NCBI GenBank assembly: GCA_018062765.1
Contig: JAGORR010000001.1
Span: 78,638 to 142,637 of the forward strand
DNA from: Minisyncoccota bacterium
GTDB taxonomy: Bacteria; Patescibacteriota; Minisyncoccia; Phycocordibacterales; Phycocordibacteraceae
Direction of reading: 5' to 3'
Length of the DNA: 64,000 nucleotides
The translations under genes and the position numbers were made by a program. Within the stretch, counting starts at the first letter, position 1. Every line of letters starts with the position of its first letter. A model generated the notes under the pieces. That model was not told the origin of the DNA. It did no database searches and was given only the letters and a program-made list of their open reading frames with translations. Below are positions 1 to 64,000 of this stretch, piece after piece.

Positions 1-424
1 TTTCTGCAGCAAGGTACGTGAATAGATTCCCGCTCGCACGCATCGCATATCGCACCTCGAGGTTCGAAAGCTGATCAGATGTCTCGAGGCTCGTCGTTGC
101 TGTGTCTGTCCGGCGCAATGCAACCGCTCCTTCGGCAACTGGCCCAGGAGTGATTTTCACGAGGCGGGGAGCAACATCCGTAGCGGTACCTCCCTCTCCA
201 GCGTCTTCGCCCCATCCGATTGTCCCCTCTTCAGGGTCGTCCCCTCCCCAGTCATCAACACCGCCACCGCCACCGGTTTCACCATCCCCTACTGGCTCGA
301 ACGGATTCGTGACGCCAGGTTCTGCAACGAGGCCGTCGTCGCCAGGTACTAGGTAGAAATAGAGCGCGACAGCGATCCCAACGAGGACGATGACGACGGC
401 GAGTATGGGAAGAAATTTACGCAT
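1..424 (-). CDS. Partial CDS whose 3' part lies beyond the left edge. N-terminal TM anchor followed by a Gly/Asp/Glu-rich low-complexity region. Most distal gene seen of the minus-strand T4SS-like operon.
   Basis: ATG at 424-422 on the minus strand, 4 nt after the stop of the upstream ORF. The frame stays open to position 1 and is absent from the ORF track because there is no stop in the window. Plus-strand ORF 102-356 is its antisense shadow. Confidence 0.45.
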   Translation of the reverse strand, partial: MRKFLPILAVVIVLVGIAVALYFYLVPGDDGLVAEPGVTNPFEPVGDGETGGGGGVDDWGGDDPEEGTIGWGEDAGEGGTATDVAPRLVKITPGPVAEGAVALRRTDTATTSLETSDQLSNLEVRYAMRASGNLFTYLAAE

Positions 425-427
425 AGG

Positions 428-1447
428 CTATTGGTCTCGGGACGAACGGCACCACTTATCGTCTTCGAAGTAGTTGCAGATCCGTGTGCGCTCTGGAGGA
501 AGAGGATTGAGGTCCATGTCGAGCGCTGAGTCGTGTCCTCCGCCTTGGCAGGAATCGTCTATCCCGTAAGCAAAAAGCGTACTCGGGCAAAGGCCGAATT
601 CGGCAAAGCCGCCGCAGAAGTCTTGCTGCTTTTCCTCGCTCAAGCCGACTTTCGCGTATCCGTACGAGGAGAGCTTACTGCACTCGGAAATGAGCGTCGC
701 ATTCTTTTGGCTATCAGTAACGTTGGATACTCGTATCGTCGGATTATTGTCCTGATAGAAGAATCCGTCGAAATCCATGTAGAGGCCGAAACCGGTCTCG
801 AGCCTGCACACGGCGAGTACCCCGTTTGCAACTACGTGGTGGTCGAACTCGTAATCGCCTTCGGAACATCGCTGGCTCCGGAACTCCTCGAGTTTCGCCG
901 AGAGGCTCGCATCGTCGGATGCAGGGAAGAGTTTCGCTCGTACGTAAACGCCATTAGGAATCAAATCTATCCCCTCAGGAGGAACGGGCGGGCCTTCATC
1001 TGTGCGATCGGAAAAATCAGGCTGCAGCTCCTCAAGACTCCCTTCGCATTCCGCGTTTCCAGTAAGACTCAGCGAGAGAATGCACGGGTTGATGATATTG
1101 AAGACGATGACTGGGGACAGGACCAATACGAGTCCCATGATGGCTACCGTAATGAGGTGGCGCGCCTGGCTCTTTTCCGTGAAGCTGTCCGTAAGCATCC
1201 ACAGAATGCCGCCGCGTACTATCTGCAGCACCGCAAGCACCACCGCAATGCCTATGACGAGCGTGTAGACCGTATTAAGGAACATTGGCAGATTGTCCTG
1301 CTCTTCGGCAAGCGCGCCGAACGGCCCGTCCTTCTCGGTAAGTAGAACGAAATCACCAGCTGCATCCTGTGCGGACGCCGCAAGAGGCAGCATGAAGGCG
1401 CCAAGGGCGAGGAGTGCGCGCGAAAGCATCTTCATAAGGTATCTCAT
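428..1447 (-). CDS. Exported membrane protein with T4SS-pilin-like (VirB2/TrbC-like) topology plus a Cys-rich C-terminal domain of about 220 aa.
   Basis: Signal peptide (MLSRALLALGAFMLPLAASAQDA), then two hydrophobic helices within the first ~120 aa, then about ten Cys. ATGA overlap with the upstream gene. Confidence 0.4.
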   Translation of the reverse strand: MRYLMKMLSRALLALGAFMLPLAASAQDAAGDFVLLTEKDGPFGALAEEQDNLPMFLNTVYTLVIGIAVVLAVLQIVRGGILWMLTDSFTEKSQARHLITVAIMGLVLVLSPVIVFNIINPCILSLSLTGNAECEGSLEELQPDFSDRTDEGPPVPPEGIDLIPNGVYVRAKLFPASDDASLSAKLEEFRSQRCSEGDYEFDHHVVANGVLAVCRLETGFGLYMDFDGFFYQDNNPTIRVSNVTDSQKNATLISECSKLSSYGYAKVGLSEEKQQDFCGGFAEFGLCPSTLFAYGIDDSCQGGGHDSALDMDLNPLPPERTRICNYFEDDKWCRSSRDQ

Positions 1448-2469
1448 AGGCCGAAGAATCCTGAATCAGGACTTGAGCCGTACCGGATACTCGCCTTCGC
1501 GTCGGCACTGTAGTATTCTCCCGCCTGCCGCGCATTTACCGAAAGTGCAGCTACGCCAGCCTCGCTCCCCGTCGTGCGCACGGTAATAGAGTCCTCCTGA
1601 CCGACTTCACTCGACCCCAACTTCCAGGTAAGCGTTGGACGACTCGAAAAAAAGTATGGAACGACCCGGAATGCTTCTTCGGTCTCTTTTAGGTCGTATG
1701 TGCCAGTAACTGCGCGCAAGAAACGAGGGCCTTCAAGTGGTCCGTCCTTATAGATGCGCACCAAGGGCTCGGTTGGCGCGATGCGCACGCTCGCTTCCCC
1801 GACGATAGCGCCGTCCCGACTCGAAACGGTCAGTGATACGCTCGCGTCACGGAACAGGACGGGAGCTGTTGCGGTGAGTACCGATTTCCCGAGCCCTGAA
1901 TCCGCGGTGAGGATGCGCCCGCCGGACTTCCAGGTATAGATAAGATCAGAGGATGCGATACGGGACCCGGGTGACGTCCGCAAGTCCGCAAGTGCAACGA
2001 CGCGCACCCGGCCCTCAGGAGCGACGAGCGCTCCACCCTGATAGAACGCGTGGGACGTGGAGATTGCGTCTATAACTAAAGAAACATCGGCGGGTCGTAT
2101 GGTGAGTTCCTCCGTGTAGACGCCGTCGGGCGCCGTCACCGTTACCTTCACTGGTACGCTCGTACCTATTGCGCCGATAGGAATCTGGTAGCTTTCCCGA
2201 CCGGAACCGCGACCGACCTCCTTCCCCGCCGCGACAACTACCACCGTGCTGCCCGAAAGATCGACTAACGTACTTTGTGGTGTGAGCGTAACGGTCTCGT
2301 ATGGGCGCGGGTAGCGCGGCGAGAGGGTTACGGTAAGCGGATCGACGCCGCTCATCGATTGCGAGGCAGCGAAAACCGGCACGAGCAGGATGAGGAGTGT
2401 GAGAAACCCTCGTATCATCGAGATAAGTATACCGTAGGCGTCAGTAGTTACGCTGCTTGCTGCGCCCAT
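1444..2469 (-). CDS. Secreted hypothetical protein of the T4SS-like cluster.
   Basis: Long ORF with an N-terminal hydrophobic signal (FLTLLILLVPVFAASQS). Translationally coupled to its neighbours. Confidence 0.5.
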   Translation of the reverse strand: MGAASSVTTDAYGILISMIRGFLTLLILLVPVFAASQSMSGVDPLTVTLSPRYPRPYETVTLTPQSTLVDLSGSTVVVVAAGKEVGRGSGRESYQIPIGAIGTSVPVKVTVTAPDGVYTEELTIRPADVSLVIDAISTSHAFYQGGALVAPEGRVRVVALADLRTSPGSRIASSDLIYTWKSGGRILTADSGLGKSVLTATAPVLFRDASVSLTVSSRDGAIVGEASVRIAPTEPLVRIYKDGPLEGPRFLRAVTGTYDLKETEEAFRVVPYFFSSRPTLTWKLGSSEVGQEDSITVRTTGSEAGVAALSVNARQAGEYYSADAKASIRYGSSPDSGFFGL

Positions 2470-3023
2470 TCCTCGTTATCGTTTGCCGCCGCATCCCTCG
2501 CTATGCTCGCCTCTTCGGCAGCAAGCCACCTGTCATATTTCTTACGGGCTTCCCTGTCGTCGCTACGGACGGTCTGTGTTATCGCCCAAATGCTCATTGT
2601 CGACCATGGTAATACGTTCACATACGGAAGGAATTCGAGAATGCTATTGCCAGCCATGATGAATATGCGTGCCCCCATCTTATCGAGGAAGCCGACACCT
2701 ATAAGACGGAACCATGCGATAAAGACCAGTATCGATATAGCGCTTAGAGCCGCACCGATAATCCAGCCAAGCATTGCGATGCCCACTCCCACTCCCACCG
2801 AGTAGGACGCCACTAACGAGAGACTTGAGACGTAGCAGGCGACGTCTCCAGCCCACACACTCCCTGCCCAACCCTCGACCCAATATTTCGCAAAATAACA
2901 GATCAGTAGGGGCGCAAACACTACCATCAGGGCCCCTATAGTCTGAAGCATTTCAAACGTTAAAGCTACCGCGATCATCCGTATCTGACGGCCGCGCGGC
3001 ATCTTTGGTTCTGGTTTATTCAT
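2448..3023 (-). CDS. Polytopic membrane protein (about 4 TM) of the T4SS-like cluster.
   Basis: ORF with four hydrophobic segments. Its ATG overlaps the stop of the VirB4-like gene (ATGA). Confidence 0.5.
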   Translation of the reverse strand: MNKPEPKMPRGRQIRMIAVALTFEMLQTIGALMVVFAPLLICYFAKYWVEGWAGSVWAGDVACYVSSLSLVASYSVGVGVGIAMLGWIIGAALSAISILVFIAWFRLIGVGFLDKMGARIFIMAGNSILEFLPYVNVLPWSTMSIWAITQTVRSDDREARKKYDRWLAAEEASIARDAAANDNEEWAQQAA

Positions 3024-4852
3024 GGACGGCGGTCCTGGTCCGCTTCAGCAGCGAGCCGTTGTTTTTCCCGTTTGATTGAAAGAATCTGAGAAGGGTCCGA
3101 GGTGATTATCTGGTCCTCCGTGTATGAGGCGACAACCTTGATGGCAACATGCTTGAGGCCAGCAAAGAATAGCCCGTCCCCCACCCCAGCCTCTAGTAGG
3201 AGGAATTTTTCCTGGTCAGTAAGGTTGAATGTTTGCTTCAGGAGATCAATCGTCGTTGGCGACTGCTTCAAAAGAAGCTGCATGGAAGAGTTTGTGAGTA
3301 TCGGGCGCCCATATGGTGAGCGGAGGAAGTCCTCGACGTCCTGGGTAACGGTTGCGAGCCCTAAATAGTATTTACGACCGCGCTTGGCGAGACTGTAGAG
3401 GAATGACGCGGTGTCATCCGATTTCATCATCCACCAAGCCTCGTCGATGACGAGAAGACGCTTTCTCAGCTCGCGCCGTACGGCGTTCCAGATGTAGTGC
3501 GTAATGATATACATCGCAACCGGTTTCAGTTCATCCTCCATATCACGCACCGAGAAGACGATGAACTGCTTATTGATATCGATATTCGTCGGCTGATTCA
3601 GGAAGCCGGCCCAAGTACCCTTTGTGTATTTCGACAGACGCGTCACGAGGGATTCGCTTCCCTCCATCCCGGAGAGTACTGATTCGAAATCCGATAGGAG
3701 CGGTGCGTCCATCCCAGTGAAGTCGCGATTCCCGGTGATGTCCTTAAGGGCATAGGTTTCCGTAATAGCGCGATCGATGATGGCGTCCTCCTCCGGCGTG
3801 AGTCCCCCGAGCATGATGCGGAAGAGACCGACGAGGTTGATGATGACCGAACGCAATATGTCGTTTGGCTCCTCCCCTTCCCGCACGGGCGGAAGATCGA
3901 AAGGATTGATGTGATGCTCCGAGGAAAGCGAGATGTTGAAAAGGCGGCCGCCTGTTGCCTCCGCAAGGTATTCGTACTCGCGCTCAGGGTCGATGACGAT
4001 GACTTCTGTATCGAACATAAGCGAACGGAGAATTTCGAGCTTCACTGCGTAGGATTTTCCGGAGCCCGACTTCGCGAATACGACCGAGTTGTAGTTCTCT
4101 AGAGAGAATCGGTCGAAGAGGACGAGGGATGAGTTGTGGCGGTTGATGCCGTAGAGGATGCCCTTATCGGAGGTGAGGTCGTAGGAGACGAACGGGAATA
4201 GAGAAGAGAGAGGTGAGGTATTGAGTTTCGAATGGACGCCTAGCTCGTCGAGCTCCAGGGGAAGCGTTGAGCGGAAGCCCTGCTCCTGCTGGAATATCGC
4301 AGGCTTTGTGTATACGAGTTTAGCGTCGAGGATACCTCGTAATTTTCCTTCAAGATTATCGAGCTCGTCCTTACTGTCTGCGTAAATGGTTAGGTACAGT
4401 CCGACCTCAAACAAGCGCTCCTGTGCCTGCTGCAGCTGGTCCCGTAGACGCTCCAGGTCCTGGTATGAGGTATCGAGCATTGGGTCGCGCACAAGACCTT
4501 TTTGCGCGCGGTCGGCCTGCTGGCTCTCCACTTCCGCGACTTTCTTCTGGAACTGGCGAAGGATCTGGCCCGTCTCTATGGGGTGGATGAAGATGCCGAC
4601 ATCGAATACTTGGTCCAAATTAATAACCGGGGAAAACCAGTCGTCGGACAAAAACCGCGGATACGAGATGGTGTAAAAGGAGCGCGCAAACTTGGCGCCA
4701 AGCTCCAATTCCCTGCCGGTGACCTTGAGTGCTGCTGGCGCGATAGTGTCCGCCAGGTCTAAGGCTCCCTCTGCATAGATATCCTTAGGAAGCACAGACG
4801 CGATGTCTGGCGCCTCTTCTTTCTTACGGTTAAGGAAATCGAGGAGTGCCAT
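3020..4852 (-). CDS. virB4: VirB4/TrbE/PrgJ-family T4SS ATPase, C-terminal ATPase portion.
   Basis: Walker A (VVFAKSGSGKSYAV), VirB4-type Walker B (LVIDEAWWMM) and a DPEREY motif. The ORF-track start at 4894 (TTG) would translate the upstream heptamer repeat (LYAARCHLYA). Start is placed at the ATG at 4852 (MALLDFL...). Confidence 0.8.
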   Translation of the reverse strand: MALLDFLNRKKEEAPDIASVLPKDIYAEGALDLADTIAPAALKVTGRELELGAKFARSFYTISYPRFLSDDWFSPVINLDQVFDVGIFIHPIETGQILRQFQKKVAEVESQQADRAQKGLVRDPMLDTSYQDLERLRDQLQQAQERLFEVGLYLTIYADSKDELDNLEGKLRGILDAKLVYTKPAIFQQEQGFRSTLPLELDELGVHSKLNTSPLSSLFPFVSYDLTSDKGILYGINRHNSSLVLFDRFSLENYNSVVFAKSGSGKSYAVKLEILRSLMFDTEVIVIDPEREYEYLAEATGGRLFNISLSSEHHINPFDLPPVREGEEPNDILRSVIINLVGLFRIMLGGLTPEEDAIIDRAITETYALKDITGNRDFTGMDAPLLSDFESVLSGMEGSESLVTRLSKYTKGTWAGFLNQPTNIDINKQFIVFSVRDMEDELKPVAMYIITHYIWNAVRRELRKRLLVIDEAWWMMKSDDTASFLYSLAKRGRKYYLGLATVTQDVEDFLRSPYGRPILTNSSMQLLLKQSPTTIDLLKQTFNLTDQEKFLLLEAGVGDGLFFAGLKHVAIKVVASYTEDQIITSDPSQILSIKREKQRLAAEADQDRRP

Positions 4853-4858
4853 ACTAGA

Positions 4859-4893
4859 AGTAGCGTACAGGTGACAGCGTGCAGCGTACAGCA
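4859..4893. repeat. Tandem heptamer array, 5 units: AGTAGCG TACAGGT GACAGCG TGCAGCG TACAGCA. On the gene's sense strand this reads CTGTACG CTGCACG CTGTCAC CTGTACG.
   Basis: Read directly from the sequence. It ends 7 nt upstream of the virB4 C-part ATG. Confidence 0.7.
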
Positions 4894-4920
4894 AAAGCGG
4901 TGCAGGAGTGTTCAGTCTGG

Positions 4921-4941
4921 ACGCTAGCCGCTAGACGCTTC
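4921..4941. repeat. Tandem heptamer array, 3 units: ACGCTAG CCGCTAG ACGCTTC. It is in inverted orientation relative to the 4859-4893 array.
   Basis: Read directly from the sequence. It lies immediately after the stop of the VirB4 N-part ORF. Confidence 0.6.
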
Positions 4942-4944
4942 ATA

Positions 4945-5577
4945 TCATTTTGTAAGCCTTATCGGGCTATCGAGCTCGCCGATGTTGAATGAGCGGTAGA
5001 GAAGCTCGATGATTTCCTCAGTGCCTAGGGGTACTGCGCGAATACCGGCCGAGTTTATGGCGCCTGCAGCCAGGGACATGCGCTGCTCGAGCTGGATGCG
5101 ATGCTCAGCGAATGCGTCGTTCCCTTCCCCGCCAGACCCGGATGACGGAGTGCGCTGGAGGAACGCGAGCGCACTCTTCACTTCCGAACCCGAGCCAGGT
5201 GCCAAAGGAACGACGATGTAGAATGTCTTCGTCATGATGTTTGCTTGATCAGCGAACGCGCGGACGAATTCCATGTATTCGCGTACCTGTATCTTCATGA
5301 GCTCGGTTTCCTGCTTATCTGTGCGCTCCTGAAGGAGTGCTAGGTACGGCCGGATATCCATGCGGCGGGAGTGCACAACAAGCTCCACGGAAAAATCGAG
5401 CGAATTGAGGAAGGTCTGGAATCCGCCGATGACCGCCCGCTGCTCGTCGTCGGATTTCAAGGAGAAGTTCACTGATGAGCACATGAGTATGCCCCGATAC
5501 GTGCCGTCCTTAAGGATGATGACCCCATTACGGACCTCCTTTACTGGAACAAACGACTGAGATGCTTTAGGCGCCAT
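4945..5577 (-). CDS. virB4: VirB4/TrbE N-terminal domain (CagE_TrbE_VirB-like), encoded as a separate ORF.
   Basis: The motif run VPVKEVRNGVIILKDGTYRGILMCSSVNFSLKSDDEQRAV...LNSLDFSVELVV matches the conserved N-terminal region of VirB4/TrbE proteins. It lies directly upstream of the ATPase part, in a different frame. Confidence 0.6.
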   Translation of the reverse strand: MAPKASQSFVPVKEVRNGVIILKDGTYRGILMCSSVNFSLKSDDEQRAVIGGFQTFLNSLDFSVELVVHSRRMDIRPYLALLQERTDKQETELMKIQVREYMEFVRAFADQANIMTKTFYIVVPLAPGSGSEVKSALAFLQRTPSSGSGGEGNDAFAEHRIQLEQRMSLAAGAINSAGIRAVPLGTEEIIELLYRSFNIGELDSPIRLTK

Positions 5578-5986
5578 GGTTTTCTTCCTGCGTGCGGTCC
5601 TTTATATCGAGGGACCATGCTAGGTCCCGAATCTTCGAGGACGACAGCCCGAGCTTCTGGCGGGCTTCTTCTGGGGCGACGACAGCTTTGGGTGCTTCTT
5701 GCGCCTTATCCTCCTTACGCCATACGTAGAGTTTCCCGCCAAACAGGTACGACACCTGTGCCTCGACAATCTCAACGAACGGCTTGTTGTTGACGCGATA
5801 GAACGCGAGGGCGCCAGAGAGTGCGCCGACGGGAAGTGCCACGATGAGGAACCCAATCATGGGAAGGTAGGCAAACGCGATGACGCAGATACCGATGCCT
5901 CCGGCAAGGTATATGAACTGCTTCAGCGTGAATGGTCCAAATATCTTCCCTTCCACTTCGAGAAACTGCGGTACTTGGTACTCCAT
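5567..5986 (-). CDS. PrgI/VirB3-like small T4SS membrane protein.
   Basis: N-terminus MEYQVPQFLEVEGKIFGPFTLKQFIYLAGGIG fits the PrgI-family pattern (VP..L....K.FG.T.KQ), followed by a TM hairpin. It sits in the canonical position upstream of virB4. Confidence 0.55.
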   Translation of the reverse strand: MEYQVPQFLEVEGKIFGPFTLKQFIYLAGGIGICVIAFAYLPMIGFLIVALPVGALSGALAFYRVNNKPFVEIVEAQVSYLFGGKLYVWRKEDKAQEAPKAVVAPEEARQKLGLSSSKIRDLAWSLDIKDRTQEENHGA

Positions 5987-6026
5987 CGCTCTATAGTATA
6001 CCGCCCGAGCGCCGAGTTTTGCGTGG

Positions 6027-6635
6027 TTATTGTGACGTACCCTCGTCTATGGGTTCACGATACGGGTCGCGAGCATAATTTTTTGGTACAGGAGCCGGAA
6101 GTGGCGCGATAGACGCAGGTGTTGTGACTTCACGCTCTGTTCGAGGGAGGCGGGGCTCGAAGACTGCTGGAGGTGTCACCGGCTCAGGGCGCGGCGCGGG
6201 AGGAGCAACAGGAGCAGAAGTTATCACAGGTGCAAGCGGCGCGGCTGGAGCGATTGGAGCAGTGGGTGGAGGAGTGGTGCCAAGAGGTGCAGGCACGTCG
6301 GTGAGTGGCGCGCGCGCAGGCTTCCCGGCCTCGCTCCGCATCTTCTCGTGGAGGGGCTTGAATATCGCGTCATTAAGTTCCTTGGCGATGAGAGAGGCTT
6401 TCAGATTAGATATGCCCATCTGCTCCATCTCCTGTATGAGCTGTGCAGGATTGATGAATCCGGACAACATAAGTCCAATGGACTCATCCAAGTCGCCTAC
6501 GACGTCTATGTGTAACTGGTACTTTGCACCTATGCGGCGCACTGCTGGCCCTAATTCACCGCTCGCGAGGTACTCACGAACAGAAAGAGGAAGACCGCGA
6601 TATGCCCGCAAAAGTTCTTCGTGTGGAATCTTCAT
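6027..6635 (-). CDS. Hypothetical protein with a Pro-rich C-terminal half (T4SS-like cluster).
   Basis: ORF with no TM segment. The C-terminal 90 aa are PAPxP-rich. Confidence 0.45.
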   Translation of the reverse strand: MKIPHEELLRAYRGLPLSVREYLASGELGPAVRRIGAKYQLHIDVVGDLDESIGLMLSGFINPAQLIQEMEQMGISNLKASLIAKELNDAIFKPLHEKMRSEAGKPARAPLTDVPAPLGTTPPPTAPIAPAAPLAPVITSAPVAPPAPRPEPVTPPAVFEPRLPRTEREVTTPASIAPLPAPVPKNYARDPYREPIDEGTSQ

Positions 6636-6641
6636 AGAGAG

Positions 6642-8933
6642 CTATAGTCCTGCAAAATCTTTCGGAAGCCCGAACAGACCGCGATCGAAATCATTACTCG
6701 TAAGATAATTATTGATACCTTCTATTTGCTTGGCGGAAAGTACGCCCGCAGCCTTACCTCGTCGAAGTTCAGCGATAACTTCCGCAGGGTCTGAGAACTT
6801 ACCCTCCGCCATACCTCGTTGCAAGTCGACTTGCGTGAAAGAATGCACGACAGCAGGTCGGGTATAGTCTTTAGCGCTTAGTTTGACCTTTGCCTTAGGC
6901 CCAAGACCGCTCGCCTGAGTCCTGATATTCACCTGTGATGCGGCTGATCCGTCGTCTTTCTCTATTAAGACGCGTAATTTACCAAAGTCCGATGAGTCCT
7001 TAACTGCGCGGCGTTGGTCATTGGTCAAGGCCTCACTCTTTTCAAGTGCCTCCAACTGTTCGTCGGAGAATTGGCCAGCAGCAAGCGCGTCTTCGAATGT
7101 CGCCGCGTTAAGCTTCGCAAACTCTGCCATATCCTTTGATGACCAGCGTTGTACCTCCTTCTTATCGTTTGTACCAATGGCCGCCACGAGTTTTTGGAAT
7201 CGCCCGCCTGCAACTTCGTCCTTAACGCTCTGATCGACCTTGTCGGTCTTCTGAATGTCGATGAACCGTTCAGTGCTGAGGTATTTCGCCGCCTCCTGTT
7301 TATCTGCATTTTTGAGTCTTTTGACGTACTCGAACGTGTCTCCCTGGTTCAGGCTCTGCAGGGTCTTCGAATACTCTTTCTCGGCTAGCATCCGCTTTGC
7401 ATCATCAGGCGCATCTTTTATGCTCTTAAGCTGCGTGCCAAGAGTGCTGAACGTGTGATCGCGATGAACTTCATGCGCGCGATGGTCACGCGCATGTTTC
7501 TCGTCATCCAGAGAAACACCAGCTACTTTTATTTTCTCGCGCTTATCGAGCGCGGATTGGATATTGGCGTCCGTCGTCGCAAGTATCTTGCTTCCTCTAA
7601 ACGCGGCGCCTATGCCAAGGCCATTATATGCCTTATCTGCCGCCCACATTCCAGCCTTCGCGCCATACCTAAGCCCCGTATTCCCTATCGCACGAGAAGG
7701 TTTTGATATTGGAGAGAGCGCTGCGCCGGTAAGACGTCGGCTCATGCCGATGGAGAAGCTCGCGCCGACCGCACCCATCTGTTTGGCGACAATGATGGAC
7801 GCCATAAGCATTCCCATGGAGATAACGAAGCCGAGTATCATTCGGGTCGTATTGGCCCAACCGGTGCCGCTGACGAGCGCGCTGAAATCGCGACTCTGTC
7901 CGATGATGAGCTGCGGCGAGGTCATCAGCGTCACACTGATGAGGAGGAACAGGAGGACAATAGGAGCAGTCGCGCTTTGGGCGATGAGCATGTGCCACCA
8001 CTGCTTCGCGCGCCCCTCTAGGGATGGTATGACCAGTCCAACGAAGCCGAGAGGGGACAGGATCATGAGGAATATGAGTACGAGGAAGCGCGCGATGAGC
8101 ATAAACGCGAGCGCAAGCATTACGAACGTAGCGACGATGAACAGGAGCGAGCCTAGTATGAGCGCAGCGAACCAGTTGTTCTCCAGCACCGTATTCTTAA
8201 GCTGCCCCGTCTGAAGCGTAGTTGCATCATAGAAATTCTGAAGTCCGACCATCTCCATAATGGCGTTCGAGACGCCCTCATTAGATGGCGACCAGCTTTC
8301 CCCCGGATCCGCGCCGAGCGCTTGCCTGCCCTCTCCGGGCTTCACCATGACGGAGTAGAACTGATAGGCGAACACGTTGCCAACGTCGATGATGGCGCGT
8401 GCAGCGAAGAGGCTGAAATTCACGGTAACGGCGACCAGGATGAGCTTCACGAGCATCTTCTTCGCGTTGTAACTCTGTACGTCGAGTATCGTCGCGACGC
8501 CGATAGCGACGAATCCGAATATGAGCGCAATGTTACCAAGATCGCGTAGCACCCTCCATGCATCGAGTATGCCGGGCATGCTATTCACGAAATCCCCCAT
8601 CTTAACGACTGTGTAGTAGACGGACGCGTTAAGCATCACGCCGGCGACTCCGGCGAGGTACGCGAACAGGGATAGCATCTTATACCCTATGGGTCCGTAG
8701 ATATCGTCTCCGGTCGTATGACTTCCAAAATTAGCGTTCGCGTCAGGGGTCCCTGCTTGCGGGGCAGCAGGAGGAGGACGATCCGGAAGCGTCAGATCAG
8801 GGGGCGAGTCCGGGGTCACTTCAGGAGGTGGAGGTGTCTGGGCAAATGCGAGACTAGGAAGCAGGAGCGAAAGCGAAAGCAGCAGGATGATACCTGCAGC
8901 CAGCCATGTCCTACCTGATACTCGGGAAGCCAT
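6642..8933 (-). CDS. Polytopic membrane protein, VirB6/TrbL/PrgH-like by topology and position.
   Basis: Signal peptide, at least 6 TM helices in the N-terminal 400 aa, and a large hydrophilic C-terminal domain. It lies upstream of the PrgI-like and VirB4 genes. Confidence 0.45.
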   Translation of the reverse strand: MASRVSGRTWLAAGIILLLSLSLLLPSLAFAQTPPPPEVTPDSPPDLTLPDRPPPAAPQAGTPDANANFGSHTTGDDIYGPIGYKMLSLFAYLAGVAGVMLNASVYYTVVKMGDFVNSMPGILDAWRVLRDLGNIALIFGFVAIGVATILDVQSYNAKKMLVKLILVAVTVNFSLFAARAIIDVGNVFAYQFYSVMVKPGEGRQALGADPGESWSPSNEGVSNAIMEMVGLQNFYDATTLQTGQLKNTVLENNWFAALILGSLLFIVATFVMLALAFMLIARFLVLIFLMILSPLGFVGLVIPSLEGRAKQWWHMLIAQSATAPIVLLFLLISVTLMTSPQLIIGQSRDFSALVSGTGWANTTRMILGFVISMGMLMASIIVAKQMGAVGASFSIGMSRRLTGAALSPISKPSRAIGNTGLRYGAKAGMWAADKAYNGLGIGAAFRGSKILATTDANIQSALDKREKIKVAGVSLDDEKHARDHRAHEVHRDHTFSTLGTQLKSIKDAPDDAKRMLAEKEYSKTLQSLNQGDTFEYVKRLKNADKQEAAKYLSTERFIDIQKTDKVDQSVKDEVAGGRFQKLVAAIGTNDKKEVQRWSSKDMAEFAKLNAATFEDALAAGQFSDEQLEALEKSEALTNDQRRAVKDSSDFGKLRVLIEKDDGSAASQVNIRTQASGLGPKAKVKLSAKDYTRPAVVHSFTQVDLQRGMAEGKFSDPAEVIAELRRGKAAGVLSAKQIEGINNYLTSNDFDRGLFGLPKDFAGL

Positions 8934-8938
8934 ATCGG

Positions 8939-10390
8939 TTAGCTTGTCGGGGTGCAGCGCAGGGAGGAGGTGCGCAGTTCCATATATAAGGAGGCTGGCG
9001 TGCCCTCTTCAGCTGCAAGTACCCCTGCTTCAGCAACCTCTGTGACAGAAGGGGTCGCAGGATTTGTCATGAGTGCTTGGAAGTCCTGGGCGACCGTTGC
9101 GACAGCGGTGGGATTCGCGCTCGTACGTGCCTCTAGGATTTCTGTGGTGATTGCCTGTAGCGCAGCGAGCGAGACGCCGACGCGCGCGAGTGCTGCATCC
9201 GCACGTGCTTTTGCGTCCGTTGCGCGCGCCTTCTCCTCATCCGTAGATTCATCGCAAGTAAGCGTTGACGATGCTACCGCCTCTATTTTCTGCCAATCCG
9301 TCTGATACGAAGCAAGGAGGGTTACTTGTCCCTGGATACCGCTTACAAGAAGCTCGTCGACAGATCCCCCGATAGGCGTTGTGGGAGGGGTGACCGGTGT
9401 CGGCGTCCCCGGTCTGTCTATATATCCTGAGCCGCCAGAGGATCGTGAGCCAATAGAAGAAAGTCCCTGAAGCGCCTGGCTTACAAGTTGGCTAACGAGC
9501 GCGTTCACGATCTCGTTTATCTCGTCAGCGACCTGGAGGCGCTGCTGCCCACCTGCCAAGGTCTCATTGAGCTGTTTTTCGATGACGGAACCTGGCGTCT
9601 CGATGGGGGCGTCGGCGCAGAATTCTTCCCCACCCAGATTGACCGCCGGCACAGGCGCGTTAATGCGGCCATCAGCGCCTGTTGTTGTCTGTCGGTCCCT
9701 GCACTCGCCGCGCCAAGACAGAAATCCGTTACCCCATCCGAGCTCCGTTATCCGCTTGTTAAGAGACGCTTCGATGCGGCGATTGAGCTCTTCTTTGGCA
9801 TTTAGATATGCGCCATGTGGGTTGTTTGCGCGATCTCCCGTGAGTGCGAACCACCCGTCCCAGCCGCCTTCGCTAAACCGACCGCGAGTGAACTCAAGAT
9901 CGTTCTCCACAGTGTCGCGAAGGGTGTACAGCTGCTCACGAAGGAACGCGTCGCCATTAGTCGAAAGGTAGTATCCGTACGCAACCGCCTCGACGGTACC
10001 CGAGAGCGGCGTGTCCATCATCTGATCGGCGAGCTGCCCGATGAATTCTGCGGCTACCGCGTCAGCGACCCCGCGCAGGTTCTGATTAAGGTCCTGGACG
10101 AAAGCCGGAGAGCCCTCGAAACCAGAGTTTATCCAATTGACGACGCTCCGCGACATCGACTCAAGGACGGTGTTCGCAAGCTGCCAAGCGACGCCGTCGA
10201 GGACCTGGTCGATATTGAGTTCTGCAGCATTTGTACCGAGAATGGCGTTTGTCGTTGCAAGGACTGCTTTATCGAGAACGAGCTGAACACCAAATTGTGC
10301 TTCAGCGCGTTGCGGTATTGCAAAGAGCGGCAGGATGAGCGCCAGCGTGAGCGCGGATGCGGTAGAACGATACAGGAGTGTACGCATCAT
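8939..10390 (-). CDS. Secreted hypothetical protein (T4SS-like cluster).
   Basis: Signal peptide ending in the AEAQF motif. A 483-aa ORF that overlaps its upstream neighbour by 4 nt. Confidence 0.5.
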   Translation of the reverse strand: MMRTLLYRSTASALTLALILPLFAIPQRAEAQFGVQLVLDKAVLATTNAILGTNAAELNIDQVLDGVAWQLANTVLESMSRSVVNWINSGFEGSPAFVQDLNQNLRGVADAVAAEFIGQLADQMMDTPLSGTVEAVAYGYYLSTNGDAFLREQLYTLRDTVENDLEFTRGRFSEGGWDGWFALTGDRANNPHGAYLNAKEELNRRIEASLNKRITELGWGNGFLSWRGECRDRQTTTGADGRINAPVPAVNLGGEEFCADAPIETPGSVIEKQLNETLAGGQQRLQVADEINEIVNALVSQLVSQALQGLSSIGSRSSGGSGYIDRPGTPTPVTPPTTPIGGSVDELLVSGIQGQVTLLASYQTDWQKIEAVASSTLTCDESTDEEKARATDAKARADAALARVGVSLAALQAITTEILEARTSANPTAVATVAQDFQALMTNPATPSVTEVAEAGVLAAEEGTPASLYMELRTSSLRCTPTS

Positions 10391-11364
10391 AGGCTGGTTG
10401 CAGAAAGGAGTGCGTAGAACCCGGCGCCGGCACCCGTTCGCGCAGCACCCGTTGCGTCGTACGCTTTCTTCACGGCTTTGAAGCCATCGATCATGCTGCG
10501 CGCATCCTTCTCATAATTTCCAAACCCAATCATCGCGCGCACAGGATCATCAGTGAGTGAAGCCATGTCCCCAATCGTCGCTCCGAGCCGTGCGATTGCG
10601 TTCGTAAGTGACTGATGTGCGCTCGTAAGTGCTATTGGCGCAGCGACCCCTCGGAGGCCTTCTGCTATCGCAACGTAATGGTCTCCTATCCGCTTTACCT
10701 GTGCGAGCGCATTCGTATCGCTCTTGAGCACTGCGTCGCTGAAATACGTAAGCTCGCTTTCCGGGAGCGAGAGCGCGTTCTTGGCAAATGCCTGCTCAGC
10801 CCCTGCAAGGTATGAGCTAGGGGTCGCTCCCTCGCTCGCTACGAAGTCGGCAACGACGTATGCGTCATCACGCGTCGCTTCGCGGCGGATTTCGTCAACC
10901 GCGCTTACGACGAACGAGCGCAGTGCCTCAGCGGTGAGTTTCTCCCCTCCCCCGGTAGTGACGTACGTCTCGAAGAACGTGAGCGCGAATTTCTCGGTGA
11001 GGGAACCTGGTGCCGGAGTTACCCCTGGCATGCTTGCGATGATGTCGCTTCCTATAGTGCCTTCGGGCGCCTCAATCGTGGGGCGCACGAGGCCCTGGGC
11101 AAGCGCCTCGCTATCCTTGATGTCGCTCCGTACCGAAGTAGCGTCCTCCGGGTCCATCCCATACAGGAGCTCCTGCCAGTCTGGAACGCCATCGGCATCC
11201 GTATCCTTCGCGGCGTATTCTTTAAGCACCTCCTCGGTCTCCTCTGCAGATAGCGTTGGCGTTGGTGGAGCGCCGTTTTGTATGTAGTAGGCGCCTCCGA
11301 TGAGCACAATCGCGATGAGCGATGCTCCTCCTACTATCCAGTGCGTTCGTGTGACAGCAATCAC
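10387..11364 (-). CDS. Membrane-anchored protein with an EF-hand-like Ca-binding loop. First gene of the T4SS-like operon.
   Basis: N-terminal TM segment (IVGGASLIAIVLIGGAYYI) and a DTDADGVPDWQE loop. Confidence 0.5.
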   Translation of the reverse strand: MIAVTRTHWIVGGASLIAIVLIGGAYYIQNGAPPTPTLSAEETEEVLKEYAAKDTDADGVPDWQELLYGMDPEDATSVRSDIKDSEALAQGLVRPTIEAPEGTIGSDIIASMPGVTPAPGSLTEKFALTFFETYVTTGGGEKLTAEALRSFVVSAVDEIRREATRDDAYVVADFVASEGATPSSYLAGAEQAFAKNALSLPESELTYFSDAVLKSDTNALAQVKRIGDHYVAIAEGLRGVAAPIALTSAHQSLTNAIARLGATIGDMASLTDDPVRAMIGFGNYEKDARSMIDGFKAVKKAYDATGAARTGAGAGFYALLSATSL

Positions 11365-11420
11365 GGCAGTTTCGCATTAATAGTATCACCGAAATCTCAC
11401 CATCCCCCCGAGAGCGGTGG

Positions 11421-12218
11421 CTACCGTTGTGAACTGCTTGCCGAATCGGTGAGCGCGCGAGCAAGATTCTTCCACGTATCGATGGAAAGCTCCTCGGCGC
11501 GGGCGTTTGGAGATATGGAAAGTGCAGTAAATGCTTGTAAGACGCTATCGGGTGGCAGGAGATCCTCGAGATTCTTTGCAAGCCTTTTGCGTTTATGTGC
11601 GAACCCGGTCCGCAAGACTTCAAAGAACGCCTTTTCTTCCTGAAGCGAGGCAAAGGGGCTCCTGATGTCCTTGATGTGGAGTACTGCGGAGTCAATGTTC
11701 GGTGCCGGAAGAAACGCGCCGCGCGGTACGGTGAAAAGATAGGAGGGCTCTCCGAAGGCGCGCACGGCGATTGAGAGAATGCTTCCCTTTTTGTCTCGGG
11801 CGACGCGCTCTGCGACCTCTTTCTGTACCAGGATGGTTACCGAAGCTGGCTTCGCTTGGGCTGAGAGGAATGTGCGGATAATCTCACCGGTGAGGTAGTA
11901 CGGAATATTGGCGACCAGGTGGTAGCGGTCATGGAGCGCGCTTGGTCCGAATTCTCGGATATCCGCATTGATGAGCTCGAGCCGTCGACCTTTGATTTCC
12001 CCGGCAAAACGCTCCGCGAGCGCCGGGATGAGCTCGCGATCTGCCTCGACCGCGATAACCTTCTTGGCGCGCGCCAAAAGCGGCGCGGTCAGCATGCCGG
12101 TCCCGGGACCTATCTCAAGTACGACATCATCCGCTCCTACGCCGGACTCGATAGCGATATGCTCCGCTATCTTCGCGTGCATGAGAAAGTTCTGCCCGAG
12201 TGATTTCTTAGCTTGCAT
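11421..12218 (-). CDS. rsmA: 16S rRNA (adenine1518/1519-N6) dimethyltransferase RsmA/KsgA.
   Basis: KKSLGQNFL N-terminus and LEIGPGTGMLT SAM motif. The start is trimmed from the ORF-track 12344 to the ATG at 12218. Confidence 0.85.
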   Translation of the reverse strand: MQAKKSLGQNFLMHAKIAEHIAIESGVGADDVVLEIGPGTGMLTAPLLARAKKVIAVEADRELIPALAERFAGEIKGRRLELINADIREFGPSALHDRYHLVANIPYYLTGEIIRTFLSAQAKPASVTILVQKEVAERVARDKKGSILSIAVRAFGEPSYLFTVPRGAFLPAPNIDSAVLHIKDIRSPFASLQEEKAFFEVLRTGFAHKRKRLAKNLEDLLPPDSVLQAFTALSISPNARAEELSIDTWKNLARALTDSASSSQR

Positions 12219-12222
12219 ACGG

Positions 12223-14157
12223 TTAGTGTATCTGCGGCAGACCATCATGTTCGCCAATCTCCGCGACAGTGAGCGAAGGATCGATTTCCGATAGGAATTG
12301 CGACGGCTCCGAAAGGAAGTCCGTTCCATAGATACGGCGTACATGTGCGAGCGTGAGGATCAGGGTCTTTCGTGCGCGCGTCATGGCAACGTAGAAGAGG
12401 CGGCGCTCCTCCTCCTCATCGCGATCGTTATCATCGCCACCCTCATGCGGAAACAATCCCTGCTCGAGCCCTGAGACGTAGACGGTATCGAATTCGAGTC
12501 CCTTAGCCGCGTGCACCGTCATCAGAGTGACGCCGTTCTTCTTTACTTCCTCGCGCGGCCTATCGATCTCGTCCTGGTCGCCTGAGAGCGCCGCGTCTGC
12601 GAGGAATGCGCATATCCCTTCTTCGCCTGGGGTTGCGTCGAACCGGCTTGCGAAGGTCGCAAGCTCCTTCGCGTTCTCAATGCGCTCTTCGCCTTCCTCC
12701 CCGCCTTTCTCTAAGGAACTCATGAGACCGCTTTTCTCGATGACGAGCTTTACGAAAGCAGAGGGAGCAAGTTCTTTTGACGCCCTGTGGAGCGTTTCGA
12801 TGAGGGCATCAAACGCAGCGATTTTCGTGCGATCCGCGGCACGTAACTCCGCAGTTTTTCCGGCCATGATCTTCCCTACCGTAGTCTTTCCGATGCCGCG
12901 TGCAGGCGCCTGCATAGCGCGGAGCCGGTCAGACTCGCGTGTGGGGTCAAGCGCGGCGCGCATCCACGCGACCGCGTCTTTAATCTCCTTGCGGTCGAAG
13001 AAGCGGATGCCCAATAGTCGGTACGGTACGCCGTAGCGCAGGAACGCTTCCTCTAGGGCACGTGACTGGAAATTCGTCCGATATAGAACGGCGATGCTTT
13101 CCGGCTCATCCCCGCGTAGGACGCGTTTCTTCGTGTCGGATGCTATCCACGCAGCCTCGCCCTCAGCGTTCGCGGCGAGGTGTATGTGTATCGGCTCTCC
13201 GTCGTCGTTCGTCGTAACCGAACGCTTCTCCTTGCGATTCCGGTTCTTCTCGATGACCTGGTTTGCAGCTGCAACGATGGTTCCCGTCGAGCGGTAGTTT
13301 TCTTCAAGGATGACGGTTTTCGCGTCGGGATACGTGCGATCAAATTCAAGGAGGTTCTCGATAGTAGCGCCACGCCAGGTGTAGATGGTCTGATCGATAT
13401 CGCCGACCACAAACAGGTTGCGGTGCTTGCCCGAAAGCAGGTTCGCGAGCCTTCCCTGGAGTTCGTTGGTGTCCTGGTACTCGTCGATATGCACGTGCGA
13501 GAAGCGCGACTGCATCGCGTCGAGCGCTTCAGGGTGTTCTTCTAGGAGGCGAAGTGGAAGCAGAATCAGGTCATCGAAATCGAGCGCCTTTGCTTCCTTC
13601 AAGGAGCGCTCGTACTTAAGCCATGCTTCCGCGACGATGCGCGTCCGGAAGCTTTCGCGTGCATGGCGCGCATGGAACTCATCCGAACGCATTCCTGCCC
13701 CCTTTGCTTTACTGATACGCCCGAGAACGGTGCGCGGCGGCACCTCCTTGGGGTCAACATCAAGCGCCTTCAAGGCCTCCTTTATCGCACGTTCGGAATC
13801 ATCGCGATCGAATATAGAAAAGTAGCGGGGAACGCCGATAAAGCGCCCATGGGTCTCAAGTATCTCGCGTCCGAGTCCGTGGAAAGTCGCAATGAATGGA
13901 AGGTCTCGTCTGCGGCGGGTGTCGCCGGTCTCTCCGAGAAGCGTGGCGAGCCGTTCACGCATCTCACGGGCTGCCTTATTGGTGAATGTTACGGCGAGGA
14001 TTTTCTCAGGAGGCGTCCCTTCGCGGATGAGGTGGTAGATGCGACTCGTGAGTACCCGGGTTTTCCCTGAGCCTGCCCCTGCGAGTACCGAGATAGGGCC
14101 TTGGGTCGTAAGCACAGCCTCCTTTTGTCTTTCATTGAGGCCGTGGAGGTACTCCAT
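12223..14157 (-). CDS. uvrD: UvrD/PcrA-family DNA helicase.
   Basis: N-terminal LNERQKEAV...AGAGSGKTRVLT Walker A and the full helicase motifs. Confidence 0.9.
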   Translation of the reverse strand: MEYLHGLNERQKEAVLTTQGPISVLAGAGSGKTRVLTSRIYHLIREGTPPEKILAVTFTNKAAREMRERLATLLGETGDTRRRRDLPFIATFHGLGREILETHGRFIGVPRYFSIFDRDDSERAIKEALKALDVDPKEVPPRTVLGRISKAKGAGMRSDEFHARHARESFRTRIVAEAWLKYERSLKEAKALDFDDLILLPLRLLEEHPEALDAMQSRFSHVHIDEYQDTNELQGRLANLLSGKHRNLFVVGDIDQTIYTWRGATIENLLEFDRTYPDAKTVILEENYRSTGTIVAAANQVIEKNRNRKEKRSVTTNDDGEPIHIHLAANAEGEAAWIASDTKKRVLRGDEPESIAVLYRTNFQSRALEEAFLRYGVPYRLLGIRFFDRKEIKDAVAWMRAALDPTRESDRLRAMQAPARGIGKTTVGKIMAGKTAELRAADRTKIAAFDALIETLHRASKELAPSAFVKLVIEKSGLMSSLEKGGEEGEERIENAKELATFASRFDATPGEEGICAFLADAALSGDQDEIDRPREEVKKNGVTLMTVHAAKGLEFDTVYVSGLEQGLFPHEGGDDNDRDEEEERRLFYVAMTRARKTLILTLAHVRRIYGTDFLSEPSQFLSEIDPSLTVAEIGEHDGLPQIH

Positions 14158-14475
14158 ATAAGGAGTATAGCCAAAAACGGCCTTATTACTACGTTTTTTC
14201 GCTTTCTTGCCTGTAATACCCTGCAGATATGCGGTTTCTCTAGCTTTTCAACAGGGCTCCTTTCACTACATTGACCTCATATTCTCTTCACGGTACCCTA
14301 GTCAGGTTGGTTGCTACGGATGCACGAAAAGATACGGCTTAGGTAAGCCATATCCTGAACACGGAAGGTACGGAAGACATTCCCGAAACACCCTATCGCC
14401 TTTGATTTACAGACCTCCGAGTCTACCGCTTCGGCGGAGAATCGGAATACATACCTTGTTCTGGGTGCTATCCCT

Positions 14476-15522
14476 GTGGCCGCGGTTGCCCTTAGCATCG
14501 TGGCTTTTGCCATACCTCGTGAAGTAGTCGCTTTTTGGCCGTTCGCGCCGTTCACCCGTTCTGCCGAGGCCCAAGTCCCTTTGGTCGCGCCCGATCCATC
14601 CCTCCGCCTTCTTGCGGCAGCGACGAACACTGACCCTAACCCTGAAAAGGGTGGCTGCGCGCTCCCAACCACCGAGGGTTCTGCGCTTACTGGAGCGTCA
14701 TGCCCTGATACCGCTTATATCGAGGCTGCAAACTCGGGTGGCAGTATCTCTTTGTACGAAGTCCACGAGGGCGATACGCTTTCTGATATTGCGGAGATGT
14801 TCGATGTTTCGGGGAACACCATACTTTGGGCGAATGATCTCAAGAGCTCGAAGGACATCCATCCGGGTCAGACACTGGTCATCCTTCCTGTGACCGGGAT
14901 TCGCCACAAGGTGCTTGCGGGCGAGACACTCGCGTCCCTCGCAAAAACCTACGGTGGCGACGCGGATGAGATCGCTTCGTATAATGGCCTCCACAGTGCA
15001 GAAGCCCTCATCAAGGGTTCCGTAGTCATCATTCCCGGTGGCGAAATCAAGGTCGCGGCGAAGCCAGTAGCTAAGTCCGGCGTGAAGCAGGGCGGCAGCA
15101 TCGCGTCGATAAGCGGCAAGGGTGGAGGCGCGGCGATACCTGGGTACTACGGGAATCCGGTTCCGGGCGCCATTGTCACGCAGGGCGTTCACGGATGGAA
15201 TGGCGTCGACCTCGGTGCCCCTGCGGGTACCTCCGTTTATGCGGCTGCCGGCGGTACCGTCATCATTTCGAAAGCGAATGGCGCGTGGAATGGAGGCTAC
15301 GGGAATTACGTGGTTATCGATCACGGCAACGGGACGCAGACGCTCTACTCCCACCTCTCGTCGGTTGCGCTCTCGGTTGGAAGCTCGGTCGCCAAGGGAG
15401 CTCTGGTTGGTGGCGTGGGACGCACAGGAGAAGCGACTGGCAACCATCTTCACTTTGAAGTTCGCGGCGCAAAGAATCCTCTTTCAGGCTGCGTTACCGG
15501 AAAGACCTGCTCCGCGCAGTAA
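14476..15522 (+). CDS. Secreted M23 peptidase with two LysM domains.
   Basis: Signal peptide, LysM repeats (YEVHEGDTLSDIA, HKVLAGETLASLA) and an M23 catalytic region (HGNGTQTLYSHLS...GNHLHFEV). Confidence 0.85.
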   Translation: MAAVALSIVAFAIPREVVAFWPFAPFTRSAEAQVPLVAPDPSLRLLAAATNTDPNPEKGGCALPTTEGSALTGASCPDTAYIEAANSGGSISLYEVHEGDTLSDIAEMFDVSGNTILWANDLKSSKDIHPGQTLVILPVTGIRHKVLAGETLASLAKTYGGDADEIASYNGLHSAEALIKGSVVIIPGGEIKVAAKPVAKSGVKQGGSIASISGKGGGAAIPGYYGNPVPGAIVTQGVHGWNGVDLGAPAGTSVYAAAGGTVIISKANGAWNGGYGNYVVIDHGNGTQTLYSHLSSVALSVGSSVAKGALVGGVGRTGEATGNHLHFEVRGAKNPLSGCVTGKTCSAQ

Positions 15523-15537
15523 CCGTTGCTTACGGGA

Positions 15538-15566
15538 AAAAGCCCCGGGCTGCGGGGCTTTTTTAT
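15538..15566. terminator. Bidirectional rho-independent terminator (AGCCCCGGGCTGCGGGGCT followed by a T-run).
   Basis: GC-rich hairpin flanked by an A-run and a T-run, between the convergent peptidase and comM genes. Confidence 0.6.
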
Positions 15567-17173
15567 TCAAATCCAAAAAGTCCGCGTGGTCGGTATTGCA
15601 ACGCTTCGTGGACGTGTTGGGGTAAGACTTCATCGCAGTCCTCTAGGTCTGCGATGGTGCGGGCCACACGCATGACGCGGTGATAGGCACGTGGTGAAAG
15701 GTCGAGCCGTGTGGCGGCGGTAAGAAGAGTTTCTCTCGCCTCAGTCGTGAAATGCGCGGCTTCAATCTCCTTGCCGGAGAGGCGTCCGTTTGCTACCTCC
15801 TTCCCACTCCTCTCTTTTGCGCGCGTTCTGGCACTAATGACACGCTTGCGCACTGCTTCCGAAGACTCCCCTTCTGAAAGCTGCGCGAGCTTCTCGTGGG
15901 CGATGTGCGGTACTTCAACCCAGAGGTCAAGACGGTCGACGATAGGCCGCGAAACCTTCCGTGCTTGCTTGCGGGCCTGCCGCACCGCTTCCTCGGCGTG
16001 CGCGGATAGCGTATCTGCGGGATTCATAGCGGCAACGAGCATGCAGTCGGCAGGAAATGTGACAGTAGCGCGAGCGCGCGAAACGGTGATTACTCGATCT
16101 TCGAGTGGCTGACGCAAAGACTCGAGGACACGTGACTCGAACTCGACGAACTCATCGAGGAAGAGAACGCCCTTATGTGCAAGCGTGATTTCTCCGGGGC
16201 GTGGGATTACTCCTCCTCCAACGACTGCCGCATGCGACGTCGTATGATGCGGCGAGCGAAACGGCGGCCAATCGACGGCGTAGTCATCATGCATGACGCC
16301 TGCTGACGAATGTATTGCAGTGACTTCGAGCACCTCATCAGGAGAAAGGGGCGGCAGGATGCCAGAGAGTGCGCGTGCGAGCATTGTCTTTCCCGTTCCT
16401 GGCGGGCCGTATAGGACGAGATTATGACGTCCAGCTGCCGCTATTTCCAAGGCGCGCTTCGCGCTCTCTTGACCCCGTACATCCGTAAGATCGACTGCAG
16501 GTGGTGCGATTTTTCTACGCACTTCCCGCGGCTTGGCTGCGAGTTTCTCTGTACCGGAAAGATGCGCGACGAGCGCCTTAAGAGACTCTGGTGCGTACAC
16601 TTTGATACCTTCGGCGAGTAAGGCCTCCTTCGCGTTACCCGGTGGAACATACGCGCAAGTAAATCCCGCGCGTTTGGCAGCCATCACTTGGGAGAGGATA
16701 CCGCGCACAGGTTTCAAGGTGCCGTCGAGTGCAAGTTCACCCGAGAATAAGCACCGTGTGTCAGTCGAGGGAAGTGCATTTGTTGCGACCAGGTAGCAGA
16801 CCGCGAGCGCAAGATCGTAGTGCGAGCCCTCCTTCTTGAGGTCTGCAGGGGAGAGTGAGAGAACGATTTTCTTATTCTCTGCCTTCGGGGATTTGATACC
16901 AGCGTGTCGTATCGCCGCGGCGATACGATCGCGTGACTCCTCGACCGCTTTATCGGGTAGGCCGACTATCGTAAACGCATGGAGTCCGCGCGTTACATCA
17001 GCCTCGACCGCGACGACTTCCCCACCGCCTGCGATAGGTTGGGAAGCGTGTACGCGAGCGTACCCGCTTCCCGTCTCGTCCCTCTTTTTCGGCGCGGCGC
17101 CGAGCGTGAGCGCGTCCTTTGCCACTTCCGCTATTGTACGACCGCGCGTACGCGCGGCGATGAGAATCCACAC
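15563..17173 (-). CDS. comM: Mg-chelatase-like AAA ATPase ComM/YifB.
   Basis: [16 protein letters not shown] Walker A. The C-terminal MCM/chelatase-like region is present. The true start may be internal. Confidence 0.8.
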
Positions 17174-17236
17174 GACCCGCTCGATACGGCTCGAGCTGGT
17201 GCTATAGTGCGGTCACGTGCGAATTAACTCATCCTT

Positions 17237-17755
17237 ATGAAAGCCATACAGAATATCGCCGCTTACCTCTTTATCGCCGCCGTTGCGGTCCTATCTATCG
17301 TCTCCATACTTGGTGTATGGGAAGTGGTTGAGGACGACATGATCGAGAAGTCGTTCCTTACGATTGGGCTCCTCGGTGTTGTCGCCATCGTGGTCATTGC
17401 TGCAGGCCGCTTTATCGATACAACGCCTATGGACGACATGAACAGTCTCGCGTGGGTTGCCGCGTTCAAATCGATACGGCACGTAACCCTAGGCTCTCTT
17501 ATCGTCTCGGCCGTTCTTCTCGCCTTCCTTGGCGTGCTTGCGATATGGGAAGTCATCGCTGACATGGAGGTCCTTATGCGCTCCATGGGAACGCTCGCCG
17601 TCATCGGCTTCGCGTCCCTCATCATCGTCATGGTCTGTCTTGAGCGTGAGAATCGCTCGGCAAAGCCTGGAGAAGCGGTGCGTATGTCCGCCGGTACCAT
17701 CGTGCTTGGCATCATCGGCGCATTTATTCTGTTCGCATTCCTCTCCGCGCTCTAA
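17237..17755 (+). CDS. Integral membrane protein (4-5 TM), hypothetical.
   Basis: ORF dominated by hydrophobic helices. Confidence 0.45.
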   Translation: MKAIQNIAAYLFIAAVAVLSIVSILGVWEVVEDDMIEKSFLTIGLLGVVAIVVIAAGRFIDTTPMDDMNSLAWVAAFKSIRHVTLGSLIVSAVLLAFLGVLAIWEVIADMEVLMRSMGTLAVIGFASLIIVMVCLERENRSAKPGEAVRMSAGTIVLGIIGAFILFAFLSAL

Positions 17756-17770
17756 TTGAGGCACAAAAGA

Positions 17771-17808
17771 AAAACCCGGAGCCAAAGGCTCCGGGTTTTT
17801 CTTTTTTC
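17771..17808. terminator. Bidirectional rho-independent terminator (CCCGGAGCC aaa GGCTCCGGG flanked by A-run and T-run).
   Basis: Perfect 9-bp stem with U tracts on both strands. Confidence 0.6.
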
Positions 17809-17810
17809 GC

Positions 17811-18161
17811 TTACGAAAGGTGCGCGGTACAAGTCGTTGCTGCGGGGTCTGCTTCAAGCCGTTCCGGCTCTATCGCCTCTCCCCCGATCGCGCAGGTGCC
17901 ATAGGTACCAGCCTCGATGCGCGTGAGTGCTGCATTTACCGCCCGGTAGCGTATCTCAAGGTCCTCGAGTATCGCTGCGTTCTCGCTATACCCTTCCATC
18001 TGGTCCGCAGTGATATTAGGGTCCGCTTCAAGTCCCGTATCCTGCGGCTTTGGCTCCCAATCAACATTAGAGTTCGGGTTCCTGTTCCCTATTGAGGCCA
18101 GTTCAGTCTCGAGCTTCGCTGCCTCTTCCGTAAGTCGTGCCTTGTATGCTTCAGTTTCCAT
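17811..18161 (-). CDS. DksA/TraR-family C4 zinc-finger protein.
   Basis: C-terminal GTYGTCAIGGEAIEPERLEADPAATTCTAH carries the CxxC-17-CxxC spacing typical of the DksA/TraR/YteA family. Confidence 0.6.
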   Translation of the reverse strand: METEAYKARLTEEAAKLETELASIGNRNPNSNVDWEPKPQDTGLEADPNITADQMEGYSENAAILEDLEIRYRAVNAALTRIEAGTYGTCAIGGEAIEPERLEADPAATTCTAHLS

Positions 18162-18182
18162 GCAGCGATACTAGCACACGCG

Positions 18183-19901
18183 CTATTGGCGAGATGTTCC
18201 GGTAAACCGGGTCAGCACGGCGCTGAATGCTGCCTCGTCGCGGACAATAATGAGCGTTTCTGAGTCCCGATATCCGTAGAGCATGAGTGAGCGTCCTTCG
18301 GTGTCCCGGAGGATGCGAATGTCGTAGCTCTCGACTACTTCATCGGCGAAGCTGCCACTCCGAGGAGATGATGCGGAAACTTCCGGCGTCGTGGTGCCCT
18401 CCGTAAATGCTGTAGGGTAATCCGGATATAGGAGCGCAAGGTCCTGCGCCATAGTCGCCTCCCAAGCGAGCATGCCGGCGAACGATCGTTCGTAGGACGT
18501 TGCAGCGAGAACGAAGAATGGATGAGCTTCTCCATTTGTGCCAACTGAGCCGAGCGTGCTCTCAGGTCCTAGGTTGCGTCGCAAGAGGTCAGGAGCGCGC
18601 AGGCGCATCGCACCAAGGAACGTCGTACCGTTCTGCGGAACGTCGACCAGTCCGCCGGGTGTTGAGGTTGCGATTGTGTAGTAGATGACTCGGATGCTTC
18701 CGTTTGGAAGCGGTGCCTCTGCTGCGTCGCGGAAGAGACGGAACGCATCACCCGCTTCTTTCCTAACCGCAACCTCCTCATCGGCGGCGAGCAAGGATAC
18801 GATGTCAGGACCTGCGGGCGCTACCGGCTGGCGGCTCTCGAAATAGGTATAGGCGAGGTAAAGCGAGGTAGATCCGCCGACGATAAGGATTGTCGAAAGT
18901 ACGATGTATACGAGACTGTAGTCGTTCGGGCGTCGCCGAGGAGGAGGCGCCGAGCGTCTCTGGTCTGCGTCAGCCGCGATGACTGCGAACGCACTTGCCT
19001 GTTGTGTGTCAATTCGCTTCGCGAAGTCGCTGGTGTAGGTCTGGAGCGGTTCGGGACGGATGTCCTCGAGAGGTACGCCAGGCAGGTTTGGTGGAGGCGC
19101 AGCGCGCATCGGCTCAGGTGCTTTCGTCGCCTCTGGGCGCGGTGTGGGAAACACCGGCGGCGGTGCCTCTTGGTCGCGGGAGGCGACTCGCGCACGCAGC
19201 CTTGCAAGTACCGCTTCTCGCTCATCCTCAGCAGATGTAGGCACAGGCGCGAGAGGTGCAGGTGGCGGAGGCGGTGGTATGGGAAGTGGTGCAGGCGCAG
19301 GAGGAGGTGGTGGCGGAACGGGAAGCGGCGCGGGTGGCGGTGGTGCAGGAGGAGTCGCCTCGCGCACGATGGTCGAAGTAAGTATGCGTCCTTCCTCAGG
19401 TACCTGTTTGCGGGAACCAAAAAGCGACATCAAGATTCGGATAAAGAAGCCTGGTTCCTTCGGCATACGTGCAGGCTCCATGCGATTCGGTTCGGGAGCC
19501 CAGTTAGACGGTGCCGCAAGATCTGCGTCTATTGAATGGATGGCGCGCGGACGTTCCGGTGGGGATGCAGGAATGACCGGTGCCGGAGGTGTGTATGCGC
19601 GTATAGGTTCCGGGGTCGGAAGGACGACAGGTTCTGGAGGTGGCGCAGGTGGAGGTGGTACTGGGCGAGGTGCAGGAGGAGCGGGCGGTGGCGCAGATTC
19701 CACGCGTGCGGGTTTAGGTGCTTCTACGGGCGCGGATTCTCGAGGTGTCGGCGTCGAAGTTGCTTGCGGCTGTTTTCCGGAGAGTGCTGCAAGGTCTGAT
19801 GCGTACGTGCGCATAACGCGCAGTGGAGGTGCGCCTGCCGGTTCGGCGATAAGGCCGTCAGCGCCGAGCGTCATCATCTTTGGTTTCTGGTCATCCGCCA
19901 T
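18183..19901 (-). CDS. Proline-rich membrane-anchored protein, hypothetical.
   Basis: Long PPAPP tracts, one TM segment (YIVLSTILIVGGSTSLYLAY) and a globular C-terminal domain. The plus-strand Gly-rich ORFs are its mirror image. Confidence 0.5.
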   Translation of the reverse strand: MADDQKPKMMTLGADGLIAEPAGAPPLRVMRTYASDLAALSGKQPQATSTPTPRESAPVEAPKPARVESAPPPAPPAPRPVPPPPAPPPEPVVLPTPEPIRAYTPPAPVIPASPPERPRAIHSIDADLAAPSNWAPEPNRMEPARMPKEPGFFIRILMSLFGSRKQVPEEGRILTSTIVREATPPAPPPPAPLPVPPPPPPAPAPLPIPPPPPPAPLAPVPTSAEDEREAVLARLRARVASRDQEAPPPVFPTPRPEATKAPEPMRAAPPPNLPGVPLEDIRPEPLQTYTSDFAKRIDTQQASAFAVIAADADQRRSAPPPRRRPNDYSLVYIVLSTILIVGGSTSLYLAYTYFESRQPVAPAGPDIVSLLAADEEVAVRKEAGDAFRLFRDAAEAPLPNGSIRVIYYTIATSTPGGLVDVPQNGTTFLGAMRLRAPDLLRRNLGPESTLGSVGTNGEAHPFFVLAATSYERSFAGMLAWEATMAQDLALLYPDYPTAFTEGTTTPEVSASSPRSGSFADEVVESYDIRILRDTEGRSLMLYGYRDSETLIIVRDEAAFSAVLTRFTGTSRQ

Positions 19902-19944
19902 GGTGCAAGTTCAGGATTCATTTTACCCCACTGCACGCGTATTA

Positions 19945-19987
19945 CTCATAAAAACGAACACGCCGCCTCCACGGAGGCGGCGTGTTC
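19945..19987 (-). terminator. Rho-independent terminator downstream of the NYN gene.
   Basis: 13-bp stem GAACACGCCGCCTCC/GGAGGCGGCGTGTTC followed by a U-run on the minus strand. Confidence 0.5.
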
Positions 19988-20001
19988 GACATGCGCGGCT
20001 A

Positions 20002-20511
20002 TTAGCGCGCGCCGATGAGGAAGCGCTTCGGATCCTCGCACATGTCGGTAAACGCGTGCGCGGCTTCTTTCAGTTTCCCCGACGACGACTTCCCGAACGA
20101 GATCACCTCGGTCTGTACGCCGTTCATATCAAGGAATTCGATAAGTGGTACGAAGTCACCATCGCCAGTCGCGAGGATTATCGTATCGAGCTTGTCTGAG
20201 AGTTTCACCGCGTCTATTGCGATACCCACATCCCAGTCCGCCTTCTTCGCGCCATCGGAGAAGACCTGCAGGTCCTTGACCTTGGTCTCGATGCCGATTT
20301 TGGTGAGCGCGTCGAAGAAGTTTTTCTCGTCCCCTGCCTCGGTCGAGATGACGTATGCGATAGCGCGCACCAAGGTGCGGCCTCCCACGGCCTCTTCGAG
20401 GACCTTGGCGAAGTTGACTCGCGCTTTATAAAGGTTCTTCGCGCTGTGGTACAGGTTCTGCGTATCGATGAAAACGCCGACGCGCTGAGCCGTATGTTTA
20501 ATGACTGCCAT
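20002..20511 (-). CDS. NYN-domain (LabA-like) predicted ribonuclease.
   Basis: VGVFIDTQNLY N-terminus and the TGDGDF motif. Confidence 0.7.
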   Translation of the reverse strand: MAVIKHTAQRVGVFIDTQNLYHSAKNLYKARVNFAKVLEEAVGGRTLVRAIAYVISTEAGDEKNFFDALTKIGIETKVKDLQVFSDGAKKADWDVGIAIDAVKLSDKLDTIILATGDGDFVPLIEFLDMNGVQTEVISFGKSSSGKLKEAAHAFTDMCEDPKRFLIGAR

Positions 20512-20517
20512 ATAAAT

Positions 20518-20545
20518 AGCTATTAGCTTCTAGCTTTGAGCTTCC
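20518..20545. repeat. (AGCTANN)x4 tandem heptamer array: AGCTATT AGCTTCT AGCTTTG AGCTTCC.
   Basis: Four AGCT cores exactly 7 bp apart, 7 nt upstream of the NYN start codon. Confidence 0.7.
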
Positions 20546-20652
20546 AGATATGAAAAAGGAAAACCCAAAAAGTTTGTAAATCGGGAACAGGCCGAGCGGC
20601 CTCCCTCTCCCATGCTACCACTGAAGCACAAAGCCCCGTTTGGGGCCTGTGA

Positions 20653-20919
20653 TTACTTCTTCAACCCGAGCTTTTTGACAATCGCGTTGTAGCGACGCTT
20701 GTCGTTTGCCTCAAGGTAGCGAAGATGCGAGCGACGATCAGCAACCATCTGAAGAAGTCCGCGACGCGAGTGTACGTCCTTATTGTTCTTCTTCAAGTGC
20801 TTCGTGAGGTCCTCGATACGACGCGTCAAAATAGCTACCTGTACGTCAGGTGAGCCTGTATCGCCTTCGTGCCGGGCGGCATTCTTCATGACTGCCGCCT
20901 TTTTCTTCGTAGTAAGCAT
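20653..20919 (-). CDS. rpsO: 30S ribosomal protein S15.
   Basis: GDTGSPDVQVAILTRRIEDLTKHLK...HSRRGLLQMV. Start trimmed to MLTTKKK. Confidence 0.9.
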   Translation of the reverse strand: MLTTKKKAAVMKNAARHEGDTGSPDVQVAILTRRIEDLTKHLKKNNKDVHSRRGLLQMVADRRSHLRYLEANDKRRYNAIVKKLGLKK

Positions 20920-21138
20920 GTGAACGTACCCTACCACATATTGACTATTCGCGCAAGGGTTATCTGGTGCGGAGTCGAGTCAAAACCGCGAACTGCTTTG
21001 TTGGGGAGGCCTCCCTGTTTTCTCCATCGTATGTATATACGACTACGAAAACCTCAGCTTCCCGCCGTGCATTTCATCGATGCTGAGCTCGCTCCGGTAA
21101 TTACAATATTTTCCGACGCTTGGTGGTACAATTTTTTT

Positions 21139-22035
21139 ATGGACGCACAGACGATGAAGCGGCAATTCCTCGAATATATCGAAATCGAGCGCGGCCGTTC
21201 GGTGAAGACGGTTGAGAACTACGACCGCTACCTCACTCGGTACCTGACGCAGATGAAGGTAGGCCAGGTAGGAGAGATTACGGAGGAAAGTATTCGCGAG
21301 TTCCGTATGTGGCTTAACCGCCAGCCCGGGACCGGCAAGGATTCGATGAAACGCCGCACGCAGAACTACTACCTTATTGCGCTCCGCGCCTTCCTGAAGT
21401 TCCTCCGCAAGCGCGGGGTCGAAAGCTCTTCCCCGGAACGTATCGAGCTTGCAAAGCTCCCCGAACGTCATCTGGACCTCATTACCTCAGCCGAGCTCGA
21501 TAGGCTCATGAAGGCAGCCGATGGCGACTCGGAGCGCTCGCTTCGTGATAAGGCCATCCTCGAGATGCTTTTCTCTACGGGTCTTCGCGTTTCAGAGCTG
21601 TGCGCACTCGATTCCGACCTCGACCTTACCCGGGACGAGCTCTCCGTGCGCGGCAAGGGAGACAAGGTACGCGTGGTATTCCTCTCCGAAGCTGCTAAAG
21701 ACGCCGTGAAGGCGTATCTAAAGGCTCGCAAGGACATGGGCGAGGCGCTTTTCGTGAATATCGCGAAGGGTCGTGAGCGGGGCGAGCGTCTCACTCCCCG
21801 TTCTATAGAGCGCACTATGAAAACGTATGCCGCGAAGGCGGGCATCACCAAGAAGGTCACTCCCCACGTGCTCCGACACTCGTTCGCGACCGATTTACTC
21901 TCGAATGGCGCTGATATTCGTTCTGTGCAGCAGCTTTTGGGGCATGCCTCTATCAATACGACGCAGATCTATACCCACGTCACCGACTCTCATCTGCGTG
22001 AGGTCCACAAAAAGTTCCACGGGCGTACGCGCTAG
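21139..22035 (+). CDS. xerC: Tyrosine recombinase XerC/XerD-like.
   Basis: Catalytic motifs R...HVLRHSFAT...LLGH...Y (IYTHV). The ORF-track start at 20869 is an upstream extension. Confidence 0.85.
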   Translation: MDAQTMKRQFLEYIEIERGRSVKTVENYDRYLTRYLTQMKVGQVGEITEESIREFRMWLNRQPGTGKDSMKRRTQNYYLIALRAFLKFLRKRGVESSSPERIELAKLPERHLDLITSAELDRLMKAADGDSERSLRDKAILEMLFSTGLRVSELCALDSDLDLTRDELSVRGKGDKVRVVFLSEAAKDAVKAYLKARKDMGEALFVNIAKGRERGERLTPRSIERTMKTYAAKAGITKKVTPHVLRHSFATDLLSNGADIRSVQQLLGHASINTTQIYTHVTDSHLREVHKKFHGRTR

Positions 22036-22057
22036 CGGAGTGCGCTAGAATGCGCGC

Positions 22058-22852
22058 ATGCGCATCATGAGCTGGAACGTGAACGGCATCCGTGCCGTTC
22101 ATAAGAAAGGCGTCTTCCTCCCCTTCCTTAAAAAGTACAAGCCGGACATCCTCTGTCTCCAGGAGACTAAGGCGGAACAAGAGCAGTCCCCTCTTGACCT
22201 CCCTGACTATGAGGAGTATTGGAGCTCAGCAAAGAAGAAGGGCTACAGTGGAACGGCTATTTTCACCAAGGTTACCCCGGATGACGTAGTTTTTGGCATG
22301 CCGGAGGACATTGCTAAAAAGTGGGGGCTTGCGGGCGATAGCTACGGAGACCCAAACCAGGAGGGGCGTATCGTCGCCTGCGATATGCATGATTTCTGGG
22401 TGGTATCGGTCTACACTCCGAACGCTAAGGACGATCTCTCCCGTCTTCCGCTGCGTCATAAGCACTGGGACCCTGCGTTCCTCGAATATATGAAGCGACT
22501 TGAGGAGGATAAACCCGTCATATTCTGCGGGGACTTAAACGTTGCTCACACTCCGGAAGACCTCGCCCGTCCCAAGGAGAACGACGGTAAGAAAGGATTT
22601 ACTAATGAGGAGCGCGAAGGGATTGATAACATCATCTCCGCTGGCTTCTTCGACACCTTTCGTGCCTTCAAGCAGGGCGGCGGTTTCTATACATGGTGGA
22701 CCGCATGGGGCGGGGCGCGTGAGCGCAATGTGGGATGGCGTATCGACTACATTTTTGCCTCAAGTTCTTTTAAGAAGCATGTTAAAGGCGCCGACATACA
22801 TCCTGATGTCATGGGCTCCGATCACTGCCCCGCTTCCCTTACTCTGGGATAA
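22058..22852 (+). CDS. xth: Exodeoxyribonuclease III (Xth).
   Basis: MRIMSWNVNGIR...LQETK and C-terminal DHCP motifs. Confidence 0.85.
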   Translation: MRIMSWNVNGIRAVHKKGVFLPFLKKYKPDILCLQETKAEQEQSPLDLPDYEEYWSSAKKKGYSGTAIFTKVTPDDVVFGMPEDIAKKWGLAGDSYGDPNQEGRIVACDMHDFWVVSVYTPNAKDDLSRLPLRHKHWDPAFLEYMKRLEEDKPVIFCGDLNVAHTPEDLARPKENDGKKGFTNEEREGIDNIISAGFFDTFRAFKQGGGFYTWWTAWGGARERNVGWRIDYIFASSSFKKHVKGADIHPDVMGSDHCPASLTLG

Positions 22853-22872
22853 AGGACAAATGTCCTTTATCC
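22847..22872. repeat. Perfect palindrome GGATAAAGGACA AA TGTCCTTTATCC overlapping the xth stop. Further copies are TGTCCTTTAC at 22880-22889 and GATAAAGGACAG at 22910-22921.
   Basis: Read directly. The same 12-13-mer recurs at 26553-26578 and 28497-28509. Confidence 0.7.
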
Positions 22873-23223
22873 CCACTAATGTCCTTTACACTAAGTAACT
22901 ACGCCGTAAGATAAAGGACAGAGCGAGACGGCGCACCGAGATTTGGTAGGCGCATTTGACCCGGGCTTCGAGATTTCTGTACGCCGTCTGGCACTAACCC
23001 AGATGTTCTTTACGGCTCTTTCCAAAACCTAGTGAAGCGCGAAGTTAGCGAGATCGGCTACGAACTTCGGGGCGTATCCCCGCATACTAAAGAGGCCCGT
23101 TTCCCGTGAAAAGCGCTGTAGTCGTACCTTCGAGACGAAGTCCAAAAATAAAGACCGCCACAGAGAGGCGCATCTATTGGGGTCCTATCACATGCCCCCT
23201 GCTCCTTTCCGGGACCCCGCCAA

Positions 23224-23253
23224 ACCGCCTTACCTAAGGCGGTCTTTTATTTC
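23224..23253 (+). terminator. Plus-strand rho-independent terminator (ACCGCCT tacctaa AGGCGGT followed by CTTTTATTT).
   Basis: Stem-loop plus a T-run on the plus strand, 370 nt after the xth stop with no intervening ORF. Confidence 0.45.
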
Positions 23254-23269
23254 ACGCGAAACAGCTCCC

Positions 23270-24733
23270 CTAGCAAACGTTGTGCTTCTCGAGGATGCGC
23301 CGTACTTCCAACTCCTCCTCAATCTCGCGACGTTTTTTGCCGGACTCCCCCATGTCCTTTAGCTCACTGTCCTTTAGAGCAAGTAATTCCCCTGCCCTAC
23401 TATCCATATACTCCTCCGTATTCTTCTCAGGATCGATAAGTACCTCCTCCAAGAGTGCATTTAAAGTCCACCCAATGCGCGGACCAGGTTCCACGTGAAA
23501 GCGGCTCATAAGACGTCTACCGTCAGTCTTAAGCATTGCTACGGATATCGGGTCGCGAAGCGCCTGTTCAACCATGGCCTTGTACTTACGGAAACGAAAA
23601 GGCTGCTCTTTAGGGCGGCCAGTACCTATGCGGTCACATATCCTAAGGTTCAACAGATCCCAAATATTCTCCTCCCCTACGTTCACAATCATCCGGCGGA
23701 CAGCGGACAGCGATATTTGGTCAGGGTCGGAGAAGAACATGTGCCAGCGTACTAGTTTCACAACTTTTGAGATAGTTTCCCGTGAAAACCGGAGGTCCTC
23801 TAGAGCTTTGCGTGTTACACGTGAACCAACTACCTCGTGTCCGTGGAAAGTCCAGTCCTGTTTCTCTTCGGACCAACGCCTAGTGTCTGGCTTAGCGATA
23901 TCGTGGAATAGGGCAGAAAGGCGTATATCGAAGCCCCATCCCTTGTCTGCGGCGTGCTGCATGCTTCGCATAAGATGCTCGAACACGTCGTAGCTGTGTG
24001 CCTGATTTTGCGCCACGCCGACGGACTGCGGCAAATCAGGAACTATATGTGGCAACAAACCGAGCTGCAGAGCCAAGGTGAATGCCATCATTGGCTGGTC
24101 AGACATGAGGATTCGGGTAAGTTCATCCCGAACCCTTTCACGTGAAATAGCCCCTAGATTGCTAGCTTTTTCGCTTATTGCAGCCGCAGTTTCGCCATCT
24201 AGGACAAATCCAAGCTCTGCGACGAGGCGTATAGCCCGCATAAGGCGCAGTCCGTCTTCCTCAAATCGGATGCTAGGTACTCCTACGGCCCGGAGAACCT
24301 TGGCTTTCAGGTCTACTTGTCCTTTATAGGGGTCTACGATGTGTCCTTTAGAGTCGTCCAGGGCTATGGCGTTCACGGTGAAGTCCCGGCGAGCGAGGTC
24401 ATCCTCGAGGCTCTCGCCGAATATGACTTCGTCCGGCCGGCGCTTATCGGAGTACCCGGTCTCGGTTCGATATGGGGTCACCTCGACAACTGCCGTTGTC
24501 TCGTCCTCAGACCCGGTCTTTACCCCGACTGTCCCGAACTCGTTTTCGTAAAAGGAGTCGGGGAAGACTCTTTGGATGTCTCCTGGCTTTGCGTTGGTGG
24601 TGACATCCCAATCCTTGGGCTTTCGATTGAGCAATAGATCACGTACACAGCCGCCCACCAGGTAGGCCTCGAAGCCTGCATTGCGCAAGTCCCCGGCGAC
24701 CTTCTCTACTACGTTTGGAATAGGGAAGTGCAT
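23270..24733 (-). CDS. cca: CCA-adding enzyme / poly(A) polymerase-family nucleotidyltransferase with an HD domain.
   Basis: GGCVRDLLLNRKPKDWDVTT nucleotidyltransferase motif, plus HD-domain residues downstream. Confidence 0.8.
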   Translation of the reverse strand: MHFPIPNVVEKVAGDLRNAGFEAYLVGGCVRDLLLNRKPKDWDVTTNAKPGDIQRVFPDSFYENEFGTVGVKTGSEDETTAVVEVTPYRTETGYSDKRRPDEVIFGESLEDDLARRDFTVNAIALDDSKGHIVDPYKGQVDLKAKVLRAVGVPSIRFEEDGLRLMRAIRLVAELGFVLDGETAAAISEKASNLGAISRERVRDELTRILMSDQPMMAFTLALQLGLLPHIVPDLPQSVGVAQNQAHSYDVFEHLMRSMQHAADKGWGFDIRLSALFHDIAKPDTRRWSEEKQDWTFHGHEVVGSRVTRKALEDLRFSRETISKVVKLVRWHMFFSDPDQISLSAVRRMIVNVGEENIWDLLNLRICDRIGTGRPKEQPFRFRKYKAMVEQALRDPISVAMLKTDGRRLMSRFHVEPGPRIGWTLNALLEEVLIDPEKNTEEYMDSRAGELLALKDSELKDMGESGKKRREIEEELEVRRILEKHNVC

Positions 24734-25462
24734 AACAATATTCTACGGCATGACCTAGCGCGCTTCCTAAATGAATTATATGATTGTGTGTATAGAACTA
24801 TGAAAGAGAAAGTTCAGCATAAGAAATACGCGACTGATTTGCGACTAGCAGGGAGCACCTATTCGGAGATACTCGCGCAAGTCCCTGTTTCGCGTGGCAC
24901 ATTATCAGCGTGGCTTAGTGATGTTCCTCTACCGGAGAACGTGGTAAAGCACCTCTCCGCCAATCGGCGAGCGAGGGTCAGTCAGGCAAGAAGAAGGGAA
25001 GCGACGGTCCGGAAAGCGGCAGCGATAGTTCGCCGCGGATTCGCTGAAAAAGGTGCAAAAAAGGAATTCGAAAGACACTCGAAGGAACCCTTTTTCCTGG
25101 CCGGTCTCGGTCTTTATCTTGGTGGCGGGACCTTTGGGAAGGCATCCTTCTCGTACATGTCCGGGGAGGAGCGCCAGATAGCGCTAATGGTCCGCTGGGC
25201 TAAGGAATACCTTGCCCACGAGAGTCGTATAGCGCTCCGACTCTATCTGCCGCCCTCCATGGACCTCGGATCTGCCCGTGTGCACTGGTCCAAGGCCACC
25301 GGGCTCCCTGCAGCAGCCTTCAAGAAGGCGGTGATGACGAAGGAAAGGGCCAGAAAACCTAGTAATTACGCGGGTATTGCCCGATTGGAGCTTACGGGTG
25401 GCAGGGCAGCGCTTCGTGTGCGCGTGTGGCTGGATATGCTTGTTGTGCGCTATGCGGAATAA
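24728..25462 (+). CDS. Hypothetical protein with an N-terminal HTH-like motif.
   Basis: STYSEILAQVPVSRGTLSAWL resembles a sigma-70-region-4/terminase-type HTH. It ends 18 nt before tRNA-Arg. The true start may be an internal ATG. Confidence 0.4.
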   Translation: MHNNILRHDLARFLNELYDCVYRTMKEKVQHKKYATDLRLAGSTYSEILAQVPVSRGTLSAWLSDVPLPENVVKHLSANRRARVSQARRREATVRKAAAIVRRGFAEKGAKKEFERHSKEPFFLAGLGLYLGGGTFGKASFSYMSGEERQIALMVRWAKEYLAHESRIALRLYLPPSMDLGSARVHWSKATGLPAAAFKKAVMTKERARKPSNYAGIARLELTGGRAALRVRVWLDMLVVRYAE

Positions 25463-25480
25463 AGCTAGTGTTTACCTCAG

Positions 25481-25552
25481 GCTCCGATAGTGAAATGGAT
25501 ATCACATCAGTCTTCGGAACTGACGTTCCAGGTTCGAATCCTGGTCGGAGCA
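25481..25552 (+). tRNA. tRNA-Arg (anticodon TCG), no encoded CCA.
   Basis: Cloverleaf read manually: acceptor GCTCCGA/TCGGAGC, anticodon stem TCAGT/ACTGA, loop CTTCGGA, T-arm CCAGG TTCGAAT CCTGG. Confidence 0.85.
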
Positions 25553-25726
25553 CAGAAAGCAGCAAACCCGAGCTTACGCTTGGGTTTGCTGCTTTCTGGC
25601 TCAAGGCCAGGATTCGAAAGACGGAGTCGGTATACAAGCGAGCGAAGCGAGGCTTGAGACGATGAAAGCTGCCGGGGGTCGCTTTCATGGGTCGCGGAAA
25701 TCCCGCGTAGAGGGATTATCCGTGAC

Positions 25727-25746
25727 CGAATCCTGGTCGGAGCACA
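25727..25746 (+). repeat. 20-nt direct repeat of the tRNA-Arg 3' end (CGAATCCTGGTCGGAGCACA). The first copy is 25535-25554.
   Basis: Exact 20/20 match. It is preceded by GTGAC and is not part of a foldable tRNA. Confidence 0.75.
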
Positions 25747-25792
25747 CTAAGAATTGAAGAAAAGGCATAGCTATGGGAATATAGAGCCCGTA

Positions 25793-25863
25793 GCGGCTAT
25801 GGTTTAGTGGTAGAACGCGTCCTTGCCAAGGACGAGTCGGGAGTTCGATTCTCCCTAGCCGCA
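25793..25863 (+). tRNA. tRNA-Gly (anticodon GCC), no encoded CCA.
   Basis: Acceptor GCGGCTA/TAGCCGC, anticodon stem CGTCC/GGACG, loop TTGCCAA, T-arm GGGAG TTCGATT CTCCC. Confidence 0.85.
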
Positions 25864-25970
25864 CTAAGAAAAGCGAAGCTTTGCGTGTACAGACGAGGGA
25901 GGATCGAAGGCCGGAGCGCGGCGGCGCGAGGCGAGGTCGCGGCCATTTTCAGAAGAAAATGAGCTGTGAC

Positions 25971-25989
25971 CGATTCTCCCTAGCCGCAC
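25971..25989 (+). repeat. 19-nt direct repeat of the tRNA-Gly 3' end (CGATTCTCCCTAGCCGCAC). The first copy is 25846-25864.
   Basis: Exact match, again preceded by GTGAC. Confidence 0.75.
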
Positions 25990-25996
25990 CAGAGCG

Positions 25997-26025
25997 AAAA
26001 GCGCCCGGAAGGGCGCTTTTCGTTT
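25997..26025 (+). terminator. Rho-independent terminator (GCGCCC ggaa GGGCGC followed by a T-run) closing the tRNA locus.
   Basis: Hairpin plus TTTTCGTTT. Confidence 0.55.
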
Positions 26026-26085
26026 ATAGACAATAGGGGATAACTACCTACCTCTCCCTTGAACGCATAATTTCTAGGCCATTTC

Positions 26086-26114
26086 TTGGTGTTGACTTCA
26101 TGAAATGGTATAAT
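26086..26114 (+). promoter_or_regulatory. Sigma-70-like promoter with an extended -10 (TTGGTG-17-TGgTATAAT). An alternative -35 TTGACT sits 11 nt upstream.
   Basis: TGGTATAAT at 26106-26114. There is no ORF with a plausible start downstream for about 600 nt. Confidence 0.45.
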
Positions 26115-26552
26115 CCTAGAGCCTCGCAAGGGGTGGCAGGTATGGTCAGGTATCGGGACGAAAGTCGTTGCGTAAGCACAGCTCTAGTGGTCGGTACTTG
26201 TAAGGTCGAAAGACCTCGAGTACCTGCCAGTGGAGCTGTTTTCGTGGGCCCGCGGAACCAGTTTGAGCCCTCCACGGGTTAGCGATGAACCTGCACCTCG
26301 AATTTCGCGGTGTCGCTGGTCGACAAGATACCAGCATCGTAATCTTGGTCAAAACATGACTAAGACGATTACGAGGAGCGCGAAGACAGGTCGCTTCGTA
26401 CCGGCAAGGCAGGCGATCACTCGCCCCGCTACGACGGTACGGGAGACAATCTTCGTCCCTCGCAAAAAGAAGTAAGCCCCCTAGCTAAACGCTAGAGAGC
26501 TTGCTTCGTAAGGAAGCAAAAGCGCTCACAGCAGGTGTGGGTGCTTTTGCTT

Positions 26553-26578
26553 AAGGACATGGTACCACAGGTGTCCTT
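26553..26578. repeat. Inverted repeat AAGGACA-N12-TGTCCTT (a TAAAGGACA-family motif).
   Basis: Read directly. Same core as the 22847-22921 and 28497-28509 copies. Confidence 0.55.
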
Positions 26579-26759
26579 TAGACCACCAACCACACCGATA
26601 GGCAGGGGATAATCATGTAATTTATCCCTAGAAAGCATAATCGATTGAATAAAATCAAAGGATCTCAGGAATATTATCGGCTTATGCAAGGCACATTTTA
26701 TCGCTGTCCACACCTGCATTGTACGTTCACGGAATAAGGTGTAGCGTTGAAGTAAAGAT

Positions 26760-27371
26760 ATGAAGCGGTACGCATTTATAGATGTCGAAAATACGGCCAC
26801 GACAGCCGAAGATATGCTTGGCTTTGTCGTTGATTGGTCAAAAGTGGCTGATTTCCTCAAGAATGTGAAAAGTTGTACAGAAGTGTTCTACTACACGGCT
26901 ATAGAGACTGGTGATGCCCAGAAGGCGGCAGAGTTCGAGGCGATCGATAAAACTGCCTGCTGCGTTGTTAGGGCGAAACAAAAGATGCTCTATAAGCGTA
27001 AGGACAAGTATCTTTCTTTCACGTGCTCAAAGTGCGGGGAACCCGGCAATAAAAGCATTGACATGGGGTACAACGTCAAAGGTAACTGCGATGTTGAATT
27101 AACGGTGGATGCTCTCGAGCATGGAGAGAAAGATAACGAATTTTACATATTCACGGGCGACGGTGATTTCGAGTACCTAGCTATAAAGCTTATGGAGCGG
27201 GGCGTTAAGGTCGTGTTTGTTTCTCACGCAAAAGTGATTCAGAGGGCTGGTCAGCCCTATGGACGGTATTCAAAAAAGCTTAGAGATCTTGTTGCTGCCA
27301 ACCCGACCCACCTCTCTTTCCAAGAACTAGATAATTGGAAGAAGAAATTTGAGCGCGTAATTGTGCCGTAA
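26760..27371 (+). CDS. NYN-domain protein with an inserted Cys4 zinc ribbon, in a lower-GC context.
   Basis: MKRYAFIDVEN N-terminus, TGDGDFEYLAIKL motif and CSKCG...C insert. AT-richer codon usage than the surrounding genes. Confidence 0.65.
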   Translation: MKRYAFIDVENTATTAEDMLGFVVDWSKVADFLKNVKSCTEVFYYTAIETGDAQKAAEFEAIDKTACCVVRAKQKMLYKRKDKYLSFTCSKCGEPGNKSIDMGYNVKGNCDVELTVDALEHGEKDNEFYIFTGDGDFEYLAIKLMERGVKVVFVSHAKVIQRAGQPYGRYSKKLRDLVAANPTHLSFQELDNWKKKFERVIVP

Positions 27372-27562
27372 ATACGCCGTATAAATACGAAAACGCCGCG
27401 AAGCGCGGCGCCTTCTAAGGACTCCCTCAGTATACTCAGGACCCATGAGGTGTCAATTAAGGGTCAAGGGGTCTTTCTAATAACCTGTTGATAGCTGATT
27501 TAAGAAGAATTTAAGATAGTTTCAAGTATAATTTTCACAAATGGATCAACCCGAGTTTCTTT

Positions 27563-28450
27563 CTATACTTTCGAGAGCAATACGGTTCCGAGGAGCGCAG
27601 AAAACCGCTGACTGTCGCTGTGTCGGTTGTTCCAATGGAACGAATACGCATCTAGATACCCCTGAAGGTGTCGCTTCGACACCACCTTATACGTCCCCCG
27701 AAGAGAGCGCTTCACGTGCGCCCAATACGCCTCAATAGTGTTTATGTAGATTGGGCCTCGCGCCCATTCTTTCTTTGAGTGATTCACCATGTATCGCTCG
27801 TAGCCTATAGCTACATTGTCTAGGGTCTTAGTAGCGTCAGTCATGAGCGCGGTGCCTTCCTCCTCAACGTTTTCCCGAAGAAACCGGCCGTGGGTATCTG
27901 CGCCTATGTCGGGTACGACCTTGGTGCGTACCTCGCCGTTTCGCTGTACCGCGCCTATAACCGGGGACTTAGCCCTAATGTTCCTGCTCTGGTGCATATT
28001 GTCCTTCCCGCCGTCACCCTTGCCGCCCATATAGGTGCTATCCACCTCGACAACCCCCGACAGCTTCTTGGGAGTCTGTTTCCCGAGGGATTCGCGGATC
28101 AGTTTCAGCATTCGCCACGCCGTCTTATAGGTCACTTCAAGCTGTCGCTCCATCTCCTTAGCTGAAATGCCGCTCTTGGCGTTAGAAAAGACCCACAGGG
28201 CATGGAACCAGAGGGAAAGGGGAGTATCTGACTTATGGAAGATCGTGCCTGCTGTAGGGGCTATCTGGAACCTACACTTGGAGCATTGATACTGTTTCCG
28301 GCCTGAAATGCGCCTGTAGGTACCACCACAGGAGCACTCCCGGCTGTGGAGGGAATCGAAAATGAAGTCCAGACAGACCGCGTCGGTCGGGAAATCACGT
28401 TTTAGGGAAGATAGGCCGTATTTACTCATTATTCTCACTCTATCGGACAT
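27563..28450 (-). mobile_element. IS1595-family (ISXO2-like) DDE transposase gene.
   Basis: N-terminal zinc ribbon (CSCGG...CSKC), HTH and a DDE domain with the typical IS1595 C-terminus. Lower GC. No convincing terminal inverted repeats were located. Confidence 0.75.
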
Positions 28451-28496
28451 GGATTATGTTGTCAAGGGATATCGGGGGATAACTAAGGGGACATGT

Positions 28497-28509
28497 GGAT
28501 AAAGGACAG
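28497..28509. repeat. GGATAAAGGACAG copy of the TAAAGGACA motif.
   Basis: Identical 13-mer to 22909-22921. It lies just outside the transposase start. Confidence 0.55.
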
Positions 28510-28577
28510 CGTCCAAGATGAACGGATTATGATGAGTCTTAAGAAAAGCTAGTAAATAAGCCGTTTTTCTAAACTCC

Positions 28578-28973
28578 ATGAATCTCGAGAAGGCCACAAA
28601 GAAGGAAATCGGTGATTATGGTGAAAGGGCCGTCGTCCGAGAGCTCGAGAGGAATGGCTACAGGCTAGTTGGTAGGAATATCGCACGAAAGACAGGAGAA
28701 ATAGACGTGCTAATGCGAAAGAGCGATACCCTCCACTTTATCGAAGTTAAGGCGCTCTCATGTGAGGAGTTGCCGGATCTTGAAGCGGTAAACGATCGCT
28801 ATGACCCCTCTGCAAACCTTCATGAGGCGAAGGTACGAAAAGTCGCCCGGACAGCTGAGTGGATAGTCGCAGAAAAGGAGTGGGAAGGGGATTGGCAGGT
28901 TGATGGCGCCCTAGTATGGCTCCGGCTGCGCGATGGAGTCGCCAAGGTCCTCCATCTGCCGCAAATCGTCTAG
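28578..28973 (+). CDS. yraN: YraN/UPF0102-family predicted endonuclease.
   Basis: GDYGERAVVRELERNGYRLVGRN...GEIDVLMRK...FIEVKA. Confidence 0.7.
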   Translation: MNLEKATKKEIGDYGERAVVRELERNGYRLVGRNIARKTGEIDVLMRKSDTLHFIEVKALSCEELPDLEAVNDRYDPSANLHEAKVRKVARTAEWIVAEKEWEGDWQVDGALVWLRLRDGVAKVLHLPQIV

Positions 28974-29074
28974 CAATGCTAGGATGGCCCATATAGGACG
29001 TTGGCCTATGTGTATGGGCGGTGAGCTAGGGTCATTATGTGCCGGAGTAGCTTGGGTGGGTTAAATCATTTGGT

Positions 29075-29148
29075 CGGGCCGTCGTATACCGGTAGTACGC
29101 TTGGTTTGGGACCAAGATGACCGGGTTCGATTCCCGGCGGCCCGACCA
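29075..29148 (+). tRNA. tRNA-Pro (anticodon TGG) with encoded CCA.
   Basis: Acceptor CGGGCCG/CGGCCCG, D-arm GTAT/GTAC, anticodon stem CTTGG/CCAAG, loop TTTGGGA, T-arm CCGGG TTCGATT CCCGG, then ACCA. Flanked by the inverted repeat 29061-29081 / 29138-29158. Confidence 0.85.
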
Positions 29149-29305
29149 AATGATTTAACGGCTCTCTGGGAGAGAGCCAAGGTCCGGAGGAAAGATGACC
29201 GGGACGACCCCTTACAGGGGCGGTATACCTTTCGGATATTTTGCATCGCAAGCTCGCAAATTATCTCGAAAGGTCTTGCGAACGCTCCAAGCATTCGCGT
29301 TCTCA

Positions 29306-29324
29306 CCCGGCGGCCCGACCAAAT
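29306..29324 (+). repeat. 19-nt direct repeat of the tRNA-Pro 3' end (CCCGGCGGCCCGACCAAAT). The first copy is 29133-29151.
   Basis: Exact match 173 nt downstream, followed by a T-run. Confidence 0.75.
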
Positions 29325-29383
29325 TTTTCGTGATGCGCACTGAATCGATTCTCCGGGGGAGAACCGTATGACTGGGTTAATGC

Positions 29384-29411
29384 AAAAAAGATCCGCGAAC
29401 GGATCTTTTTT
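29384..29411. terminator. Bidirectional terminator (A-run, GATCCG cgaa CGGATC, T-run).
   Basis: Perfect hairpin with symmetrical A and T tracts. Confidence 0.6.
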
Positions 29412-29434
29412 GCAATTGTAATTCCAGCGGTCCC

Positions 29435-30484
29435 CTAATCACTCGTCGCTTCAATAAGTATCTCCCGCAACGCTTTCGCCCTCGCCGCAAACGCATCTGC
29501 AAGATTCGGAAGTGGCGCGCTTAGGAGGTATTGCGAAAGACTCATGCCAGCGTCGAGCTCGAAGTTCTTCCTGATATGACGAGGTGTGATGGCGCGCACT
29601 TGGCGAGATGAGAGATCTGCTTCCGCCGAGCTTGTGGTGATGAGTCCGACCATTTCCCCGGAAAGCGAAGCGACAGCACCCCCCGAAGAACCTTCCTGCG
29701 CCGTATCGCTTCCAGACACTGACAGCAAATCGATAGTATTCTCGCCAAACGTATAAACCTTCTCAATCTCTCCGCCATCAACAATGAGTGGTAATGCATT
29801 CTGGATGAGTTCGCTCCCAGCAAACTCAGCGCCGTACGCTGCGAGTACTACGGTGTCGCCTGTGCGTGCATCCGTATCAGCAAGTGGAAGTGAAGGAAAT
29901 GAGGAGGGAAGTGGTGTGCCAGAAATTGTTCCGGTGATGTACAGGAGCGCAAAATCACTCTCACCGGTCCCAGTTGGTGCTGCGTCTGAAAGAGTCGCTT
30001 GATTAGCGGTTATCCAGTGCGTCGATACGTACAGGGGATCTGCCGTGTATGTCGCAACAGCAGGACTTCCAACTCGTACAGAACAACGAATGCTATTTGG
30101 TTTCGGATAATCGCGCAGGATAAAGTACTGTCCGATGTGAGCGGCGGTAAGGATGACACCGCGCGAATCGATGAAGACGCCGCTTCCAGAAATTGATTTG
30201 AATGGACTACCGTCCGTCGTGCAGAGAATATTCACCGCAGCATTTCCGGCAAGTCGAACCGCAGCGTCCAATTTTCGCGTATCCAGAGGTGCGCCCGCGT
30301 CTGCGACTGCTGCGGGCTGCGGAGGAGCTTCGATCAGTGTTGCGCCAGGAAGTGTCGTAGTCGCGAGTGGCGTCGCTTCCTCTATGACGATAGTCGTTGG
30401 AGAGCGAAAACCTGTGGTTGCTATGGCGATAACAGCAAACGCAAGGAGGCCTGCGCCCGCGTAGGAGATCCAGTCACGCTTCAT
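29435..30484 (-). CDS. Trypsin-like (S1) serine protease, membrane anchored.
   Basis: N-terminal TM segment. TAAHI (His), GDTVVLAAYG and a GSSGGAV-type Ser motif. Confidence 0.65.
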   Translation of the reverse strand: MKRDWISYAGAGLLAFAVIAIATTGFRSPTTIVIEEATPLATTTLPGATLIEAPPQPAAVADAGAPLDTRKLDAAVRLAGNAAVNILCTTDGSPFKSISGSGVFIDSRGVILTAAHIGQYFILRDYPKPNSIRCSVRVGSPAVATYTADPLYVSTHWITANQATLSDAAPTGTGESDFALLYITGTISGTPLPSSFPSLPLADTDARTGDTVVLAAYGAEFAGSELIQNALPLIVDGGEIEKVYTFGENTIDLLSVSGSDTAQEGSSGGAVASLSGEMVGLITTSSAEADLSSRQVRAITPRHIRKNFELDAGMSLSQYLLSAPLPNLADAFAARAKALREILIEATSD

Positions 30485-30485
30485 G

Positions 30486-30556
30486 TGCGGGATAGGAGAA
30501 TCGAACTCCTGCTAGCAGTTTGGAAAACTGCAGTTCTACCATTAAACTAATCCCGC
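30486..30556 (-). tRNA. tRNA-Gly (anticodon TCC), no encoded CCA.
   Basis: The reverse complement folds with acceptor GCGGGAT/ATCCCGC, anticodon stem GCAGT/ACTGC, loop TTTCCAA and T-arm AGGAG TTCGATT CTCCT. Confidence 0.8.
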
Positions 30557-30642
30557 GTTCTTCGCCGCTACGATACCATTTTGACGGCAACCGCGCATCG
30601 GTCCCGGTATCGAGCTGGTCCCCCGTGCGTTATGCTTTCATC

Positions 30643-30915
30643 ATGATTCCTGATCCCCTCCACCACCTAGAGCGCACCACCGAGCGTATGAATGAGTTCA
30701 TGCACGCAAGGCATCATACGGCCTTCAGCAAATACCCACTCCTGTTTGCCTTGCTAGGCGCTTTTGGCGTTGTTGCCGTCATGTATGGGCTCGAGAACAT
30801 GCTCGGCCAGATACGGGTTGTTAAAGAGTATCCGGTACTTTCGTTCCTCGCGGGCGTAGCAATCCTCCTTTTCACTGGGTCGTTGTATAAGCGTATCGAT
30901 AAGAAGCTCGATTAA
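30643..30915 (+). CDS. Small membrane protein (2 TM), hypothetical.
   Basis: The ORF-track start at 30520 (TTG) lies inside the minus-strand tRNA. Start is trimmed to the internal ATG (MIPDPLHH...). Confidence 0.35.
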   Translation: MIPDPLHHLERTTERMNEFMHARHHTAFSKYPLLFALLGAFGVVAVMYGLENMLGQIRVVKEYPVLSFLAGVAILLFTGSLYKRIDKKLD

Positions 30916-30984
30916 CCCCGATTCACTCTTTCTCCATATCTGTGCTATAGAATGCGGTTAGGTATTACCGGCTAGTTTTCTCAT

Positions 30985-32391
30985 ATGACCATCACTTCCA
31001 ACCTCAAAAGGGCGGCAGGCTTTGCGCTCGTCCTCGGGCTCGTGCTCTCCTCTGGTGCCGTCATAGGCGCCAAGGGCGTAGAAGCTGCTTCCTGCTCCTT
31101 TTCCCGAGACCTCTACATAGGCGTCTCGTGGGGAGAGGATGTGCGTTGTCTCCAGGGCACGCTCTCCTCTATGGGCTACTACGTACCCCAGACGGGGACC
31201 TATGGCAATGAGACGGCCATCGCCGTCGCTCGCTGGCAGGCCACCAAGGGTATTAGCCTCGCAAATGGGGTATTTGGCCCTGTCTCCCGTTCCGCTATGG
31301 GTGGCTACTCGGGCACCCCGACCTACCCAGGTACCTCATGGCAGGACAACGACTCAGACGAGGCATACCGAGCCATTTTGGACGCGGTCGCGGCTTACGT
31401 GGACGCCCTGGACGAGTTCCGGGACGCTGAGGACGATAACGACCGCACGGGGGACGCTGAGGACCTTCTTGAGGACGCCCTCGATGAGATACGCGACGCA
31501 CTCCAGTCCTTCATCCGTCATGACTTCGATGACGCGATAGATGCCGCCGAGGAAGCAGAGGACCTCGCAGACGAGGCGATGGACGAAATAGATGGAGATC
31601 GCGATGACGATAACGACAACGACCGCGAAGACGCCGAGGATGCCATCGATGAGGCGTGGGACGCTATCGATGAGGCCGAGGATGAGATAGAGAACGCAGA
31701 CGACCGCGGCGACGATGTCGATGAGGCCGAAGAGCTTCTTGATGACGCCTGGGATGCCATCAATGATGCTGAAGAGGCATACGATGACCGCGATTACGAT
31801 GACGCAGTCGACTACGCGCGGGACGCGGAGGACCTCGCCAAGGACGCAATCGATGCTATCGACGAGGATCGTAACGATTACGACGACGACGATGCAGCCG
31901 ACGCACTCGATGACGCGAACGACGCTATCAATGACGCATGGGACGAAGTTGATGATGCGCGCCGCGATGGCGACGATGTCGACCGCGCCGAGGACCTCCT
32001 TGATGACGCAGAGAACCGTTACGATGATGCGATCGAAGCGTTCGATGATGAGGATTGGGATGATGCGGTCGAGTTTGCGCATGACGCTGAGGACCTCGCG
32101 CATGACGCAGTTGATGCCATCGACGAAGACGACAACGATGGTGATCGGCAAGACGCGATCGACGAAATAAATGATGCGTACGACATAATCCGTGATGCGC
32201 AGGATGAGATTGAGGATGCGGACGACGATGGCGCGGATGTCGACGAGGCGGAGGATCTCTTGCAGGATGCGGTAGACGCATACAACGATGCCGTCGAAGC
32301 GTTTGAAGATCACGACTACGACGATGCTATCGATCTTGCTGAGGAAGCTCAGGATCTTGCCGACGACGCGGTAGACGCAATTGGCTACTAA
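30985..32391 (+). CDS. Exported protein with a PG_binding_1-like domain followed by about 330 aa of hyper-acidic degenerate repeats (D/E/A plus periodic I/L/Y/W).
   Basis: Signal peptide. DLYIGVSWGEDVRCLQGTL...WQATKGISLANGVFGP matches the peptidoglycan-binding fold consensus. The rest is about 45% Asp+Glu in about 50-aa repeat units. Confidence 0.7.
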   Translation: MTITSNLKRAAGFALVLGLVLSSGAVIGAKGVEAASCSFSRDLYIGVSWGEDVRCLQGTLSSMGYYVPQTGTYGNETAIAVARWQATKGISLANGVFGPVSRSAMGGYSGTPTYPGTSWQDNDSDEAYRAILDAVAAYVDALDEFRDAEDDNDRTGDAEDLLEDALDEIRDALQSFIRHDFDDAIDAAEEAEDLADEAMDEIDGDRDDDNDNDREDAEDAIDEAWDAIDEAEDEIENADDRGDDVDEAEELLDDAWDAINDAEEAYDDRDYDDAVDYARDAEDLAKDAIDAIDEDRNDYDDDDAADALDDANDAINDAWDEVDDARRDGDDVDRAEDLLDDAENRYDDAIEAFDDEDWDDAVEFAHDAEDLAHDAVDAIDEDDNDGDRQDAIDEINDAYDIIRDAQDEIEDADDDGADVDEAEDLLQDAVDAYNDAVEAFEDHDYDDAIDLAEEAQDLADDAVDAIGY

Positions 32392-32404
32392 TTAGTTTCT
32401 TCTA

Positions 32405-32447
32405 GAGAAAATCCGCAGCCGTCGAGGCTGCGGATTTTCTCTTTATG
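32405..32447 (+). terminator. Rho-independent terminator between the two acidic-repeat genes.
   Basis: 16-bp stem GAGAAAATCCGCAGCC/GGCTGCGGATTTTCTC followed by a T-run. Confidence 0.6.
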
Positions 32448-32512
32448 CGCACATCATTAGCTCATAAGGTGCGTGCTATCGTTTACGCATTACTCAAAAA
32501 GCATCGTTTCGT

Positions 32513-33679
32513 ATGAAAACGTCACGCCTGTCACGCTTATCCGCCGCTGCACTTCTCGCACTCTCGCTTGCCGTCGCGAGTTTCGCACCGCTCGCTGCAT
32601 CCGCAGCAGCGTGCTCACTTACTCGCGACCTGTATCTCGGTGATACTGGCGAGGATGTGCGCTGCTTGCAGCGGTACTTGAACGGCGCGGGCTTTACCGT
32701 ATCGTCGAGCGGTGTTGGTTCTCCCGGGTCGGAGACGAATCAGTACCAGTTGAAGACAGTCGATGCGGTGAAGAAGTGGCAGACGGCGAACGGAATTAGT
32801 CCAGCGACCGGAGGATTCGGTCCGTTGTCGCGCGCGAAGTATGCGGCGCTTGCGGGCGGCAGCGTGACTATGCCGACACCTTCGACACCTTCCACTGGCG
32901 CCGTGACCGCAGCAAGCGTATCCGCTTTGACTGCGATAAACGAGGCGCGTGAAGCGTACGAAGATGCGCGGGATGCCGTAGCGGATGATGGAAGCGATGA
33001 CGCCGATGACTATCTCGATACCGCGCGAGAGAATTTACTCAACGCGCTCTACGCATACATCGCGGGAAACTATCCATCAGCTGAGTCGCGTGCTGATACT
33101 TCGACCAGTGCTTCCAAAAACGCGCTCGATGAAGTTGGTGGCGACGAAGATGAAGATGAGGACGAAGATCATGACACCGATGAGGAGGGGGCAGACGACG
33201 CGATAGAGGAAGCTAAGCAGGCGATACGTGACGCCGATGACGCGATTGAAGAGGCGCAGGATGAGGGTGACGACACTGAGGACGCAGAAGATTTGATTGA
33301 GGATGCACGAGAGAAACTCGACGAAGCAGAGGAAGCATTCGACGATGAGGAGTGGGATGACGCGATAGAAGCTGCGGAAGAAGCGAAAGACCTTGCGGAT
33401 GAATCCTATGAGGAGGCAGGAGGAGAGGATGCTGACGCGGAGGAAGCGGCGGACGATGCAATCGATGCTGCAGTGCACGCTATTAACGTCGCGTGGAACG
33501 CTATAGAGGAAGCGGATGACGACGGTGATGATACGGAAGAGGCAGAGGACATCGTAAACGAAGCGGAGGCACGGCTCGATGACGCCCGGGATGAGTTCGA
33601 GGACGAGGATTGGGATGAAGCAATCGAGTCCGCAGAGGAGGCCGAGGAGCTTGCAGAAGAGGCTGAAAACGCGCTCTAG
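32513..33679 (+). CDS. Paralogous exported PG_binding_1-like protein with a Glu/Asp-rich acidic repeat region.
   Basis: Signal peptide. DLYLGDTGEDVRCLQRYL...WQTANGISPATGGFGP, then DDAIEEA.../WDDAIEAAEEA repeats. Confidence 0.7.
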   Translation: MKTSRLSRLSAAALLALSLAVASFAPLAASAAACSLTRDLYLGDTGEDVRCLQRYLNGAGFTVSSSGVGSPGSETNQYQLKTVDAVKKWQTANGISPATGGFGPLSRAKYAALAGGSVTMPTPSTPSTGAVTAASVSALTAINEAREAYEDARDAVADDGSDDADDYLDTARENLLNALYAYIAGNYPSAESRADTSTSASKNALDEVGGDEDEDEDEDHDTDEEGADDAIEEAKQAIRDADDAIEEAQDEGDDTEDAEDLIEDAREKLDEAEEAFDDEEWDDAIEAAEEAKDLADESYEEAGGEDADAEEAADDAIDAAVHAINVAWNAIEEADDDGDDTEEAEDIVNEAEARLDDARDEFEDEDWDEAIESAEEAEELAEEAENAL

Positions 33680-33696
33680 CCCTCAGGTTCCACGCT

Positions 33697-33734
33697 AACA
33701 AGCCGCGACTCAAAGAGAGTCGCGGCTTGTTTCG
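33697..33734 (+). terminator. Rho-independent terminator (13-bp stem CAAGCCGCGACTC/GAGTCGCGGCTTG).
   Basis: Hairpin plus TTTCGC. Confidence 0.55.
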
Positions 33735-33818
33735 CAACTAGGCAATGAATAGTTGCGGGGCACGCACGTTTTGATAGGGTCAGGATAGAAACCAACGTAC
33801 CTGCAAAAGGAGGCAACA

Positions 33819-34937
33819 ATGCCAAGAACACGTACGAAACGTCTCGCGGCGCACCAGCGGCTCCGGTACGGGGAGAACCCGCACACCAAGAACGCGGAGC
33901 ACCTCGTCATCCTTCCTGAGAAGAAGGATCTCTTTGCGGCACATCGCTTCGAGCAGATTCTCGGTCGGATTCCAAGTTATGGGAATGTCGCTGGTCTCGA
34001 TGAGGTGGTGCGGACGATGACTCGCATCGCCGCTTGCTACGCAGTGAACTTTGGCAGAAGCAAACGCCGGCGCATTACCGTGGTTCAGAAGCACGGCATC
34101 ACGTGTGGTGCGGCCGTTCGCACGATTCCGCTTCGTGCGCCGCCGCGTAAGCGAGCCGAGGTCACGCTCGAGTCGGCGCGGATGGCAATCGCGGGTGATC
34201 CGGAGAGTGCGCACGGCGGCGTCGTCGGAGCGAATTACGTCATCGACGGTGTTGTCGCAAGTGCGCTCCGAAGTCACCTCAATGATTCCAACATGCCTCT
34301 GCGTCCCTTCGACGTCGTCGTTGCCGCAGGGTTTACCAAGGAAGCGGTTCGTATCCTCAATCGAGCGAAAGAGGCGCGTTGCATACTGCTCGTGAATCCT
34401 GCACTCGAACGCATGGGCAAGGGGTCGATGGAGCGCGGGGTACGTTATCGTTTTGTGCGCGGTGGTCTTCTCACTGAAAATGTTGAGACGCCGATACCGG
34501 TCATCGAGGAGGATGGTGGCGCGGTTTACCGTATCTGGGGAAACAAGGATCCTAAGAAGCAGGGAACCGATTACGTGAAGCTCCATCAGGCGAACCTCGC
34601 CCTCGCGTGGGCCGTAGGCGCGGCTCCCGCGAATGCGATTGCGATAACCGGTGACGAAATGCTTCTTGCACTTGCGGCTGGTGATCAGAATCGCAAACGT
34701 GCGGCCTTGCGCGCCAAGCAGATGATCTTTTCGGTGACCGAATTCCTCGCTCCAAAAGCTGCGTACAGCAACGGATTCTTTGGATTTGTGGACGCGCCGC
34801 GTGTCCTCGCGTACGGCATCGACGTCATCATGGTTCCCGCGGGATCCATGCGCGACCAAGAAATCGGGATGGAGCTCGCCGACAGAACGGTGCTCATGCA
34901 GATTCCGCGTGAGTGGCGAAGCTTCGCGAAAGAGTGA
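33819..34937 (+). CDS. Stand-alone AICAR transformylase (PurH C-terminal, AICARFT) domain protein with no IMP cyclohydrolase/MGS domain.
   Basis: LRYGENPH, VVQKHGITCGAA, DPESAHGGVV, NAIAITGDEM and VPAGSMRDQEI align with the conserved blocks of the PurH formyltransferase domain. AAGGAGG Shine-Dalgarno 7 nt upstream. Confidence 0.6.
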   Translation: MPRTRTKRLAAHQRLRYGENPHTKNAEHLVILPEKKDLFAAHRFEQILGRIPSYGNVAGLDEVVRTMTRIAACYAVNFGRSKRRRITVVQKHGITCGAAVRTIPLRAPPRKRAEVTLESARMAIAGDPESAHGGVVGANYVIDGVVASALRSHLNDSNMPLRPFDVVVAAGFTKEAVRILNRAKEARCILLVNPALERMGKGSMERGVRYRFVRGGLLTENVETPIPVIEEDGGAVYRIWGNKDPKKQGTDYVKLHQANLALAWAVGAAPANAIAITGDEMLLALAAGDQNRKRAALRAKQMIFSVTEFLAPKAAYSNGFFGFVDAPRVLAYGIDVIMVPAGSMRDQEIGMELADRTVLMQIPREWRSFAKE

Positions 34938-34940
34938 CGA

Positions 34941-34976
34941 AAACGGCCGCCCCTCGGGCGGCCGTTTCTTTTTTGT
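34941..34976. terminator. Bidirectional terminator (GGCCGCCC ctc GGGCGGCC followed by a T-run).
   Basis: Hairpin with a U-run on the plus strand and a shorter one on the minus strand. Confidence 0.55.
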
Positions 34977-34984
34977 TATGCGCG

Positions 34985-35863
34985 CTAAAGTCTAAATATG
35001 AGTTTCGCTTGATATGCAATTTCCTCGACCGTGGGATCAGACCGAAGCTCTGCGTCCGCGATGTGTCGCTTGGCAACGCGCAGGGGTCGAAGAGTATCGA
35101 GCGCCTCTTCTATCGACGCCGCTGCTTCGTGCCTCATCCAGTTTCGCGCGTATTTAAGCTGCAGCTCGAGCTGCGTATACATCTGTTCGATAGCTATTTT
35201 TTGTACGCCATGCTCGGCAAGTGCCTTGTGCTTCCCGTTCACCCAGAGCCCTGCAATTTGTTTGACCGCACCCTCGGATACGCCGACTATCGTTCTCGGC
35301 ACGTCCTTTCTAGCAGGGAGCGCGTCTCCTTGCCGGTCCTTGAGATAGCGTATTTCCGAAAGCTTTCCTTGCTGCAGGGAATCACGTATAGCTTTAAGCT
35401 TCTTTGAAATTGCTTCTTTGCTTGATGTCAGGTCAACGCCAAGTGCAAGAAGATTTGAGCCGCCGCGCGGTCGTCGGAATTCCGCGACCATATCGACGCC
35501 GTGTTTAATGTCGTCCAATTCCGATGTCTTAAGTACGTGCGCATCCCCAAGCCAGCCGTTCTCGCGAGTCTGCGTTATGTAGGCGGCCTCGAATATGTCA
35601 GCGGTCTTCTTCATGTTCGCTTCTTCGCGCGAGTCATGGAACGAAGACTTGATGCGGCGCACGTACTCAAGGTCCTGGCGGACGATATGAGGACCGCCGT
35701 CCATCGTGTGTGTAAAATCCTGCTCTCGAATCGCATACGCCGGGTCCTTGAAGACATCCATCGCCTTCCTATAAGCTGTTTCCATTACCGGCGAAGTGGT
35801 CTCGTGGCGTTCGCGCTGCCTGTCTATGCGCGCCTCCATGCCGCTCATGCTTCCGAATCCCAT
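34985..35863 (-). CDS. Hypothetical protein of 292 aa.
   Basis: Clean ORF bounded by terminators. No recognisable motifs. Confidence 0.45.
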   Translation of the reverse strand: MGFGSMSGMEARIDRQRERHETTSPVMETAYRKAMDVFKDPAYAIREQDFTHTMDGGPHIVRQDLEYVRRIKSSFHDSREEANMKKTADIFEAAYITQTRENGWLGDAHVLKTSELDDIKHGVDMVAEFRRPRGGSNLLALGVDLTSSKEAISKKLKAIRDSLQQGKLSEIRYLKDRQGDALPARKDVPRTIVGVSEGAVKQIAGLWVNGKHKALAEHGVQKIAIEQMYTQLELQLKYARNWMRHEAAASIEEALDTLRPLRVAKRHIADAELRSDPTVEEIAYQAKLIFRL

Positions 35864-35946
35864 ACCTCAAGTATAGCTGCATACCCTAAAGCAGAGCGGC
35901 CGCCCTGTGGGCGGCCGCTCTGGAACGACACACTACACTCGACTCG

Positions 35947-36219
35947 CTACTTCACTGCATCCTTAAGGCCCTTTGCGGGGCGGAACTTCGGCGTGCGGGT
36001 AGCGGCGATGCGGATAGTCTCTCCAGTGCGCGGATTGCGACCCTCGCGCGCGGGGCGCGCCTTCGTGACGAAGATGCCGAGCCCTGCGATAGAAACCTCG
36101 TCGCCCTTTGCAAGCGAGCTCGTGATGGAGTCGATGATGGTTTCCATCGCGCGCTCCGCATCGGCCTTGGTGGAGCCCAAGACCTCCTGCACCTTCCCGA
36201 CGATGTCTGCTTTGTTCAT
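35947..36219 (-). CDS. hup: HU-family DNA-binding protein.
   Basis: MNKADIVGKV...GLGIFVTKARPAREGRNPRTGETI. Start trimmed to the MNKAD ATG. Confidence 0.85.
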   Translation of the reverse strand: MNKADIVGKVQEVLGSTKADAERAMETIIDSITSSLAKGDEVSIAGLGIFVTKARPAREGRNPRTGETIRIAATRTPKFRPAKGLKDAVK

Positions 36220-36396
36220 GGTGGTGGATCTTATGGGTAACACCGGGCTCGGCCGGTTACGGGAGAAAGTATAGGAAATAGGCCGTTTAGCGCAATACTT
36301 GCCAGAAAGACGCGTGGATAGCGTAGCGAGCGCGACGTTTCTCAAAGAAAGTCAAAGGGGTGGGTGTTTCTGGGGCGTAAATGCTAGGATTCGGGG

Positions 36397-36957
36397 ATGA
36401 AAATCGGTGTTTCGGGCGCGAAAGGGAGCTTTACGGAGCAGGCTGCAAACCAATATTGCAGAGAGAATGGGGTCGAAGGAGCCGAGATCGTCTACCTTAC
36501 CTTCGTCGAGCAGGTTCTGGAGGCTCTTGAGAGCGGCCAGATAGATACGGGGATATTTGCTATCGAAAATAGCAACGGCGGCGTAGTTACTGAGTATCTT
36601 CCGGCTATCGCGGCCCACCGCTTCCGTATCGAGCGCATCTTCGAGATGAACGTCGAGCACATGCTCATGGTATTGCCGGGCACCAGAAGGGAAGAGGTGA
36701 AGCAAATCGTCTCCCAGAATCAGGCTCTACGGCAGTGCCGCCTCTATATAAAGCGCGTTTGGCCGGACGCCGACGTTAAGGAGTACGTAGACACCGCTAC
36801 CGCCGCTAAGGACCTTCATGAGGGAACCTTGGACAAGGATTCGGCTGTTGTGGCACCCAAGAGCGCGGCAGAACTCTACGGCTTGGAGATCCTTGAGGCA
36901 AGCATTCAGGACCTGAAGTTCAACTTCACCACCTTCATCGTCGCTAAACAGGCGTAA
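36397..36957 (+). CDS. pheA: Prephenate dehydratase catalytic (PDT) domain protein with no ACT regulatory domain.
   Basis: IENSNGGVV, SQNQALRQC and AAELYGLEIL blocks typical of the PDT domain. Only 186 aa. Confidence 0.65.
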   Translation: MKIGVSGAKGSFTEQAANQYCRENGVEGAEIVYLTFVEQVLEALESGQIDTGIFAIENSNGGVVTEYLPAIAAHRFRIERIFEMNVEHMLMVLPGTRREEVKQIVSQNQALRQCRLYIKRVWPDADVKEYVDTATAAKDLHEGTLDKDSAVVAPKSAAELYGLEILEASIQDLKFNFTTFIVAKQA

Positions 36958-36983
36958 GAAAGGCCCCGCAGGGGGCCTTTCTG

Positions 36984-38513
36984 CTAGCGAGCGAACTCCA
37001 CGACGCGGTTTTCGCGGATGACGTTTACCTTTATCTCGCCCGGATACTTCAATTCCTCCTGGATGCGCTCGGCTATCGCGCGTGCGAGCTTGTGGGTGTC
37101 GATATCAGAAATCTTTCCTGGATTCACGAAGACGCGTATCTCGCGGCCCGCCTGTATCGCATATACCTTCTCGACGCCAGGGAAGGAAAGGGCGATACGC
37201 TCGAGGTCGCCGAGACGCTCGAGATAGCGCTCTACGGTGTCGCGACGCGCACCGGGGCGTCCGCCTGAAACGGCGTCCGCAACCTGCACAATCATCGACT
37301 CAGGAGTCTCGTACGGATATTCCTCGTGATGGGACTGCATCGCCTGGATGACGCGCTTATCGATACCGAATTTCTCGAGGATGCGGCGGCCTATCTCCAC
37401 ATGCGTGCCCTGCACCTCATGGTCTACGGCTTTTCCGATGTCGTGAAGCAAAGCGCCTGTCTTCGCGATAGTGACGTCAGCACCGAGCTCCTCTGCGAGC
37501 ATGCCCGCGATATGCGCCATCTCTATAGAGTGCTGCAGAACGTTCTGTCCGTAGCTCGTACGGAAGTGGAGCCGGCCGAGGAGTGCGGTGACTTTTGGAT
37601 CGAGTCCCACAACGCCCGCCTCGTACGCAGCTTCCTCGCCCTTCTGCTTTACGATGTCGTTCACTTCCTGCTTGGTCTTCTCGACCGCCTCCTCGATCTT
37701 CGCGGGCTGTATGCGGCCGTCGAGGATAAGCTTTTCGAGTGCAATTTTTGCAATGTGGCGGCGAAGCGGGTCAAAGGACGAGAGCGTAATCTTGTCCGGT
37801 TGGTCATCGATAAGCACATCAACGCCAGTCGCACGCTCGAACGCCTTGATGTTGCGTCCTTCCTTGCCGATGATCTTCCCCTTCACTTCTTCCGAAGGGA
37901 TTTGGACGGAAAGCGTCGTTACGTCAGCGTTCACGGCGCTTCCGAGACGGTGGATGACGGAGGTTAGGATGGTGCGGGCCTTATCCTCGAGGCGCTCGCG
38001 TCCGCCAGCCTCCAGTTTCTGGATGCGCGCGAGGATAGAGTCCTCGTATGCGCGTTCGATGTCTTTCATCAAGAGCTCCTTGGCTGCTGTTTCCGAGAGA
38101 CGTGCGAACTTCGTGAGTTCCGAGACGCGCTCAGCGATGAGTTCCTCTGCCTCGCGACGCTTCCTGGCAGCCTCGTTCTCGCGGCTCTTAAGCTCGTCCA
38201 TGGACTCTGCTAAGGAACGCTCCCGATCGTCGAGGAATTCCTCTTTCTTCGTAAGGCGGTCCTCAATCTTCTCCAGTTTCTGCTTCTCCTCTTCAAGTGG
38301 TGCTAGGCGCTCGTCAGCGAGCTTTTCGGCGCGCTCCTCAGCTTCCTTCAAAAGGCGCTGTGCTTTCTCGCGAGCTTCGAGCATCTTCTGTTTAATCTCC
38401 AATTCCAAAGAGCCCCGCTGTCCGAGCGCGATGAGGAGGCGAAGCACGTAACCGAGCGCGATTCCGGCAAGGCCGGAGAACGCGAGGAGGATGAACACGA
38501 GTTTTATAGACAT
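36984..38513 (-). CDS. rny: Ribonuclease Y.
   Basis: N-terminal TM segment, coiled coil, KH domain and an HD domain (LLHDIGKAVDHE). Confidence 0.9.
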   Translation of the reverse strand: MSIKLVFILLAFSGLAGIALGYVLRLLIALGQRGSLELEIKQKMLEAREKAQRLLKEAEERAEKLADERLAPLEEEKQKLEKIEDRLTKKEEFLDDRERSLAESMDELKSRENEAARKRREAEELIAERVSELTKFARLSETAAKELLMKDIERAYEDSILARIQKLEAGGRERLEDKARTILTSVIHRLGSAVNADVTTLSVQIPSEEVKGKIIGKEGRNIKAFERATGVDVLIDDQPDKITLSSFDPLRRHIAKIALEKLILDGRIQPAKIEEAVEKTKQEVNDIVKQKGEEAAYEAGVVGLDPKVTALLGRLHFRTSYGQNVLQHSIEMAHIAGMLAEELGADVTIAKTGALLHDIGKAVDHEVQGTHVEIGRRILEKFGIDKRVIQAMQSHHEEYPYETPESMIVQVADAVSGGRPGARRDTVERYLERLGDLERIALSFPGVEKVYAIQAGREIRVFVNPGKISDIDTHKLARAIAERIQEELKYPGEIKVNVIRENRVVEFAR

Positions 38514-38659
38514 AGCCCTTTAGAAGCTCCTTCCGCAGCGATAGAGCATCCGAGTCATCCGTACGGCCTAGGAAGGAGGAAATCGATCAAATAAAGCACC
38601 CGAACCTACCCTTTGTACCGGGTTACATTGCCACAAAATGCGGCTTGCGGCGAGCATAA

Positions 38660-38691
38660 TTGACTTACTGTACTTTATATGCTATTATAAT
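38660..38691 (+). promoter_or_regulatory. Sigma-70-like promoter (TTGACT-17-TATTATAAT) upstream of the lipoprotein gene.
   Basis: Near-consensus -35 and -10 hexamers at canonical spacing, about 55 nt before the ATG. Confidence 0.5.
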
Positions 38692-38748
38692 CTCAGGAAC
38701 AAGCGACTCATCGGGAGTTGTCAGCGTCCTTACGAGAAGGATTTATAG

Positions 38749-39033
38749 ATGAAGAAGATTCTGTATGCGGCGGCGCTCCTCGCGACGTTCGCTGCGGCTG
38801 GCTGCACCGAACAGGAGCGCGTCAAGGCGTTTGGCGGCACGATGACGCTCGAGATCCCGGCCTGCGTCAAACTCGTCAACATGACGTGGAAGGAGACGAA
38901 TCTCTGGTACCTCACGCGGCCGCTGAAGGCCGGCGAGGTGACCGAGACGCACAGCTTCAATGAGTCGAGCAGTTTCGGCACCTTCGAGGGCACGATCCAC
39001 GTGGTCGAGCGCCGCGACAAGACCTGCCCGTAA
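38749..39033 (+). CDS. Small lipoprotein, hypothetical.
   Basis: Lipobox LATFAAAGC. An AAGGA Shine-Dalgarno lies upstream. Confidence 0.55.
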   Translation: MKKILYAAALLATFAAAGCTEQERVKAFGGTMTLEIPACVKLVNMTWKETNLWYLTRPLKAGEVTETHSFNESSSFGTFEGTIHVVERRDKTCP

Positions 39034-39097
39034 GCCAGCTCATAGACGCCAAACGGCCCGCACATATGTGCGGGCCGTTATCTTTTTGAGTCTTGGC

Positions 39098-39697
39098 TTA
39101 AGAGAAAACCTTGTCGACGATGCCGTACTTCTTCGACTCGTCCGCCGTCATGAAGAAGTCGCGCTCGACATCCTTCTCAATCTTCGCAAGAGGTTGCCCG
39201 GTGGCTTTAGAGAGAATCTTATTAAGGCGGTCACGGGTCGCAAGGATGTGACGCGCCGTAAGCTCGATGTCGGTCGCCTGACCCTCTGCGCCGCCTGAAG
39301 GCTGGTGAATCATCACCTCTGCGTTTGGGAGCGCGAAGCGTTTACCCTTCTCGCCGCCGGCGAGGAGCACTGCGGCGCCTGAAGCTGCGAGTCCGACCGC
39401 CACCGTCGAAACCTGCGGCTTCACATGGTTCATGGTGTCGAGCATCGCCAAGGTTGCCGTTACCGAGCCACCTGGAGAATTGATGTAAAGCGAAATATCC
39501 TTCTTCGGGTCTTCAGCCTCAAGGAATAGGAGCTGCGCAATGACGAGGTTCGCGACGTCGTCATGTATGGGGCCGCCGAGGAATACGATGCGCTCCCGGA
39601 GGAGGCGCGAGTAGATGTCGTAGGCGCGCTCGCCGAACTGCGACTTCTCGATAACCATCGGGACGAGCATGGATGCCTGCGGGGTTATGTGCTTCAT
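39098..39697 (-). CDS. clpP: ATP-dependent Clp protease proteolytic subunit.
   Basis: [18 protein letters not shown] with the catalytic Ser, His and Asp residues. 199 aa. Confidence 0.9.
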
Positions 39698-39895
39698 AGT
39701 GAACGCAGCCTATCAAAAAAGGGCGCTCGCATCAATTCTTGCGGGAGCACGCGTTCCGTCATTCCAGCGATGACGGCCGCTCTCTCTCATCGGCGTGACT
39801 CGCAAAACGGCCTCCAAACTGTTTTGCTCGTGCCAAGCCACGCCTCTTCCGAGAGTCTCCCTCAGAATCGATGCTCGCTAAGAAGCAGAGTCGCG

Positions 39896-40051
39896 CTAGA
39901 AAGTCTGGCTTTCTGCTGCAGGGGTCGGAAGAGGAGCCTTACGCTTTTCGATTCGTTCGCCCCAGACGTAGAAGGCACCGATGACGACGATGGCGAGGAT
40001 GAGAAAGATGGAGATGAGTGCACCGTACGACGCGTTCTTCTTTGGGGGCAT
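39896..40051 (-). CDS. Small single-TM membrane protein of 51 aa, hypothetical.
   Basis: MPPKKNASYGALISIFLILAIVVIGAFYVW... The upstream part of the ORF-track frame translates the heptamer repeat and was trimmed. Confidence 0.35.
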   Translation of the reverse strand: MPPKKNASYGALISIFLILAIVVIGAFYVWGERIEKRKAPLPTPAAESQTF

Positions 40052-40056
40052 ATGAA

Positions 40057-40091
40057 TACAGGGTACAGCGTACAGGTTACAGCGTACAGTG
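40057..40091. repeat. Five perfect-phase tandem heptamers: TACAGGG TACAGCG TACAGGT TACAGCG TACAGTG.
   Basis: Read directly. On the sense strand it ends 5 nt before the ATG of the small membrane protein. Confidence 0.75.
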
Positions 40092-40126
40092 GAAAACGAA
40101 CAAACGCCGCGATGCGACGTTTGTTC
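40091..40126 (-). terminator. Rho-independent terminator for ppa (GAACAAACG / CGTTTGTTC followed by GTTTTCC on the minus strand).
   Basis: 9-bp stem with an 11-nt loop and a U-run. Confidence 0.5.
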
Positions 40127-40131
40127 CTGAC

Positions 40132-40159
40132 AGCTAAAAGCTAGAAGCTGTAAGCTATT
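40132..40159. repeat. (AGCTANN)x4 tandem heptamer array: AGCTAAA AGCTAGA AGCTGTA AGCTATT.
   Basis: AGCT cores at 40132, 40139, 40146 and 40153. The last core overlaps the ppa stop codon. Confidence 0.7.
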
Positions 40160-40673
40160 TTGACGTGTCGTACATCTCGCGCGAGCGCAGGAATGCGGCT
40201 TCTGCGTCACTCTTGCCGCCGAACCCGTTTACCTCAACCACTTTGTTCTGAAGTTTCTTATAGGTGGAGTAGAAGTGCTCGATTTCCTTAAGCGTGTGCT
40301 TATTGATGTCGCCAAGGTCTTTCATTTCCGCAAAGCGCGGATCGCCCACAGGAACCGCAATGACCTTATCGTCTTTATCACCACTGTCGACCATATTGAG
40401 GAGCGCGATAGGTCGCGCACGTACCATGATGCCAGGGAGAAGGGGATGGGTCGTAAGTAGGATGACGTCGAGGGCGTCACCATCGTCCCAGAGGGTCTGC
40501 GGCACGAAGCCGTAGTCAAACGGGAAGTCCTGCGCCGTGTGCGCAACGCGATCGAGCGCGATGATGCCCGTCTCTTTGTCTATCTCATACTTATTCTTCG
40601 AGCCCTTGTTAATCTCGACGATGACGGTCATCTCGTCTTTGGTTCCCGGGTCAATGTCGTGAAGCAGGTTCAT
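40155..40673 (-). CDS. ppa: Inorganic pyrophosphatase (family I).
   Basis: HDIDPGTKDEMTVIVEINKGSKNKYEIDKETG. Start trimmed to MNLLHDID. The ORF-track extension translates the upstream repeat. Confidence 0.85.
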   Translation of the reverse strand: MNLLHDIDPGTKDEMTVIVEINKGSKNKYEIDKETGIIALDRVAHTAQDFPFDYGFVPQTLWDDGDALDVILLTTHPLLPGIMVRARPIALLNMVDSGDKDDKVIAVPVGDPRFAEMKDLGDINKHTLKEIEHFYSTYKKLQNKVVEVNGFGGKSDAEAAFLRSREMYDTSK

Positions 40674-40679
40674 ATAAGA

Positions 40680-40714
40680 GATAGCGTATAGCTGACAGCG
40701 TGCGGCGTACAGGG
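40680..40714. repeat. Five tandem heptamers: GATAGCG TATAGCT GACAGCG TGCGGCG TACAGGG. On the sense strand these read CCCTGTA CGCCGCA CGCTGTC AGCTATA CGCTATC.
   Basis: This fills almost the whole 43-nt nusA-ppa spacer. It is 33/36 identical to the 4859-4893 array. Confidence 0.75.
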
Positions 40715-40716
40715 GA

Positions 40717-42141
40717 TTACTCGTCGCGGCTTTCTGCGACGTCAGAGGCCGACTCGTTTCCTTCGTCTGCGACGGTGGTCTCCTCCTCAGCAGCAAGAGT
40801 GGTGTGCTCCTTAGGTGCCTCGAGTGACTCCTCTGCGTCCGCGCTTTCAGCGCCGATGTCGGTCGCGTCTACAGGAGTTGCGGTCTCAACCATCGCTTCC
40901 GTCATCTCCTCTTTTCCGGCGTCGGCTGCCTCGTCGATAGAAGGCGCAGGAGCCGCTTCGGGTGCTACATTGGCTGCCTCAGCGCCGGCATCTGCGACTT
41001 CCGTACCGCCCGACGAGATGATGTCGATGTTCCACCCAGTGAGCTTTGCGGCAAGGCGTACGTTCTGCCCGCCGCGACCGATGGCAAGGGACTGCTGATC
41101 GTCGGAAACCGATACCTTCGCGCGCTTCTCTTCCTCGTTAAGCTCGATTTCAAGGACGGATGCGGGAGAGAGTGCTTCTTTGATGAACGCGGACTGGTCC
41201 TCGCTCCACTCGATGATGTCGATGCGCTCGCCGCCGAGTGCCGCCATGACGGTTGAAACGCGCACGCCGCGCTGACCGACGAGGGATCCGACAGGGTCGA
41301 CATGAGGGTCGACAGATGCGACTGCAATCTTCGTGCGGCTTCCAGGCTCGCGTGCGATGCTCTTCACTTCGATGGCGCCCGAAGCGAGTTCTGGTACTTC
41401 CATTTCAAACAACTGCACCAAAAAGCGTGGGTGGCTGCGCGAGAGGCGGAGGAATACGCCGCGGAAGCCCTCATCTACCGCGTAAAGATACGCGCGGATG
41501 CGCTCCCCGGGACGATACCGCTCACCAGGAATCTGCTCCTCATACGGGATGATGCCGGTTGCACGGCCGAGGTCGACGAATATCGCGCCGCGCTCCATGC
41601 GCTGCACGATTCCGGAAATTATCTCGCCCTTCTTGTGGCCGAACTCCTCAAGTATGGACATCTTCTCCGCTTCGCGGATTTTCTGGATAACGACCTGCTT
41701 TGCAGTTTGTGCGGCGATGCGGCCGAAATCGTCCTGGGGCTCAAGAGGGAAGATAATCTCCTCGCCCAAGGTTGCGGTGCGGCGGATACGCTTCGCGTCA
41801 TCAAGAAGCATGTGCTTCTCGGCGTTGTAGCGGGGGAGCTCGCCCTCAGGGACGACCTCCTCGCGCTCACGACCAAAATGGTGCTCAGGCTCGGGAGTAA
41901 ACTCCTCGCCTTCCTCGGGGAAACGCACCATCGTCTCATCGACGACAGACTTCACCTGCTCGAAGGAGACGGTGCCGGTGTCCATATCAACCTTGGCACG
42001 CACGACCTGGTCGCGCTTTCCGTACTCTTTCTTATATGCGGTGGCCATCGCGGTTTCGATAGCCTCAATCATCGTTTCCTTCGTGATACCGCGGTCTTCG
42101 AACTCTCCGAGCACTGAGTGAATAGTTTTGAGATCCAACAT
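40717..42141 (-). CDS. nusA: Transcription termination/antitermination factor NusA with an acidic C-terminal tail.
   Basis: NusA N-terminal, S1 and two KH domains. No rimP upstream. Confidence 0.9.
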   Translation of the reverse strand: MLDLKTIHSVLGEFEDRGITKETMIEAIETAMATAYKKEYGKRDQVVRAKVDMDTGTVSFEQVKSVVDETMVRFPEEGEEFTPEPEHHFGREREEVVPEGELPRYNAEKHMLLDDAKRIRRTATLGEEIIFPLEPQDDFGRIAAQTAKQVVIQKIREAEKMSILEEFGHKKGEIISGIVQRMERGAIFVDLGRATGIIPYEEQIPGERYRPGERIRAYLYAVDEGFRGVFLRLSRSHPRFLVQLFEMEVPELASGAIEVKSIAREPGSRTKIAVASVDPHVDPVGSLVGQRGVRVSTVMAALGGERIDIIEWSEDQSAFIKEALSPASVLEIELNEEEKRAKVSVSDDQQSLAIGRGGQNVRLAAKLTGWNIDIISSGGTEVADAGAEAANVAPEAAPAPSIDEAADAGKEEMTEAMVETATPVDATDIGAESADAEESLEAPKEHTTLAAEEETTVADEGNESASDVAESRDE

Positions 42142-42285
42142 AGTCCTATATTTAGTTGTAGTCGCACATATTAAGTTTTCGCTTCTTCAGTATGTCCTAC
42201 CTGCGTGATTCCTAAAAAGAAAATCCGCCAAGCGGACATTCAGTACCCGTAACGTACCACGCTGAGCCTGTTGCGTCAATGAAGC

Positions 42286-42323
42286 TATATAAAGAAAGCG
42301 CCCCGGCATAGTGCCGAGGCGCG
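42286..42323 (-). terminator. Rho-independent terminator after the RTX-repeat gene.
   Basis: Stem GCGCCTCGGC / GCCGGGGCGC followed by TTTCTTTATATA on the minus strand. Confidence 0.5.
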
Positions 42324-42353
42324 AAGTTGGGTAAAGAACTCAGTCGTGAGGGG

Positions 42354-43331
42354 TTAGGCGAATGCCCAGTCACCATTGATCGTGGTCGCTTCTGCAGCGA
42401 ACACCAAAGGCGGGGGCGGAACCCACTCGACGCCAGGAGCCAGATAGATGTGGCCGACGTTCGCCCCGTTCTCGATCGTCAACGACTTGGACGAGATTAC
42501 GAGGTCGTGTCCGACCATCGTGATTTCGCTGTTGTCGAGGCCGAGCGAGGTCAGGACAAGCGAGTCGTGGACGTTCGCATCGGAGAGCACGGTAGTGCCG
42601 TTGCCGAACCGGGCGTCGAAGACGTCCGAGCCCGAGCCGCCGTGCATGGTGTCGTTGCCGCCACCGCGCAGGACGTCGCGTCCGTCGCCGCCAACGAGGA
42701 AGTCGCCCACCCCGTCTTCGACACCGTTCGACTGGAAACCACGGACGTCGTCGTTGCCGTCGCCGCCGTGGACCGTGTCGGCTCCGTTGCCGCCGAACAG
42801 TGTGTCGTTGCCGTCCTCGCCGTAGAGCGAGTCGTCACCGTTGTTGCCGTTCAGCGTGTCGCTGTCAGCACCGCCCCAGGCGCGATCGCGCGCCGACGAA
42901 CCGCTGACCCAGTCGTTGCCGGCGCCGCCGAAAAACTGGTCGAGGCCGGTACCGCCGAACATCTTGTCGTGGCCGTCGCCGCCGATGAACATGTTGTCCC
43001 CGGTCGAGCCGCGAGCGTAGAGGTAGTCGTCGCCTTGTACGCCGAGCAGCCAGTTGTCGCCGCTCCCGTTGACCCTGACCTCGTCGTTGCCTTCGCCGCC
43101 GACCAGCTGGTCGTTCCCGGAGGCAGAGATCAGCTGGTCGTTCCCGGAGTGGCCCTCTAGGTGGTCGTCGCCCTGGGTGCCGATGAGGGTGTCGTTGCCG
43201 GCACCTGCAAGGATGGCGAGGCCGTGATCCGTAAACGCGCGGAAGTCCATGCGATTCGGGTCGTGGTCGCCCCACCTGGTGGTGGCGTCAGTGGCGAAGT
43301 AGGTCGGCATCACGGGTTCTGCACGGTTCAT
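42354..43331 (-). CDS. RTX-type (hemolysin-type Ca-binding GGxGxD nonapeptide repeat) protein.
   Basis: More than 15 tandem GxxGxDxL/F-type nonapeptides (GGEGNDEV, GGDGHDKMFGG, GGAGNDWVSG...). No N-terminal signal peptide. Non-repeat C-terminal region of about 90 aa. Confidence 0.7.
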   Translation of the reverse strand: MNRAEPVMPTYFATDATTRWGDHDPNRMDFRAFTDHGLAILAGAGNDTLIGTQGDDHLEGHSGNDQLISASGNDQLVGGEGNDEVRVNGSGDNWLLGVQGDDYLYARGSTGDNMFIGGDGHDKMFGGTGLDQFFGGAGNDWVSGSSARDRAWGGADSDTLNGNNGDDSLYGEDGNDTLFGGNGADTVHGGDGNDDVRGFQSNGVEDGVGDFLVGGDGRDVLRGGGNDTMHGGSGSDVFDARFGNGTTVLSDANVHDSLVLTSLGLDNSEITMVGHDLVISSKSLTIENGANVGHIYLAPGVEWVPPPPLVFAAEATTINGDWAFA

Positions 43332-43379
43332 CTTAGTCTCCTGTTTAGGACATCTGCGAGAAGTCGCAGGTCTGGTATT

Positions 43380-43408
43380 ATAGTATCATACATAGTCACC
43401 TGTGTCAA
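43380..43408 (-). promoter_or_regulatory. Candidate sigma-70 promoter for the RTX gene (TTGACA-17-TACTAATAAT).
   Basis: Perfect -35 hexamer on the minus strand and an AT-rich -10 window, about 70 nt upstream of the ATG. Confidence 0.35.
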
Positions 43409-43477
43409 TAGGCATCGGCAGCACTTCATATCGCTCGCGCGTGACGCACAAACTCGAACTTTTTCTTTTCCCCGCGT

Positions 43478-45283
43478 TTGTTTTTATGTTCTCTGTTCTC
43501 TCTACTCGGTCAGCTATACTTATATATAGTCATGCAGGTCTCGGAGAGCGAACTTAAGGAATTCATCACGGATTCGGGACTGGTGTCCCGGAAGGATGTC
43601 GACGCTGCAGAAGTAACTGCCAAAGAGCGTAAGCAGTCGGTGGGCGACATCCTGGTGGGTTCAGGCGCGCTTACCTCGGATGCGCTCCGTCGCATCAAGG
43701 CATACGTGCTTGGTATACCGTTTGTGAACCTCAAGGATAAGAAGATAGACGTTGCCGTGCTCTCTCTTATCCCGGAGCCAATCGCACGTACGCACTCCAT
43801 CATTGCGTACCAGAAAAAAGGGACTGAACTTGAGGTCGCGATGCTCGATACGGAAGACCTGCCCGCAATAGACTCGGTCAGGAAGAAGACAGGCCTCAAG
43901 ATACAGGCGCGTCTTACTGATGACGAGTCCGTAAAGCATGCCTTGCTGCAGTACCAGAAGTCCTTGAAGGAGGAGTTTGGTGACTTGATTGCAACTGAAG
44001 CAGGGAAGCTCACGGTCGTTAAGGAATCGTCTGATAAAGAGGCGTCGGGAGAGGAGCTTAAGAAGTTGGCGGAGGATCTGCCTATCGTGCGCATCGTCGA
44101 CACCTTGTTGCGGCACGCCATCATCCAGAAAGCATCTGACATACATATAGAGCCAGGAGAACAGGAAGTCATGGTGCGCTACCGCATCGACGGCTCACTC
44201 CATGACGCGATGACGCTGCCGCGCCAGGCTGCGGCCGGCATTACTGCCCGCATCAAGGTTCTCGCTAACCTGAAGCTCGATGAGAAACGTCTGCCGCAGG
44301 ACGGACGTTTCAAGATGGAGACGGAGAGCGACAAGGTTTCGTTCCGTGTTTCTTTGCTCCCTACCTACTTCGGCGAGAAGGTCGTGATGCGACTTTTGCG
44401 CGAGAGCGGCGACGGATTCACGCTAGAAGGACTTGGCTTTCATGGCGACTCCCTGGAGCGCATTCATAAAGCAACGAAGCAAGCGAACGGACTCATTTTG
44501 ATTTCTGGACCTACGGGCTCAGGTAAAACGACAACGCTTTATACGGTGCTCGATATTCTGAATACGCCGGACGTGAACATCAGTACGATAGAAGACCCCA
44601 TCGAGTACCAGATGAAGCGCGTAAATCAGACACAGGTGAATCCGGCGATAGGATTCTCATTCGCAAACGGACTACGCGCACTCGTTCGACAGGACCCAGA
44701 TGTCATCATGGTCGGAGAAATTCGAGACGGCGAGACAGCCGCGCTTGCGGTGAATGCTGCGCTTACCGGACACTTAGTGCTTTCAACCATCCACACGAAC
44801 AGCGCCGCGGGAGCGATACCGAGGCTTGTCGACATGGGCGTCGAGCCATTTCTTCTCGTCTCGACGTTGAAGGTTATCGTCGGTCAGCGCCTCGTACGTC
44901 GCCTGTGCGACGACAAGGAGGAATACAAATCTACCCAGGCTGAGCGCGATAAGGTTGCGGGCGTCGATAAGTTTGATGCGGCTCTCAAGGCGCTTTTGGA
45001 CGAGAAGCTCGTTAAGCCAAAGACGGATATCGACGACGTTCCGTTTTATCACCCGAAGGCGGGCGGGGAGTGCGAGGAGGGGTACGCAGGCCGCATGGGC
45101 ATACACGAAGTCCTTTCTATGAGTTCTACGATAAAGGATCTCATCATAAAGGGTGCGACCTCCGACGCTATAGAGGCGCAAGCCAGGAAGGAAGGCATGC
45201 TCACCATGCTTGAGGACGGTATTTATAAGGCATCGCGCGGGATTACGAGCCTTGAGGAAGTGCTTGGCGCGGTGACGGAATAA
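43478..45283 (+). CDS. pilB: Type IV pilus / type II secretion assembly ATPase (PilB/GspE family).
   Basis: GspE N-terminal domain, Walker A GPTGSGKTTTL, Asp and His boxes and the C-terminal tetracysteine. Confidence 0.85.
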   Translation: MFLCSLFSLLGQLYLYIVMQVSESELKEFITDSGLVSRKDVDAAEVTAKERKQSVGDILVGSGALTSDALRRIKAYVLGIPFVNLKDKKIDVAVLSLIPEPIARTHSIIAYQKKGTELEVAMLDTEDLPAIDSVRKKTGLKIQARLTDDESVKHALLQYQKSLKEEFGDLIATEAGKLTVVKESSDKEASGEELKKLAEDLPIVRIVDTLLRHAIIQKASDIHIEPGEQEVMVRYRIDGSLHDAMTLPRQAAAGITARIKVLANLKLDEKRLPQDGRFKMETESDKVSFRVSLLPTYFGEKVVMRLLRESGDGFTLEGLGFHGDSLERIHKATKQANGLILISGPTGSGKTTTLYTVLDILNTPDVNISTIEDPIEYQMKRVNQTQVNPAIGFSFANGLRALVRQDPDVIMVGEIRDGETAALAVNAALTGHLVLSTIHTNSAAGAIPRLVDMGVEPFLLVSTLKVIVGQRLVRRLCDDKEEYKSTQAERDKVAGVDKFDAALKALLDEKLVKPKTDIDDVPFYHPKAGGECEEGYAGRMGIHEVLSMSSTIKDLIIKGATSDAIEAQARKEGMLTMLEDGIYKASRGITSLEEVLGAVTE

Positions 45284-45284
45284 T

Positions 45285-46502
45285 ATGAGATTCAAAGCGA
45301 CTTTTAAAAAGGAAGACGGGAGTGAAGAAACGCGCGTCGTCGAAGCCGAGAACCGGTTCTCGGTCTATCAGGAGGCCGAGAAGACAGGAGAGACCGTGAC
45401 TGCGATAGAGGAAGCAGGGCGCGGATGGAACTTCAAGGCACTTGCGAGCCTCACTATCGGCAAGGGAATCAAAGTCGAGGAGCATATTACCTTCGTCAAA
45501 AACCTTGCGGCCATGCTCTCAGCAGGGCTTAACCTCAACCGTGCGCTCTCTGTTATTGAGCGACAGACTTCCAATAAGGTGCTGAAGCGCATCGTCACCG
45601 AGCTCCAGACCGCAGTGAAGGGCGGTATGTCATTTCACGAAGCGCTTGCGCAGCATCCGAAGATATTCTCGAAGCTTGAAATCGCGATGTCGAAGGCAGG
45701 AGAGGAGTCTGGAACGCTCGCCGAGTCTCTGCGCGTGGTCGCAAAGCAGATGGACCGCGCGCACACCCTTATGAAGAAGGTGAAGGGTGCGATGATTTAC
45801 CCGGGCATCATCCTGTTTGCCATCATCGTTATCGGTATTCTTATGATGGTGTACGTGGTGCCTACTCTCGCGTCGACCTTCACGGAGCTCGGTGTTGAAC
45901 TCCCGACATCGACCAAGATTATCCTCGCGGTCTCGGATTTCATGGTTAACAACATCGTACTTGTCATTGCGTCGGTACTGCTTCTTATGGGTCTCATCGT
46001 TTACGCCCTACGCTCTCCCGCTGGAGCCGCGGTCGCGCTTCGCGGCTCGTTATATATCCCGGTCGTATCGACCATCGTAAAGGAGACATTCAGTGCGCGC
46101 GCGGCGCGCACCCTCTCCTCGCTCCTCTCTTCCGGAGTCGAGATGCTAACCGCCATCTCCATCACGCGTGAAGTCGTCGGAAATCGCATTTTCGGCAAGC
46201 CTATAGAAGAGGCAGAGGAGCTCGTCCGGAAAGGTGAGCCGCTCTCTGCTTCATTTGCTAAGTACCCAAAGCTCTATCCAGTCCTGTTCACCGATATGAT
46301 CGCGGTGGGGGAGGAGACGGGTAAGGTCGCCGATATGCTCGGACAGGTCGCGGAATACTACGAAACAGACGTTGAGGATAAGACGAAGGACCTCTCGACT
46401 GTCATAGAGCCGGTGTTGATGCTTATTATTGGCGCGGCAGTGGGCGTGTTTGCCTTTTCAATGATTGGACCGATATATTCCCTCACCTCCCAAATCGGTT
46501 AA
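45285..46502 (+). CDS. pilC: Type IV pilus platform protein (PilC/GspF family).
   Basis: Duplicated GspF domain with 3 TM. Start 2 nt after the pilB stop. Confidence 0.8.
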   Translation: MRFKATFKKEDGSEETRVVEAENRFSVYQEAEKTGETVTAIEEAGRGWNFKALASLTIGKGIKVEEHITFVKNLAAMLSAGLNLNRALSVIERQTSNKVLKRIVTELQTAVKGGMSFHEALAQHPKIFSKLEIAMSKAGEESGTLAESLRVVAKQMDRAHTLMKKVKGAMIYPGIILFAIIVIGILMMVYVVPTLASTFTELGVELPTSTKIILAVSDFMVNNIVLVIASVLLLMGLIVYALRSPAGAAVALRGSLYIPVVSTIVKETFSARAARTLSSLLSSGVEMLTAISITREVVGNRIFGKPIEEAEELVRKGEPLSASFAKYPKLYPVLFTDMIAVGEETGKVADMLGQVAEYYETDVEDKTKDLSTVIEPVLMLIIGAAVGVFAFSMIGPIYSLTSQIG

Positions 46503-46660
46503 TGGTGCGCTTAAAAAACGGGAACCTGCTTCGTTGCAGGCGCCCGTCGATGTTCTCCACCGTATAGTCCATACGTTTCCGAACATCGCCTGCCCGCGCC
46601 TCGCATCTTCCTCGTTTTTTAAACGCACCGGAAGGCGCAACAGGTATTCATGGTTAAGGG

Positions 46661-48391
46661 GTGCGTTATCATTTCATTATGCCGTTTGAAAATCGGGGGA
46701 TGACTTTAATCGACGTTCTCGTCGGTACTTCCGTCGCGGTCATCATTTTCCTCGGCATCTTCGTTATCCTTCAGGCATCCGCATCCATTACGGGCGCGTC
46801 TGCATCGAAGGCGACCGCATTGGCGCTCGCCAACGGGCGTATTGAGATGTTGCGCTCCTTACCATACGCATCCATAGGAACGGTGGGCGGCATTCCGTCA
46901 GGTGCCATCGCGCAGGAAGAGACCATTTATTCCGATCTGGTGCCGTACGAGGTCCGTACCTTCATCTCTTACTACGACGATGCGAAGGACGGCTCGGGCG
47001 CTGCAGACTCTAATGGCATCCAGGCGGACTACAAGCGGGCGAAGGTGACAGTTACCTACGAGACACAGAACGGGGAGCGGGAAGTAGCCGTCGTTTCGAC
47101 CTTTGCGCCGATTGGAATCGAGACGACTGCGGGTGGCGGCACGCTACGCGTCGTCGTTGTGGACGCTGACGGCGTAGCGGTTCCAGGAGCAGAAGTTGTT
47201 GTCGAAAATCCAAATACAACTCCCACAATCGACGTAACGACGTACACAGACTTCGCGGGGTACGCCTTATTCCCGGGTGCCGCGACCTCAACGGGGTACG
47301 AGGTGTCAGTCACAAAGGGCGGGTGGTCTACGGCGCGCACCTATAGTCAGGACGCAACCAACCAGAACCCGACACCGGGACATCTCACCATCGCTGGGGG
47401 GCAGACGACGACCGGCACGTTTGCGATAGATGAGCTTGCGGCCGTCCTCGTGCGTTCCTTTACACCGGTTGTGCCTGGCACATGGTCCGATGCATTTATA
47501 GATGCGTCGAATCTCGTGACGATGGTGGGTGTATCGGTAGGTGGAGGCGAGCTCACGCTCGCAACTGGCGCGGACGGGTATGAGGCGTCAGGTGCTGCCG
47601 TCGCGTCATCGGTAGCACCCACCTATCTTGTTGCGTGGCACGAAGCGTCATTTACTCCCGCAACTCCTGGCGGGACGACGCTTCTGGTGAAAGTTACCGA
47701 CGCTGCCGGTACCTTGGTGCCGGACGCCGCGCTCCCCGGGAACAGCAGTGGTTTCGCGGCATCACCAATAGACCTCTCCGCGCTCGCAACATCGACCTAT
47801 CCATCTCTTTCGCTACGTGCTGAGCTTTCAACCGCTGCCACTACGACAACGCCGACGCTTGCGGATTGGGGGCTGGCCTATAGTCGTGGTCCGATACCGT
47901 ATCCGTCTCTGGCGTTCTCGCTTACAGGCGCGAAAGCCATAGGTTCTACCGTAGGCGGCGCACCTATATATAAGACCGAACTCGATGAGACGACCGATTC
48001 TTCCGGAAGCATCGGCCTCGATCTTGAGTGGGACAGCTACACACTCTCGCTCTCAGGCCCCGTGATTATCGATACCTGTGCCGCGTTCCCACTTGAAGTG
48101 GCGCCTGGCGCGGGTATGACGGCGGACATTATCGTTGCGACTTCGACTGGGAATGCGCTCAAGGCGTATGCGAAATTTCTGTCGGGGAGCGCTGTGGCGA
48201 GTCCTACGTTCACTCTCTCGAGGAGCGGCTTTTCGCGCACGTTGCCTGGGAACGTGTGCGGATTTGCTTACTTTGGAGACCTCACGCCAGCTGCCGATTA
48301 CGCGCTTTCTGTGACTTCGACCTCTACGACCGAGTCGTTCACTGACATTTCTATTTCCGGTCTTTCAAGCTATGACGCGATTCTCGATTGA
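46661..48391 (+). CDS. Large type IV pilin-like protein (class III signal peptide) with a Thr/Ser/Gly-rich extracellular region.
   Basis: FENRG|MTLIDVLVGTSVAVIIFLGIFVIL prepilin-type N-terminus. 576 aa. The true start may be the ATG at 46679. Confidence 0.55.
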   Translation: MRYHFIMPFENRGMTLIDVLVGTSVAVIIFLGIFVILQASASITGASASKATALALANGRIEMLRSLPYASIGTVGGIPSGAIAQEETIYSDLVPYEVRTFISYYDDAKDGSGAADSNGIQADYKRAKVTVTYETQNGEREVAVVSTFAPIGIETTAGGGTLRVVVVDADGVAVPGAEVVVENPNTTPTIDVTTYTDFAGYALFPGAATSTGYEVSVTKGGWSTARTYSQDATNQNPTPGHLTIAGGQTTTGTFAIDELAAVLVRSFTPVVPGTWSDAFIDASNLVTMVGVSVGGGELTLATGADGYEASGAAVASSVAPTYLVAWHEASFTPATPGGTTLLVKVTDAAGTLVPDAALPGNSSGFAASPIDLSALATSTYPSLSLRAELSTAATTTTPTLADWGLAYSRGPIPYPSLAFSLTGAKAIGSTVGGAPIYKTELDETTDSSGSIGLDLEWDSYTLSLSGPVIIDTCAAFPLEVAPGAGMTADIIVATSTGNALKAYAKFLSGSAVASPTFTLSRSGFSRTLPGNVCGFAYFGDLTPAADYALSVTSTSTTESFTDISISGLSSYDAILD

Positions 48392-49058
48392 TATGGAAAG
48401 AGCAGCGAGCAGCGAAAAGTGTACAGCGACTAGGAATATGACCACCGCTTCTTCCGCGGCTATACGCTTTCGGGCCGGCTTTACGCTTATCGAGACGTTG
48501 ATGGTGATTGGTCTTACCGCCGTCGTGGGACTCGCGATTTCGAACATGATTTTGTTCACCTATCGCACGAACACCTACCTCTACCAGCAGAGCGCAGCGA
48601 CTGATAACGCGCGACGCGGCCTCGACCCGGCGCTGCAGAACCTACGCGAGGCGACCTACGCTGCTGATGGCTCGTATCCGCTGTCGACGGCAGCTACTTC
48701 GTCCGTAACTTTCTTCAGCGACGTCGATGTCGACGGATCGGTTGAGAAAATTCGTTACTATCTCTCAGGGACGACGTTCTATCGCACGATTACGAATCCG
48801 GCAGGTTCGCCCCCGTCATACGTGGGGCAGGCAGCCGCGACGTCGACTATCGCTTCCTACGTGAAGAATTTCTCCGCAAACGCGAGCGTGTTCCGCTATT
48901 ACGACAGCACCGGAACGGAGCTTGCAGCGCCCATTGATGTTGCTGAGGTGAGGAGTATCAGTATCTCGGTAATGGTCGACGTGGACCCAAACCGCACACC
49001 AACGACCTATTCGCTCACGGGCTCGGCGACATTCCGCAACCTGCGCGATACTGATTGA
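48372..49058 (+). CDS. Type IV prepilin (canonical G|FTLIE).
   Basis: RFRAG|FTLIETLMVIGLTAVVGLAIS. The heptamer array at 48401-48428 lies inside the annotated 5' end. The real start is probably the ATG at 48438. Confidence 0.6.
   Translation: MTRFSIDMERAASSEKCTATRNMTTASSAAIRFRAGFTLIETLMVIGLTAVVGLAISNMILFTYRTNTYLYQQSAATDNARRGLDPALQNLREATYAADGSYPLSTAATSSVTFFSDVDVDGSVEKIRYYLSGTTFYRTITNPAGSPPSYVGQAAATSTIASYVKNFSANASVFRYYDSTGTELAAPIDVAEVRSISISVMVDVDPNRTPTTYSLTGSATFRNLRDTD
48401..48428. repeat. Tandem heptamers AGCAGCG AGCAGCG AAAAGTG TACAGCG.
   Basis: Same TACAGCG-family unit as the 4859 and 40057 arrays. It ends 9 nt before the ATG at 48438. Confidence 0.6.
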
Positions 49059-49059
49059 T

Positions 49060-50589
49060 ATGGAAAGGAAAGCGTTTAGCGTAGAGCGTAGAGCATGTAG
49101 GAAAGACGGACCGGCTTCTTCTATACGCTATACGCTATCAGCTAGACACTCTCTGCAAGGCGGGTATCTCATGCTCCTGTCGCTCGTCTTTGGCGGGATA
49201 TTCCTAGGACTCCTCGGAGCGCTAACGAGCTACGTTCTTCTTGAGAATCGGCTTCAGGACCAGAAGGACGCGCAAGGTCGTGCATTTGCGATAGCTGAAG
49301 CAGGGCTCGAGTACTATCGATGGTTCTTGGCGCACTATCCGGGAAACGTCACGAATGGAGTTTCAGGCGGCCCCACAACGTTTACGCTTCCGTACTATGA
49401 CCCGGAGGGCGAGCAGCTCGGAAACTACACGCTGACGCTGAATCAGAATTCCGCCTGTGGCGCCGTCTCCTCCGTAGATATCGAATCGGAGGGCGCTACG
49501 CTCGATATGCCACAGGTGACACAGACGGTATCGGCGCGCTACGCGCAGCCTTCGGTTGGGCGTTATTCCTACGTATTGAATGACAGCGTATGGGCCGGCG
49601 CGGACCGCATCATCCTGGGGCCCTATCACTCCAATGGTGGTATCCGTATGGACGGGACCGCAAACTCATCTGTGTCGAGCTCGGTTTCGACTTGGAACTG
49701 CACGAGTAGCTACGGCTGTAGCCCAACGCAGTCGGCTGCGCCAGGCGTTGTTGGCACAGGCCCCAATCAGAGTCTTTGGACGTATCCGGTGCCGCAGGTG
49801 GACTTTGCGGCCATAGCTGCGGATTTTGCCTCGCTCAAATCGACCGCGCAGGCGCAGGGTCTCTACTATCCTCGCTACAGTAATACGAACAATCCGAATT
49901 CCTCTGCGTACTGGCACGGATACCACCTCACATTTAACGCAAACGACACCGTTACGGTTCGGCGCGTGACCTCAACAACGGAACTCGAGGTCGAGCCAGT
50001 GAATCCGGCGGAGACCCTCGATACAGACCGCGCGCTGATAGCGAACGAAACCATGTATGAAACGAGGACGATACCCGCTTCATGCGGACTCATCTACGTG
50101 GAGGATCACGTATGGATAGATGGCACCATCCCGTCTGAAGTGACGGTCGTTGCCGCTAATACAGCGTCGGGGCTCTCACCAAACGCATACCTGCGCAACA
50201 ACATCGTGTATGAAAATACAGACGGTAGTTCTGGCCTCACACTTATTGCGGAGAACAACGTGCTGATTGCACCTAACGCGCCTGCTGCAATGACCCTGAA
50301 CGGCATCTTCATCGCACAGAACGGTGCGTTTGGTCGGAACCTCTACTACAACAATTCCCGGACAGCATGCCACTCAACCTATGAACCGAAAACATCTCTC
50401 ACCATCCTTGGCACCACGGTCTCGAACAAGCGCACCGGAACCAAGTGGACCGGCGTTTCCTGCTCGGGCGGATACGCGGGCTTCGGTACCCGTATCGACT
50501 CCTACGACGAGCAGATGGCCATAGATCCACCACCCTTCACTCCTATCGTTTCGACCGATTACGAGATTATGGATTGGCGTGAACGGTAG
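49060..50589 (+). CDS. Pseudopilin/minor-pilin-like protein (N-terminal hydrophobic helix, no Glu5).
   Basis: SLQGGYLMLLSLVFGGIFLGLLGALTSYVLLE. 509 aa. Two heptamer arrays (49075-49102 and 49121-49148) lie in its annotated 5' region. The ATG at 49171 is an alternative start. Confidence 0.45.
   Translation: MERKAFSVERRACRKDGPASSIRYTLSARHSLQGGYLMLLSLVFGGIFLGLLGALTSYVLLENRLQDQKDAQGRAFAIAEAGLEYYRWFLAHYPGNVTNGVSGGPTTFTLPYYDPEGEQLGNYTLTLNQNSACGAVSSVDIESEGATLDMPQVTQTVSARYAQPSVGRYSYVLNDSVWAGADRIILGPYHSNGGIRMDGTANSSVSSSVSTWNCTSSYGCSPTQSAAPGVVGTGPNQSLWTYPVPQVDFAAIAADFASLKSTAQAQGLYYPRYSNTNNPNSSAYWHGYHLTFNANDTVTVRRVTSTTELEVEPVNPAETLDTDRALIANETMYETRTIPASCGLIYVEDHVWIDGTIPSEVTVVAANTASGLSPNAYLRNNIVYENTDGSSGLTLIAENNVLIAPNAPAAMTLNGIFIAQNGAFGRNLYYNNSRTACHSTYEPKTSLTILGTTVSNKRTGTKWTGVSCSGGYAGFGTRIDSYDEQMAIDPPPFTPIVSTDYEIMDWRER
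49075..49102. repeat. Tandem heptamers TTTAGCG TAGAGCG TAGAGCA TGTAGGA.
   Basis: Read directly. TANAGCG-type units. Confidence 0.6.
49121..49148. repeat. Tandem heptamers CTATACG CTATACG CTATCAG CTAGACA. Inverted relative to the 49075-49102 array.
   Basis: Same units as the sense strand of the 40680-40714 array. Confidence 0.65.
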
Positions 50590-50630
50590 TCACACGGTAC
50601 CCTGCTGCCAGAAGAATCGAGGAGGCTTCG

Positions 50631-51098
50631 ATGAAGAGGGCAACACTGGTGTTCGTTGTTAAAGACGGGCACGTACTGCTTGGTATGAAGAAGTCCGGTG
50701 AAATCGGTACCGGAACCTGGAACGGTCCCGGAGGAAAGATTGAACCCGGAGAGACGGCGATCGCCTGCTTGTTGCGTGAGGTCGAGGAGGAGCTCGACAT
50801 TCGGCTGATTCCGGACGCGCTTGAGGAAATCGCCACTATCCTTTTCCGTAACAACGAGTCCGATGACTTCTATGTCCACGTGTATCGGACGGCCCGGTTT
50901 GAGGGAACGCCTCGCGAGACCCGGTACATGCTCCCTCGCGCCTTTCCGATTGATGAACTACCGTACGAGCACATGCTCCCAGGAGATTCTCTCTGGATTC
51001 CACGCGTTCTATCGGGCTCACGCTTTTCCGCTCTTGTTGAGCGGCGCAGCGCAGACCTCTCGATTGAATTTCTGCCCTTCGGGGCGATTCTTGCCTGA
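50631..51098 (+). CDS. NUDIX hydrolase.
   Basis: Nudix box GGKIEPGETAIACLLREVEEELDI. A GAGGAGG Shine-Dalgarno lies upstream. Confidence 0.7.
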   Translation: MKRATLVFVVKDGHVLLGMKKSGEIGTGTWNGPGGKIEPGETAIACLLREVEEELDIRLIPDALEEIATILFRNNESDDFYVHVYRTARFEGTPRETRYMLPRAFPIDELPYEHMLPGDSLWIPRVLSGSRFSALVERRSADLSIEFLPFGAILA

Positions 51099-51148
51099 CC
51101 GAGGCCTCTTAAAACGAGGCCTCTTTCACTGTCTGCTACAATTGGCCC

Positions 51149-51892
51149 ATGCTCATCGTTGCTAACTGGAAGGCGTACGTAGAGGAGGGGAAGCGAGCAA
51201 AGGCATTGTTCGCTCTTGCGAAGCGTCTTTCGGGAAAGTACAAGCACGAGATAGTGCTCGCGCCTTCCTTTCCACAGCTCGGACTCCTTGCTCCAGGGAA
51301 CCGCACCAAAGTCCGCTTCGCGTCTCAGGACGTGTCGGTTGTTACCGGTGGTGCGCAGACTGGCGAGACGACCGCGCAGGTCGTGAAAGATACCGGCGCC
51401 ACATACGCCATCATTGGGCACTCCGAACGCCGTGGCTCGGGCGAGGACGACGCAATAGTGGCGCTCAAGGTGCAGCACGCTCTCGCGCAAGGGCTTATAC
51501 CTATTCTTTGTGTCGGAGAACGCGAGCGCGATCAGAGTGCTGAGTATCTTGGCTTCGTTCGCGCGCAACTCGCGGCGGTGATGGCGCCCTTGTCGCAGAA
51601 GGAGCGTATGCAGGTTGTCGTCGCGTATGAGCCCATTTGGGCCATAGGGAAGTCTGCGGCCGAGGCCATACTGCCCGCAGATCTTGCGGAGATGTCCTTA
51701 TATATACGCAAAGTGCTCGGCGACTATCTCCCCGGGAAGGCCCCCGCAAAGACTCGGGTCATTTACGGTGGATCGGTTGAGCCCGGCAACATCCGCGACC
51801 TCGCGGCCGCTGGTGGCATCGACGGATTCCTTATCGGCCACGCTTCGGTCGAAGTGCCGTCCTTCGCATCGCTCGTCGCAGCCATTTCCTAA
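51149..51892 (+). CDS. tpiA: Triosephosphate isomerase.
   Basis: MLIVANWK..., IIGHSERR and AYEPIWAIG motifs. Confidence 0.9.
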   Translation: MLIVANWKAYVEEGKRAKALFALAKRLSGKYKHEIVLAPSFPQLGLLAPGNRTKVRFASQDVSVVTGGAQTGETTAQVVKDTGATYAIIGHSERRGSGEDDAIVALKVQHALAQGLIPILCVGERERDQSAEYLGFVRAQLAAVMAPLSQKERMQVVVAYEPIWAIGKSAAEAILPADLAEMSLYIRKVLGDYLPGKAPAKTRVIYGGSVEPGNIRDLAAAGGIDGFLIGHASVEVPSFASLVAAIS

Positions 51893-51893
51893 T

Positions 51894-52172
51894 ATGAAGG
51901 GTCTCGAGAGCGCGGGTTCAGGAGGGGGGCGTACAGGCACTGACGAGGCATTTCTCCAGCGCAATGCCCTGCAGATAGCGCTAGCAAAAAAAGCTTTTCC
52001 GGGCGTAGAGGGCGGCGACGCAATGATGGAATGGGCTACGGGTCCGCTTTCAAGTCGCTTTGCTCGCTATGAAAAGATGCACCCAGAACTTGATCTGCGT
52101 GACAGTAGTAGCCAGGCTCTCGACGCGATTATTACGGAACTTCGTGCGATGACGGACGATACCGTCCACTAA
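51894..52172 (+). CDS. Hypothetical 92-aa protein between tpiA and pgk.
   Basis: ATG 2 nt after the tpiA stop. The ORF-track start at 51684 is an overlapping upstream extension. Confidence 0.3.
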   Translation: MKGLESAGSGGGRTGTDEAFLQRNALQIALAKKAFPGVEGGDAMMEWATGPLSSRFARYEKMHPELDLRDSSSQALDAIITELRAMTDDTVH

Positions 52173-52177
52173 GTGGT

Positions 52178-53311
52178 ATGCGGAGCGTCCGCGATATACC
52201 GGTCCTCGAGAACATTCCTGTTCTTGTTCGTGCAGCACTGAACGCTGAGGTGGAAAAGGGAAAGGTAACCGAAGACTATCGGCTCCGCGCGGCGCTCCCG
52301 ACGATTGAGTATCTCGCAAAGCGTCATGCGCGCGTGGTTTTGCTGGGGCACATATCAGGGAAGGGAACAGAATCGCTCCGTCCCATGCAGGAAGCGATGA
52401 AGAAATGGATTCCGAGTATCGCGTTCTGTCCGACAACTTCCGGAGAAGAGGCAAGAGCGGCAATACGCGCGCTTTCCCCAGGGGGCGTCCTTATGCTTGA
52501 GAACCTGCGACGCGATGTTCGAGAAGAGAAGAATGACCCTGCTTTCGCGCGTGAGCTCGCAGAGCTTGGCGACATATTCATTGAGGATGCGTTTGATGTC
52601 TGTCACCGCGCGCACGCGTCTGTCGTTGGTATACCGAAGTTCCTACCGTCCTACGCAGGACTACTCGTAGAGAAGGAAGTCAACGCGCTTACTAAGGCGC
52701 TTGCGCCGGCAACGCCCTCGCTCGCCATAATCGGTGGTGCGAAGTTCTCGACTAAGGAGCCGGTCTTAGCAAAGCTCATAAACACATACGATCAGGTGTT
52801 TATAGGAGGGGCGCTCGCGAATGATTTTATACAAGCATCTGGAAAGCCTGTAGGAACTTCGCTCGTATCTGGGGCGGATCAGGATAAGTTAAAAATGCTG
52901 CTCGCAACCGGAAAGATTCTTTTGCCAATCGATTACGTCGTCGCCCCTAAAGGGAAGACTCGAAACGAAGGGCGTGTGTGCGAGCCGGACGAGGTGCTCC
53001 CGGAGGAAGCGATTCTCGATAACGGACCAGCCTCCATAGCGCTCCTCAATGAACGGATACAAAACGCGAAGACCGTTCTTTGGAACGGTCCCTTGGGGAA
53101 TTATGAGAACGGATTCGTTGAGGGCACGGAGGCACTTGCGGTTATCGTCGCGCGCGCAAAAGCGTATTCAATACTCGGTGGAGGAGACACGGTGGCTGCG
53201 ATAGAGAAAACCGGCGTTGAGAAACACATTGATTTCGTCTCGACTGGCGGCGGCGCGATGCTCGAGTTTCTCGCAAGCGGAACACTCCCTGGCCTTAAGG
53301 CGCTTTCCTAG
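52178..53311 (+). CDS. pgk: Phosphoglycerate kinase.
   Basis: N-terminal RxDxNVP-type motif (VLVRAALNAEV), hinge and C-terminal GGGAMLEFL motifs. Confidence 0.9.
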   Translation: MRSVRDIPVLENIPVLVRAALNAEVEKGKVTEDYRLRAALPTIEYLAKRHARVVLLGHISGKGTESLRPMQEAMKKWIPSIAFCPTTSGEEARAAIRALSPGGVLMLENLRRDVREEKNDPAFARELAELGDIFIEDAFDVCHRAHASVVGIPKFLPSYAGLLVEKEVNALTKALAPATPSLAIIGGAKFSTKEPVLAKLINTYDQVFIGGALANDFIQASGKPVGTSLVSGADQDKLKMLLATGKILLPIDYVVAPKGKTRNEGRVCEPDEVLPEEAILDNGPASIALLNERIQNAKTVLWNGPLGNYENGFVEGTEALAVIVARAKAYSILGGGDTVAAIEKTGVEKHIDFVSTGGGAMLEFLASGTLPGLKALS

Positions 53312-53712
53312 CCGAGAGCGAGCTTCACACGGACCTTCTCGAGTTCCTCTGCGTCCGGGCTCCCGCGCTTTCCCGTAAGGATGAGGTTCGAGGTGAGGTC
53401 GAGGGAGTCTTCCATCGGTACCACATGCACATGGGCGTGCGGTACATCCCATCCAGCGACCTGAAATCCGACCCGTTTTGGGGAAAGGGTTCGCTCAATC
53501 ATGCCCGCTACCCTTTTGGATGCGCGCGTAACAGCGTCAAAGGTCCCATCGTCGAGGTGGTGCAGGTCCGGGTCGTGAACTTTGGGTATCACAAGGGTGT
53601 GGCCAGGCCGGAGCGGATGGATATCAAGGAATGCGACCACCTGATTATCCTCGTACACCACGGAGGCAGGCAGTTCGCCAGCTGCGATCTTGCAGAATAT
53701 GCAGTCTTTCAT
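53308..53712 (-). CDS. HIT-family hydrolase.
   Basis: MKDCIFCKIA..., HTLVIPKVH and the histidine triad HAHVHVVP. Start trimmed from the ORF-track 53853. Confidence 0.7.
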   Translation of the reverse strand: MKDCIFCKIAAGELPASVVYEDNQVVAFLDIHPLRPGHTLVIPKVHDPDLHHLDDGTFDAVTRASKRVAGMIERTLSPKRVGFQVAGWDVPHAHVHVVPMEDSLDLTSNLILTGKRGSPDAEELEKVRVKLALG

Positions 53713-53755
53713 GCGGCAAGCATACTCCCGAAGGCGATTTTGATACAATCCACGA

Positions 53756-55465
53756 ATGTCGCCCTTGCACGCTCCTATCGATGACGCCATTCGCGAGGAG
53801 CTCAAGGAATTTGATGACCTCACTGCAGCGCTTCTTGCGCGTCGCGGCGTCACGACGCGCGCGGAGGCCGAGACGTTTCTTAATCCTTCGTATGAAGACC
53901 ATATTCACGACCCGCTCCTCCTCAAGAATATGCACGCCGCAGCAAAGCGCGTTGCGCGTGCGATACATGCAGGCGAGCGCATCACGATATGGAGCGATTA
54001 TGACTGCGACGGCATACCTGGCGCCGTCATCCTCCATGATTTTCTGAAGAAGGCAGGAGCTAATTTCGATAATTACATTCCGCATAGGCACTTGGAGGGG
54101 TATGGCGTGAACTCGGAGGGAATCGAGAAGCTCGCCAAAGCAGGGACCTCGCTCGTCATCACGGTCGACTCAGGTATCACTGATAACGAGGCAGTGGCGC
54201 ATGCGCGGGAACTTGGCATGGACGTTATCGTGACTGATCACCATCTGCCGCAGCCACCTATGCCGGACGCCATCATCCTCGACCATAAACAGGAAGGAGA
54301 GACATATCCCTTTAAAGAGCTTTGCGGCGCTGTGATGGCGTGGAAGCTTGTGTGCGGGGTCTTAGCAGTAGATGCCCCGTTGCGCGAGAAGATACCCGTT
54401 GGATGGGAAAAGTGGCTTCTTGATATGGCCGCCTTGGCGACCATCGCCGACATGATGCCGCTTACAGGAGAGAATCGCGTCATTGTGCGTTACGGACTTC
54501 TCGTCCTTCGGAAATCCCCACGCGTGGGACTCCAGAAGCTCTGTAAGGCGATGCGTGTGAACCAGTCGCGCATCACCGAGGACGATGTCGCGTTCATGCT
54601 CGCCCCTCGCGTGAACGCCGCAAGTCGCATGGGAGACCCGCGGTACGCGTTTACGCTTTTCACAACGAGTGACGAAGCCGAGGCCGAGACGCTCGCAAAG
54701 AAACTCGAGAGCCTTAACCGGAGTCGGAGAGCAAGCGCAGGCGCCATCACAAAAGCGGTTCACGCGAAACTCGAGGAGCTCAAGGCATCGGGTACCATCC
54801 CCTCGGTCATCGTGCTCGGAGACCCAGAGTGGCGACCGGCACTGCTCGGGCTCGTTGCAAGCGGTATCGCAAGCGAGTACGAGCGCCCCGTATTCCTCTG
54901 GGGACGAGAAGGGAACGACACCCTTAAGGGCTCGTGCCGTAGCTGGGGAAACGTGCATCTGGTCGAACTCATGAAGGCAGCTAAGGACGCATTCGCGGAA
55001 TTTGGCGGTCACGCATACTCGGCGGGGTTTAGTGTCGCGGGTGACCAGATATTTAAGCTGTCGGAGAGACTTGTTGCTGCGCGAGAAATGCTTGCTGAAT
55101 CTTCGGAAGAGGATGCTGTACGGGCGGACGCGCCGCTCGCGCTTTCTGCCGCGACGTTCAGATTGTTGTCGACTCTTGAGAAGCTTGCGCCGTACGGGCA
55201 ATCGAATCCGAAGCCCGTATTCGGTTTCGAGAATGCCACAGTAGATGCGGTCGCATGGTTTGGGAAAACCGGAGAGCATCTGCGACTCTCCATCAGCGAC
55301 GGGTTCGTAGAGCTCGAAGCGATATCCTTCTTCGCGAGGCGCGAGCTTGGAAAGAAGGCAGACAGGCTTGAAAAGGGTAGTACGGTGACAGTCCTCGGTA
55401 ATCTTGAGCGCGACCAATTCTCTCGGAGCCGCGTACCGCGAGTACGTATCGTCTCCTTGGTATAG
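53756..55465 (+). CDS. recJ: Single-stranded-DNA-specific exonuclease RecJ.
   Basis: DHH motifs (SDYDCDGI, VTDHH) and a DHHA1 domain. Confidence 0.85.
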   Translation: MSPLHAPIDDAIREELKEFDDLTAALLARRGVTTRAEAETFLNPSYEDHIHDPLLLKNMHAAAKRVARAIHAGERITIWSDYDCDGIPGAVILHDFLKKAGANFDNYIPHRHLEGYGVNSEGIEKLAKAGTSLVITVDSGITDNEAVAHARELGMDVIVTDHHLPQPPMPDAIILDHKQEGETYPFKELCGAVMAWKLVCGVLAVDAPLREKIPVGWEKWLLDMAALATIADMMPLTGENRVIVRYGLLVLRKSPRVGLQKLCKAMRVNQSRITEDDVAFMLAPRVNAASRMGDPRYAFTLFTTSDEAEAETLAKKLESLNRSRRASAGAITKAVHAKLEELKASGTIPSVIVLGDPEWRPALLGLVASGIASEYERPVFLWGREGNDTLKGSCRSWGNVHLVELMKAAKDAFAEFGGHAYSAGFSVAGDQIFKLSERLVAAREMLAESSEEDAVRADAPLALSAATFRLLSTLEKLAPYGQSNPKPVFGFENATVDAVAWFGKTGEHLRLSISDGFVELEAISFFARRELGKKADRLEKGSTVTVLGNLERDQFSRSRVPRVRIVSLV

Positions 55466-55473
55466 TCAATTCT

Positions 55474-55890
55474 ATGCGTTTTTACATACAGGCGGATGGC
55501 GGAGCCCGCGGGAACCCCGGGCCCGCAGGGTCAGGTGCTGTCGTCCGTGACGCCGAGGGCAACACCATTCTAGAAGTCTCCGAGTTTATCGGGCACGCAA
55601 CCAACAATGTTGCTGAGTACACCGCGATTATCCGGGCTCTGGAAGGACTCAAGGAGCGGCTTGGCGCTGATGCATCGCAGGCGACGGTGACCATTGAGAT
55701 GGACAGCAAGCTCGTCGTCGAGCAGATGGAGGGTCGTTGGAAGGTGAAGCATCCAAACATGCGCCCTTTAGCCGCAAGGGCTGCCGTGCTCGCCTTATCG
55801 TTCGGACACGTTTCTTATGCGCACATTCCGCGCGAGAAGAATGGCGCGGCTGACGCCCTGGCGAACGCGGCGATGGATAGAGGACAGTAG
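55474..55890 (+). CDS. rnhA: RNase HI-like ribonuclease.
   Basis: YIQADGGARGNPGPAG, EYTAIIRALE and IEMDSKLVV motifs with the RNase H catalytic residues. Confidence 0.7.
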   Translation: MRFYIQADGGARGNPGPAGSGAVVRDAEGNTILEVSEFIGHATNNVAEYTAIIRALEGLKERLGADASQATVTIEMDSKLVVEQMEGRWKVKHPNMRPLAARAAVLALSFGHVSYAHIPREKNGAADALANAAMDRGQ

Positions 55891-55892
55891 CT

Positions 55893-57371
55893 ATGATTGC
55901 GCGATACGCGCTCTTCCTGGTCGCCATAGGGTTCTCGCTCGGAGCGCTGTCGCGCTCCTTGTTCGTGTATGACGTTGTCGCGCTCGGCTTCGTCGCGATA
56001 CTCGTCACAATATTCATCATCGCGTGGGCGATAACCCGGTTTAACGCGTACGCGTTTGCAACCATACTCCTAATAAGCGCTCTCGCAGGCTCTGGACGTG
56101 CGGTGCTCGCGATTGAATCACTCCCGAGCACATTCGCTCCGCTTGTTGGAAGCGAAGTGTCTTTTGAGGGAAGGGTAGCGACCGAGCCTGATATACGCGA
56201 AACGAGCCAGCGCATCACGGTTCGCGTCGAAAATACAGGAGAGGTGACGCGGCTGCTTGCGGTAGTACCCTCGTACCCACAGGTCGCATACGGCGAGTAT
56301 GTCAGGGTTTCGGGAAGGCTCGAGCTGCCTGAGCCCTTCGATACGGAGAATGGACGTGAGTTTCGTTATGATCGGCACCTTGCGAAGGACGGCGTGTTAC
56401 TCATCATGCCGCGGGCAAGTATAGAATCGTTCGCGCCACCGAGCGCTTGGGATGCCTACACGTTCGGTCTCTTGTACCAACTGAAAGCAGTATTCATGGA
56501 TGGCGTCGAGGCGGCGCTTCCGGAGCCATCTGCAGCGCTTGCCGAGGGGATCCTCGTGGGTGGTAAGCAAGGCCTCGGCAAGGAATTGCTCGATGTGTTC
56601 ACGATAGCTGGGCTCGTCCATGTCGTGGTGTTATCCGGCTACAACATCATGCTGGTTGCGCGCGGATTCCTTACTGTATTCGGGAAAGGTAGGAGGACGG
56701 GTCAAGTAGCGGCAGGCGTCGCGATACTTCTGTTCGTTCTTATGGCTGGTGCTGGGAGCGCTTCGATACGCGCAGGACTTATGGCGGGTCTCGCGCTTTT
56801 CGCGCGGGCTACAGGGCGCACCTATGATGCACTGCGTGCACTTGCCGCGGTCACGCTCCTCATGCTTCTTCACAACCCGCTTCTTCTTGCGTATGACATC
56901 GGCTTTCAATTCACGCTTGCCGCAACCATCGGCGTCATCTGGCTCACACCCCTTATAGAGCGAAGACTTGCGAAGCTTAAGCCCGGATTCATTCGAGAGA
57001 TTGCGGCGACGACCCTTGCCGCGCAGATAGGAATTCTTCCGATACTCCTCTACCAAACGGGAATCCTATCTCCGTATGCGCTTCCGGCTAACCTCATCGT
57101 GCTCTCCCTCATACCGCCCGCGATGCTGTTCTCGTTTGTCGCTGGTATCGCGGGAATGCTCGTGCCCGCCGTTGCTCCTATCATTGCGTTTCCCGCGAAC
57201 GTGCTCCTCATGGTCGTCGTTTCAATTGCCGAAGGCGTCTCCAAGCTTCCTGGTGCGACCGCGACCGTTCCTGAGTTTGGTATCTGGGTCGTCGTCTTCG
57301 CCTACGCGGTGCTCATTGCGCTCTCTATAAGCTTGCAGCGCGGAGAGAGAAGGGGTAGTTTCAAAAACTAG
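55893..57371 (+). CDS. comEC: ComEC/Rec2 competence protein, N-terminal DUF4131 plus Competence membrane domains only.
   Basis: Polytopic membrane ORF ending before any metallo-beta-lactamase domain. Confidence 0.65.
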   Translation: MIARYALFLVAIGFSLGALSRSLFVYDVVALGFVAILVTIFIIAWAITRFNAYAFATILLISALAGSGRAVLAIESLPSTFAPLVGSEVSFEGRVATEPDIRETSQRITVRVENTGEVTRLLAVVPSYPQVAYGEYVRVSGRLELPEPFDTENGREFRYDRHLAKDGVLLIMPRASIESFAPPSAWDAYTFGLLYQLKAVFMDGVEAALPEPSAALAEGILVGGKQGLGKELLDVFTIAGLVHVVVLSGYNIMLVARGFLTVFGKGRRTGQVAAGVAILLFVLMAGAGSASIRAGLMAGLALFARATGRTYDALRALAAVTLLMLLHNPLLLAYDIGFQFTLAATIGVIWLTPLIERRLAKLKPGFIREIAATTLAAQIGILPILLYQTGILSPYALPANLIVLSLIPPAMLFSFVAGIAGMLVPAVAPIIAFPANVLLMVVVSIAEGVSKLPGATATVPEFGIWVVVFAYAVLIALSISLQRGERRGSFKN

Positions 57372-57393
57372 GAGCAGGGAAGGAGATACGGTA

Positions 57394-57573
57394 ATGAAGA
57401 CGTACCCAGGACACCAGGACTTTGAGGATTACACGCGACAGGAGTATCCGCTTTCTCCGCTTGGCTACGGCCTTGTGGGCGCCCTAGCGGGGGTGGTGAT
57501 TATCTCGCTCATCGGCGCCGTGAGCTACGGTATCGGAAGCGCCGTCGACGCAGTCGCCTCATTCCTCACGTAG
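57394..57573 (+). CDS. Small 59-aa TM protein, hypothetical.
   Basis: AAGGAG Shine-Dalgarno 8 nt upstream. Below the 60-aa ORF-track cut-off. Confidence 0.3.
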   Translation: MKTYPGHQDFEDYTRQEYPLSPLGYGLVGALAGVVIISLIGAVSYGIGSAVDAVASFLT

Positions 57574-57630
57574 CGAAGCTACGAAAAAGGCCCGCGCACT
57601 AAGGTGCGCGGGCCTTCACTTGTATCGGTG

Positions 57631-58227
57631 CTACGCAACGGCGTTCACGAATCGTTCCTCGACCGTCTTCCAATTAAGGTTATCGAAAAACGCGCTCACA
57701 TAGTCTTTCTTTTCTGCCGGAAGATAATCGACCATGTAGGCATGCTCCCAAAGATCGAGCGCAAGAATGATGGGAAGCCCCGCAAGCTGGCCAAGCTCAT
57801 GATCGGCGACGAAGACAGTATGGAGGGTGCGCGCGACAGGGTCCGCATACACGACTACCCAGCCGATGCCACGCGTACCGGCGACTTCTTTTATATGTGC
57901 GACGAGTCCACCACGGTCGCCATAACGCTCCTCGGAGAGCTTCGCGAGTGCGCTCCCCACATCGATACCGCACGCTCCGCCCTCAAACTGTTCGAAGTAG
58001 TACTCGTGCATGCGCATACCGTCGAACTCAAATGCGAAGCGCCGTCGCAACTCCGCCATGGGGTACATATTCCCCTCGGCGTCCGATTCGCGCATTTTCT
58101 TGAGCATGTCAGCGATGAGGTTCGTATGCTTCACGTACCCCTCGTAAAGCGCGAGATGGGCATCTATCTGCGCCTTGGAGAGCCCCTTCAACTCCGGTAG
58201 TGAGAATTTCCGTGCTTCGTATGTCAT
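57631..58227 (-). CDS. sodA: Fe/Mn superoxide dismutase.
   Basis: HH...YV and DLWEHAYMVDY signature blocks. Confidence 0.9.
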   Translation of the reverse strand: MTYEARKFSLPELKGLSKAQIDAHLALYEGYVKHTNLIADMLKKMRESDAEGNMYPMAELRRRFAFEFDGMRMHEYYFEQFEGGACGIDVGSALAKLSEERYGDRGGLVAHIKEVAGTRGIGWVVVYADPVARTLHTVFVADHELGQLAGLPIILALDLWEHAYMVDYLPAEKKDYVSAFFDNLNWKTVEERFVNAVA

Positions 58228-58281
58228 GACTCTAAGCTAGCGCGCGACGCGTGAGCGTCTAATGACGGTAGTATAGCAATA

Positions 58282-59133
58282 ATGAGACTCCGTCCGGCAC
58301 TCTGGCTCCTCATATGCGCGCTTATTCTCGGAAACGGTGCGCTCTGGTACGTTGCTGTCGCCCGGGAGACGGGGAAGCTCCACGTATCCGTGCTTGATGT
58401 AGGGCAGGGCGACGCGATCCTCATCGAAGGGCCAACGGGCACCCAGGTGCTTATCGACGGGGGACGGGATCGGTCCGTGCTGCGGCGGCTCGGGACTCTG
58501 ATGCCGCTTTTCGACCGCAGTATCGACCTTGTTATCGCTACGCACCCGGATGCCGACCATATCGGCGGGCTTCCCGGCGTTTTCTCTCGCTACCGGGTTT
58601 CGTATTACATGGATGGAGCCGCCGCGGGAGACACTGCGCAGGCCGCGGCTCTTGATAAGACGGTCGAGGATGAGGATGGGATGGAGGTAATCGAGACTGA
58701 GCGCGGCACCCGCATCGATCTCGGGGGCGGAGCATACCTCGACGTCCTCTACCCGGATCGCGAAGCTCCCTCAATAGAAAACAATACCGGTTCCGTCGTC
58801 GCGCGGCTCGTCTACGGCGAGACATCATTCATGTTCACCGGTGACGCGCCGAGCGCGGTCGAGGATTGGCTCGTGCGCCTTGATGGCGAAGCGCTTAAAA
58901 GCGACATGCTTAAGGCCGGACACCACGGTTCGAAAACATCGACGGGTGAGGCCTGGCTCACTGCCGTCGCTCCCGACTATGTCGCCATATCGGCAGGAAA
59001 GGATAATTCCTACGGCCACCCATCTCCGGAGGTGGTCGCGCGGGCCGTTGCGACTGGTGCGCGAATCGTCTCTACGATGGAGGAGGGCACGCTTACATTC
59101 CTCTCTGACGGCGCCGCAGTAACCTATAAATGA
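58282..59133 (+). CDS. comEC: ComEC C-terminal metallo-beta-lactamase domain protein with its own N-terminal TM.
   Basis: VLDVGQGDAILIE...ATHPDADHIGG...GHHGS MBL motifs. Confidence 0.65.
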   Translation: MRLRPALWLLICALILGNGALWYVAVARETGKLHVSVLDVGQGDAILIEGPTGTQVLIDGGRDRSVLRRLGTLMPLFDRSIDLVIATHPDADHIGGLPGVFSRYRVSYYMDGAAAGDTAQAAALDKTVEDEDGMEVIETERGTRIDLGGGAYLDVLYPDREAPSIENNTGSVVARLVYGETSFMFTGDAPSAVEDWLVRLDGEALKSDMLKAGHHGSKTSTGEAWLTAVAPDYVAISAGKDNSYGHPSPEVVARAVATGARIVSTMEEGTLTFLSDGAAVTYK

Positions 59134-59184
59134 AAAAACTCCGTAAGGAGCCGTTCTCGAAGCTTCTCGCTAGCAGTTGATAGC

Positions 59185-59427
59185 TTAAATGACGCCGGCC
59201 TTCTTAAGGGTTGCGTGCGCGCCGTTCTTCTTGATGTGGCGCATACCCTTTACCGATACCTCGAGGATAATCGTCTTATTGAGCTCGGGCACAAAGATGC
59301 GACGCTTCTGGATGTTCGCCTTGCGACGAACTTTCCCCGTAGGGTTGAACTGGGTCGCGCGCGTACGGTTAGAGTACCGTCCGCCTATCTGCGTCGACTT
59401 CCCGGTGACTGCGCATTCCCTTGCCAT
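59185..59427 (-). CDS. rpmB: 50S ribosomal protein L28.
   Basis: MARECAVTGKSTQIGG...RRIFVPELNKTI...KGMRHIKK. Trimmed from the 167-aa ORF-track frame. Confidence 0.85.
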   Translation of the reverse strand: MARECAVTGKSTQIGGRYSNRTRATQFNPTGKVRRKANIQKRRIFVPELNKTIILEVSVKGMRHIKKNGAHATLKKAGVI

Positions 59428-59458
59428 AATTCCCGCATGGTAGCATGGTTTTGCCTCC

Positions 59459-60100
59459 ATGCAACCGGAACTCATAGAAATCATTTTCACGCTCGCGATC
59501 CTCGTCCTTTCCATCATCGTCCACGAGGTGGCGCACGGATATGCAGCCAATTCCCTAGGGGATCCGACCGCGAAGCTCCAGGGACGCTTGACCCTTAACC
59601 CCATACCGCACATAGACCCTATCGGCTCGATACTCATTCCCGGAGCACTCATTCTCTCGTCGGCGGGGGTATTTTTCGGATGGGCCAAGCCGGTTCCCTA
59701 TAATCCCTATAACCTGAGGAGTCAGCGCTGGGGCGAGGCCATTGTTGCTTCTGCTGGAGCGGTTACCAATCTCACACTCGCCCTCATCTTCGGGCTCATT
59801 GTGCGGTTCGGGGTTGGAACGTTGCCGCTCCCGTTCTTGGAACTTTCCGCAACGATATGTGCCATGAACCTCTTCCTCGGCATTTTTAACCTTATTCCGA
59901 TTCCACCCCTCGACGGCTTCACAGTGCTGCGGGGACTCCTTCCATATCGACTCGGCTCCCGGCTCCAGGAATTTGAGGAGCGCATGCGCGCGGGAGGCAT
60001 CCTGACCCTCATCCTCATTCTGTTTGCGTTTTCCTACCTCTTTGCGGGCTATTTCGTTGCATTCATAGGAACAATCTTCAGTCTCATCACCGGAGTGTAG
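59459..60100 (+). CDS. Site-2-protease-like M50 zinc metalloprotease (membrane).
   Basis: HEVAHG HExxH motif inside a TM helix. 5-6 TM segments. Confidence 0.65.
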   Translation: MQPELIEIIFTLAILVLSIIVHEVAHGYAANSLGDPTAKLQGRLTLNPIPHIDPIGSILIPGALILSSAGVFFGWAKPVPYNPYNLRSQRWGEAIVASAGAVTNLTLALIFGLIVRFGVGTLPLPFLELSATICAMNLFLGIFNLIPIPPLDGFTVLRGLLPYRLGSRLQEFEERMRAGGILTLILILFAFSYLFAGYFVAFIGTIFSLITGV

Positions 60101-60335
60101 GTCTTGCGTTTTATCTCATATACGGCATACTCCCAGCAGTCAGTTTTGTCTGGAACGACCCTAAAGCCCCCAGCCCCCCGCGGTTGTTCCAGACTAGGGG
60201 GCGGCAGGAAGTCCTCCAAACACGCTTGCCGCCCCCGACTTCTACCGACCCTTCCGCTTGGAGGGTCGTTTGCTTTTACGGCCTATCTTTTATATAGTCA
60301 TCGTGACTCGGGACGCGAGTCTTCTTTATTGCCAC

Positions 60336-60743
60336 ATGGCGACCATCAATCAGCTTTCGAAGAAGCACCGCAAGGACAAGACTCGTAAGTCTAAGGTCCT
60401 TGCTCTTGGGCGTGGTTTCAATCACCTCGAGAACCGTCCCACCTACTACTCGGCCCCCTTCAAGCGCGGTGTCTGCACGAAGGTAACGACGAAGACTCCT
60501 CGCAAGCCTAACTCGGCTATTCGTAAGATTGCCCGTGTCCGTCTCTCTAACGGTATGGAGGTTACGGCGTATATCCCAGGCGAGGGACACAACCTCCAGG
60601 AGCACTCCGTCGTCCTGCTTCGTGGTGGTCGCGTGAAGGACATCGGTGTCCAGTACACTATCGTTCGCGGCAAGCTCGACACTGCAGGCCTTGAGAAGCG
60701 ACGCCGTGGACGATCGCGCTACGGAGCGAAGAAACCAAAATAG
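60336..60743 (+). CDS. rpsL: 30S ribosomal protein S12.
   Basis: [10 protein letters not shown]...[16 protein letters not shown]...[10 protein letters not shown]. Start trimmed to the ATG at 60336. Confidence 0.95.
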
Positions 60744-60769
60744 CTATCAGCTACTAGCTACGAGCTTTA
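60742..60769. repeat. (AGCTANN)x4 tandem heptamer array: AGCTATC AGCTACT AGCTACG AGCTTTA.
   Basis: AGCT cores at 60742, 60749, 60756 and 60763. The first core overlaps the rpsL TAG stop. It ends 12 nt before the rpsG ATG. Confidence 0.7.
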
Positions 60770-60781
60770 AATACAAGAAAT

Positions 60782-61246
60782 ATGCGACGTCCTCTCAAAC
60801 ACAAGCGAACCTGGCGCCCCGACCTTAAGTACGGGAGCGAAACCCTCACCCGTTTCATCAATGCGGTGATGTGGGACGGAAAGAAAGACACTGCCCGCAA
60901 GGTCGTTTACGAGGCACTTGAGATAGTGAAGAAGGAGGGCATGGACCCACTTGAGACCTTTGATACCGCTATCCGTAACGTGTCTCCTCTCATGGAGGTC
61001 CGCTCGCGCCGCGTGGGAGGTGCAAACTACCAGGTTCCACGCGAAGTTCCTCAGGCGCGCCGTCTCGCGCTCGCATTCCGTTGGCTCATCAACGGCGCTC
61101 GCGCCAAGAAGGGGAAACCTATGGCCGAGAAGCTCGCCGGGGAGCTCCTCCTTGCGGTTAAGAACGAGGGAGATGCAATCAAGAAGAAGGACGAGATGCA
61201 CCGCATGGCCGATGCGAACAAGGCGTTTGCCCACTTCGCCTGGTAG
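60782..61246 (+). CDS. rpsG: 30S ribosomal protein S7.
   Basis: Full-length S7 (RFINAVMWDGKK...YQVPREV...). Confidence 0.95.
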   Translation: MRRPLKHKRTWRPDLKYGSETLTRFINAVMWDGKKDTARKVVYEALEIVKKEGMDPLETFDTAIRNVSPLMEVRSRRVGGANYQVPREVPQARRLALAFRWLINGARAKKGKPMAEKLAGELLLAVKNEGDAIKKKDEMHRMADANKAFAHFAW

Positions 61247-61265
61247 TTCATCTAGTTCGATAGAA

Positions 61266-61296
61266 GTGAAAAGCGCCTCAGGGCGCTTTTCACTTT
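61266..61296 (+). terminator. Rho-independent terminator after rpsG.
   Basis: GAAAAGCGCC tcag GGCGCTTTTC. Confidence 0.6.
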
Positions 61297-61357
61297 GCTC
61301 ACTCGGTATTCATGCATCCCGTGGCTTAGTGGGGTGATATCCGCTAAACCGTCCCTC

Positions 61358-61432
61358 ATGAAAGGCATCATCCTCTGGCTCGCAGGAGTCCCGGTAATCG
61401 TCATCATCCTGCTCTATATCTTCATATTTTAG
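61358..61432 (+). CDS. Possible 24-aa hydrophobic peptide (MKGIILWLAGVPVIVIILLYIFIF).
   Basis: Short ORF enclosed by two terminators inside the str operon. Speculative. Confidence 0.2.
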   Translation: MKGIILWLAGVPVIVIILLYIFIF

Positions 61433-61462
61433 GAAAAGCCCGGCGTACGCCGGGCTTTTCCT
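61433..61462 (+). terminator. Rho-independent terminator (GCCCGG cgtacg CCGGGC followed by a T-run).
   Basis: Read directly. Confidence 0.55.
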
Positions 61463-61505
61463 ATCACTCCCTTTTTGAACGATGTCTAGCTGATATGCTT
61501 AGTTT

Positions 61506-61895
61506 ATGGAAGGAATGCCAAAATCGCTAAAGCGGCTTGATGTAGAAACACTACTGCCGCGAGCTGAGGGGGAGCCAATTGCACACGGAGAGAATCTCGA
61601 AAGACTTCGCTACACCGAAGAGGATCTCCAGGTGATTGACGCAATTCTTAACGCTGCGGGTATACCACCGCTACTTATTGGAGACGGAACCGTGGTGGAT
61701 CAAGAAATGGTGAAATTTCTCAATACGGTCTCCGGGAGCGACTTGCTCGAGCTAGACAGATATCTCCATGAGATGGATGGGAATGCGATGAATACCCCAG
61801 AAGGTCGAGAGCTGAAGAAATACCTCAGAGACACCATTTTCACTCTTTGGAAGAATTACGAGCCGGTTGGAGAGGGGTTTCGCAAGGCTGCCTAG
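61506..61895 (+). CDS. Hypothetical 129-aa protein, lower GC, inserted between rpsG and fusA.
   Basis: ORF with AT-richer composition than its neighbours. Confidence 0.4.
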   Translation: MEGMPKSLKRLDVETLLPRAEGEPIAHGENLERLRYTEEDLQVIDAILNAAGIPPLLIGDGTVVDQEMVKFLNTVSGSDLLELDRYLHEMDGNAMNTPEGRELKKYLRDTIFTLWKNYEPVGEGFRKAA

Positions 61896-62035
61896 AAAAG
61901 ACCCAAGAGTTTTCTTTACGAGAACCGCCTCTTTTGCTTTATAGCCGTGTTTTCGCTACTATCAGGGGTAACGCGCAGGCGGTTTTTCTTTATTATCAGG
62001 CCGCCTACTGCTAACTGCATTCCGCTCACCATTCT

Positions 62036-64000
62036 ATGAACCGTGATTACCCGCTTGAGAGAGTGCGCAACTTCGGCATCATCGCCCACATCGACGCGGG
62101 CAAGACCACCACGTCCGAGCGCGTGCTCTTCTACACGGGCTCCCAGCACAAGATCGGCGAGGTCCATGAGGGCGAGACTACGACCGACTGGATGGAACAG
62201 GAGCGCGAGCGCGGCATCACCATCACCGCAGCCGCCATCACCTGCTTCTGGAACAAGACGGATGCTACGTCGGAGGATACCAAGGTTCGCTTCAACGTCA
62301 TCGACACCCCAGGACACATCGACTTCACCGTGGAGGTGAAGCGCTCTATGCGCGTGCTGGACGGCGCGGTCGTCGTGTTCGACGGCGTTGCGGGCGTCGA
62401 GCCACAGTCTGAAACGAACTGGCGTTACGCGGACGAGGCGAATGTGCCGCGTCTCTGCTTCATCAACAAGCTCGATCGTACGGGTGCGTCATTCGAGCGC
62501 TCCTACGCATCTATCCTCGACAGACTTTCTAAGAAAGCCGTGCGCGTGCAGATACCTATCGGCGAGGAAGGGGAGCATGAGGGTGTCGTCGACCTCCTCA
62601 AGATGAAGGCGTTCCGTTTCGAGGGCGAGATGGGCTCGAAAGTCATCGAGGGAGAGATTCCCGAGAATCTGCTTGCGGACGCGAAGAAGTACCGTGCAGA
62701 GCTCATCGAGCGCATCGTCGAGCACGATGATGCGGCTATGAGCGCGTATCTAGAAGGCACCGAGCCGTCGTTTGAGGACCTGAAGAAGATTCTCCGTAAG
62801 GCGGTTATCGCAAACGCGATATTCCCGGTCTACACTGGTTCTGCCCTCAAGAACAAAGGTGTGCAGCTTGTTCTCGACGGCGTCGTCGACTACCTGCCTT
62901 CTCCTCTCGATATGCCGGAGATTAAGGGCATCAATCCAAAGACGGGTGAGGAGATTACCCGCAAGGCCTCAGACGAGGAGCCGTTTACCGCGCTCGCTTT
63001 CAAGCTCCAGGCCGACCCATTCGTGGGAGCGCTTACGTTCTTCCGCGTGTACGCAGGCTCTCTGGAGTCCGGTTCGTACGTCTACAACTCTTCTACGGGT
63101 ACGAAGGAGCGCGTCGGCCGTATCGTGCGCCTCCAGGCTGACAAGCGCGAGGAAGTGAAGAAGGTGTTCGCAGGAGAGATTGCTGCAGCCGTCGGGCTTA
63201 AGGACACCAAGACGTCGCACACCCTGTGCGACGAGGCAAATCCGATAATCCTCGAGACCATCAAGTTCCCAGAGCCAGTGGTGTCGCTTCGCATTGAGCC
63301 TGCGACGAAGGTTGACCAGGAGAAGATGGGTATGGCGCTCAAGAAGCTCGCGGACGAGGACCCTACCTTCCGCATCACCTCGGACGATGAGACGGGAGAG
63401 ACGATTATCGCCGGCATGGGTGAGCTCCACCTTGAGATTCTCGTCGACCGTATGAAGCGCGAATTCAACGTGAGCGCGAACGTCGGCAAGCCACAGGTCG
63501 CCTACCGCGAGACCATACAGGCGGCTGCGGACGCAGATCACAAGTACATCAAGCAGACCGGCGGTAAGGGTCAGTACGGTCACGTGAAGATCAAGATGAA
63601 GCACCTCGAGCCGCTTGAGGAGGGCGCGAAGATTGCGAAGAACGTCACCCGCGAGGACCACTTCGAGTTCATTAACTCGATCAAGGGAGGTGTCATCCCC
63701 CAGGAATACATTCCAGCGGTGGAAAAGGGTATTCGCGAAGCAATGGACCGAGGTATTCTCGCCGGCTTCCCGGTCGTAGATATCTCAATAGACCTCTACG
63801 ACGGCTCCTTCCACGAGGTGGACTCCTCGGAAATCGCCTTCAAGATTGCTGCATCTATGGCCTTCAAGGAGGCGGCGCAGAAAGCTCGCCCCGTTATCCT
63901 CGAGCCAATCATGAAGGTCGAGGTCGTCGTCCCAGAGCAGTTCATGGGCGATATCACAGGCTCTCTTTCAGGGAAGCGTGGCGCTATCGAAGGTATGGAG
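62036..64000 (+). CDS. fusA: Elongation factor G, 5' portion only (runs off the right edge).
   Basis: [35 protein letters not shown]... The frame is open to position 64000, with no stop in the window. Confidence 0.9.

Follow-up and report, generated by a model that had tools for sequence, protein, structure and literature searches.

The AGCT tetranucleotides that recur every 7 bp at three places in the 64,000-nt stretch of a Minisyncoccota genome analysed here (the window) belong to a larger family of degenerate tandem heptads, which in this uncultured Kaiserbacteria (CPR) lineage occupies narrow gaps between co-directional genes. In the explanation favoured here, to which about an even chance is given, the AGCT arrays are a subtype of lineage-specific short dispersed heptad repeats that arose by slippage and copying, are transcribed, and are tolerated.

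Three AGCT Arrays

Four AGCT cores in exact 7-nt phase (AGCT-N3 ×4, subtype I, with no strand assigned) were found at the three places originally reported and nowhere else in the window: at 20518–20545 (AGCTATT AGCTTCT AGCTTTG AGCTTCC), in the leader of an NYN gene; at 40132–40159 (AGCTAAA AGCTAGA AGCTGTA AGCTATT), as the 5′ arm of a composite element beside ppa; and at 60742–60769 (AGCTATC AGCTACT AGCTACG AGCTTTA), where the array fills the rpsL-rpsG spacer. None of 100 dinucleotide-preserving shuffles of the 64-kb window contained the pattern, and AGCT pairs at a spacing of 7 occur 10 times in the window vs. 1–5 times for neighbouring spacings. The array sequences recur in independent Logan assemblies and in an NCBI MAG and, given this recurrence, are not assembly artefacts; no variation in unit number was seen between assemblies, the three that are available being identical.

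The array at 20518 does precede the NYN gene (Pfam PF01936; 20002–20511), lying 6 nt upstream of its ATG (20509–20511), with the correction that this gene is encoded on the minus strand. The array would lie within the 5′UTR of the gene, for which a putative extended −10 element (TGGTAGCAT, 20612–20620, minus strand) is conserved in relative L018. The reported overlap of the 40132 array with the ppa stop codon also stands; ppa (40155–40673) is again a minus-strand gene, and its stop (CTA at 40155–40157 on the plus strand) meets the last AGCT on that strand. In minus-strand order the array is followed, as first described, by a terminator-like hairpin and then a TACAGNN array. The hairpin (40098–40126, minus strand) folds with 13 bp between the arms of the ppa composite and is followed by GUUUUCC, a weak U tract that falls short of the U-tract rule of the terminator scan; the TACAGNN ×5 array (40057–40091, the motif read on the plus strand and CTGTANN on the minus, gene strand) is the composite's 3′ arm, its end separated by 5 nt from the ATG (40049–40051) of a 51-aa gene. 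The array at 60742 begins within the rpsL TAG (60741–60743), which overlaps its first AGCT, and its last 7-nt unit stops 12 nt short of the rpsG ATG at 60782. The supposed degenerate copy at 26483–26501 does not belong here: its AGCT is followed after 7 nt by CGCT and after a further 8 nt by another AGCT, out of phase, and a profile built from the three AGCT arrays missed it.

A Degenerate Heptad Family

A single degenerate heptad, K-W-A-Y-A-G-C (reverse complement GCTRTWM), repeats head to tail in runs of 4–5 units and underlies ten arrays spread over seven intergenic gaps. In a matrix built over 46 units, A5 is found in 45, G6 in all 46 and C7 in 35; what does not vary is AG(C), and a T at heptad position 1 gives the AGCT subtype. 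The AGCT palindrome is thus not the essential element that it was taken to be, and the suspected kinship of the AGCT and TACAGNN arrays is upheld by a shared heptad, arms that cross-pair, and homologous copies. Three successive AGC-N4 units match 19 times at 9 distinct places in the window, with about 1 match expected by chance. One of these places (18820) lies inside a gene and is a probable chance match. Period 7 is the only period other than a multiple of 3 that is enriched in the window, and the only such period at which arrays of at least four units occur (six in all). The family was surveyed in the 64-kb window and in 9.6 kb of flanking sequence from the same genome; the flank held no array, an absence compatible with chance (P ~0.2).

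Only 2–4 of the 7 positions of a heptad are fixed, and mean pairwise identity of the spacers is 0.33–0.44. Among the three AGCT copies the core columns are unchanged while 10 of the 12 spacer columns differ, which suggests purifying selection on the cores and hence a sequence-specific function. With the cores left out, 13 of 27 internal spacer positions of the AGCT arrays are alike, a similarity that is only suggestive. Perfect adjacent duplicates are present in some arrays (AGCGTAG ×2, CTATACG ×2, GAGCAGC ×2).

Position Relative to Genes and Start Codons

The remaining arrays lie upstream of genes of diverse kinds. The 43-nt nusA-ppa spacer holds a subtype II array (CTGTACG CCGCACG CTGTCAG CTATACG CTATCTC; 40678–40712, minus strand) that ends 4 nt before the ppa ATG. 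The leader of a VirB4/TraG-like ATPase gene (ATG at 4850–4852) carries an array at 4858–4892 (minus strand; GCTGTAC GCTGCAC GCTGTCA CCTGTAC GCTACTT on the gene strand), and the same gap holds a 5′ arm at 4916–4943 (minus strand; ATGAAGC GTCTAGC GGCTAGC GTCCAGA on the gene strand) that starts at a coupled ATG (TGAtATG) opening a 29-codon mini-ORF, which ends in TAGtATG (4943–4854). On the plus strand, the array at 48400–48434 (GAGCAGC GAGCAGC GAAAAGT GTACAGC GACTAGG) lies downstream of a coupled ATG at 48393 and upstream of a second ATG, at 48438, that starts a prepilin-like gene, with a partner arm (GCTATAC GCTTTCG) at 48459–48472; a 112-nt gap after the stop at 49056–49058 contains a 5′ arm at 49067–49101 (GGAAAGC GTTTAGC GTAGAGC GTAGAGC ATGTAGG) and a 3′ arm at 49120–49147 (TCTATAC GCTATAC GCTATCA GCTAGAC), both on the plus strand, the latter ending 23 nt before the ATG at 49171.

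Arrays are present in 7 of 22 co-directional gaps vs. none of 17 divergent or convergent ones (Fisher P ~0.01), with none in the 9 divergent, promoter-bearing gaps of the window. Within these gaps they take up the space between the stop and the next start, and they are probably transcribed, as intercistronic or leader RNA. In all seven gaps the array ends 4–23 nt before an ATG, and in none of the seven was a GGAGG-like site found ahead of the array-led start; Shine-Dalgarno (SD) sites are present at other genes in the window. No σ70-like promoter was found in the array gaps, nor, by hand inspection, a −10 element at leaderless distance, and a promoter reading was rejected on both counts. Likewise rejected were a constant phase of the ATG relative to the final heptad (offsets of 2, 2, 4, 4, 5, and 5) and a “frame trap” with stops in all three frames, which proved inconsistent across arrays. 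At 48393 and at 49060 the frame that starts from the coupled ATG is the sole open one. Start codon calls at these junctions differ between gene callers.

Arm Pairing and Hairpins

In three or four gaps the arrays form inverted arm pairs that are predicted to fold as long interrupted hairpins, and the duplex between paired arms is stronger than that of shuffled arms (P ≤ 0.01). The four inverted pairs are arranged alike, with an AG-type 5′ arm and a CU-type 3′ arm. The composite at 40045–40165 has the most pronounced fold (z = −4.4); paired-arm folds elsewhere reach z = −1.8, and the gap at 4848–4950 gives +0.5. For single arrays the fold is no more stable than in shuffled sequence (z from −0.2 to +1.3), so the argument from hairpins is limited to paired arms. 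Partner-specific complementarity was tried and rejected, as arms pair equally well with the arms of other loci. Fold energies show no trend toward sense/antisense asymmetry and so do not point to an RNA-level role of the arrays. Rfam gave no match on any array, either at the gathering threshold or at E ≤ 1; at permissive thresholds, applied to the window and to metagenome examples, only spurious miRNA-like hairpin matches were returned.

Dispersed Copies and Comparison with Relatives

The leaders of the VirB4-like gene and of ppa are identical at 35 of 42 positions and share the order of variant units right up to the ATG (alignment score 49; null maximum 22). An alignment of ~89 nt (score 43) joins the composites at 48392 and 49059, and the three AGCT arrays match pairwise at 26/30, 25/29, and 21/24 positions. 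Judged by these alignments, several arrays are homologous dispersed copies of each other.

At the orthologous junctions, the nearest relatives (82–97% protein identity) have no arrays and often have a stop codon and an ATG separated by 1 nt. The junctions at 48392 and 49059 read TAGcATG or TAGtATG in relatives L206 and L207 and are array-free in L204 (85% amino acid identity); no arrays at all were found in L003, L204, L206, or L207. The rpsL-rpsG spacer carries an AGCT array in 0 of 80 relatives and measures 5 nt in the closest of them (97% S7 identity); between rpsO and NYN, L018 has the −10-like element but no array. AGC triplets at period 7 number 7 in 1.2 Mb from the 80 relatives, which is chance level, vs. 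19 in the 64 kb studied here. Because the relatives' junctions are array-free and often of the stop-1 nt-ATG type, the arrays are lineage-specific insertions into junctions that measure only 1–50 nt in the nearest relatives.

In relatives, the rpsL-rpsG spacer contains period-8 arrays with the palindrome TTTAAA. The layout of the window arrays recurs elsewhere on different cores: the tuf spacer of L065 has TAAG/CTTA arms (z = −2.9), L128, a Mu-like prophage, shows the same arrangement (z = −6.5), and so does L175.

Origin and Persistence

Slippage of 7 nt during replication may have given rise to the arrays, along with copying from one array to another or template switching; cores that are self-complementary (AGCT, GTAC, AGCG/CGCT) would favour both routes. 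The perfect adjacent duplicates point to slippage. Pure slippage would give identical units, and conservation of the cores only counts against it; with units so dissimilar, slippage or phase variation at the present day is unlikely. No enzyme that might copy or mobilise the arrays came to light, the sole transposase in the window being of the IS1595 type. A MITE-like origin was rejected, since the central parts of the three composites are unrelated, and a phage or other mobile source was set aside after a 20-mer of the subtype II leader gave no viral match.

Once inserted, the arrays would be transcribed as intercistronic spacers, 5′UTRs, or N-terminal leader codons, and would persist because translation downstream is unbroken and coupling survives the insertion. 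At paired arms, the base of the predicted hairpin holds the upstream stop and ends 4–16 nt before the next start, which may keep stop and start spatially close; in three gaps the presumed ancestral coupled ATG is retained and its frame remains open through the arrays. Any function would be secondary, either as REP-like stem-loops acting on mRNA ends and decay or as an SD-less leader.

Alternative Explanations

AGCT is a frequent tetranucleotide, with 261 copies in 64 kb, and accidental clustering might be entertained; the absence of the four-unit pattern from shuffles, the 19-fold occurrence of the three-unit AGC pattern where ~1 is expected, and the excess of AGCT pairs at spacing 7 make such an accident vanishingly improbable. 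The original prediction looked instead to the stop codons of highly expressed genes and to an AGCT-specific methyltransferase. Two of the three AGCT arrays do overlap a TAG stop (rpsL, ppa), but the third lies ahead of a start codon of the opposite strand, family members whose cores are AGCG or CAGG flank unrelated genes, and other copies precede genes for an NYN RNase, a VirB4/TraG-like ATPase, and pilin-like proteins. The arrays abut stops because they were inserted into junctions that are only 1–10 nt long in relatives, and the association with stops is a by-product. A restriction or methylation target was rejected because AGCT is at expectation in the window (261 observed vs. 252 expected, ratio 1.04; among tetranucleotide palindromes only GATC is depleted, ratio 0.47), and no DNA methyltransferase was found among the ~57 window proteins scanned (Pfam). 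An AGCT signal at the stops of highly expressed genes, or an AluI-type methyltransferase or restriction target, is thus highly improbable. An operator- or centromere-like DNA array, in which dimers of a ribbon-helix-helix (RHH) protein occupy adjoining 7-bp units, each with a four-base palindrome as its core, would account for the palindromes (AGCT, GTAC), the 7-bp period, the exactly four cores of each AGCT array, the tolerance of both orientations, the absence of sense/antisense asymmetry, and the period-8 TTTAAA arrays in the rpsL-rpsG spacer of relatives; ω/ParB heptads of mixed orientation, with a documented minimum of four units, offer a precedent (PMC9499535). Against such an operator stand the empty divergent gaps, the position of the NYN array downstream of a conserved −10-like element, the lack of σ70-like promoters in the array gaps, the probable location of some arrays within N-terminal coding sequence, and the fact that no RHH or ParA/ParB-Ib gene was seen among the ~57 window proteins, so that it is decidedly unlikely.

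Reading of the arrays at the level of RNA is doubtful, though it has several features in its favour. An oligomeric RNA binder or an RNase (NYN, RNase Y) would read NAG(C) every 7 nt and, once bound, would limit or permit use of the adjacent start codon or melt the neighbouring hairpin, with the 3′ arm acting as an anti-array. AG at period 7 is nearly invariant in otherwise free sequence, and the cores are conserved among copies whose spacers differ; the 4–5 units end 4–12 nt from SD-less starts; all arrays lie in co-directional, presumably transcribed gaps, one of them in a likely 5′UTR that follows a conserved −10 element; every inverted pair runs from an AG-type 5′ arm to a CU-type 3′ arm; an array before the gene of an NYN RNase could permit autoregulation; and HutP, which reads three XAG motifs with 4-nt spacers on both sides of a terminator stem, is a precedent (PMC2425495). 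However, neither HutP, TRAP, nor another candidate ring protein was found among the ~57 window proteins (Pfam), and the downstream genes (rpsG, ppa, NYN, a T4SS ATPase, pilins) share no theme. On the mRNA, start-proximal arrays show CU instead of AG, the 20518 AGCT copy faces the opposite way from the other two with respect to transcription, relatives keep the same genes, NYN included, without arrays, and fold energies show no strand asymmetry. In a bolder form, which we consider unlikely, the arrays are a lineage-peculiar post-transcriptional code in which AG(C) at 7-nt intervals in leader and intercistronic RNA is recognised by a protein. The reader might be an RNA-binding protein that forms rings or has several domains, or else an RNase, for instance NYN, with the array in its own 5′UTR, and the CU-type arms would be built-in anti-arrays that couple or uncouple the translation of neighbouring genes in a largely SD-less genome. 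If such a code exists, the TAAG/CTTA, TTTAAA, TAACTGA, and TTTTGAA arrays found elsewhere would be independent inventions of one logic. Slippage- and copy-derived repeats that are transcribed and tolerated remain the preferred explanation.

Comparison with Known Systems

TRAP reads (G/U)AG repeats, and MetJ binds tandem 8-bp met boxes. The period of 7 formed by the XAG motifs and 4-nt spacers of HutP sites, flanking a terminator stem (PMC2425495), makes these sites and those of TRAP similar to the AG-type arms in the window in having NAG triplets at fixed short spacing, with the arrays beside a terminator-like hairpin or a start codon; they differ in that the second arm in the window is a CU-type complement and not a second XAG site, that 4–5 units are present rather than 3+3 or 11, that many unrelated genes are involved, and that no cognate protein was found among the window proteins scanned. 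The RHH protein ω/ParB of pSM19035 binds contiguous heptads in direct or inverted orientation, of which at least four are needed (PMC9499535). Like the sites of ω/ParB and MetJ, the window arrays consist of contiguous 7–8-bp units, direct and inverted, with palindromic cores suited to dimeric binders; unlike them, they lie away from promoters or a par locus, in part within coding leaders, and no RHH gene is found in the window.

REP and BIME elements are short (30–110 nt), species-specific, dispersed repeats of transcribed extragenic regions that form stem-loops. The window arrays share with them the short length (30–110 nt) and species-specific dispersal, a location between co-directional genes or after stops, and an absence from divergent promoter gaps; they differ in their 7-nt periodicity, in copies that share heptad cores only or are 60–85% identical, and in the weak hairpins of single arrays, and the window showed no RAYT-type transposase.

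Heptanucleotide repeats are described as the commonest class of long simple sequence repeats (LSSRs) in prokaryotes, with slippage as their proposed origin (Mrazek, 2007, as summarised in PMC4679880). As outlined in PMC4679880 and PMC4692102, LSSRs of this class resemble the window arrays in being tandem, of period 7, and mostly non-coding. The perfect two-unit duplicates within the window arrays, which point to slippage, add to the likeness. Metagenomes and viral contigs contain many ordinary heptamer SSRs with matches to these core patterns; such database matches have mostly near-identical units, whereas the spacers in the window are essentially random (identity 0.33–0.44). The metagenome AGCT ×4 matches listed, which give no frequency, are mostly ordinary heptamer SSRs from unrelated organisms, and about 19 of 120 loci among the matches listed are as degenerate as the window arrays.

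The cyanobacterial STRR are related heptamer repeats, and the array family as a whole resembles the heptamer repeats that stand just ahead of start codons in certain cyanobacteria and sulfur bacteria. Direct repeats of the heptamer TAACTGA are known from marine Beggiatoaceae and from some cyanobacteria and Bacteroidetes (MacGregor, 2015, PMC4679880); they form arrays of 2–6 units that end a few nt before SD-less starts, also within ribosomal-protein operons (PMC4679880), and Nostoc PCC 7120 likewise has heptamer repeats close to start codons (bioRxiv 10.1101/2022.06.06.494920). In common with the TAACTGA repeats, the window arrays are built of 7-nt tandem units, with a genome-specific unit at many loci; lie, with few exceptions, between genes and stop a few nt short of SD-less starts, ribosomal-protein operons included; precede genes without a common theme; and are sporadic in distribution, close relatives being without them. 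The TAACTGA units are identical, whereas those in the window are degenerate, with only AG(C) and a biased position 1 fixed; the window cores are self-complementary; the arrays are often inverted arm pairs around a hairpin, of which BOGUAY has a single inverted case; they are recognisable homologous copies that share the order of variant units; and they occur in a CPR/Patescibacteria genome of ~1 Mb. Identical units, as in TAACTGA-type arrays, do not reveal which positions are constrained, and the degenerate CPR case separates AG/AGC and phase from the free positions. It also gives a direct view of arrays that were recently inserted into stop-1 nt-start junctions, spread as copies and are arranged as complementary arm pairs. 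If a factor reads the conserved cores, this small genome would be a tractable place in which to find the reader; if none does, the case illustrates how the compact operons of reduced genomes take up such repeats and keep their translational coupling.

The Heptad Arrays and Their Gene Context

The original prediction of three AGCT arrays was exact in position: 20518–20545 (AGCTATT AGCTTCT AGCTTTG AGCTTCC), 40132–40159 (AGCTAAA AGCTAGA AGCTGTA AGCTATT), and 60742–60769 (AGCTATC AGCTACT AGCTACG AGCTTTA). AGCT-N3 x4 has three matches in the window vs. none in 100 dinucleotide-preserving shuffles, and independent Logan assemblies and an NCBI MAG carry identical array sequences, thus the arrays are not assembly artefacts. 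A degenerate copy proposed at 26483–26501 was not borne out; its spacing is 7 and then 8, which breaks the phase, one core is CGCT, and a profile built from the three AGCT arrays gave no match there. Neighbouring genes were named by Pfam, and our own gene calls match those on public contigs. The first array lies 6 nt upstream of the ATG of a minus-strand NYN-domain gene, with rpsO upstream; the second overlaps the stop codon of ppa (minus strand); the third begins within the rpsL stop codon and occupies the 38-nt spacer to rpsG. Two arrays abut stop codons, as had been claimed. Two copies are sense-oriented after the stop (CAAAATAGCT...); the other one has the inverted orientation.

In a core-free scan of the window, period 7 was the only period that is not a multiple of 3 with arrays of at least four units (n = 6), and AGC-N4 x3 has 19 matches vs. 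~1 expected. Ten arrays are distributed over seven gaps, as pairs within one gap (4858–4892 and 4916–4943; 40057–40091 and 40132–40159; 49067–49101 and 49120–49147) or singly (20518–20545, 40678–40712, 48400–48434, and 60742–60769). Phasing of 46 units gave the consensus heptad K-W-A-Y-A-G-C, with A5 conserved in 45, G6 in all 46, and C7 in 35; position 1 is G in 24 units, T in 15, and A in 7, and AGCT is therefore merely the subtype with T at this position. The TACAGNN array (CTGTANN on the gene strand) belongs to the same family, which upholds the earlier suggestion that the two heptamers are related. A weak period-7 run (AGCGAGT CGAGTGT AGTGTGT) between the HU stop codon and a terminator hairpin (35925–35951, minus strand) may be a decayed member.

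Placement at Operon Junctions

Among window gaps of at least 25 nt, arrays occur in 7 of 22 co-directional gaps vs. none of 9 divergent and 8 convergent gaps (Fisher P ~0.01). The arrays take up the gaps in which they lie; start-proximal ones stop 4–23 nt short of the ATG, with no Shine-Dalgarno site there, as at the nusA-ppa junction (TAA-TCCC-CTGTACG CCGCACG CTGTCAG CTATACG CTATCTC-TTAT-ATG) and the rpsL-rpsG junction (TAG...AAATACAAGAAAT-ATG). Other window genes have a GGAGG site or a −10-like TGnTAnAAT 6–8 nt upstream of the ATG. Canonical GGAGG sites are found in gaps 33680–33818 and 50590–50630; an extended −10-like TGnTAnAAT or TATACT lies only 6–8 nt before the ATG in gaps 51099–51148, 53713–53755, 58228–58281, and 5987–6026, which suggests leaderless mRNAs for these genes. 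Three start-site classes seem to coexist.

In three gaps, the stop codon is followed by an arm reading AG(C) on the gene strand (AG-type), and its CU-type complement lies ahead of the next start; a fourth such pair is probably present at 48400. The arms of the ppa composite (an inverted arm pair in one gap) flank a 13-bp hairpin at 40098–40126; a terminator hairpin had been predicted after ppa, and the hairpin exists, but the U-tract rule of the terminator scan does not recognize it as a terminator. Pairing between the two arms is better than in shuffled controls (P ≤ 0.01), and the ppa composite folds as a single long interrupted hairpin (z = −4.4) with the stop codon in its base, ending ~12 nt upstream of the next ATG. 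Arms pair equally well with those of other loci, thus complementarity is a family trait and is not pair-specific. Single arrays fold no better than shuffles (z −0.2 to +1.3), sense and antisense folds do not differ in quality, and Rfam gave no family match, including at E ≤ 1.

An ancestral coupled ATG (TGAtATG) is kept upstream of the arrays in three gaps. The frames from the ATGs at 48393 and 49060 are the sole ones open through the arrays into conserved protein; the former yields MERAASSEKCTATRNMTTASSAAIRFRAG|FTLIE, a lengthened prepilin leader, and the latter a basic N-terminal tail of 37 codons. At 4943–4854 (minus strand), the coupled ATG opens a 29-codon mini-ORF that ends in TAGtATG at the next gene. 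The start codon is ambiguous at 48393–48440, 49060–49173, and 4943–4850 (minus strand), where public calls take the downstream ATGs.

Absence From Relatives and Copying Within the Window

A protein search with S7 returned 80 species-level relatives (62–97% identity), all Kaiserbacteria/Paceibacterota/Parcubacteria MAGs; an NCBI 'Candidatus Pacebacteria' MAG has an identical protein annotated on a contig of 638 kb. None of the 80 has an AGCT array in the rpsL-rpsG spacer, which mostly measures 2–40 nt; in L003, the closest relative, it measures 5 nt. The junctions at 48392 and 49059 read TAGcATG or TAGtATG in L206 and L207 (83 and 77% amino acid identity), and arrays are absent at both in L204 (85%). 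The rpsO-NYN spacer of another relative (L018) has no array and keeps the −10-like TGGTATCAT (compare TGGTAGCAT at 20612–20620 in the window), which would place the 20518 array within the NYN 5′UTR. AGC-period-7 triplets in relatives are at chance level (7 per 1.2 Mb). From these comparisons, the arrays are lineage-specific insertions into gene junctions.

The leaders of the VirB4/TraG-like gene and ppa are identical at 35 of 42 positions up to the ATG and carry variant units in the same order (score 49 vs. a shuffled maximum of 22), and the 48392 and 49059 composites can be aligned along ~89 nt (score 43). Pairwise alignments of the three AGCT arrays (26/30, 25/29, and 21/24) are only suggestive, since only 13 of 27 internal spacer positions agree once the cores are removed; among these copies the core positions are invariant and 10 of 12 spacer columns vary. 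Recent 7-nt duplication is indicated by perfect adjacent duplicates (AGCGTAG x2, CTATACG x2, and GAGCAGC x2), and the leader and composite alignments point demonstrably to dispersal by copying.

Similar Arrays in Other Genomes

Period-8 ATTTAAAN arrays in the rpsL-rpsG spacer of L005, L010, L014, L064, and L065 are a different repeat occupying the same junction; those of this Kaiserbacteria subclade have a palindromic core, TTTAAA, and lie immediately 5′ of the S7 start (~9957–10000 in L005 and L065). Downstream of tuf in L065 (15548–15634), TAG-[NNNNAAG]x4-loop-[CTTANNN]x4-ATG, with an AU-rich loop (fold z = −2.9), has the stop-arm-loop-arm-start architecture of the window with another core. 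Among the matches listed in a metagenome scan for AGCT x4, the organisms are unrelated (GC 0.36–0.68), many arrays are near-perfect heptamer microsatellites, ~19 of 120 match the window arrays in degeneracy, and several adjoin start codons or Shine-Dalgarno sites. Contig L128 (SDBT01023793.1), a Mu-like prophage with Gam, GemA, holin, and amidase genes, carries four near-identical intercistronic stop-[AGCTCAT]n-hairpin-[ATGAGCT]n-SD-ATG composites (~15–100, 6200–6290, 6745–6850, and 7690–7800; z = −6.5). A metagenome contig (L175, GC 0.67) has inverted CTGACAG/GCTGYAA arms immediately before an ATG (~120–215); its 3′ arm units (GCTGCAC GCTGCAA GCTGTCA GCTGTAA) closely resemble window units, and its host is unrelated. 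TACAGNN x4 matched 55 viral contigs, almost all perfect SSRs.

Other Features of the Window

GATC is strongly depleted (155 observed vs. 327 expected, ratio 0.47); ratios for all other 4-bp palindromes are 0.81–1.13. A low-GC island at 25400–29200 (GC 0.485 at 26–28 kb) lies among three of the four window tRNA genes (Arg and Gly, 25481–25864; Pro, 29075) and holds a second NYN-domain gene (26760–27371), an IS1595-family transposase (27563–28450), and a UPF0102/NERD nuclease-like gene (28578–28973). Positions 1–11364 hold a type IV secretion-like cluster (T4SS pilin-like, PrgI-like, and VirB4/TraG-like ATPase genes, and large proteins without a Pfam match), and 43532–50589 a type IV pilus set (T2SSE, T2SSF, and prepilin-like genes). 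The 27/54-nt tandem repeat (TRF) at 42750–42985, inside the minus-strand gene 42354–43331, encodes RTX calcium-binding nonapeptide repeats (Pfam HemolysinCabind). Several terminator-like hairpins (including 60246–60268 and 60305–60321) lie in the 235 nt upstream of rpsL (60101–60335), a possible S12 leader or attenuator.

Interpretation

The heptad pattern is real and strongly non-random. Of the original interpretation, one family with one underlying cause stands; an AGCT-specific, stop-codon-linked, or methylation-related signal does not. AGCT occurs in the window at its expected frequency (261 vs. 252) and is just one subtype, and junctions in relatives are so tight that any insertion would abut a stop codon. 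We give an even chance to the arrays being lineage-specific heptad-repeat insertions at operon junctions that arose by slippage and copying and are transcribed and tolerated; tolerance would follow from hairpin geometry or an open frame that keeps the downstream gene translated. AG(C) is strictly conserved and the spacers are free; this is the sole feature that insertion by slippage and copying leaves unexplained, and it sustains the main rival, a periodic protein-binding array.

Comparison With Known Systems

The RNA-level functional analog is the HutP site, three XAG with 4-nt spacers on both sides of a terminator stem (PMC2425495), and the DNA-level analog is the omega/ParB heptads, at least four contiguous 7-bp units in either orientation (PMC9499535). 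Each has at least one defining feature that the window arrays lack, and no cognate protein of either type was found in the window. Among long SSRs, heptanucleotides form the commonest class, for which polymerase slippage is held responsible (Mrazek 2007, summarized in PMC4679880), and heptamer repeats by start codons are reported to affect expression in Nostoc (bioRxiv 10.1101/2022.06.06.494920). Among described systems, the window arrays come closest to the TAACTGA repeat, known from marine Beggiatoaceae and from some cyanobacteria and Bacteroidetes. This repeat occurs in sets of 2–6, mainly intergenic and also within r-protein operons, ends ~1 nt before mostly RBS-less starts, is missing in close relatives, and has no known function (PMC4679880). 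Unlike TAACTGA repeats, the window arrays have degenerate units, self-complementary cores, and frequent inverted arms and have demonstrably been dispersed by copying.

Follow-up and report, generated by a model that had tools for sequence, protein, structure and literature searches.

The window, by which we mean the whole 64,000-nt stretch of DNA analysed here, contains four tRNA genes, and three of them, tRNA-Arg(TCG), tRNA-Gly(GCC) and tRNA-Pro(TGG), are each followed by a second copy of their own 3'-terminal segment, the exception being tRNA-Gly(TCC). The inserts that separate the tRNAs from these second copies are 106–172 nt long and contain no ORF. The features are listed below; P1, P2 and P3 are helices of a predicted fold that we call type 1, R1 is its covariance model and A1 an alignment of its members.

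20869-22035: XerC-like gene, 3.4 kb upstream, beside rpsO/exoIII/cca and in the same place in relatives
25481..25552 (3' end at 25552/3), plus strand: tRNA-Arg(TCG), CCA not encoded (ARAGORN; Rfam tRNA, 68 bits)
25535..25554, plus strand: first copy of the tRNA-Arg 3' segment, 20 nt, CGAATCCTGGTCGGAGCACA, inside the working tRNA-Arg (repeat search)
25555..25596, plus strand: strong hairpin immediately 3' of tRNA-Arg ('T1' position), with a weak T-run only (folding; inverted repeat)
25606..25738, plus strand: type-1 element E1 (R1, 43 bits, E ~2e-11; homologue in L001)
25606-25616, plus strand: P1 5' strand of E1, GCCAGGATTCG (R1)
25690-25726, plus strand: P3 of E1, GGTCGCGG...CCGTGAC (R1)
25727..25746, plus strand: second copy of the tRNA-Arg segment, forming the P1 3' strand and then an acceptor-3'-strand tail (sequence, repeat search, RNAalifold, R1)
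25793..25863 (3' end at 25863/4), plus strand: tRNA-Gly(GCC) (ARAGORN, Rfam)
25846..25864, plus strand: first copy of the tRNA-Gly 3' segment, 19 nt, CGATTCTCCCTAGCCGCAC, inside tRNA-Gly (repeat search)
25896..25982, plus strand: type-1 element E2, near the family consensus (R1, 87 bits, E ~1e-25; A1, RNAalifold)
25897-25906, 25910-25932 and 25935-25970, plus strand: P1 5' strand, P2 and P3 of E2, with J 'AAG' before P2 and P3 ending in GTGAC
25971..25989, plus strand: second copy of the tRNA-Gly segment (sequence, repeat search)
25995..26022, plus strand: perfect 12-bp hairpin followed by TTT, 3' of the second Gly copy ('T2'; inverted repeat, sequence)
27563-28450: IS1595 transposase, missing from the syntenic relative L002
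29075..29148, plus strand: tRNA-Pro(TGG), CCA encoded (ARAGORN)
29133..29151, plus strand: first copy of the tRNA-Pro 3' segment, 19 nt (repeat search)
29192..29203, plus strand: AAGATGACCGGG, 12 nt repeated from tRNA-Pro (variable loop, T-stem 5' strand; repeat search, folding)
29208..29307, plus strand: type-2 element (homologue at L048 4160-4270)
29306..29324, plus strand: second copy of the tRNA-Pro 3' segment, 19 nt (repeat search)
30485..30556, minus strand: tRNA-Gly(TCC), the fourth tRNA, directly abutting a protease gene

The 20-nt tRNA-Arg segment spans T-loop position C56 to 2 nt beyond the discriminator. The repeats at tRNA-Arg and tRNA-Gly had been described in the initial annotation, and we find that both are exact (20 nt at 25535 and 25727, 19 nt at 25846 and 25971), while the spacings given, 191 and 126 nt, have to be corrected to 192 and 125 nt from start to start. 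It was also correct that GTGAC lies directly 5' of both second copies, where it forms the end of P3, the most conserved helix of the fold, and that the second copies do not fold as tRNAs, since neither ARAGORN nor Rfam, even at E<=5, calls a tRNA there. Further tRNAs with duplicated 3' ends, for which a search had been proposed, are found in the window (tRNA-Pro, 3 kb away) and at many other loci. By our own arithmetic, an exact 19-mer is expected to recur within 250 nt about 6e-5 times per 64 kb, and the motif GGTCGCGG-N(10-40)-GTGACC occurs twice in the 64-kb window against 0.01 expected; a chance origin of the tRNA 3' duplications is excluded. An assembly artefact, which had been considered as well, is contradicted by the independent Logan assemblies L003 and L004, both identical to the window over E1 and E2; the tRNA-Pro insert is also identical in L003, and L004 stops at the tRNA-Pro gene.

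The exact repeats of 20, 19 and 19 nt bracket the inserts as the direct repeats of an att scar would, and a duplication that begins in the T-loop and runs to the 3' end is what textbooks give as the mark of such scars. In the initial annotation, which pointed to the xerC-like gene nearby, the inserts had been read as possible remnants of excised elements. We consider it very improbable that they are plain attL/attR scars of decayed prophages or islands made by the XerC-like enzyme. The gene is a syntenic, housekeeping-type Xer by rpsO, and a phmmer survey of the ORFs of 44 element-bearing loci detected tyrosine recombinases in L001, L002 and L109 only, all of them syntenic Xer orthologues apart from one weak extra match in L002, leaving none at the 41 other loci. 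A local integrase as the cause was rejected on the basis of this synteny and survey, and the window inserts hold neither an integrase gene nor a remnant of one. Decay would not be expected to leave three such small remnants within 4 kb, each with its repeats intact and perfect, and where an att family keeps to one or very few tRNA targets, the family described below is found at tRNAs of 15 classes and at tmRNA; that the inserts form a conserved, covarying family across the phylum already contradicts the scar reading. The IS1595 element was rejected as a cause, as L002 lacks it and yet carries the elements. A phage or plasmid origin was likewise discarded: the core pattern gave two matches in IMG/VR, plainly random and without the core context, and blastn gave no match to phages and one chance 33-nt match, within a ggt gene, to plasmids.

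The Arg and Gly inserts are by covariance-model score members of one family, type 1, predicted to form a three-way junction of about 85–130 nt. Helix P1, which closes the junction, is a stub of the T-arm of the tRNA itself, in which the T-stem 5' strand plus AUCG is paired with CGAU plus the T-stem 3' strand, and the second copy supplies the 3' strand of the stub. In E1 this strand is the beginning of the second tRNA-Arg copy, and in E2 it begins at 25971. The core, a conserved three-way junction of ~65–100 nt, thereby occupies the place of the T-loop in a 5'-truncated tRNA copy, of which the acceptor 3' strand, the T-stem and the outer bases of the T-loop remain. Junction J1/2 reads 'AAA' and J2/3 'GGG'. 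P2 consists of GNC/GNC, a GGAG/GA internal loop and a variable hairpin, and is long in E1, where it carries a GGAG..CGGTATAC..GUC module; P3 is GGUCGCGG/CYGUGACC with a near-invariant G.U pair and stacks directly on P1. Three points reach beyond the initial annotation, namely that the repeat itself belongs to the fold, that GTGAC closes its most conserved helix and that there is a third case at tRNA-Pro.

The predicted type-1 fold is conserved and covarying, above controls, in many lineages. In A1 (26 sequences, RNAalifold), compensatory changes occur at 14 of 27 predicted pairs, one P2 base pair being C-G in 17 sequences, A-U in 6 and G-C in 3, and 28 positions in junctions and loops are invariant. 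In a larger alignment, A2, of 62 distinct members, 93% of cells are paired as compared with 73% in shuffles and 34–48% with slid partners, double changes are seen at 24 of 27 pairs, and none of 500 shuffles reaches any of five measures. Of 61 distinct sequences, 60 have the near-invariant G.U pair, and another pair reads G.U in 32 and G-C in 23; by our own tally of the A1 pair table, G.U outnumbers A.C by about ten to one. With a G.U pair kept in this way, only the tRNA-sense strand can fold. From this strand-specific pairing we infer that the fold is one of RNA, although folded single-stranded DNA would pair in the same way and give the same signal.

Turning to the surroundings of the two elements, the strict terminator scan does not call the T2 hairpin (25995-26022), nor does the consensus terminator scan call the T1 hairpin (25555-25596), and within 25300-26200 the consensus scan found neither an element promoter nor a canonical terminator. 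From its sequence, the T2 hairpin is likely to be the end of the Arg-Gly transcription unit. Across the family, a terminator-like hairpin with a T-run lies between tRNA and element in 28 of 61 elements, against a background of 15%, and there is no space for a promoter between this hairpin and the element, which speaks against an RNA.

The second copy follows its own tRNA closely. The acceptor and T-stems of tRNA-Arg show several differences between the window and L001, yet each second copy equals its own gene over 20 nt; for tRNA-Gly the second copy matches the gene in the window, L001, L109 and L022, and the copy in L002 differs only by a 1-nt deletion. Repeat identity often continues a few nucleotides past the tRNA end, once for ~100 nt. 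The presence of CCA in the second copy was considered as a sign of cDNA made from mature tRNA and dropped after inspection of the tails, since the polarity is inconsistent: the second copy has CCA where the gene lacks it at the window tRNA-Gly (GCA-CCA-GAG), at tRNA-Pro of L002 and at L068, and elsewhere the reverse or neither is seen. If the tRNA-Gly site were empty, its predicted junction would read GGTTCGATTCTCCCTAGCCGCACCAGAGCG.

On the 5' side of the insert, 75 of 95 outer P1 positions (79%) agree with the T-stem 5' strand of the tRNA itself, and both sides of the inserts are therefore tRNA-derived, exactly on the 3' side and partially on the 5' side; the tRNA-Pro insert keeps 12 nt. A partner strand for the acceptor part is sporadic, at 5.5 bp where controls give 5.0 bp. 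Acceptor-like pairing is complete in L036 and at tRNA-Arg of L109, and given the weak excess we no longer regard a complete minihelix with a 5' acceptor strand as a defining trait. In ~40% of members with an intact core, the second copy itself lacks the acceptor part or has it shortened, and this part is therefore not essential for the core. This dispensability, like the sporadic 5' partner, is a point against the RNA reading.

The tRNA derivation of both flanks could also suggest a selfish insertion with the T-loop as its specific site, similar to an intron or a MITE, in which a ~70-nt core entered the T-loop of a redundant tandem or partial tRNA duplicate, the remainder of the duplicate decayed, and the fold was kept for a need of the insertion, e.g., self-processing. 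The T-loop 'CGA' found on each side of the core agrees with this, as do the T-stem differences, which mostly break pairs as in decay from outside, the minihelix-like remnants (acceptor 5' strand or variable loop) at tRNA-Arg of L109, in L036 and in the window tRNA-Pro insert, and the dispersal and nesting of the type-2 elements described below. We nevertheless regard such an insertion as improbable. Among the type-1 members examined, the interrupted copy is always 3' of the intact tRNA and never 5', very small genomes would have to contain tandem tRNA duplicates at dozens of loci, and neutral decay would not leave the acceptor part perfectly identical in a lineage-specific way. As for MITE signs, the core ends (AAAGCC..., ...YGTGAC) are not inverted repeats, the length of the duplication is not fixed, and near-identical copies within the sampled loci are limited to two exact tandem duplications.

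The insert at tRNA-Pro is of a different kind. Here the acceptor stem of the tRNA is lengthened by a 25-nt inverted repeat of leader and trailer (29060-29084 with 29135-29159), and AAGATGACCGGG forms the 5' side of a stub enclosing the insert. R1 gave no match on this insert, and a separate type-2 family was therefore set up, with the order CCCC-TTACA-GGGG, CGGTATACC, long hairpin, GGTCTTGC, hairpin, TCTCACC. Judged by its sequence, type 2 is a second motif, unrelated to type 1 and equally widespread; at least 120 metagenome contigs contain it. Elements of this type are dispersed and are nested with type-1 elements in L188, L181 and L205, and the same tRNA-Pro can have different occupants, type 2 in the window and type 1 in L002.

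We counted 64 type-1 members in the window and 44 other loci, which are mostly labelled Patescibacteria. An independent sample of loci, picked for another reason, gave 16 further matches, 12 of them at most 120 nt downstream of a tRNA, and in this sample 11 of 58 tRNA or tmRNA genes (~19%) have a type-1 element. The hosts of the core comprise tRNAs of 15 amino-acid classes and tmRNA (L107, L047). Homologues of the Arg, Gly and Pro elements are present in the syntenic relatives L001, L002 and L109, and the same tRNAs are occupied in species in which a neighbouring protein is only 57% identical. Among type-1 pairs of the sampled loci, identity is 0.54 within a locus and 0.48 between loci; elements of one genome are no more alike than those of different genomes, and a recent intragenomic burst is therefore ruled out.

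The trailer-RNA reading has one main rival, an integrative cassette lacking an integrase, in which tRNA 3' segment, hairpin, stub and core make up a small circle-forming DNA element. This element would enter and leave tRNA and tmRNA genes by recombination between C56 and the 3' end, with the fold acting as a recombination site in cis (as folded top-strand DNA) and the recombinase encoded elsewhere or provided by host recombination. tRNA and tmRNA genes, the targets in question, are classic integration targets. The duplicated segments have a fixed start in the T-loop and ends that vary from 8 to ~100 nt, and reversible integration would account for both copies staying compatible with a tRNA. 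The terminator-like hairpin travels with the first copy, as if re-equipping the tRNA gene, and tRNA-Pro changes its occupant as described. In L107 and L036, two different elements are stacked one behind the other and each has a copy to itself, and in L038 there is an array of four units, each made up of a partial tRNA-Ala end, a terminator, a promoter and small ORFs, with a type-1 core immediately before the last copy. Together with the overlong repeat identity, these stacks and this array look like a history of recombination and count against an RNA. Of the suggestion of miniature integrative elements in the initial annotation, the tandem stacks, the variable repeat length and the cassette-like array are what holds up, whereas the age and divergence of the copies and the lack of a linked recombinase do not fit. 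On the same side are the recombinase genes of the 44 loci, which are syntenic Xer orthologues only, the lack of any copy in the viral, phage and plasmid collections, and the occupation of the same tRNAs in distant relatives. Furthermore, each element would have to possess the right 3' end for the tRNA it follows, over at least 15 classes and tmRNA, a switch of target would break an essential single-copy tRNA, and the 28 invariant junction and loop positions of A1 resemble an RNA tertiary core more than a recombinase site. We hold the cassette to be a serious contender that is, on balance, unlikely.

Rfam 15 and the literature covered by our full-text searches yielded no description of type 1, and a trailing element of this kind behind tRNA and tmRNA genes of Patescibacteria (CPR) is thus apparently undescribed. 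In Rfam searches of the window and related loci, at the gathering score and at E<=5, tRNA and tmRNA were the only credible matches; the best matches otherwise, far below threshold, were miRNA-precursor models on the hairpin at 25538-25614 (RF03675, 26.7 bits, gathering score 100) and tmRNA_permuted on the tRNA-Pro insert (19 bits, gathering score 47). No Rfam 15 model of a self-cleaving ribozyme or riboswitch matches the inserts, and neither do the group I models. The nearest literature concerns a different thing, group I introns in Patescibacteria tRNAs, which are located in the anticodon loop (position 35/36; PMC13011429). These introns and the non-canonical or mobile tRNA introns of Thermoproteales have in common with type 1 that structured insertions are found in tRNA sequence, in the former case in a lineage rich in RNA insertions, but they split the working tRNA and are spliced out, whereas type 1 sits in a truncated second copy and leaves the working tRNA intact.

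Several other known systems share single traits with type 1. The distal repeats of the E. coli tyrT-tyrV locus (rtT/RttR, tpr) likewise contain the ~19 terminal nucleotides of the tRNA upstream, from T-loop to CCA; we checked that a 178-nt unit, annotated rttR/tpr, is present three times behind tyrV and overlaps the tRNA-Tyr 3' end. Enzymes of tRNA processing free the rtT RNA from the tRNA transcript. This RNA is, however, confined to a single locus and lineage with tandem copies of one unit, has no conserved three-way junction and, unlike type 1, is not found behind many different tRNAs or tmRNA; R1 scores at most 6.4 bits on the tyrT locus, and the units are thus not recognised as homologous. 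Tyrosine-integrase attL/attR sites and their CIME-type derivatives share a repeat that starts in the T-loop and reaches the 3' end or passes it, as well as the classes of target and the tandem accretion, whereas type 1 has only the syntenic Xer nearby and inserts of ~100–190 nt, a single fold is common to tRNAs of at least 15 classes, the repeat pairs with the insert and the copies are ancient. Integron attC and CTX-phage attP sites have a strand-specific conserved structure at cassette boundaries; type 1 resembles them in its strand-specific pairing, which RNA and single-stranded DNA would show alike, and L038 is array-like. In contrast, type 1 has no integron integrase nearby and no GTTRRRY core, its junction being GTGAC|CGA, its fold is a three-way junction in which many unpaired bases are invariant, and recombination is only a candidate role. 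Finally, viral TLS, the mascRNA/MALAT1 3' end, bacterial YrlA and engineered tRNA scaffolds place a tRNA-like acceptor/T-arm module on another RNA, where such modules recruit tRNA enzymes and stabilise the RNA. The type-1 stub differs in that it is a copy of the neighbouring tRNA with the T-loop replaced and the 5' acceptor strand usually absent, and its processing is putative.

From the conservation of the fold and its strand-specific pairing we favour the reading that type 1 is an RNA scaffolded on a tRNA stub in the tRNA trailer, a view that we think may well be right and might equally turn out to be wrong. The initial annotation had offered a new class of tRNA-trailing structured RNA among its options, and the conserved, covarying, strand-specific fold, absent from Rfam 15, agrees best with this one. 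Such an RNA would be made as part of the tRNA or tmRNA trailer, either directly or by read-through of the first hairpin. The tRNA-like stub would supply a tRNA-type 3' end, making maturation by either RNase Z or RNase P, together with the CCA-adding enzyme, possible, and maturation would free a stable RNA of ~90–130 nt whose conserved junction would bind a partner. The flanking direct repeats could allow tandem duplication or loss by recombination and keep the two copies alike. The route by which each tRNA gained its own stub is a gap in this RNA reading. A more daring proposal, which we regard as a long shot, is that the core is an RNA or folded-DNA device that recognises the universal T-loop and T-stem of whatever tRNA or tmRNA gene and installs itself, together with a duplicated 3' half of the gene, using no protein encoded by the element. 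It would then be a structure-guided, self-propagating cassette or ribozyme class specific to Patescibacteria, whose reaction site would be marked by the CGA flanks and by the invariant G.U pair, which lies four base pairs away from the junction.

Genomes of Patescibacteria are tiny and shed dispensable DNA, and still about one in five of the sampled tRNA genes, and tmRNA, carries a conserved fold of ~90 nt within a copy of its own 3' half. If type 1 is an RNA, it would represent a widespread, phylum-specific class of non-coding RNA tied to tRNA maturation or quality control, and a new architecture in which a three-way junction replaces the T-loop on a tRNA stub. If it is instead a recombination site, it would point to an integrase-less loading of DNA at tRNA genes. 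In either case type-1 and type-2 elements account for many of the 'partial tRNA' fragments in CPR genomes, and the two families provide two covariance-model targets for annotation and biochemistry.

Four tRNA genes were detected in the window by both ARAGORN and Rfam:

25481-25552, plus strand, tRNA-Arg(TCG)
25793-25863, plus strand, tRNA-Gly(GCC)
29075-29148, plus strand, tRNA-Pro(TGG)
30485-30556, minus strand, tRNA-Gly(TCC)

The tRNA-Arg repeat is the 20-nt sequence CGAATCCTGGTCGGAGCACA, which runs from C56 of the T-loop to the discriminator plus 2 bases and recurs exactly 192 nt downstream, and the 19-nt sequence CGATTCTCCCTAGCCGCAC of tRNA-Gly(GCC) recurs 125 nt downstream. The initial annotation had reported both repeats (with spacings of 191 and 126 nt) and we confirm them; GTGAC indeed precedes both second copies, as we call the downstream repeats, and neither lies within a tRNA detectable by ARAGORN or Rfam, in line with the claim that they belong to no foldable tRNA. 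A case absent from that annotation is tRNA-Pro: its final 19 nt, among them the encoded CCA and 3 bases of the trailer, occur a second time 173 nt further on. An assembly artefact is ruled out, since two independently made assemblies of this organism show the same sequence, Arg and Gly inserts included; one of them, L003, also has the tRNA-Pro insert. The repeated tRNA ends are a real, non-random feature.

In tRNA-Pro, the 5′ leader and the 3′ trailer with the encoded CCA are complementary (29060-29084 with 29135-29159, 25 nt, 96%), which lengthens the acceptor stem by about 11 bp. As the repeat includes CCAAAT, the leader can pair equally well with the second copy (29068-29084 with 29308-29324). 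The discriminator base is A in both tRNA-Gly genes (25863 and 30486); U73 is usual for bacterial tRNA-Gly and A73 is of the archaeal and eukaryotic type, and this may reflect the GlyRS type of the lineage. Between tRNA-Gly and the UPF0102 gene, in the region of about 26040-28500, lie an NYN-domain gene (26760-27371) and an IS1595-family transposase with an HTH (27563-28450, minus strand). Both are missing from that position in the syntenic relative L002, which indicates an insertion in the lineage of the window.

The Arg and Gly inserts have in common the motif GGTCGCGG-(23-24 nt hairpin)-YGTGACC, with two matches against 0.01 expected. From an alignment of 26 members of this family, which we call type 1, a three-way junction emerges. 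Helix P1 pairs the T-stem 5′ strand plus AUCG with CGAU plus the T-stem 3′ strand, so the second copy is the 3′ strand of P1. P2 starts with G-N-C/G-N′-C, where the N-N′ pair covaries (C-G 17, A-U 6, G-C 3); next in P2 are a GGAG/GA internal loop and a variable hairpin. P3 is formed by GGUCGCGG/CYGUGACC with a G.U pair in all sequences, so that the GTGAC noted earlier is its 3′-end; its distal stem covaries and carries an AGCA-type loop. Two of the junctions are AAA and GGG, and P3 is continuous with P1. The covariance model R1 built for type 1 finds two elements in the window, E2 behind tRNA-Gly (87 bits) and E1 behind tRNA-Arg (43 bits), with no further match there, and 64 in the window and 44 other loci together. 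Among 62 distinct sequences, standard pairs occupy 93% of pair cells, compared with 73% when shuffled and 34-48% with slid partners; double changes occur at 24 of the 27 pairs, and none of 500 shuffles matched any of five pairing measures. Since the G.U pairs would be A.C on the opposite strand, the fold is confined to the tRNA-sense strand.

Homologous inserts lie behind the same tRNAs in syntenic relatives of the window, which were found via a neighboring 244-aa protein (57-59% identity). A motif scan of one genome per species gave matches at 120 or more loci; among the matches listed, about 45 are true and the remainder are chance occurrences in high-GC genomes. Nearly all true matches listed come from genomes labelled Saccharibacteria, Paceibacteria/Paceibacterota, Parcubacteria, or Taylor-, Harrison- or Nomurabacteria, and a few bear other labels or plain "bacterium". 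The elements lie 5-150 nt downstream of tRNAs for Arg, Gly, Pro, Ser, Leu, Asp, Val, Tyr, Glu, Met, Lys, Ala, Cys, His and Thr, and also downstream of tmRNA (L107, L047); where tRNA genes are tightly clustered, the element comes after the final one. An unbiased estimate of frequency comes from 100 metagenome contigs chosen for a different motif, in which a type-1 element follows 11 of 58 tRNA/tmRNA genes (19%) and 12 of 16 type-1 matches are at most 120 nt downstream of a tRNA. Type 1 is thus a family of conserved folds, specific to one strand and associated with the 3′ side of tRNA and tmRNA genes, with the repeat as part of the fold. This supports the structured RNA that the initial annotation had offered as one option.

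The repeat is preserved to varying degrees. The 15-29 nt after GTGAC are the exact tRNA sequence from C56 onward in 30 of about 50 tRNA-element pairs; in 9 the longest exact match is just 8-14 nt, usually a T-loop/T-stem part, and in about 11 the second copy is mostly lost with the core, the junction part, intact. On the other side, comparison of the outermost 5 bases of the 5′ strand of P1 with the T-stem 5′ strand of the tRNA itself gives 75 identities in 95 positions, and the differences mostly break the pair (16, compared with 4 that keep it), so the left flank is a decaying tRNA copy and not a freshly selected complement. The T-loop bases CGA flank the core on both sides, a full acceptor-like helix is found in L109-Arg and L036, and the tRNA-Pro insert of the window retains 12 nt of variable loop plus T-stem; across the family the acceptor 5′ partner is only marginally enriched. 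The layout is therefore an intact tRNA followed by a 5′-truncated self-copy whose T-loop is replaced by the core. A selfish insertion into the T-loop of redundant tRNA copies would give this layout, and we regard it as improbable. Several acceptor-stem and T-stem positions of tRNA-Arg are not the same in the window and in L001, yet in each the second copy agrees fully with its own gene; the tRNA-Gly second copy likewise matches its own gene in the window, L001, L109 and the Saccharibacteria genome L022, and its sole difference in L002 is a 1-nt deletion. Neutral decay cannot account for such concerted change: the identity must be under selection or be restored by regular homogenization of the two copies. 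Downstream of the second tRNA-Pro copy (window 29340-29380; L002 12030-12075) we also observe a small hairpin within GAATCG ... CRTATGACYGGG, which looks like a strongly shortened type-1 frame (AATCG ... GTGAC), perhaps left by an older element that has decayed.

R1 did not match the tRNA-Pro insert, which holds a second fold family, type 2:

29208-29307, type-2 element of the window
L048 4160-4270, homologue, which does not adjoin a tRNA
L127-L246, further matches

The RNA form is NNCC-UUACA-GGNN, C-R-GUAYACC, long hairpin, GGUCUUGC, hairpin, CUCACC (as DNA, NNCC-TTACA-GGNN C-RGTAYACC (hairpin) AAGGTCTTGC (hairpin) CTCACC). Type 2 abounds in metagenomes, from groundwater among others (at least 125 motifs on at least 120 contigs), with tandem arrays in L148 and L180; among the matches listed, 6 of 125 motifs are near a tRNA and no common neighboring protein was found. 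The pairing is strand-specific (G.U 161 versus A.C 35), and Rfam gave no match. By our reading, the module GGAG-N-RGUAYAC-helix-GUC..GC-GAR is common to type 2 and to type 1 with a long P2 (E1, L001, L019). A type-1 core is fused to a reversed type-2 piece in L188 (~2804-2949), L181 (~305-460) and L205 (~10250-10560), with the same junction, ..GT(G/T)AC-TCC-GCAAGACCTT.., and from their sequences the two types look modular and related. L002 has a type-1 element at the tRNA-Pro site that holds type 2 in the window; thus the tRNA-derived stub, P1 in type 1, can host different inserts.

Some observations count for stable inheritance: type-1 identity is no greater within one locus (0.54) than between genomes (0.48), apart from exact tandem duplications in L019 and L102, and synteny is conserved between the window, L001, L002 and L109, all of which have the Arg, Gly and Pro elements. 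L022 also has elements at tRNA-Gly(GCC) and tRNA-Pro. Others point to recombination there. The left end of the repeat is constant, and the right end varies and often lies beyond the tRNA; in L038 the repeat is about 100 nt long and spans a terminator and a promoter. Two different type-1 elements stand in tandem after the tmRNA gene of L107 (minus strand, 1163-1871), each with its own copy, and the same stack is found at a tmRNA-type 3′-end in L036 (minus strand, 1783-2200), where the tmRNA gene itself was not detected and each element has an 8-11 bp acceptor-like helix complementary to that 3′-end including CCA. In L038 (5080-8000, Paceibacterota MAG JBAZUA010000005.1) four successive units follow tRNA-Ala, each with a partial tRNA-Ala 3′-end, a terminator, a sigma-70-like promoter and small ORFs (membrane proteins and a Cys-rich 110-aa protein), and a type-1 core is immediately ahead of the last unit. 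The locus has the look of a cassette array placed at a tRNA gene, and no recombinase is visible; it ends at 8000, so the array may continue. An integrative cassette with a folded recombination site and no integrase of its own would fit such loci, and we consider it possible but rather unlikely; strand-specific folding, which an RNA would show as well as single-stranded DNA, resembles that of integron attC and CTX attP, and their recombinase and core sites are not shared.

The initial annotation had also considered a local integrase. This is not supported, as the 44 element loci have no tyrosine recombinases other than the syntenic Xer orthologues in L001, L002 and L109 and one weak extra match in L002; viral, phage and plasmid collections gave no true type-1 match, and both results also count for stable inheritance. 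Integrase att duplications share the repeat, but they have a linked integrase, a single target and no repeat-insert pairing, and the type-1 elements differ in all three. Ordinary integrase scars are thus a most improbable explanation. Among described layouts, the E. coli tyrT-tyrV trailer comes closest; there we confirmed three 178-nt units, each with the last ~19 nt of tRNA-Tyr (annotated rttR/tpr); this is a single-locus curiosity whose units are not homologous to type 1. The group I introns described from Patescibacteria tRNAs in PMC13011429 lie in the anticodon loop. We found no description of these elements in the literature searched, and neither there nor in Rfam 15 the type-1 architecture and breadth. 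The type-1 elements are allied to tRNA-trailer RNAs and tRNA-end duplications, both known kinds.

An RNA fits the covariation, which is strand-specific, and the many unpaired positions that are invariant, although folded single-stranded DNA may be the functional form instead. A terminator-like hairpin with a T-run lies upstream of 28 of 61 elements and downstream of 22 (background 15%), and those upstream speak against simple co-transcription with the tRNA. Within the window, only a weak T-run accompanies the hairpin behind tRNA-Arg, and there is no such hairpin from tRNA-Gly to E2 and a good one after the second Gly copy. The reading we favor, to which we give about an even chance on the sequence comparisons, is that the type-1 element would be made as RNA within the tRNA trailer. 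The stub would provide a tRNA-like 3′-end for maturation and stability, much as other RNAs with tRNA-like ends make use of tRNA enzymes, and the flanking repeats would drive tandem duplication, loss and homogenization of the elements.

Follow-up and report, generated by a model that had tools for sequence, protein, structure and literature searches.

Copies of tRNA 3' ends behind tRNA genes in a Patescibacteria lineage: a tRNA-Pro locus with an extended acceptor helix and its own tRNA-linked element

Our results show that copies of tRNA 3' ends, lying behind the tRNA genes whose ends they repeat, are a systematic feature of a whole bacterial lineage and involve many tRNA species, and that they follow the pattern of the tRNA-linked repeats (TLRs) of Escherichia coli. 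In the window, by which we mean the whole 64-kb stretch of DNA that was analysed, tRNA-Arg, tRNA-Gly(gcc) and tRNA-Pro each have such a copy. The copies behind tRNA-Arg and tRNA-Gly(gcc) end elements of a widespread family that we call class A. The element behind tRNA-Pro is not a class A element; it is derived from tRNA-Pro itself and is a lineage-specific member of the TLR kind. The same tRNA-Pro is enclosed by a long helix between its leader and its trailer.

ARAGORN finds four tRNAs in the window, namely Arg(tcg), Gly(gcc), Pro(tgg) and Gly(tcc), all of them confirmed by Rfam (Table 1); besides these four, an Rfam search of positions 24500-31500 with E-values up to 10 gave nothing credible. 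With a repeat finder we obtained an exact 19-nt direct repeat, CCCGGCGGCCCGACCAAAT, at 29133-29151 and 29306-29324 (start-to-start distance 173), the second copy of which is followed by a run of five T at 29324-29328. This is the duplicate of the tRNA-Pro 3' end, 173 nt downstream and before a T-run, that had been noticed in the original prediction. The corresponding repeats are 20 nt long at tRNA-Arg (25535-25554 and 25727-25746) and 19 nt long at tRNA-Gly(gcc) (25846-25864 and 25971-25989). Hence, the pattern was rightly said to be systematic at three of the four tRNAs, and it extends far beyond them, through the lineage and to many tRNA species. The fourth gene, tRNA-Gly(tcc) on the minus strand, abuts an open reading frame and has no 3'-end copy. 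We estimate that an exact 19-mer is expected to recur within 300 nt only about 1e-4 times per 64 kb; a chance origin of the 19-nt repeat is excluded. There is also a second exact repeat at tRNA-Pro, which was overlooked at first: AAGATGACCGGG, at 29114-29125 and 29192-29203, contains the variable loop and the 5' strand of the T-stem. The downstream copy of the tRNA-Gly(gcc) end carries a CCA that is absent from the gene's own copy.

Table 1. Positions of the tRNA genes and of the elements and signals linked to them in the window
Feature	Position	Strand	Evidence and remarks
tRNA-Arg(tcg)	25481-25553		ARAGORN, Rfam
tRNA-Arg-linked class A element	25555-25746	+	Spacer hairpin 25555-25596, antisense arm 25598-25618, core, 20-nt copy 25727-25746; R1 match 25605-25745, 35 bits
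tRNA-Gly(gcc)	25793-25864		ARAGORN, Rfam
tRNA-Gly(GCC)-linked class A element	25865-25989	+	Spacer, antisense arm 25895-25908, minimal three-way-junction core, 19-nt copy 25971-25989; R1 match 25895-25989, 95.5 bits
Terminator behind the Gly(GCC) element	25995-26022		After the 19-nt copy
TAGGAT, likely -10 of the tRNA-Pro promoter	28980-28985	+	89 nt upstream of the tRNA; inferred from relatives
Possible decayed tRNA-Pro 5'-half remnant	29042-29060	+	3' side of D-arm, 5' strand of anticodon stem, start of anticodon loop; ends exactly at the start of the helix arm
5' arm of leader/trailer helix, GTTAAATCATTTGGT	29060-29074	+	Inverted repeat; covariation in 7 genomes
tRNA-Pro(UGG) with encoded CCA	29075-29148	+	ARAGORN; Rfam tRNA, 58.7 bits
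3' arm of leader/trailer helix, ACCAAATGATTTAAC, overlapping A73 and CCA	29145-29159	+	Inverted repeat, folds, covariation
Hairpin 1, GGCUCUC-UGGGA-GAGAGCC	29160-29178	+	Minimum-free-energy folds; 7-nt anticodon-like loop CUGGGAG
Hairpin 2, UCC-GGA-GGA	29183-29191	+	Our reading of an alignment; short; not formed in the window's own minimum-free-energy fold
Copy of tRNA-Pro variable loop and T-stem 5' strand (AAGATGACCGGG)	29192-29203	+	Exact repeat; CCGGG pairs with 29306-29310 in the fold
102-nt hairpin-rich insert in place of the T-loop	29204-29305	+	Fold, position
Copy of the 19 nt around the tRNA-Pro 3' end	29306-29324	+	Exact repeat; T-stem 3' strand, acceptor 3' strand, A73, CCA and AAT of the trailer arm
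Hairpin resembling an intrinsic terminator, between A and T runs; the transcription unit probably ends here	29381-29414	+	Terminator scan, inverted repeat
tRNA-Gly(tcc)	30485-30556	minus	ARAGORN, Rfam

The window belongs to a Patescibacteria genome that is Paceibacteria/Kaiserbacteria-like. The gene of the CCA-adding enzyme (23270-24733) adjoins tRNA-Arg, and syntenic relatives with 71-79% identity are found in 80 genomes of Patescibacteria, labelled Paceibacteria, Kaiserbacteria or Parcubacteria, with the same four tRNAs beside the CCA-enzyme gene. Together with the window these loci make 81 sequences with 283 tRNAs. We counted as a copy any recurrence of a tRNA's last 16 nt with at most 2 mismatches at a distance of 60-310 nt. 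By this definition, 41 tRNAs have a copy downstream and none of the 283 has one upstream, and a probe made from the tRNA 5' end finds no copy on either side in the 81 sequences. The presence of copies at orthologous tRNAs is patchy, since some genomes have them at three or four of the four tRNAs and many have none. They are clustered by genome (four of four tRNAs in L071, three of four in L080 and in the window), and tandem copies occur in L064 and L071. A YraN gene stands beside tRNA-Pro in 24 of the 24 full loci with elements, compared to 16 of the 37 without, which is probably a clade effect.

The second peculiarity of tRNA-Pro is its extended acceptor stem. The repeat finder reports an inverted repeat with arms of 25 nt (29060-29084 and 29135-29159) that are 96% complementary. 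The 7-bp acceptor stem is prolonged by 15 pairs, between 29060-29074 and 29145-29159, to a helix of 22 bp (about 21 bp had been predicted), and the extension also takes up A73 and the encoded CCA of the tRNA. Extensions of 14-15 bp are found at tRNA-Pro in the window and in six relatives, L001, L003, L004, L021, L048 and L050 (interrupted in L050), and at none of the other tRNAs examined. Over 14 positions in the seven genomes we count 84 Watson-Crick pairs, 13 G·U pairs, no A·C pair and one other combination; several types of pair occur at 11 of these positions. The 13 G·U pairs and the absence of A·C imply an RNA helix on the tRNA strand. Judged by these substitutions, the helix is maintained by selection that acts at the RNA level. 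It is probably a processing stem; its 22 bp would be the size of a substrate for a double-strand RNase.

Where the transcript with this leader may begin is indicated by relatives. In L005, L006 and L010, which are leaderless, TAGGAT stands 8-9 nt upstream of tRNA-Pro. Because a generic sigma-70 scan found no promoter in the upstream region of tRNA-Pro, we only infer that TAGGAT is the -10 element.

The trailer behind tRNA-Pro consists of two hairpins, the copy of the variable loop and T-stem 5' strand, the 102-nt insert and the 19-nt copy. The module recurs in the same order in four related genomes (L003, L004, L048 and L064). Homologues of hairpin 1 with compensating stems are present in L004, L048 and L064, and we read the alignment of hairpin 2 as UCC/GGA in L003, CCCC/GGGG in L048 and CCC/GGG in L064. 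In our reading of the alignment, both stems thus appear to change in a compensating manner across the relatives. L003, L048 and L064 have the module without the insert. L004 has 28 nt at the same place, with CG-ACCCC-YUAC-GGGG-UAUACC in common, and blastn-short found no homologue of the 102-nt insert other than this one among 160 fetched loci. We also folded the trailer, as had been suggested: 29160-29327 folds better than shuffled sequences on both strands (z = -3.9 on the plus strand and -4.7 on the minus strand). In the fold, all that the trailer has in the way of a closing helix is the 5-bp T-stem and GGUC/GACC, and a vestigial GGUCCGG stands in for the 5' strand of an acceptor stem. It seems plausible that a putative stable RNA with a tRNA-like 3' end is encoded here, an idea raised in the original prediction. 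The loop of hairpin 1, YUGGGAR, is also found in class A and class B elements.

Several other identities were tried for this region and rejected. A permuted tmRNA at 29121-29207 is a sub-threshold Rfam match (19 bits, E 0.9). Against a group I intron speak the lack of an Rfam intron match, the size of the element, which is too small, and its position outside the live tRNA. Three open reading frames that overlap the Pro element match no Pfam family and also extend into the tRNA. A likeness of GGUCCGGAGGAA to helix 8 of SRP RNA, seen by eye, is not supported by Rfam.

One could also argue that the trailer is a degraded second tRNA-Pro gene, which the original prediction had itself named as the finding that would speak against it. 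Our results lie on both sides of this question. Neither ARAGORN nor Rfam calls a second tRNA in the trailer, and it has neither a D arm nor an intact acceptor 5' strand. What we do find, colinear and upstream of the 19-nt copy, is the 12-nt copy of the variable loop and T-stem and the hairpin with the anticodon-like loop. Together, these two identify the 19-nt copy as the end of a truncated unit derived from tRNA-Pro with an insert in its T-loop. Furthermore, the copy includes the AAT of the trailer arm, and must therefore have been copied from this very gene. The tRNA-derived parts of the trailer equal the live tRNA-Pro in the window, L004 and L064; in L003 and L048 they correspond to another tRNA-Pro allele. 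On the leader side, CCGG-AGTA-GCTTGG aligns to tRNA positions 15-30 in the window (local alignment, p ~0.055). At the same place a 5'-half remnant is clear in L003 and L048, where its score is reached in 0 of 200 shuffles, and the leader of L004 repeats 10 nt of the tRNA 5' end exactly. Leader remnant, intact tRNA and trailer fragments taken together make the locus look like an old tRNA-Pro array of which only the middle unit is intact.

Suppose the trailer is nothing but the debris of such an array, in which tRNA-Pro copies were duplicated or replaced and then decayed with no function of their own, and in which identity to the live gene reflects recent duplication or gene conversion. The exact, colinear 12-nt and 19-nt copies, the AAT that was copied along, and the 5'-half remnants upstream (clear in two relatives, weak in the window) would all follow. 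So would the downstream fragments of L003 and L048 that come from a different allele than the live gene, the uniqueness of the 102-nt insert, and the second tRNA-Pro, with anticodon GGG, that one relative has at the syntenic place. Debris would not be expected to keep the order of the trailer module, with two compensating hairpins, across five diverged genomes. Nor does it account for the leader/trailer helix, which is clearly under selection, or for the parallel class A elements, which are much better conserved than synonymous sites. We regard debris as a rather unlikely explanation.

The class A elements themselves provide a much larger data set. Their plan is a spacer (often a hairpin between A and T runs), a 5' arm, a three-way-junction core and the sense copy of the tRNA end. 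The 5' arm is complementary to the T-loop, the T-stem 3' strand, the acceptor 3' strand and the next two bases. The closing helix is formed between this antisense arm (tRNA positions 54-74) and the sense copy (positions ~56-74) of the neighbouring tRNA. The strings ..CGAARGCCGGA.., GAGGCGGGGUCGCGG and ..CYGUGACCGA.. of the core are near-invariant. An alignment of 21 copies has 25 consensus pairs, and compensatory changes are seen at 17 of these. When 31 copies are aligned to the model, 93.6% of the cells are paired and 19 of the 25 pairs show double changes; values as high as these occur in none of 500 shuffles, and in slid controls the paired share is 38-52%. One G·U pair is kept in 28 of the 31 copies, which together with the fixed orientation of the elements points to an RNA on the tRNA strand.

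From the class A elements we built a covariance model, R1. It has no match at 29149-29330. The claim that tRNA-Pro, tRNA-Arg and tRNA-Gly share the same architecture is therefore right for the 3'-end copy, which is common to the three, but not for the covarying core, which is shared only by the Arg and Gly elements. All of the 40 R1 matches listed for the window and the 80 related loci are on the tRNA strand, and for 38 of these a same-strand tRNA ends 8-105 nt upstream. Two copies stand alone, and one of them (L001, 6679-6795) is a chimera of a Gly(gcc)-type and a Gly(tcc)-type arm.

In viral contigs, a pattern of two 8-mers from the core proved too loose, and for this reason 80 metagenome loci were gathered with a strict core pattern. 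The loose pattern matches at least 120 stretches in viral contigs, and a viral origin of class A was rejected, as 0 of the 80 loci returned match the covariance model. In the 80 metagenome loci, R1 gives 95 matches, of which 66 lie within 300 nt behind a same-strand tRNA, and these tRNAs have 13 amino-acid identities. A further 22 have no detected tRNA within 300 nt, and 7 are too near the upstream contig end to judge. Forty-nine pattern matches in the metagenome loci have a same-strand tRNA at most 400 nt upstream, and 29 of them end in a copy of that tRNA's end (at least 14 nt, at most 1 mismatch).

Could the 5' arm be the decayed 5' half of a duplicated tRNA? We rejected this idea. The informative positions are those at which the acceptor or T stem of the tRNA contains a G·U pair or a mismatch. 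Of 27 such cases, the 5' arm shows Watson-Crick complementarity to the 3' strand in 20 and has the tRNA's own 5' base in 4. It is also the reverse complement of T-loops that are not palindromic, such as ATTTGAA for TTCAAAT (further arms have ACTTGAA, AGTTGAA or TTTCGAA). Both observations indicate an arm that is templated rather than decayed. The sequences thus argue that both arms are matched to each tRNA by something other than the decay of a duplicated tRNA. The interiors of class A elements are 0.84-0.89 identical between genomes, compared to 0.40-0.66 at third codon positions of the adjacent CCA-enzyme genes, which indicates selection or transfer and not neutral debris. The core sub-variants do not consistently follow either tRNA identity or genome. 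Several copies have decayed 3' ends or internal deletions (the Pro copy of L049 and copies in L035, L008 and L019), and it follows that not every copy is maintained. Decayed, deleted and stand-alone copies beside conserved interiors therefore make both selection and turnover visible.

Another possibility is a selfish element that spreads between tRNA loci by duplication and copies the 3' third of its target tRNA in both orientations, either by reverse transcription of the tRNA end or by template switching at a quasi-palindrome; the Pro element would then be an old, degenerate insertion. Such an element would be expected to be patchy at orthologous tRNAs and clustered by genome, to occur in tandem and alone (once as a chimera), and to have sub-variants that follow neither tRNA identity nor genome, all of which we observe. 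A templated 5' arm, antisense to non-palindromic T-loops, and copy boundaries at the T-loop and the mature 3' end, both of them landmarks of the RNA, also agree with it. It is unlikely to be the correct explanation, for the following reasons. First, no reverse transcriptase, transposase or dedicated recombinase is associated with the elements. The recombinase nearby (20869-22035) is of the Xer type and syntenic with or without elements, being found in 67 of the 81 sequences overall and in 46 of the 54 that lack elements. Second, the Pro element has a sense copy of the variable loop instead of an antisense arm. Third, gene conversion among resident elements could equally produce the incongruent sub-variants.

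The last possibility to consider is an attL/attR scar. In that case an integrase-mediated island would have duplicated the 3' segment of the tRNA and later lost its interior. At integration sites of the T-loop type in tRNA genes, the repeat reportedly runs from the T-arm to the 3' end, as our direct repeat does, and a CCA in the downstream Gly copy that the gene copy lacks would fit as well. Only 157 nt separate the Pro copies, and they contain no gene; the overlapping open reading frames have no Pfam match. Elements of this small size, with a conserved folded core, are found at dozens of tRNAs, and an att site would not be expected to have an antisense arm. We reject an integrase scar, since no dedicated integrase is near and the only recombinase, of the Xer type, is syntenic irrespective of elements; we consider this explanation highly improbable.

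What, then, is the element behind tRNA-Pro? Our favoured explanation, to which we give about an even chance, is a putative trailer RNA that is transcribed together with the tRNA and processed by tRNA mimicry, with the leader/trailer helix as the processing stalk. The 19-nt repeat would be the 3' end of a TLR-type trailer, structured, on the same strand, transcribed behind the tRNA and ending in a copy of that tRNA's 3' end. The Pro trailer would have tRNA-Pro as its source and would consist, in this order, of two hairpins, the variable loop with the 5' strand of the T-stem, 102 nt inserted for the T-loop, the T-stem 3' strand, the acceptor 3' strand, CCA and AAT. A single transcript would start at a promoter near 28980, include leader, tRNA and trailer, and stop at the terminator (29381-29414); it is the layout that we observe, and its transcription is what the layout suggests. 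Terminators after the copies (25995-26022 at Gly, 29381-29414 at Pro) are consistent with co-transcription. We also count it in favour of a trailer that the copies are strictly downstream, 41 against 0 upstream and 0 for the 5'-end probe.

In the proposed pathway, a double-strand RNase of the RNase III type would cut the 22-bp helix and free a pre-tRNA for RNase P and for trimming of the 3' end. The trailer may close by T-stem pairing of 29199-29203 with 29306-29310, in analogy to RrB of E. coli and to tRNA-minihelix substrates. Because the last 19 nt of the trailer equal those of the tRNA, we propose, by the same analogy, that the same 3'-end machinery would define the end of the trailer. Two 19-nt direct repeats would allow the element to be lost cleanly with the tRNA left intact, and clean loss fits the patchy presence among relatives. 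The Arg and Gly elements may be the widespread class A version of the same principle.

Some of our results argue against the trailer. The Pro element has no good acceptor 5' strand, and the tRNA mimicry is therefore incomplete. The 102-nt insert lacks a homologue in the 160 loci apart from the short one mentioned above, and the fold is as stable on the minus strand as on the plus strand. In addition, generic mimicry of a tRNA end would not need identity with the neighbouring tRNA. That identity is nevertheless found points to a copying process that lies outside the trailer explanation.

Apparently, the tRNA-linked elements of Patescibacteria are an undescribed counterpart of the E. coli TLRs. 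We suggest, tentatively and as something rather less than probable, that TLR/RtT-type elements in Patescibacteria and enterobacteria form one general class, in which the closing helix is re-templated on whichever tRNA precedes it. This could happen through tRNA-templated copying (reverse transcription or template switching at a quasi-palindrome), or else the match could serve an antisense function specific to the tRNA, for example sensing, sequestering or guiding the cleavage of the cognate tRNA's 3' end. If such a class exists, the Pro, Arg and Gly elements of the window would be members at different stages of decay.

That the TLR design also occurs in a distant phylum with reduced genomes shows the phenomenon to be general. 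The design is a structured element that ends in the last 14-20 nt of the neighbouring tRNA and is closed by an antisense arm, with a conserved core and tRNAs of at least 13 amino-acid identities. It provides a large comparative data set for working out what TLRs do, and it raises a mechanistic question, namely how both arms are matched to each new tRNA. Annotating the elements and the extended acceptor helix would avoid confusion with integration scars, pseudo-tRNAs and small open reading frames.

We found no description of such tRNA-linked elements in Patescibacteria in the literature; the one relevant paper describes group I introns in their tRNA genes, at positions in the anticodon loop (PMC13011429). 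Several known systems can be compared. The RNase III stalks of rRNA operons also have a leader/trailer helix of at least 20 bp around a mature RNA, conserved by covariation. What differs at tRNA-Pro is that only one tRNA lies inside the helix and that the discriminator base and CCA of this tRNA are paired too, and cleavage would here be predicted by analogy. Like attL/attR, our elements place a direct repeat of the 3' part behind a tRNA that is itself intact. Our elements differ in having 110-300 nt of intervening DNA with no genes or integrase, a conserved RNA-type fold and an antisense arm.

A further likeness concerns class A only. Its 5' arm, a perfect complement of about the last 21 nt of a specific tRNA that ends in the T-loop, resembles the primer-binding site of retroviruses and LTR retrotransposons; we mean this as a resemblance only. 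There is no reverse transcriptase or LTR, a sense copy is present as well, and the Pro element falls outside the comparison.

The closest likeness is to the TLRs of E. coli, known since 1978 (Egan and Landy 1978; Rudd 1999; both as cited in PMC8144298). They share 18-19 bp of 3'-end identity with the tRNA or rRNA gene upstream, and there are 22 copies, mostly with no assigned function, of which rrA/B/F bind Hfq and CsrA (PMC8144298). Compared with TLRs as Rudd (1999) is represented in PMC8144298, the Pro trailer (29149-29324) lies behind tRNA-Pro on the same strand, and a terminator follows only at 29381-29414. Its identity with the 3' end of the gene is 19 of 19 nt, and that of the Arg and Gly elements is 20 and 19 nt. 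Like TLRs and RtT, our elements stand behind a tRNA gene (in E. coli also an rRNA gene) on the same strand, have as their last 18-19 nt the gene's 3' end, and may occur in tandem. A short motif, GAGYG..YGAR, is also common to RtT and our elements; in the form GAGYG-N2-4-YGAR it is found in 26 of 70 elements, compared to 2.5 in shuffles, and it is present in RtT.

The differences are clear as well. The elements described here belong to Patescibacteria; class A has its own three-way-junction core and is linked to tRNAs of at least 13 amino-acid identities, and in the Pro element the place of a full antisense arm is taken by a sense copy of the variable loop together with a T-loop insert. A cmscan of 24500-31500 with the RtT model (RF00391), at E-values up to 10, gives no match, while the E. 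coli units reach 133-138 bits with it; RtT in turn reaches 7 bits with R1, so there is no detectable homology. It is in the closing helix, where an antisense arm pairs with the sense copy in the Arg and Gly class A elements, that the systems meet. At tyrT/tyrV of E. coli, each of three 178-nt units ends in a 19-nt copy of tRNA-Tyr that is paired with an upstream GGGGAAGGAU arm, and the Rfam consensus of RtT has the same closing helix, with an antisense arm and a tRNA-derived 3' end. Hence, the same design is present in E. coli and in Patescibacteria.

Class A elements, the widespread type built of an antisense arm, a three-way-junction core and a sense copy, are also found at a distance from tRNA genes, as in L001 and L024, two syntenic loci of related Patescibacteria. 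In the L001 copy the antisense arm and the spacer are of the Gly(gcc) type but the 3' copy is of the Gly(tcc) type, which makes this element a recombinant. Some genomes also hold many class A copies, since five of them lie, on both strands, in a 12-kb stretch of the metagenome contig Ga0075868_11 (L276).

Features in the window and in related loci
Feature	Sequence	Position	Remark
Class A element far from tRNA	L001	6679-6795	nearest same-strand tRNA 874 nt away
Class A element far from tRNA	L024	4383-4506	nearest same-strand tRNA 2428 nt away
Five class A elements	L276	2338-11621	
tRNA-Gly(gcc) gene end	window	25846-25867	
tRNA-Gly(gcc) downstream copy	window	25971-25992	
Promoter-like sequence, well-folding stretch, T run	window	26094-26250	
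NYN-domain ORF	window	26760-27371	
IS1595-family transposase	window	27563-28450	minus strand
Segment holding both	window	26760-28450	
YraN-family gene	window	28578-28973	directly upstream of tRNA-Pro
tRNA-Pro(GGG)	L025	8714-8786	at site of tRNA-Pro(UGG) in other genomes

The tRNA-Gly(gcc) gene of the window ends without an encoded CCA (GCAC-TAAG), whereas its downstream copy reads GCACCA; the opposite arrangement of gene and copy occurs in other genomes. Behind tRNA-Arg, the loci L035, L045, L051, L053, L061, L062, L071 and L074 have another type of core, named class B (..GACCUUGCGAGC..CCGCAAGGUGUACUGA..GUAAG..). It is placed as the class A core is, between antisense arm and sense copy, and a GUAAUC hairpin is common to both.

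Among complete loci (the window and L001-L080), a YraN-family (UPF0102) endonuclease-like gene stands immediately 5' of tRNA-Pro in all 24 that carry tRNA-linked elements, but in only 16 of the 37 that do not. This co-occurrence may simply mark a clade. tRNA-Pro genes have been exchanged at this locus in the course of evolution: in the related genome L025, a UGG copy lies 3.6 kb from tRNA-Pro(GGG).

Past the tRNA-Gly element, and ahead of the YraN gene, the window carries an NYN-domain ORF and an IS1595-family transposase. In a tblastn search of 81 sequences, made up of the window and the 80 related loci, the ORF matched nothing outside the window and the transposase was found in one further locus; the segment looks like a recent insertion. 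The window may also contain an unannotated small RNA, at 26094-26250. There a promoter-like TTGACT..TGGTATAAT precedes a well-folding stretch of about 130 nt (z = -4.9) that ends in a T run and has no Rfam match.

Of the 70 Patescibacteria tRNA-linked elements tested, 26 contain the motif GAGYG-N2-4-YGAR, compared with 2.5 expected from shuffles. It is possibly a loop motif shared with the RtT units of E. coli K-12 (tyrT-tyrV region), each of which contains it once.
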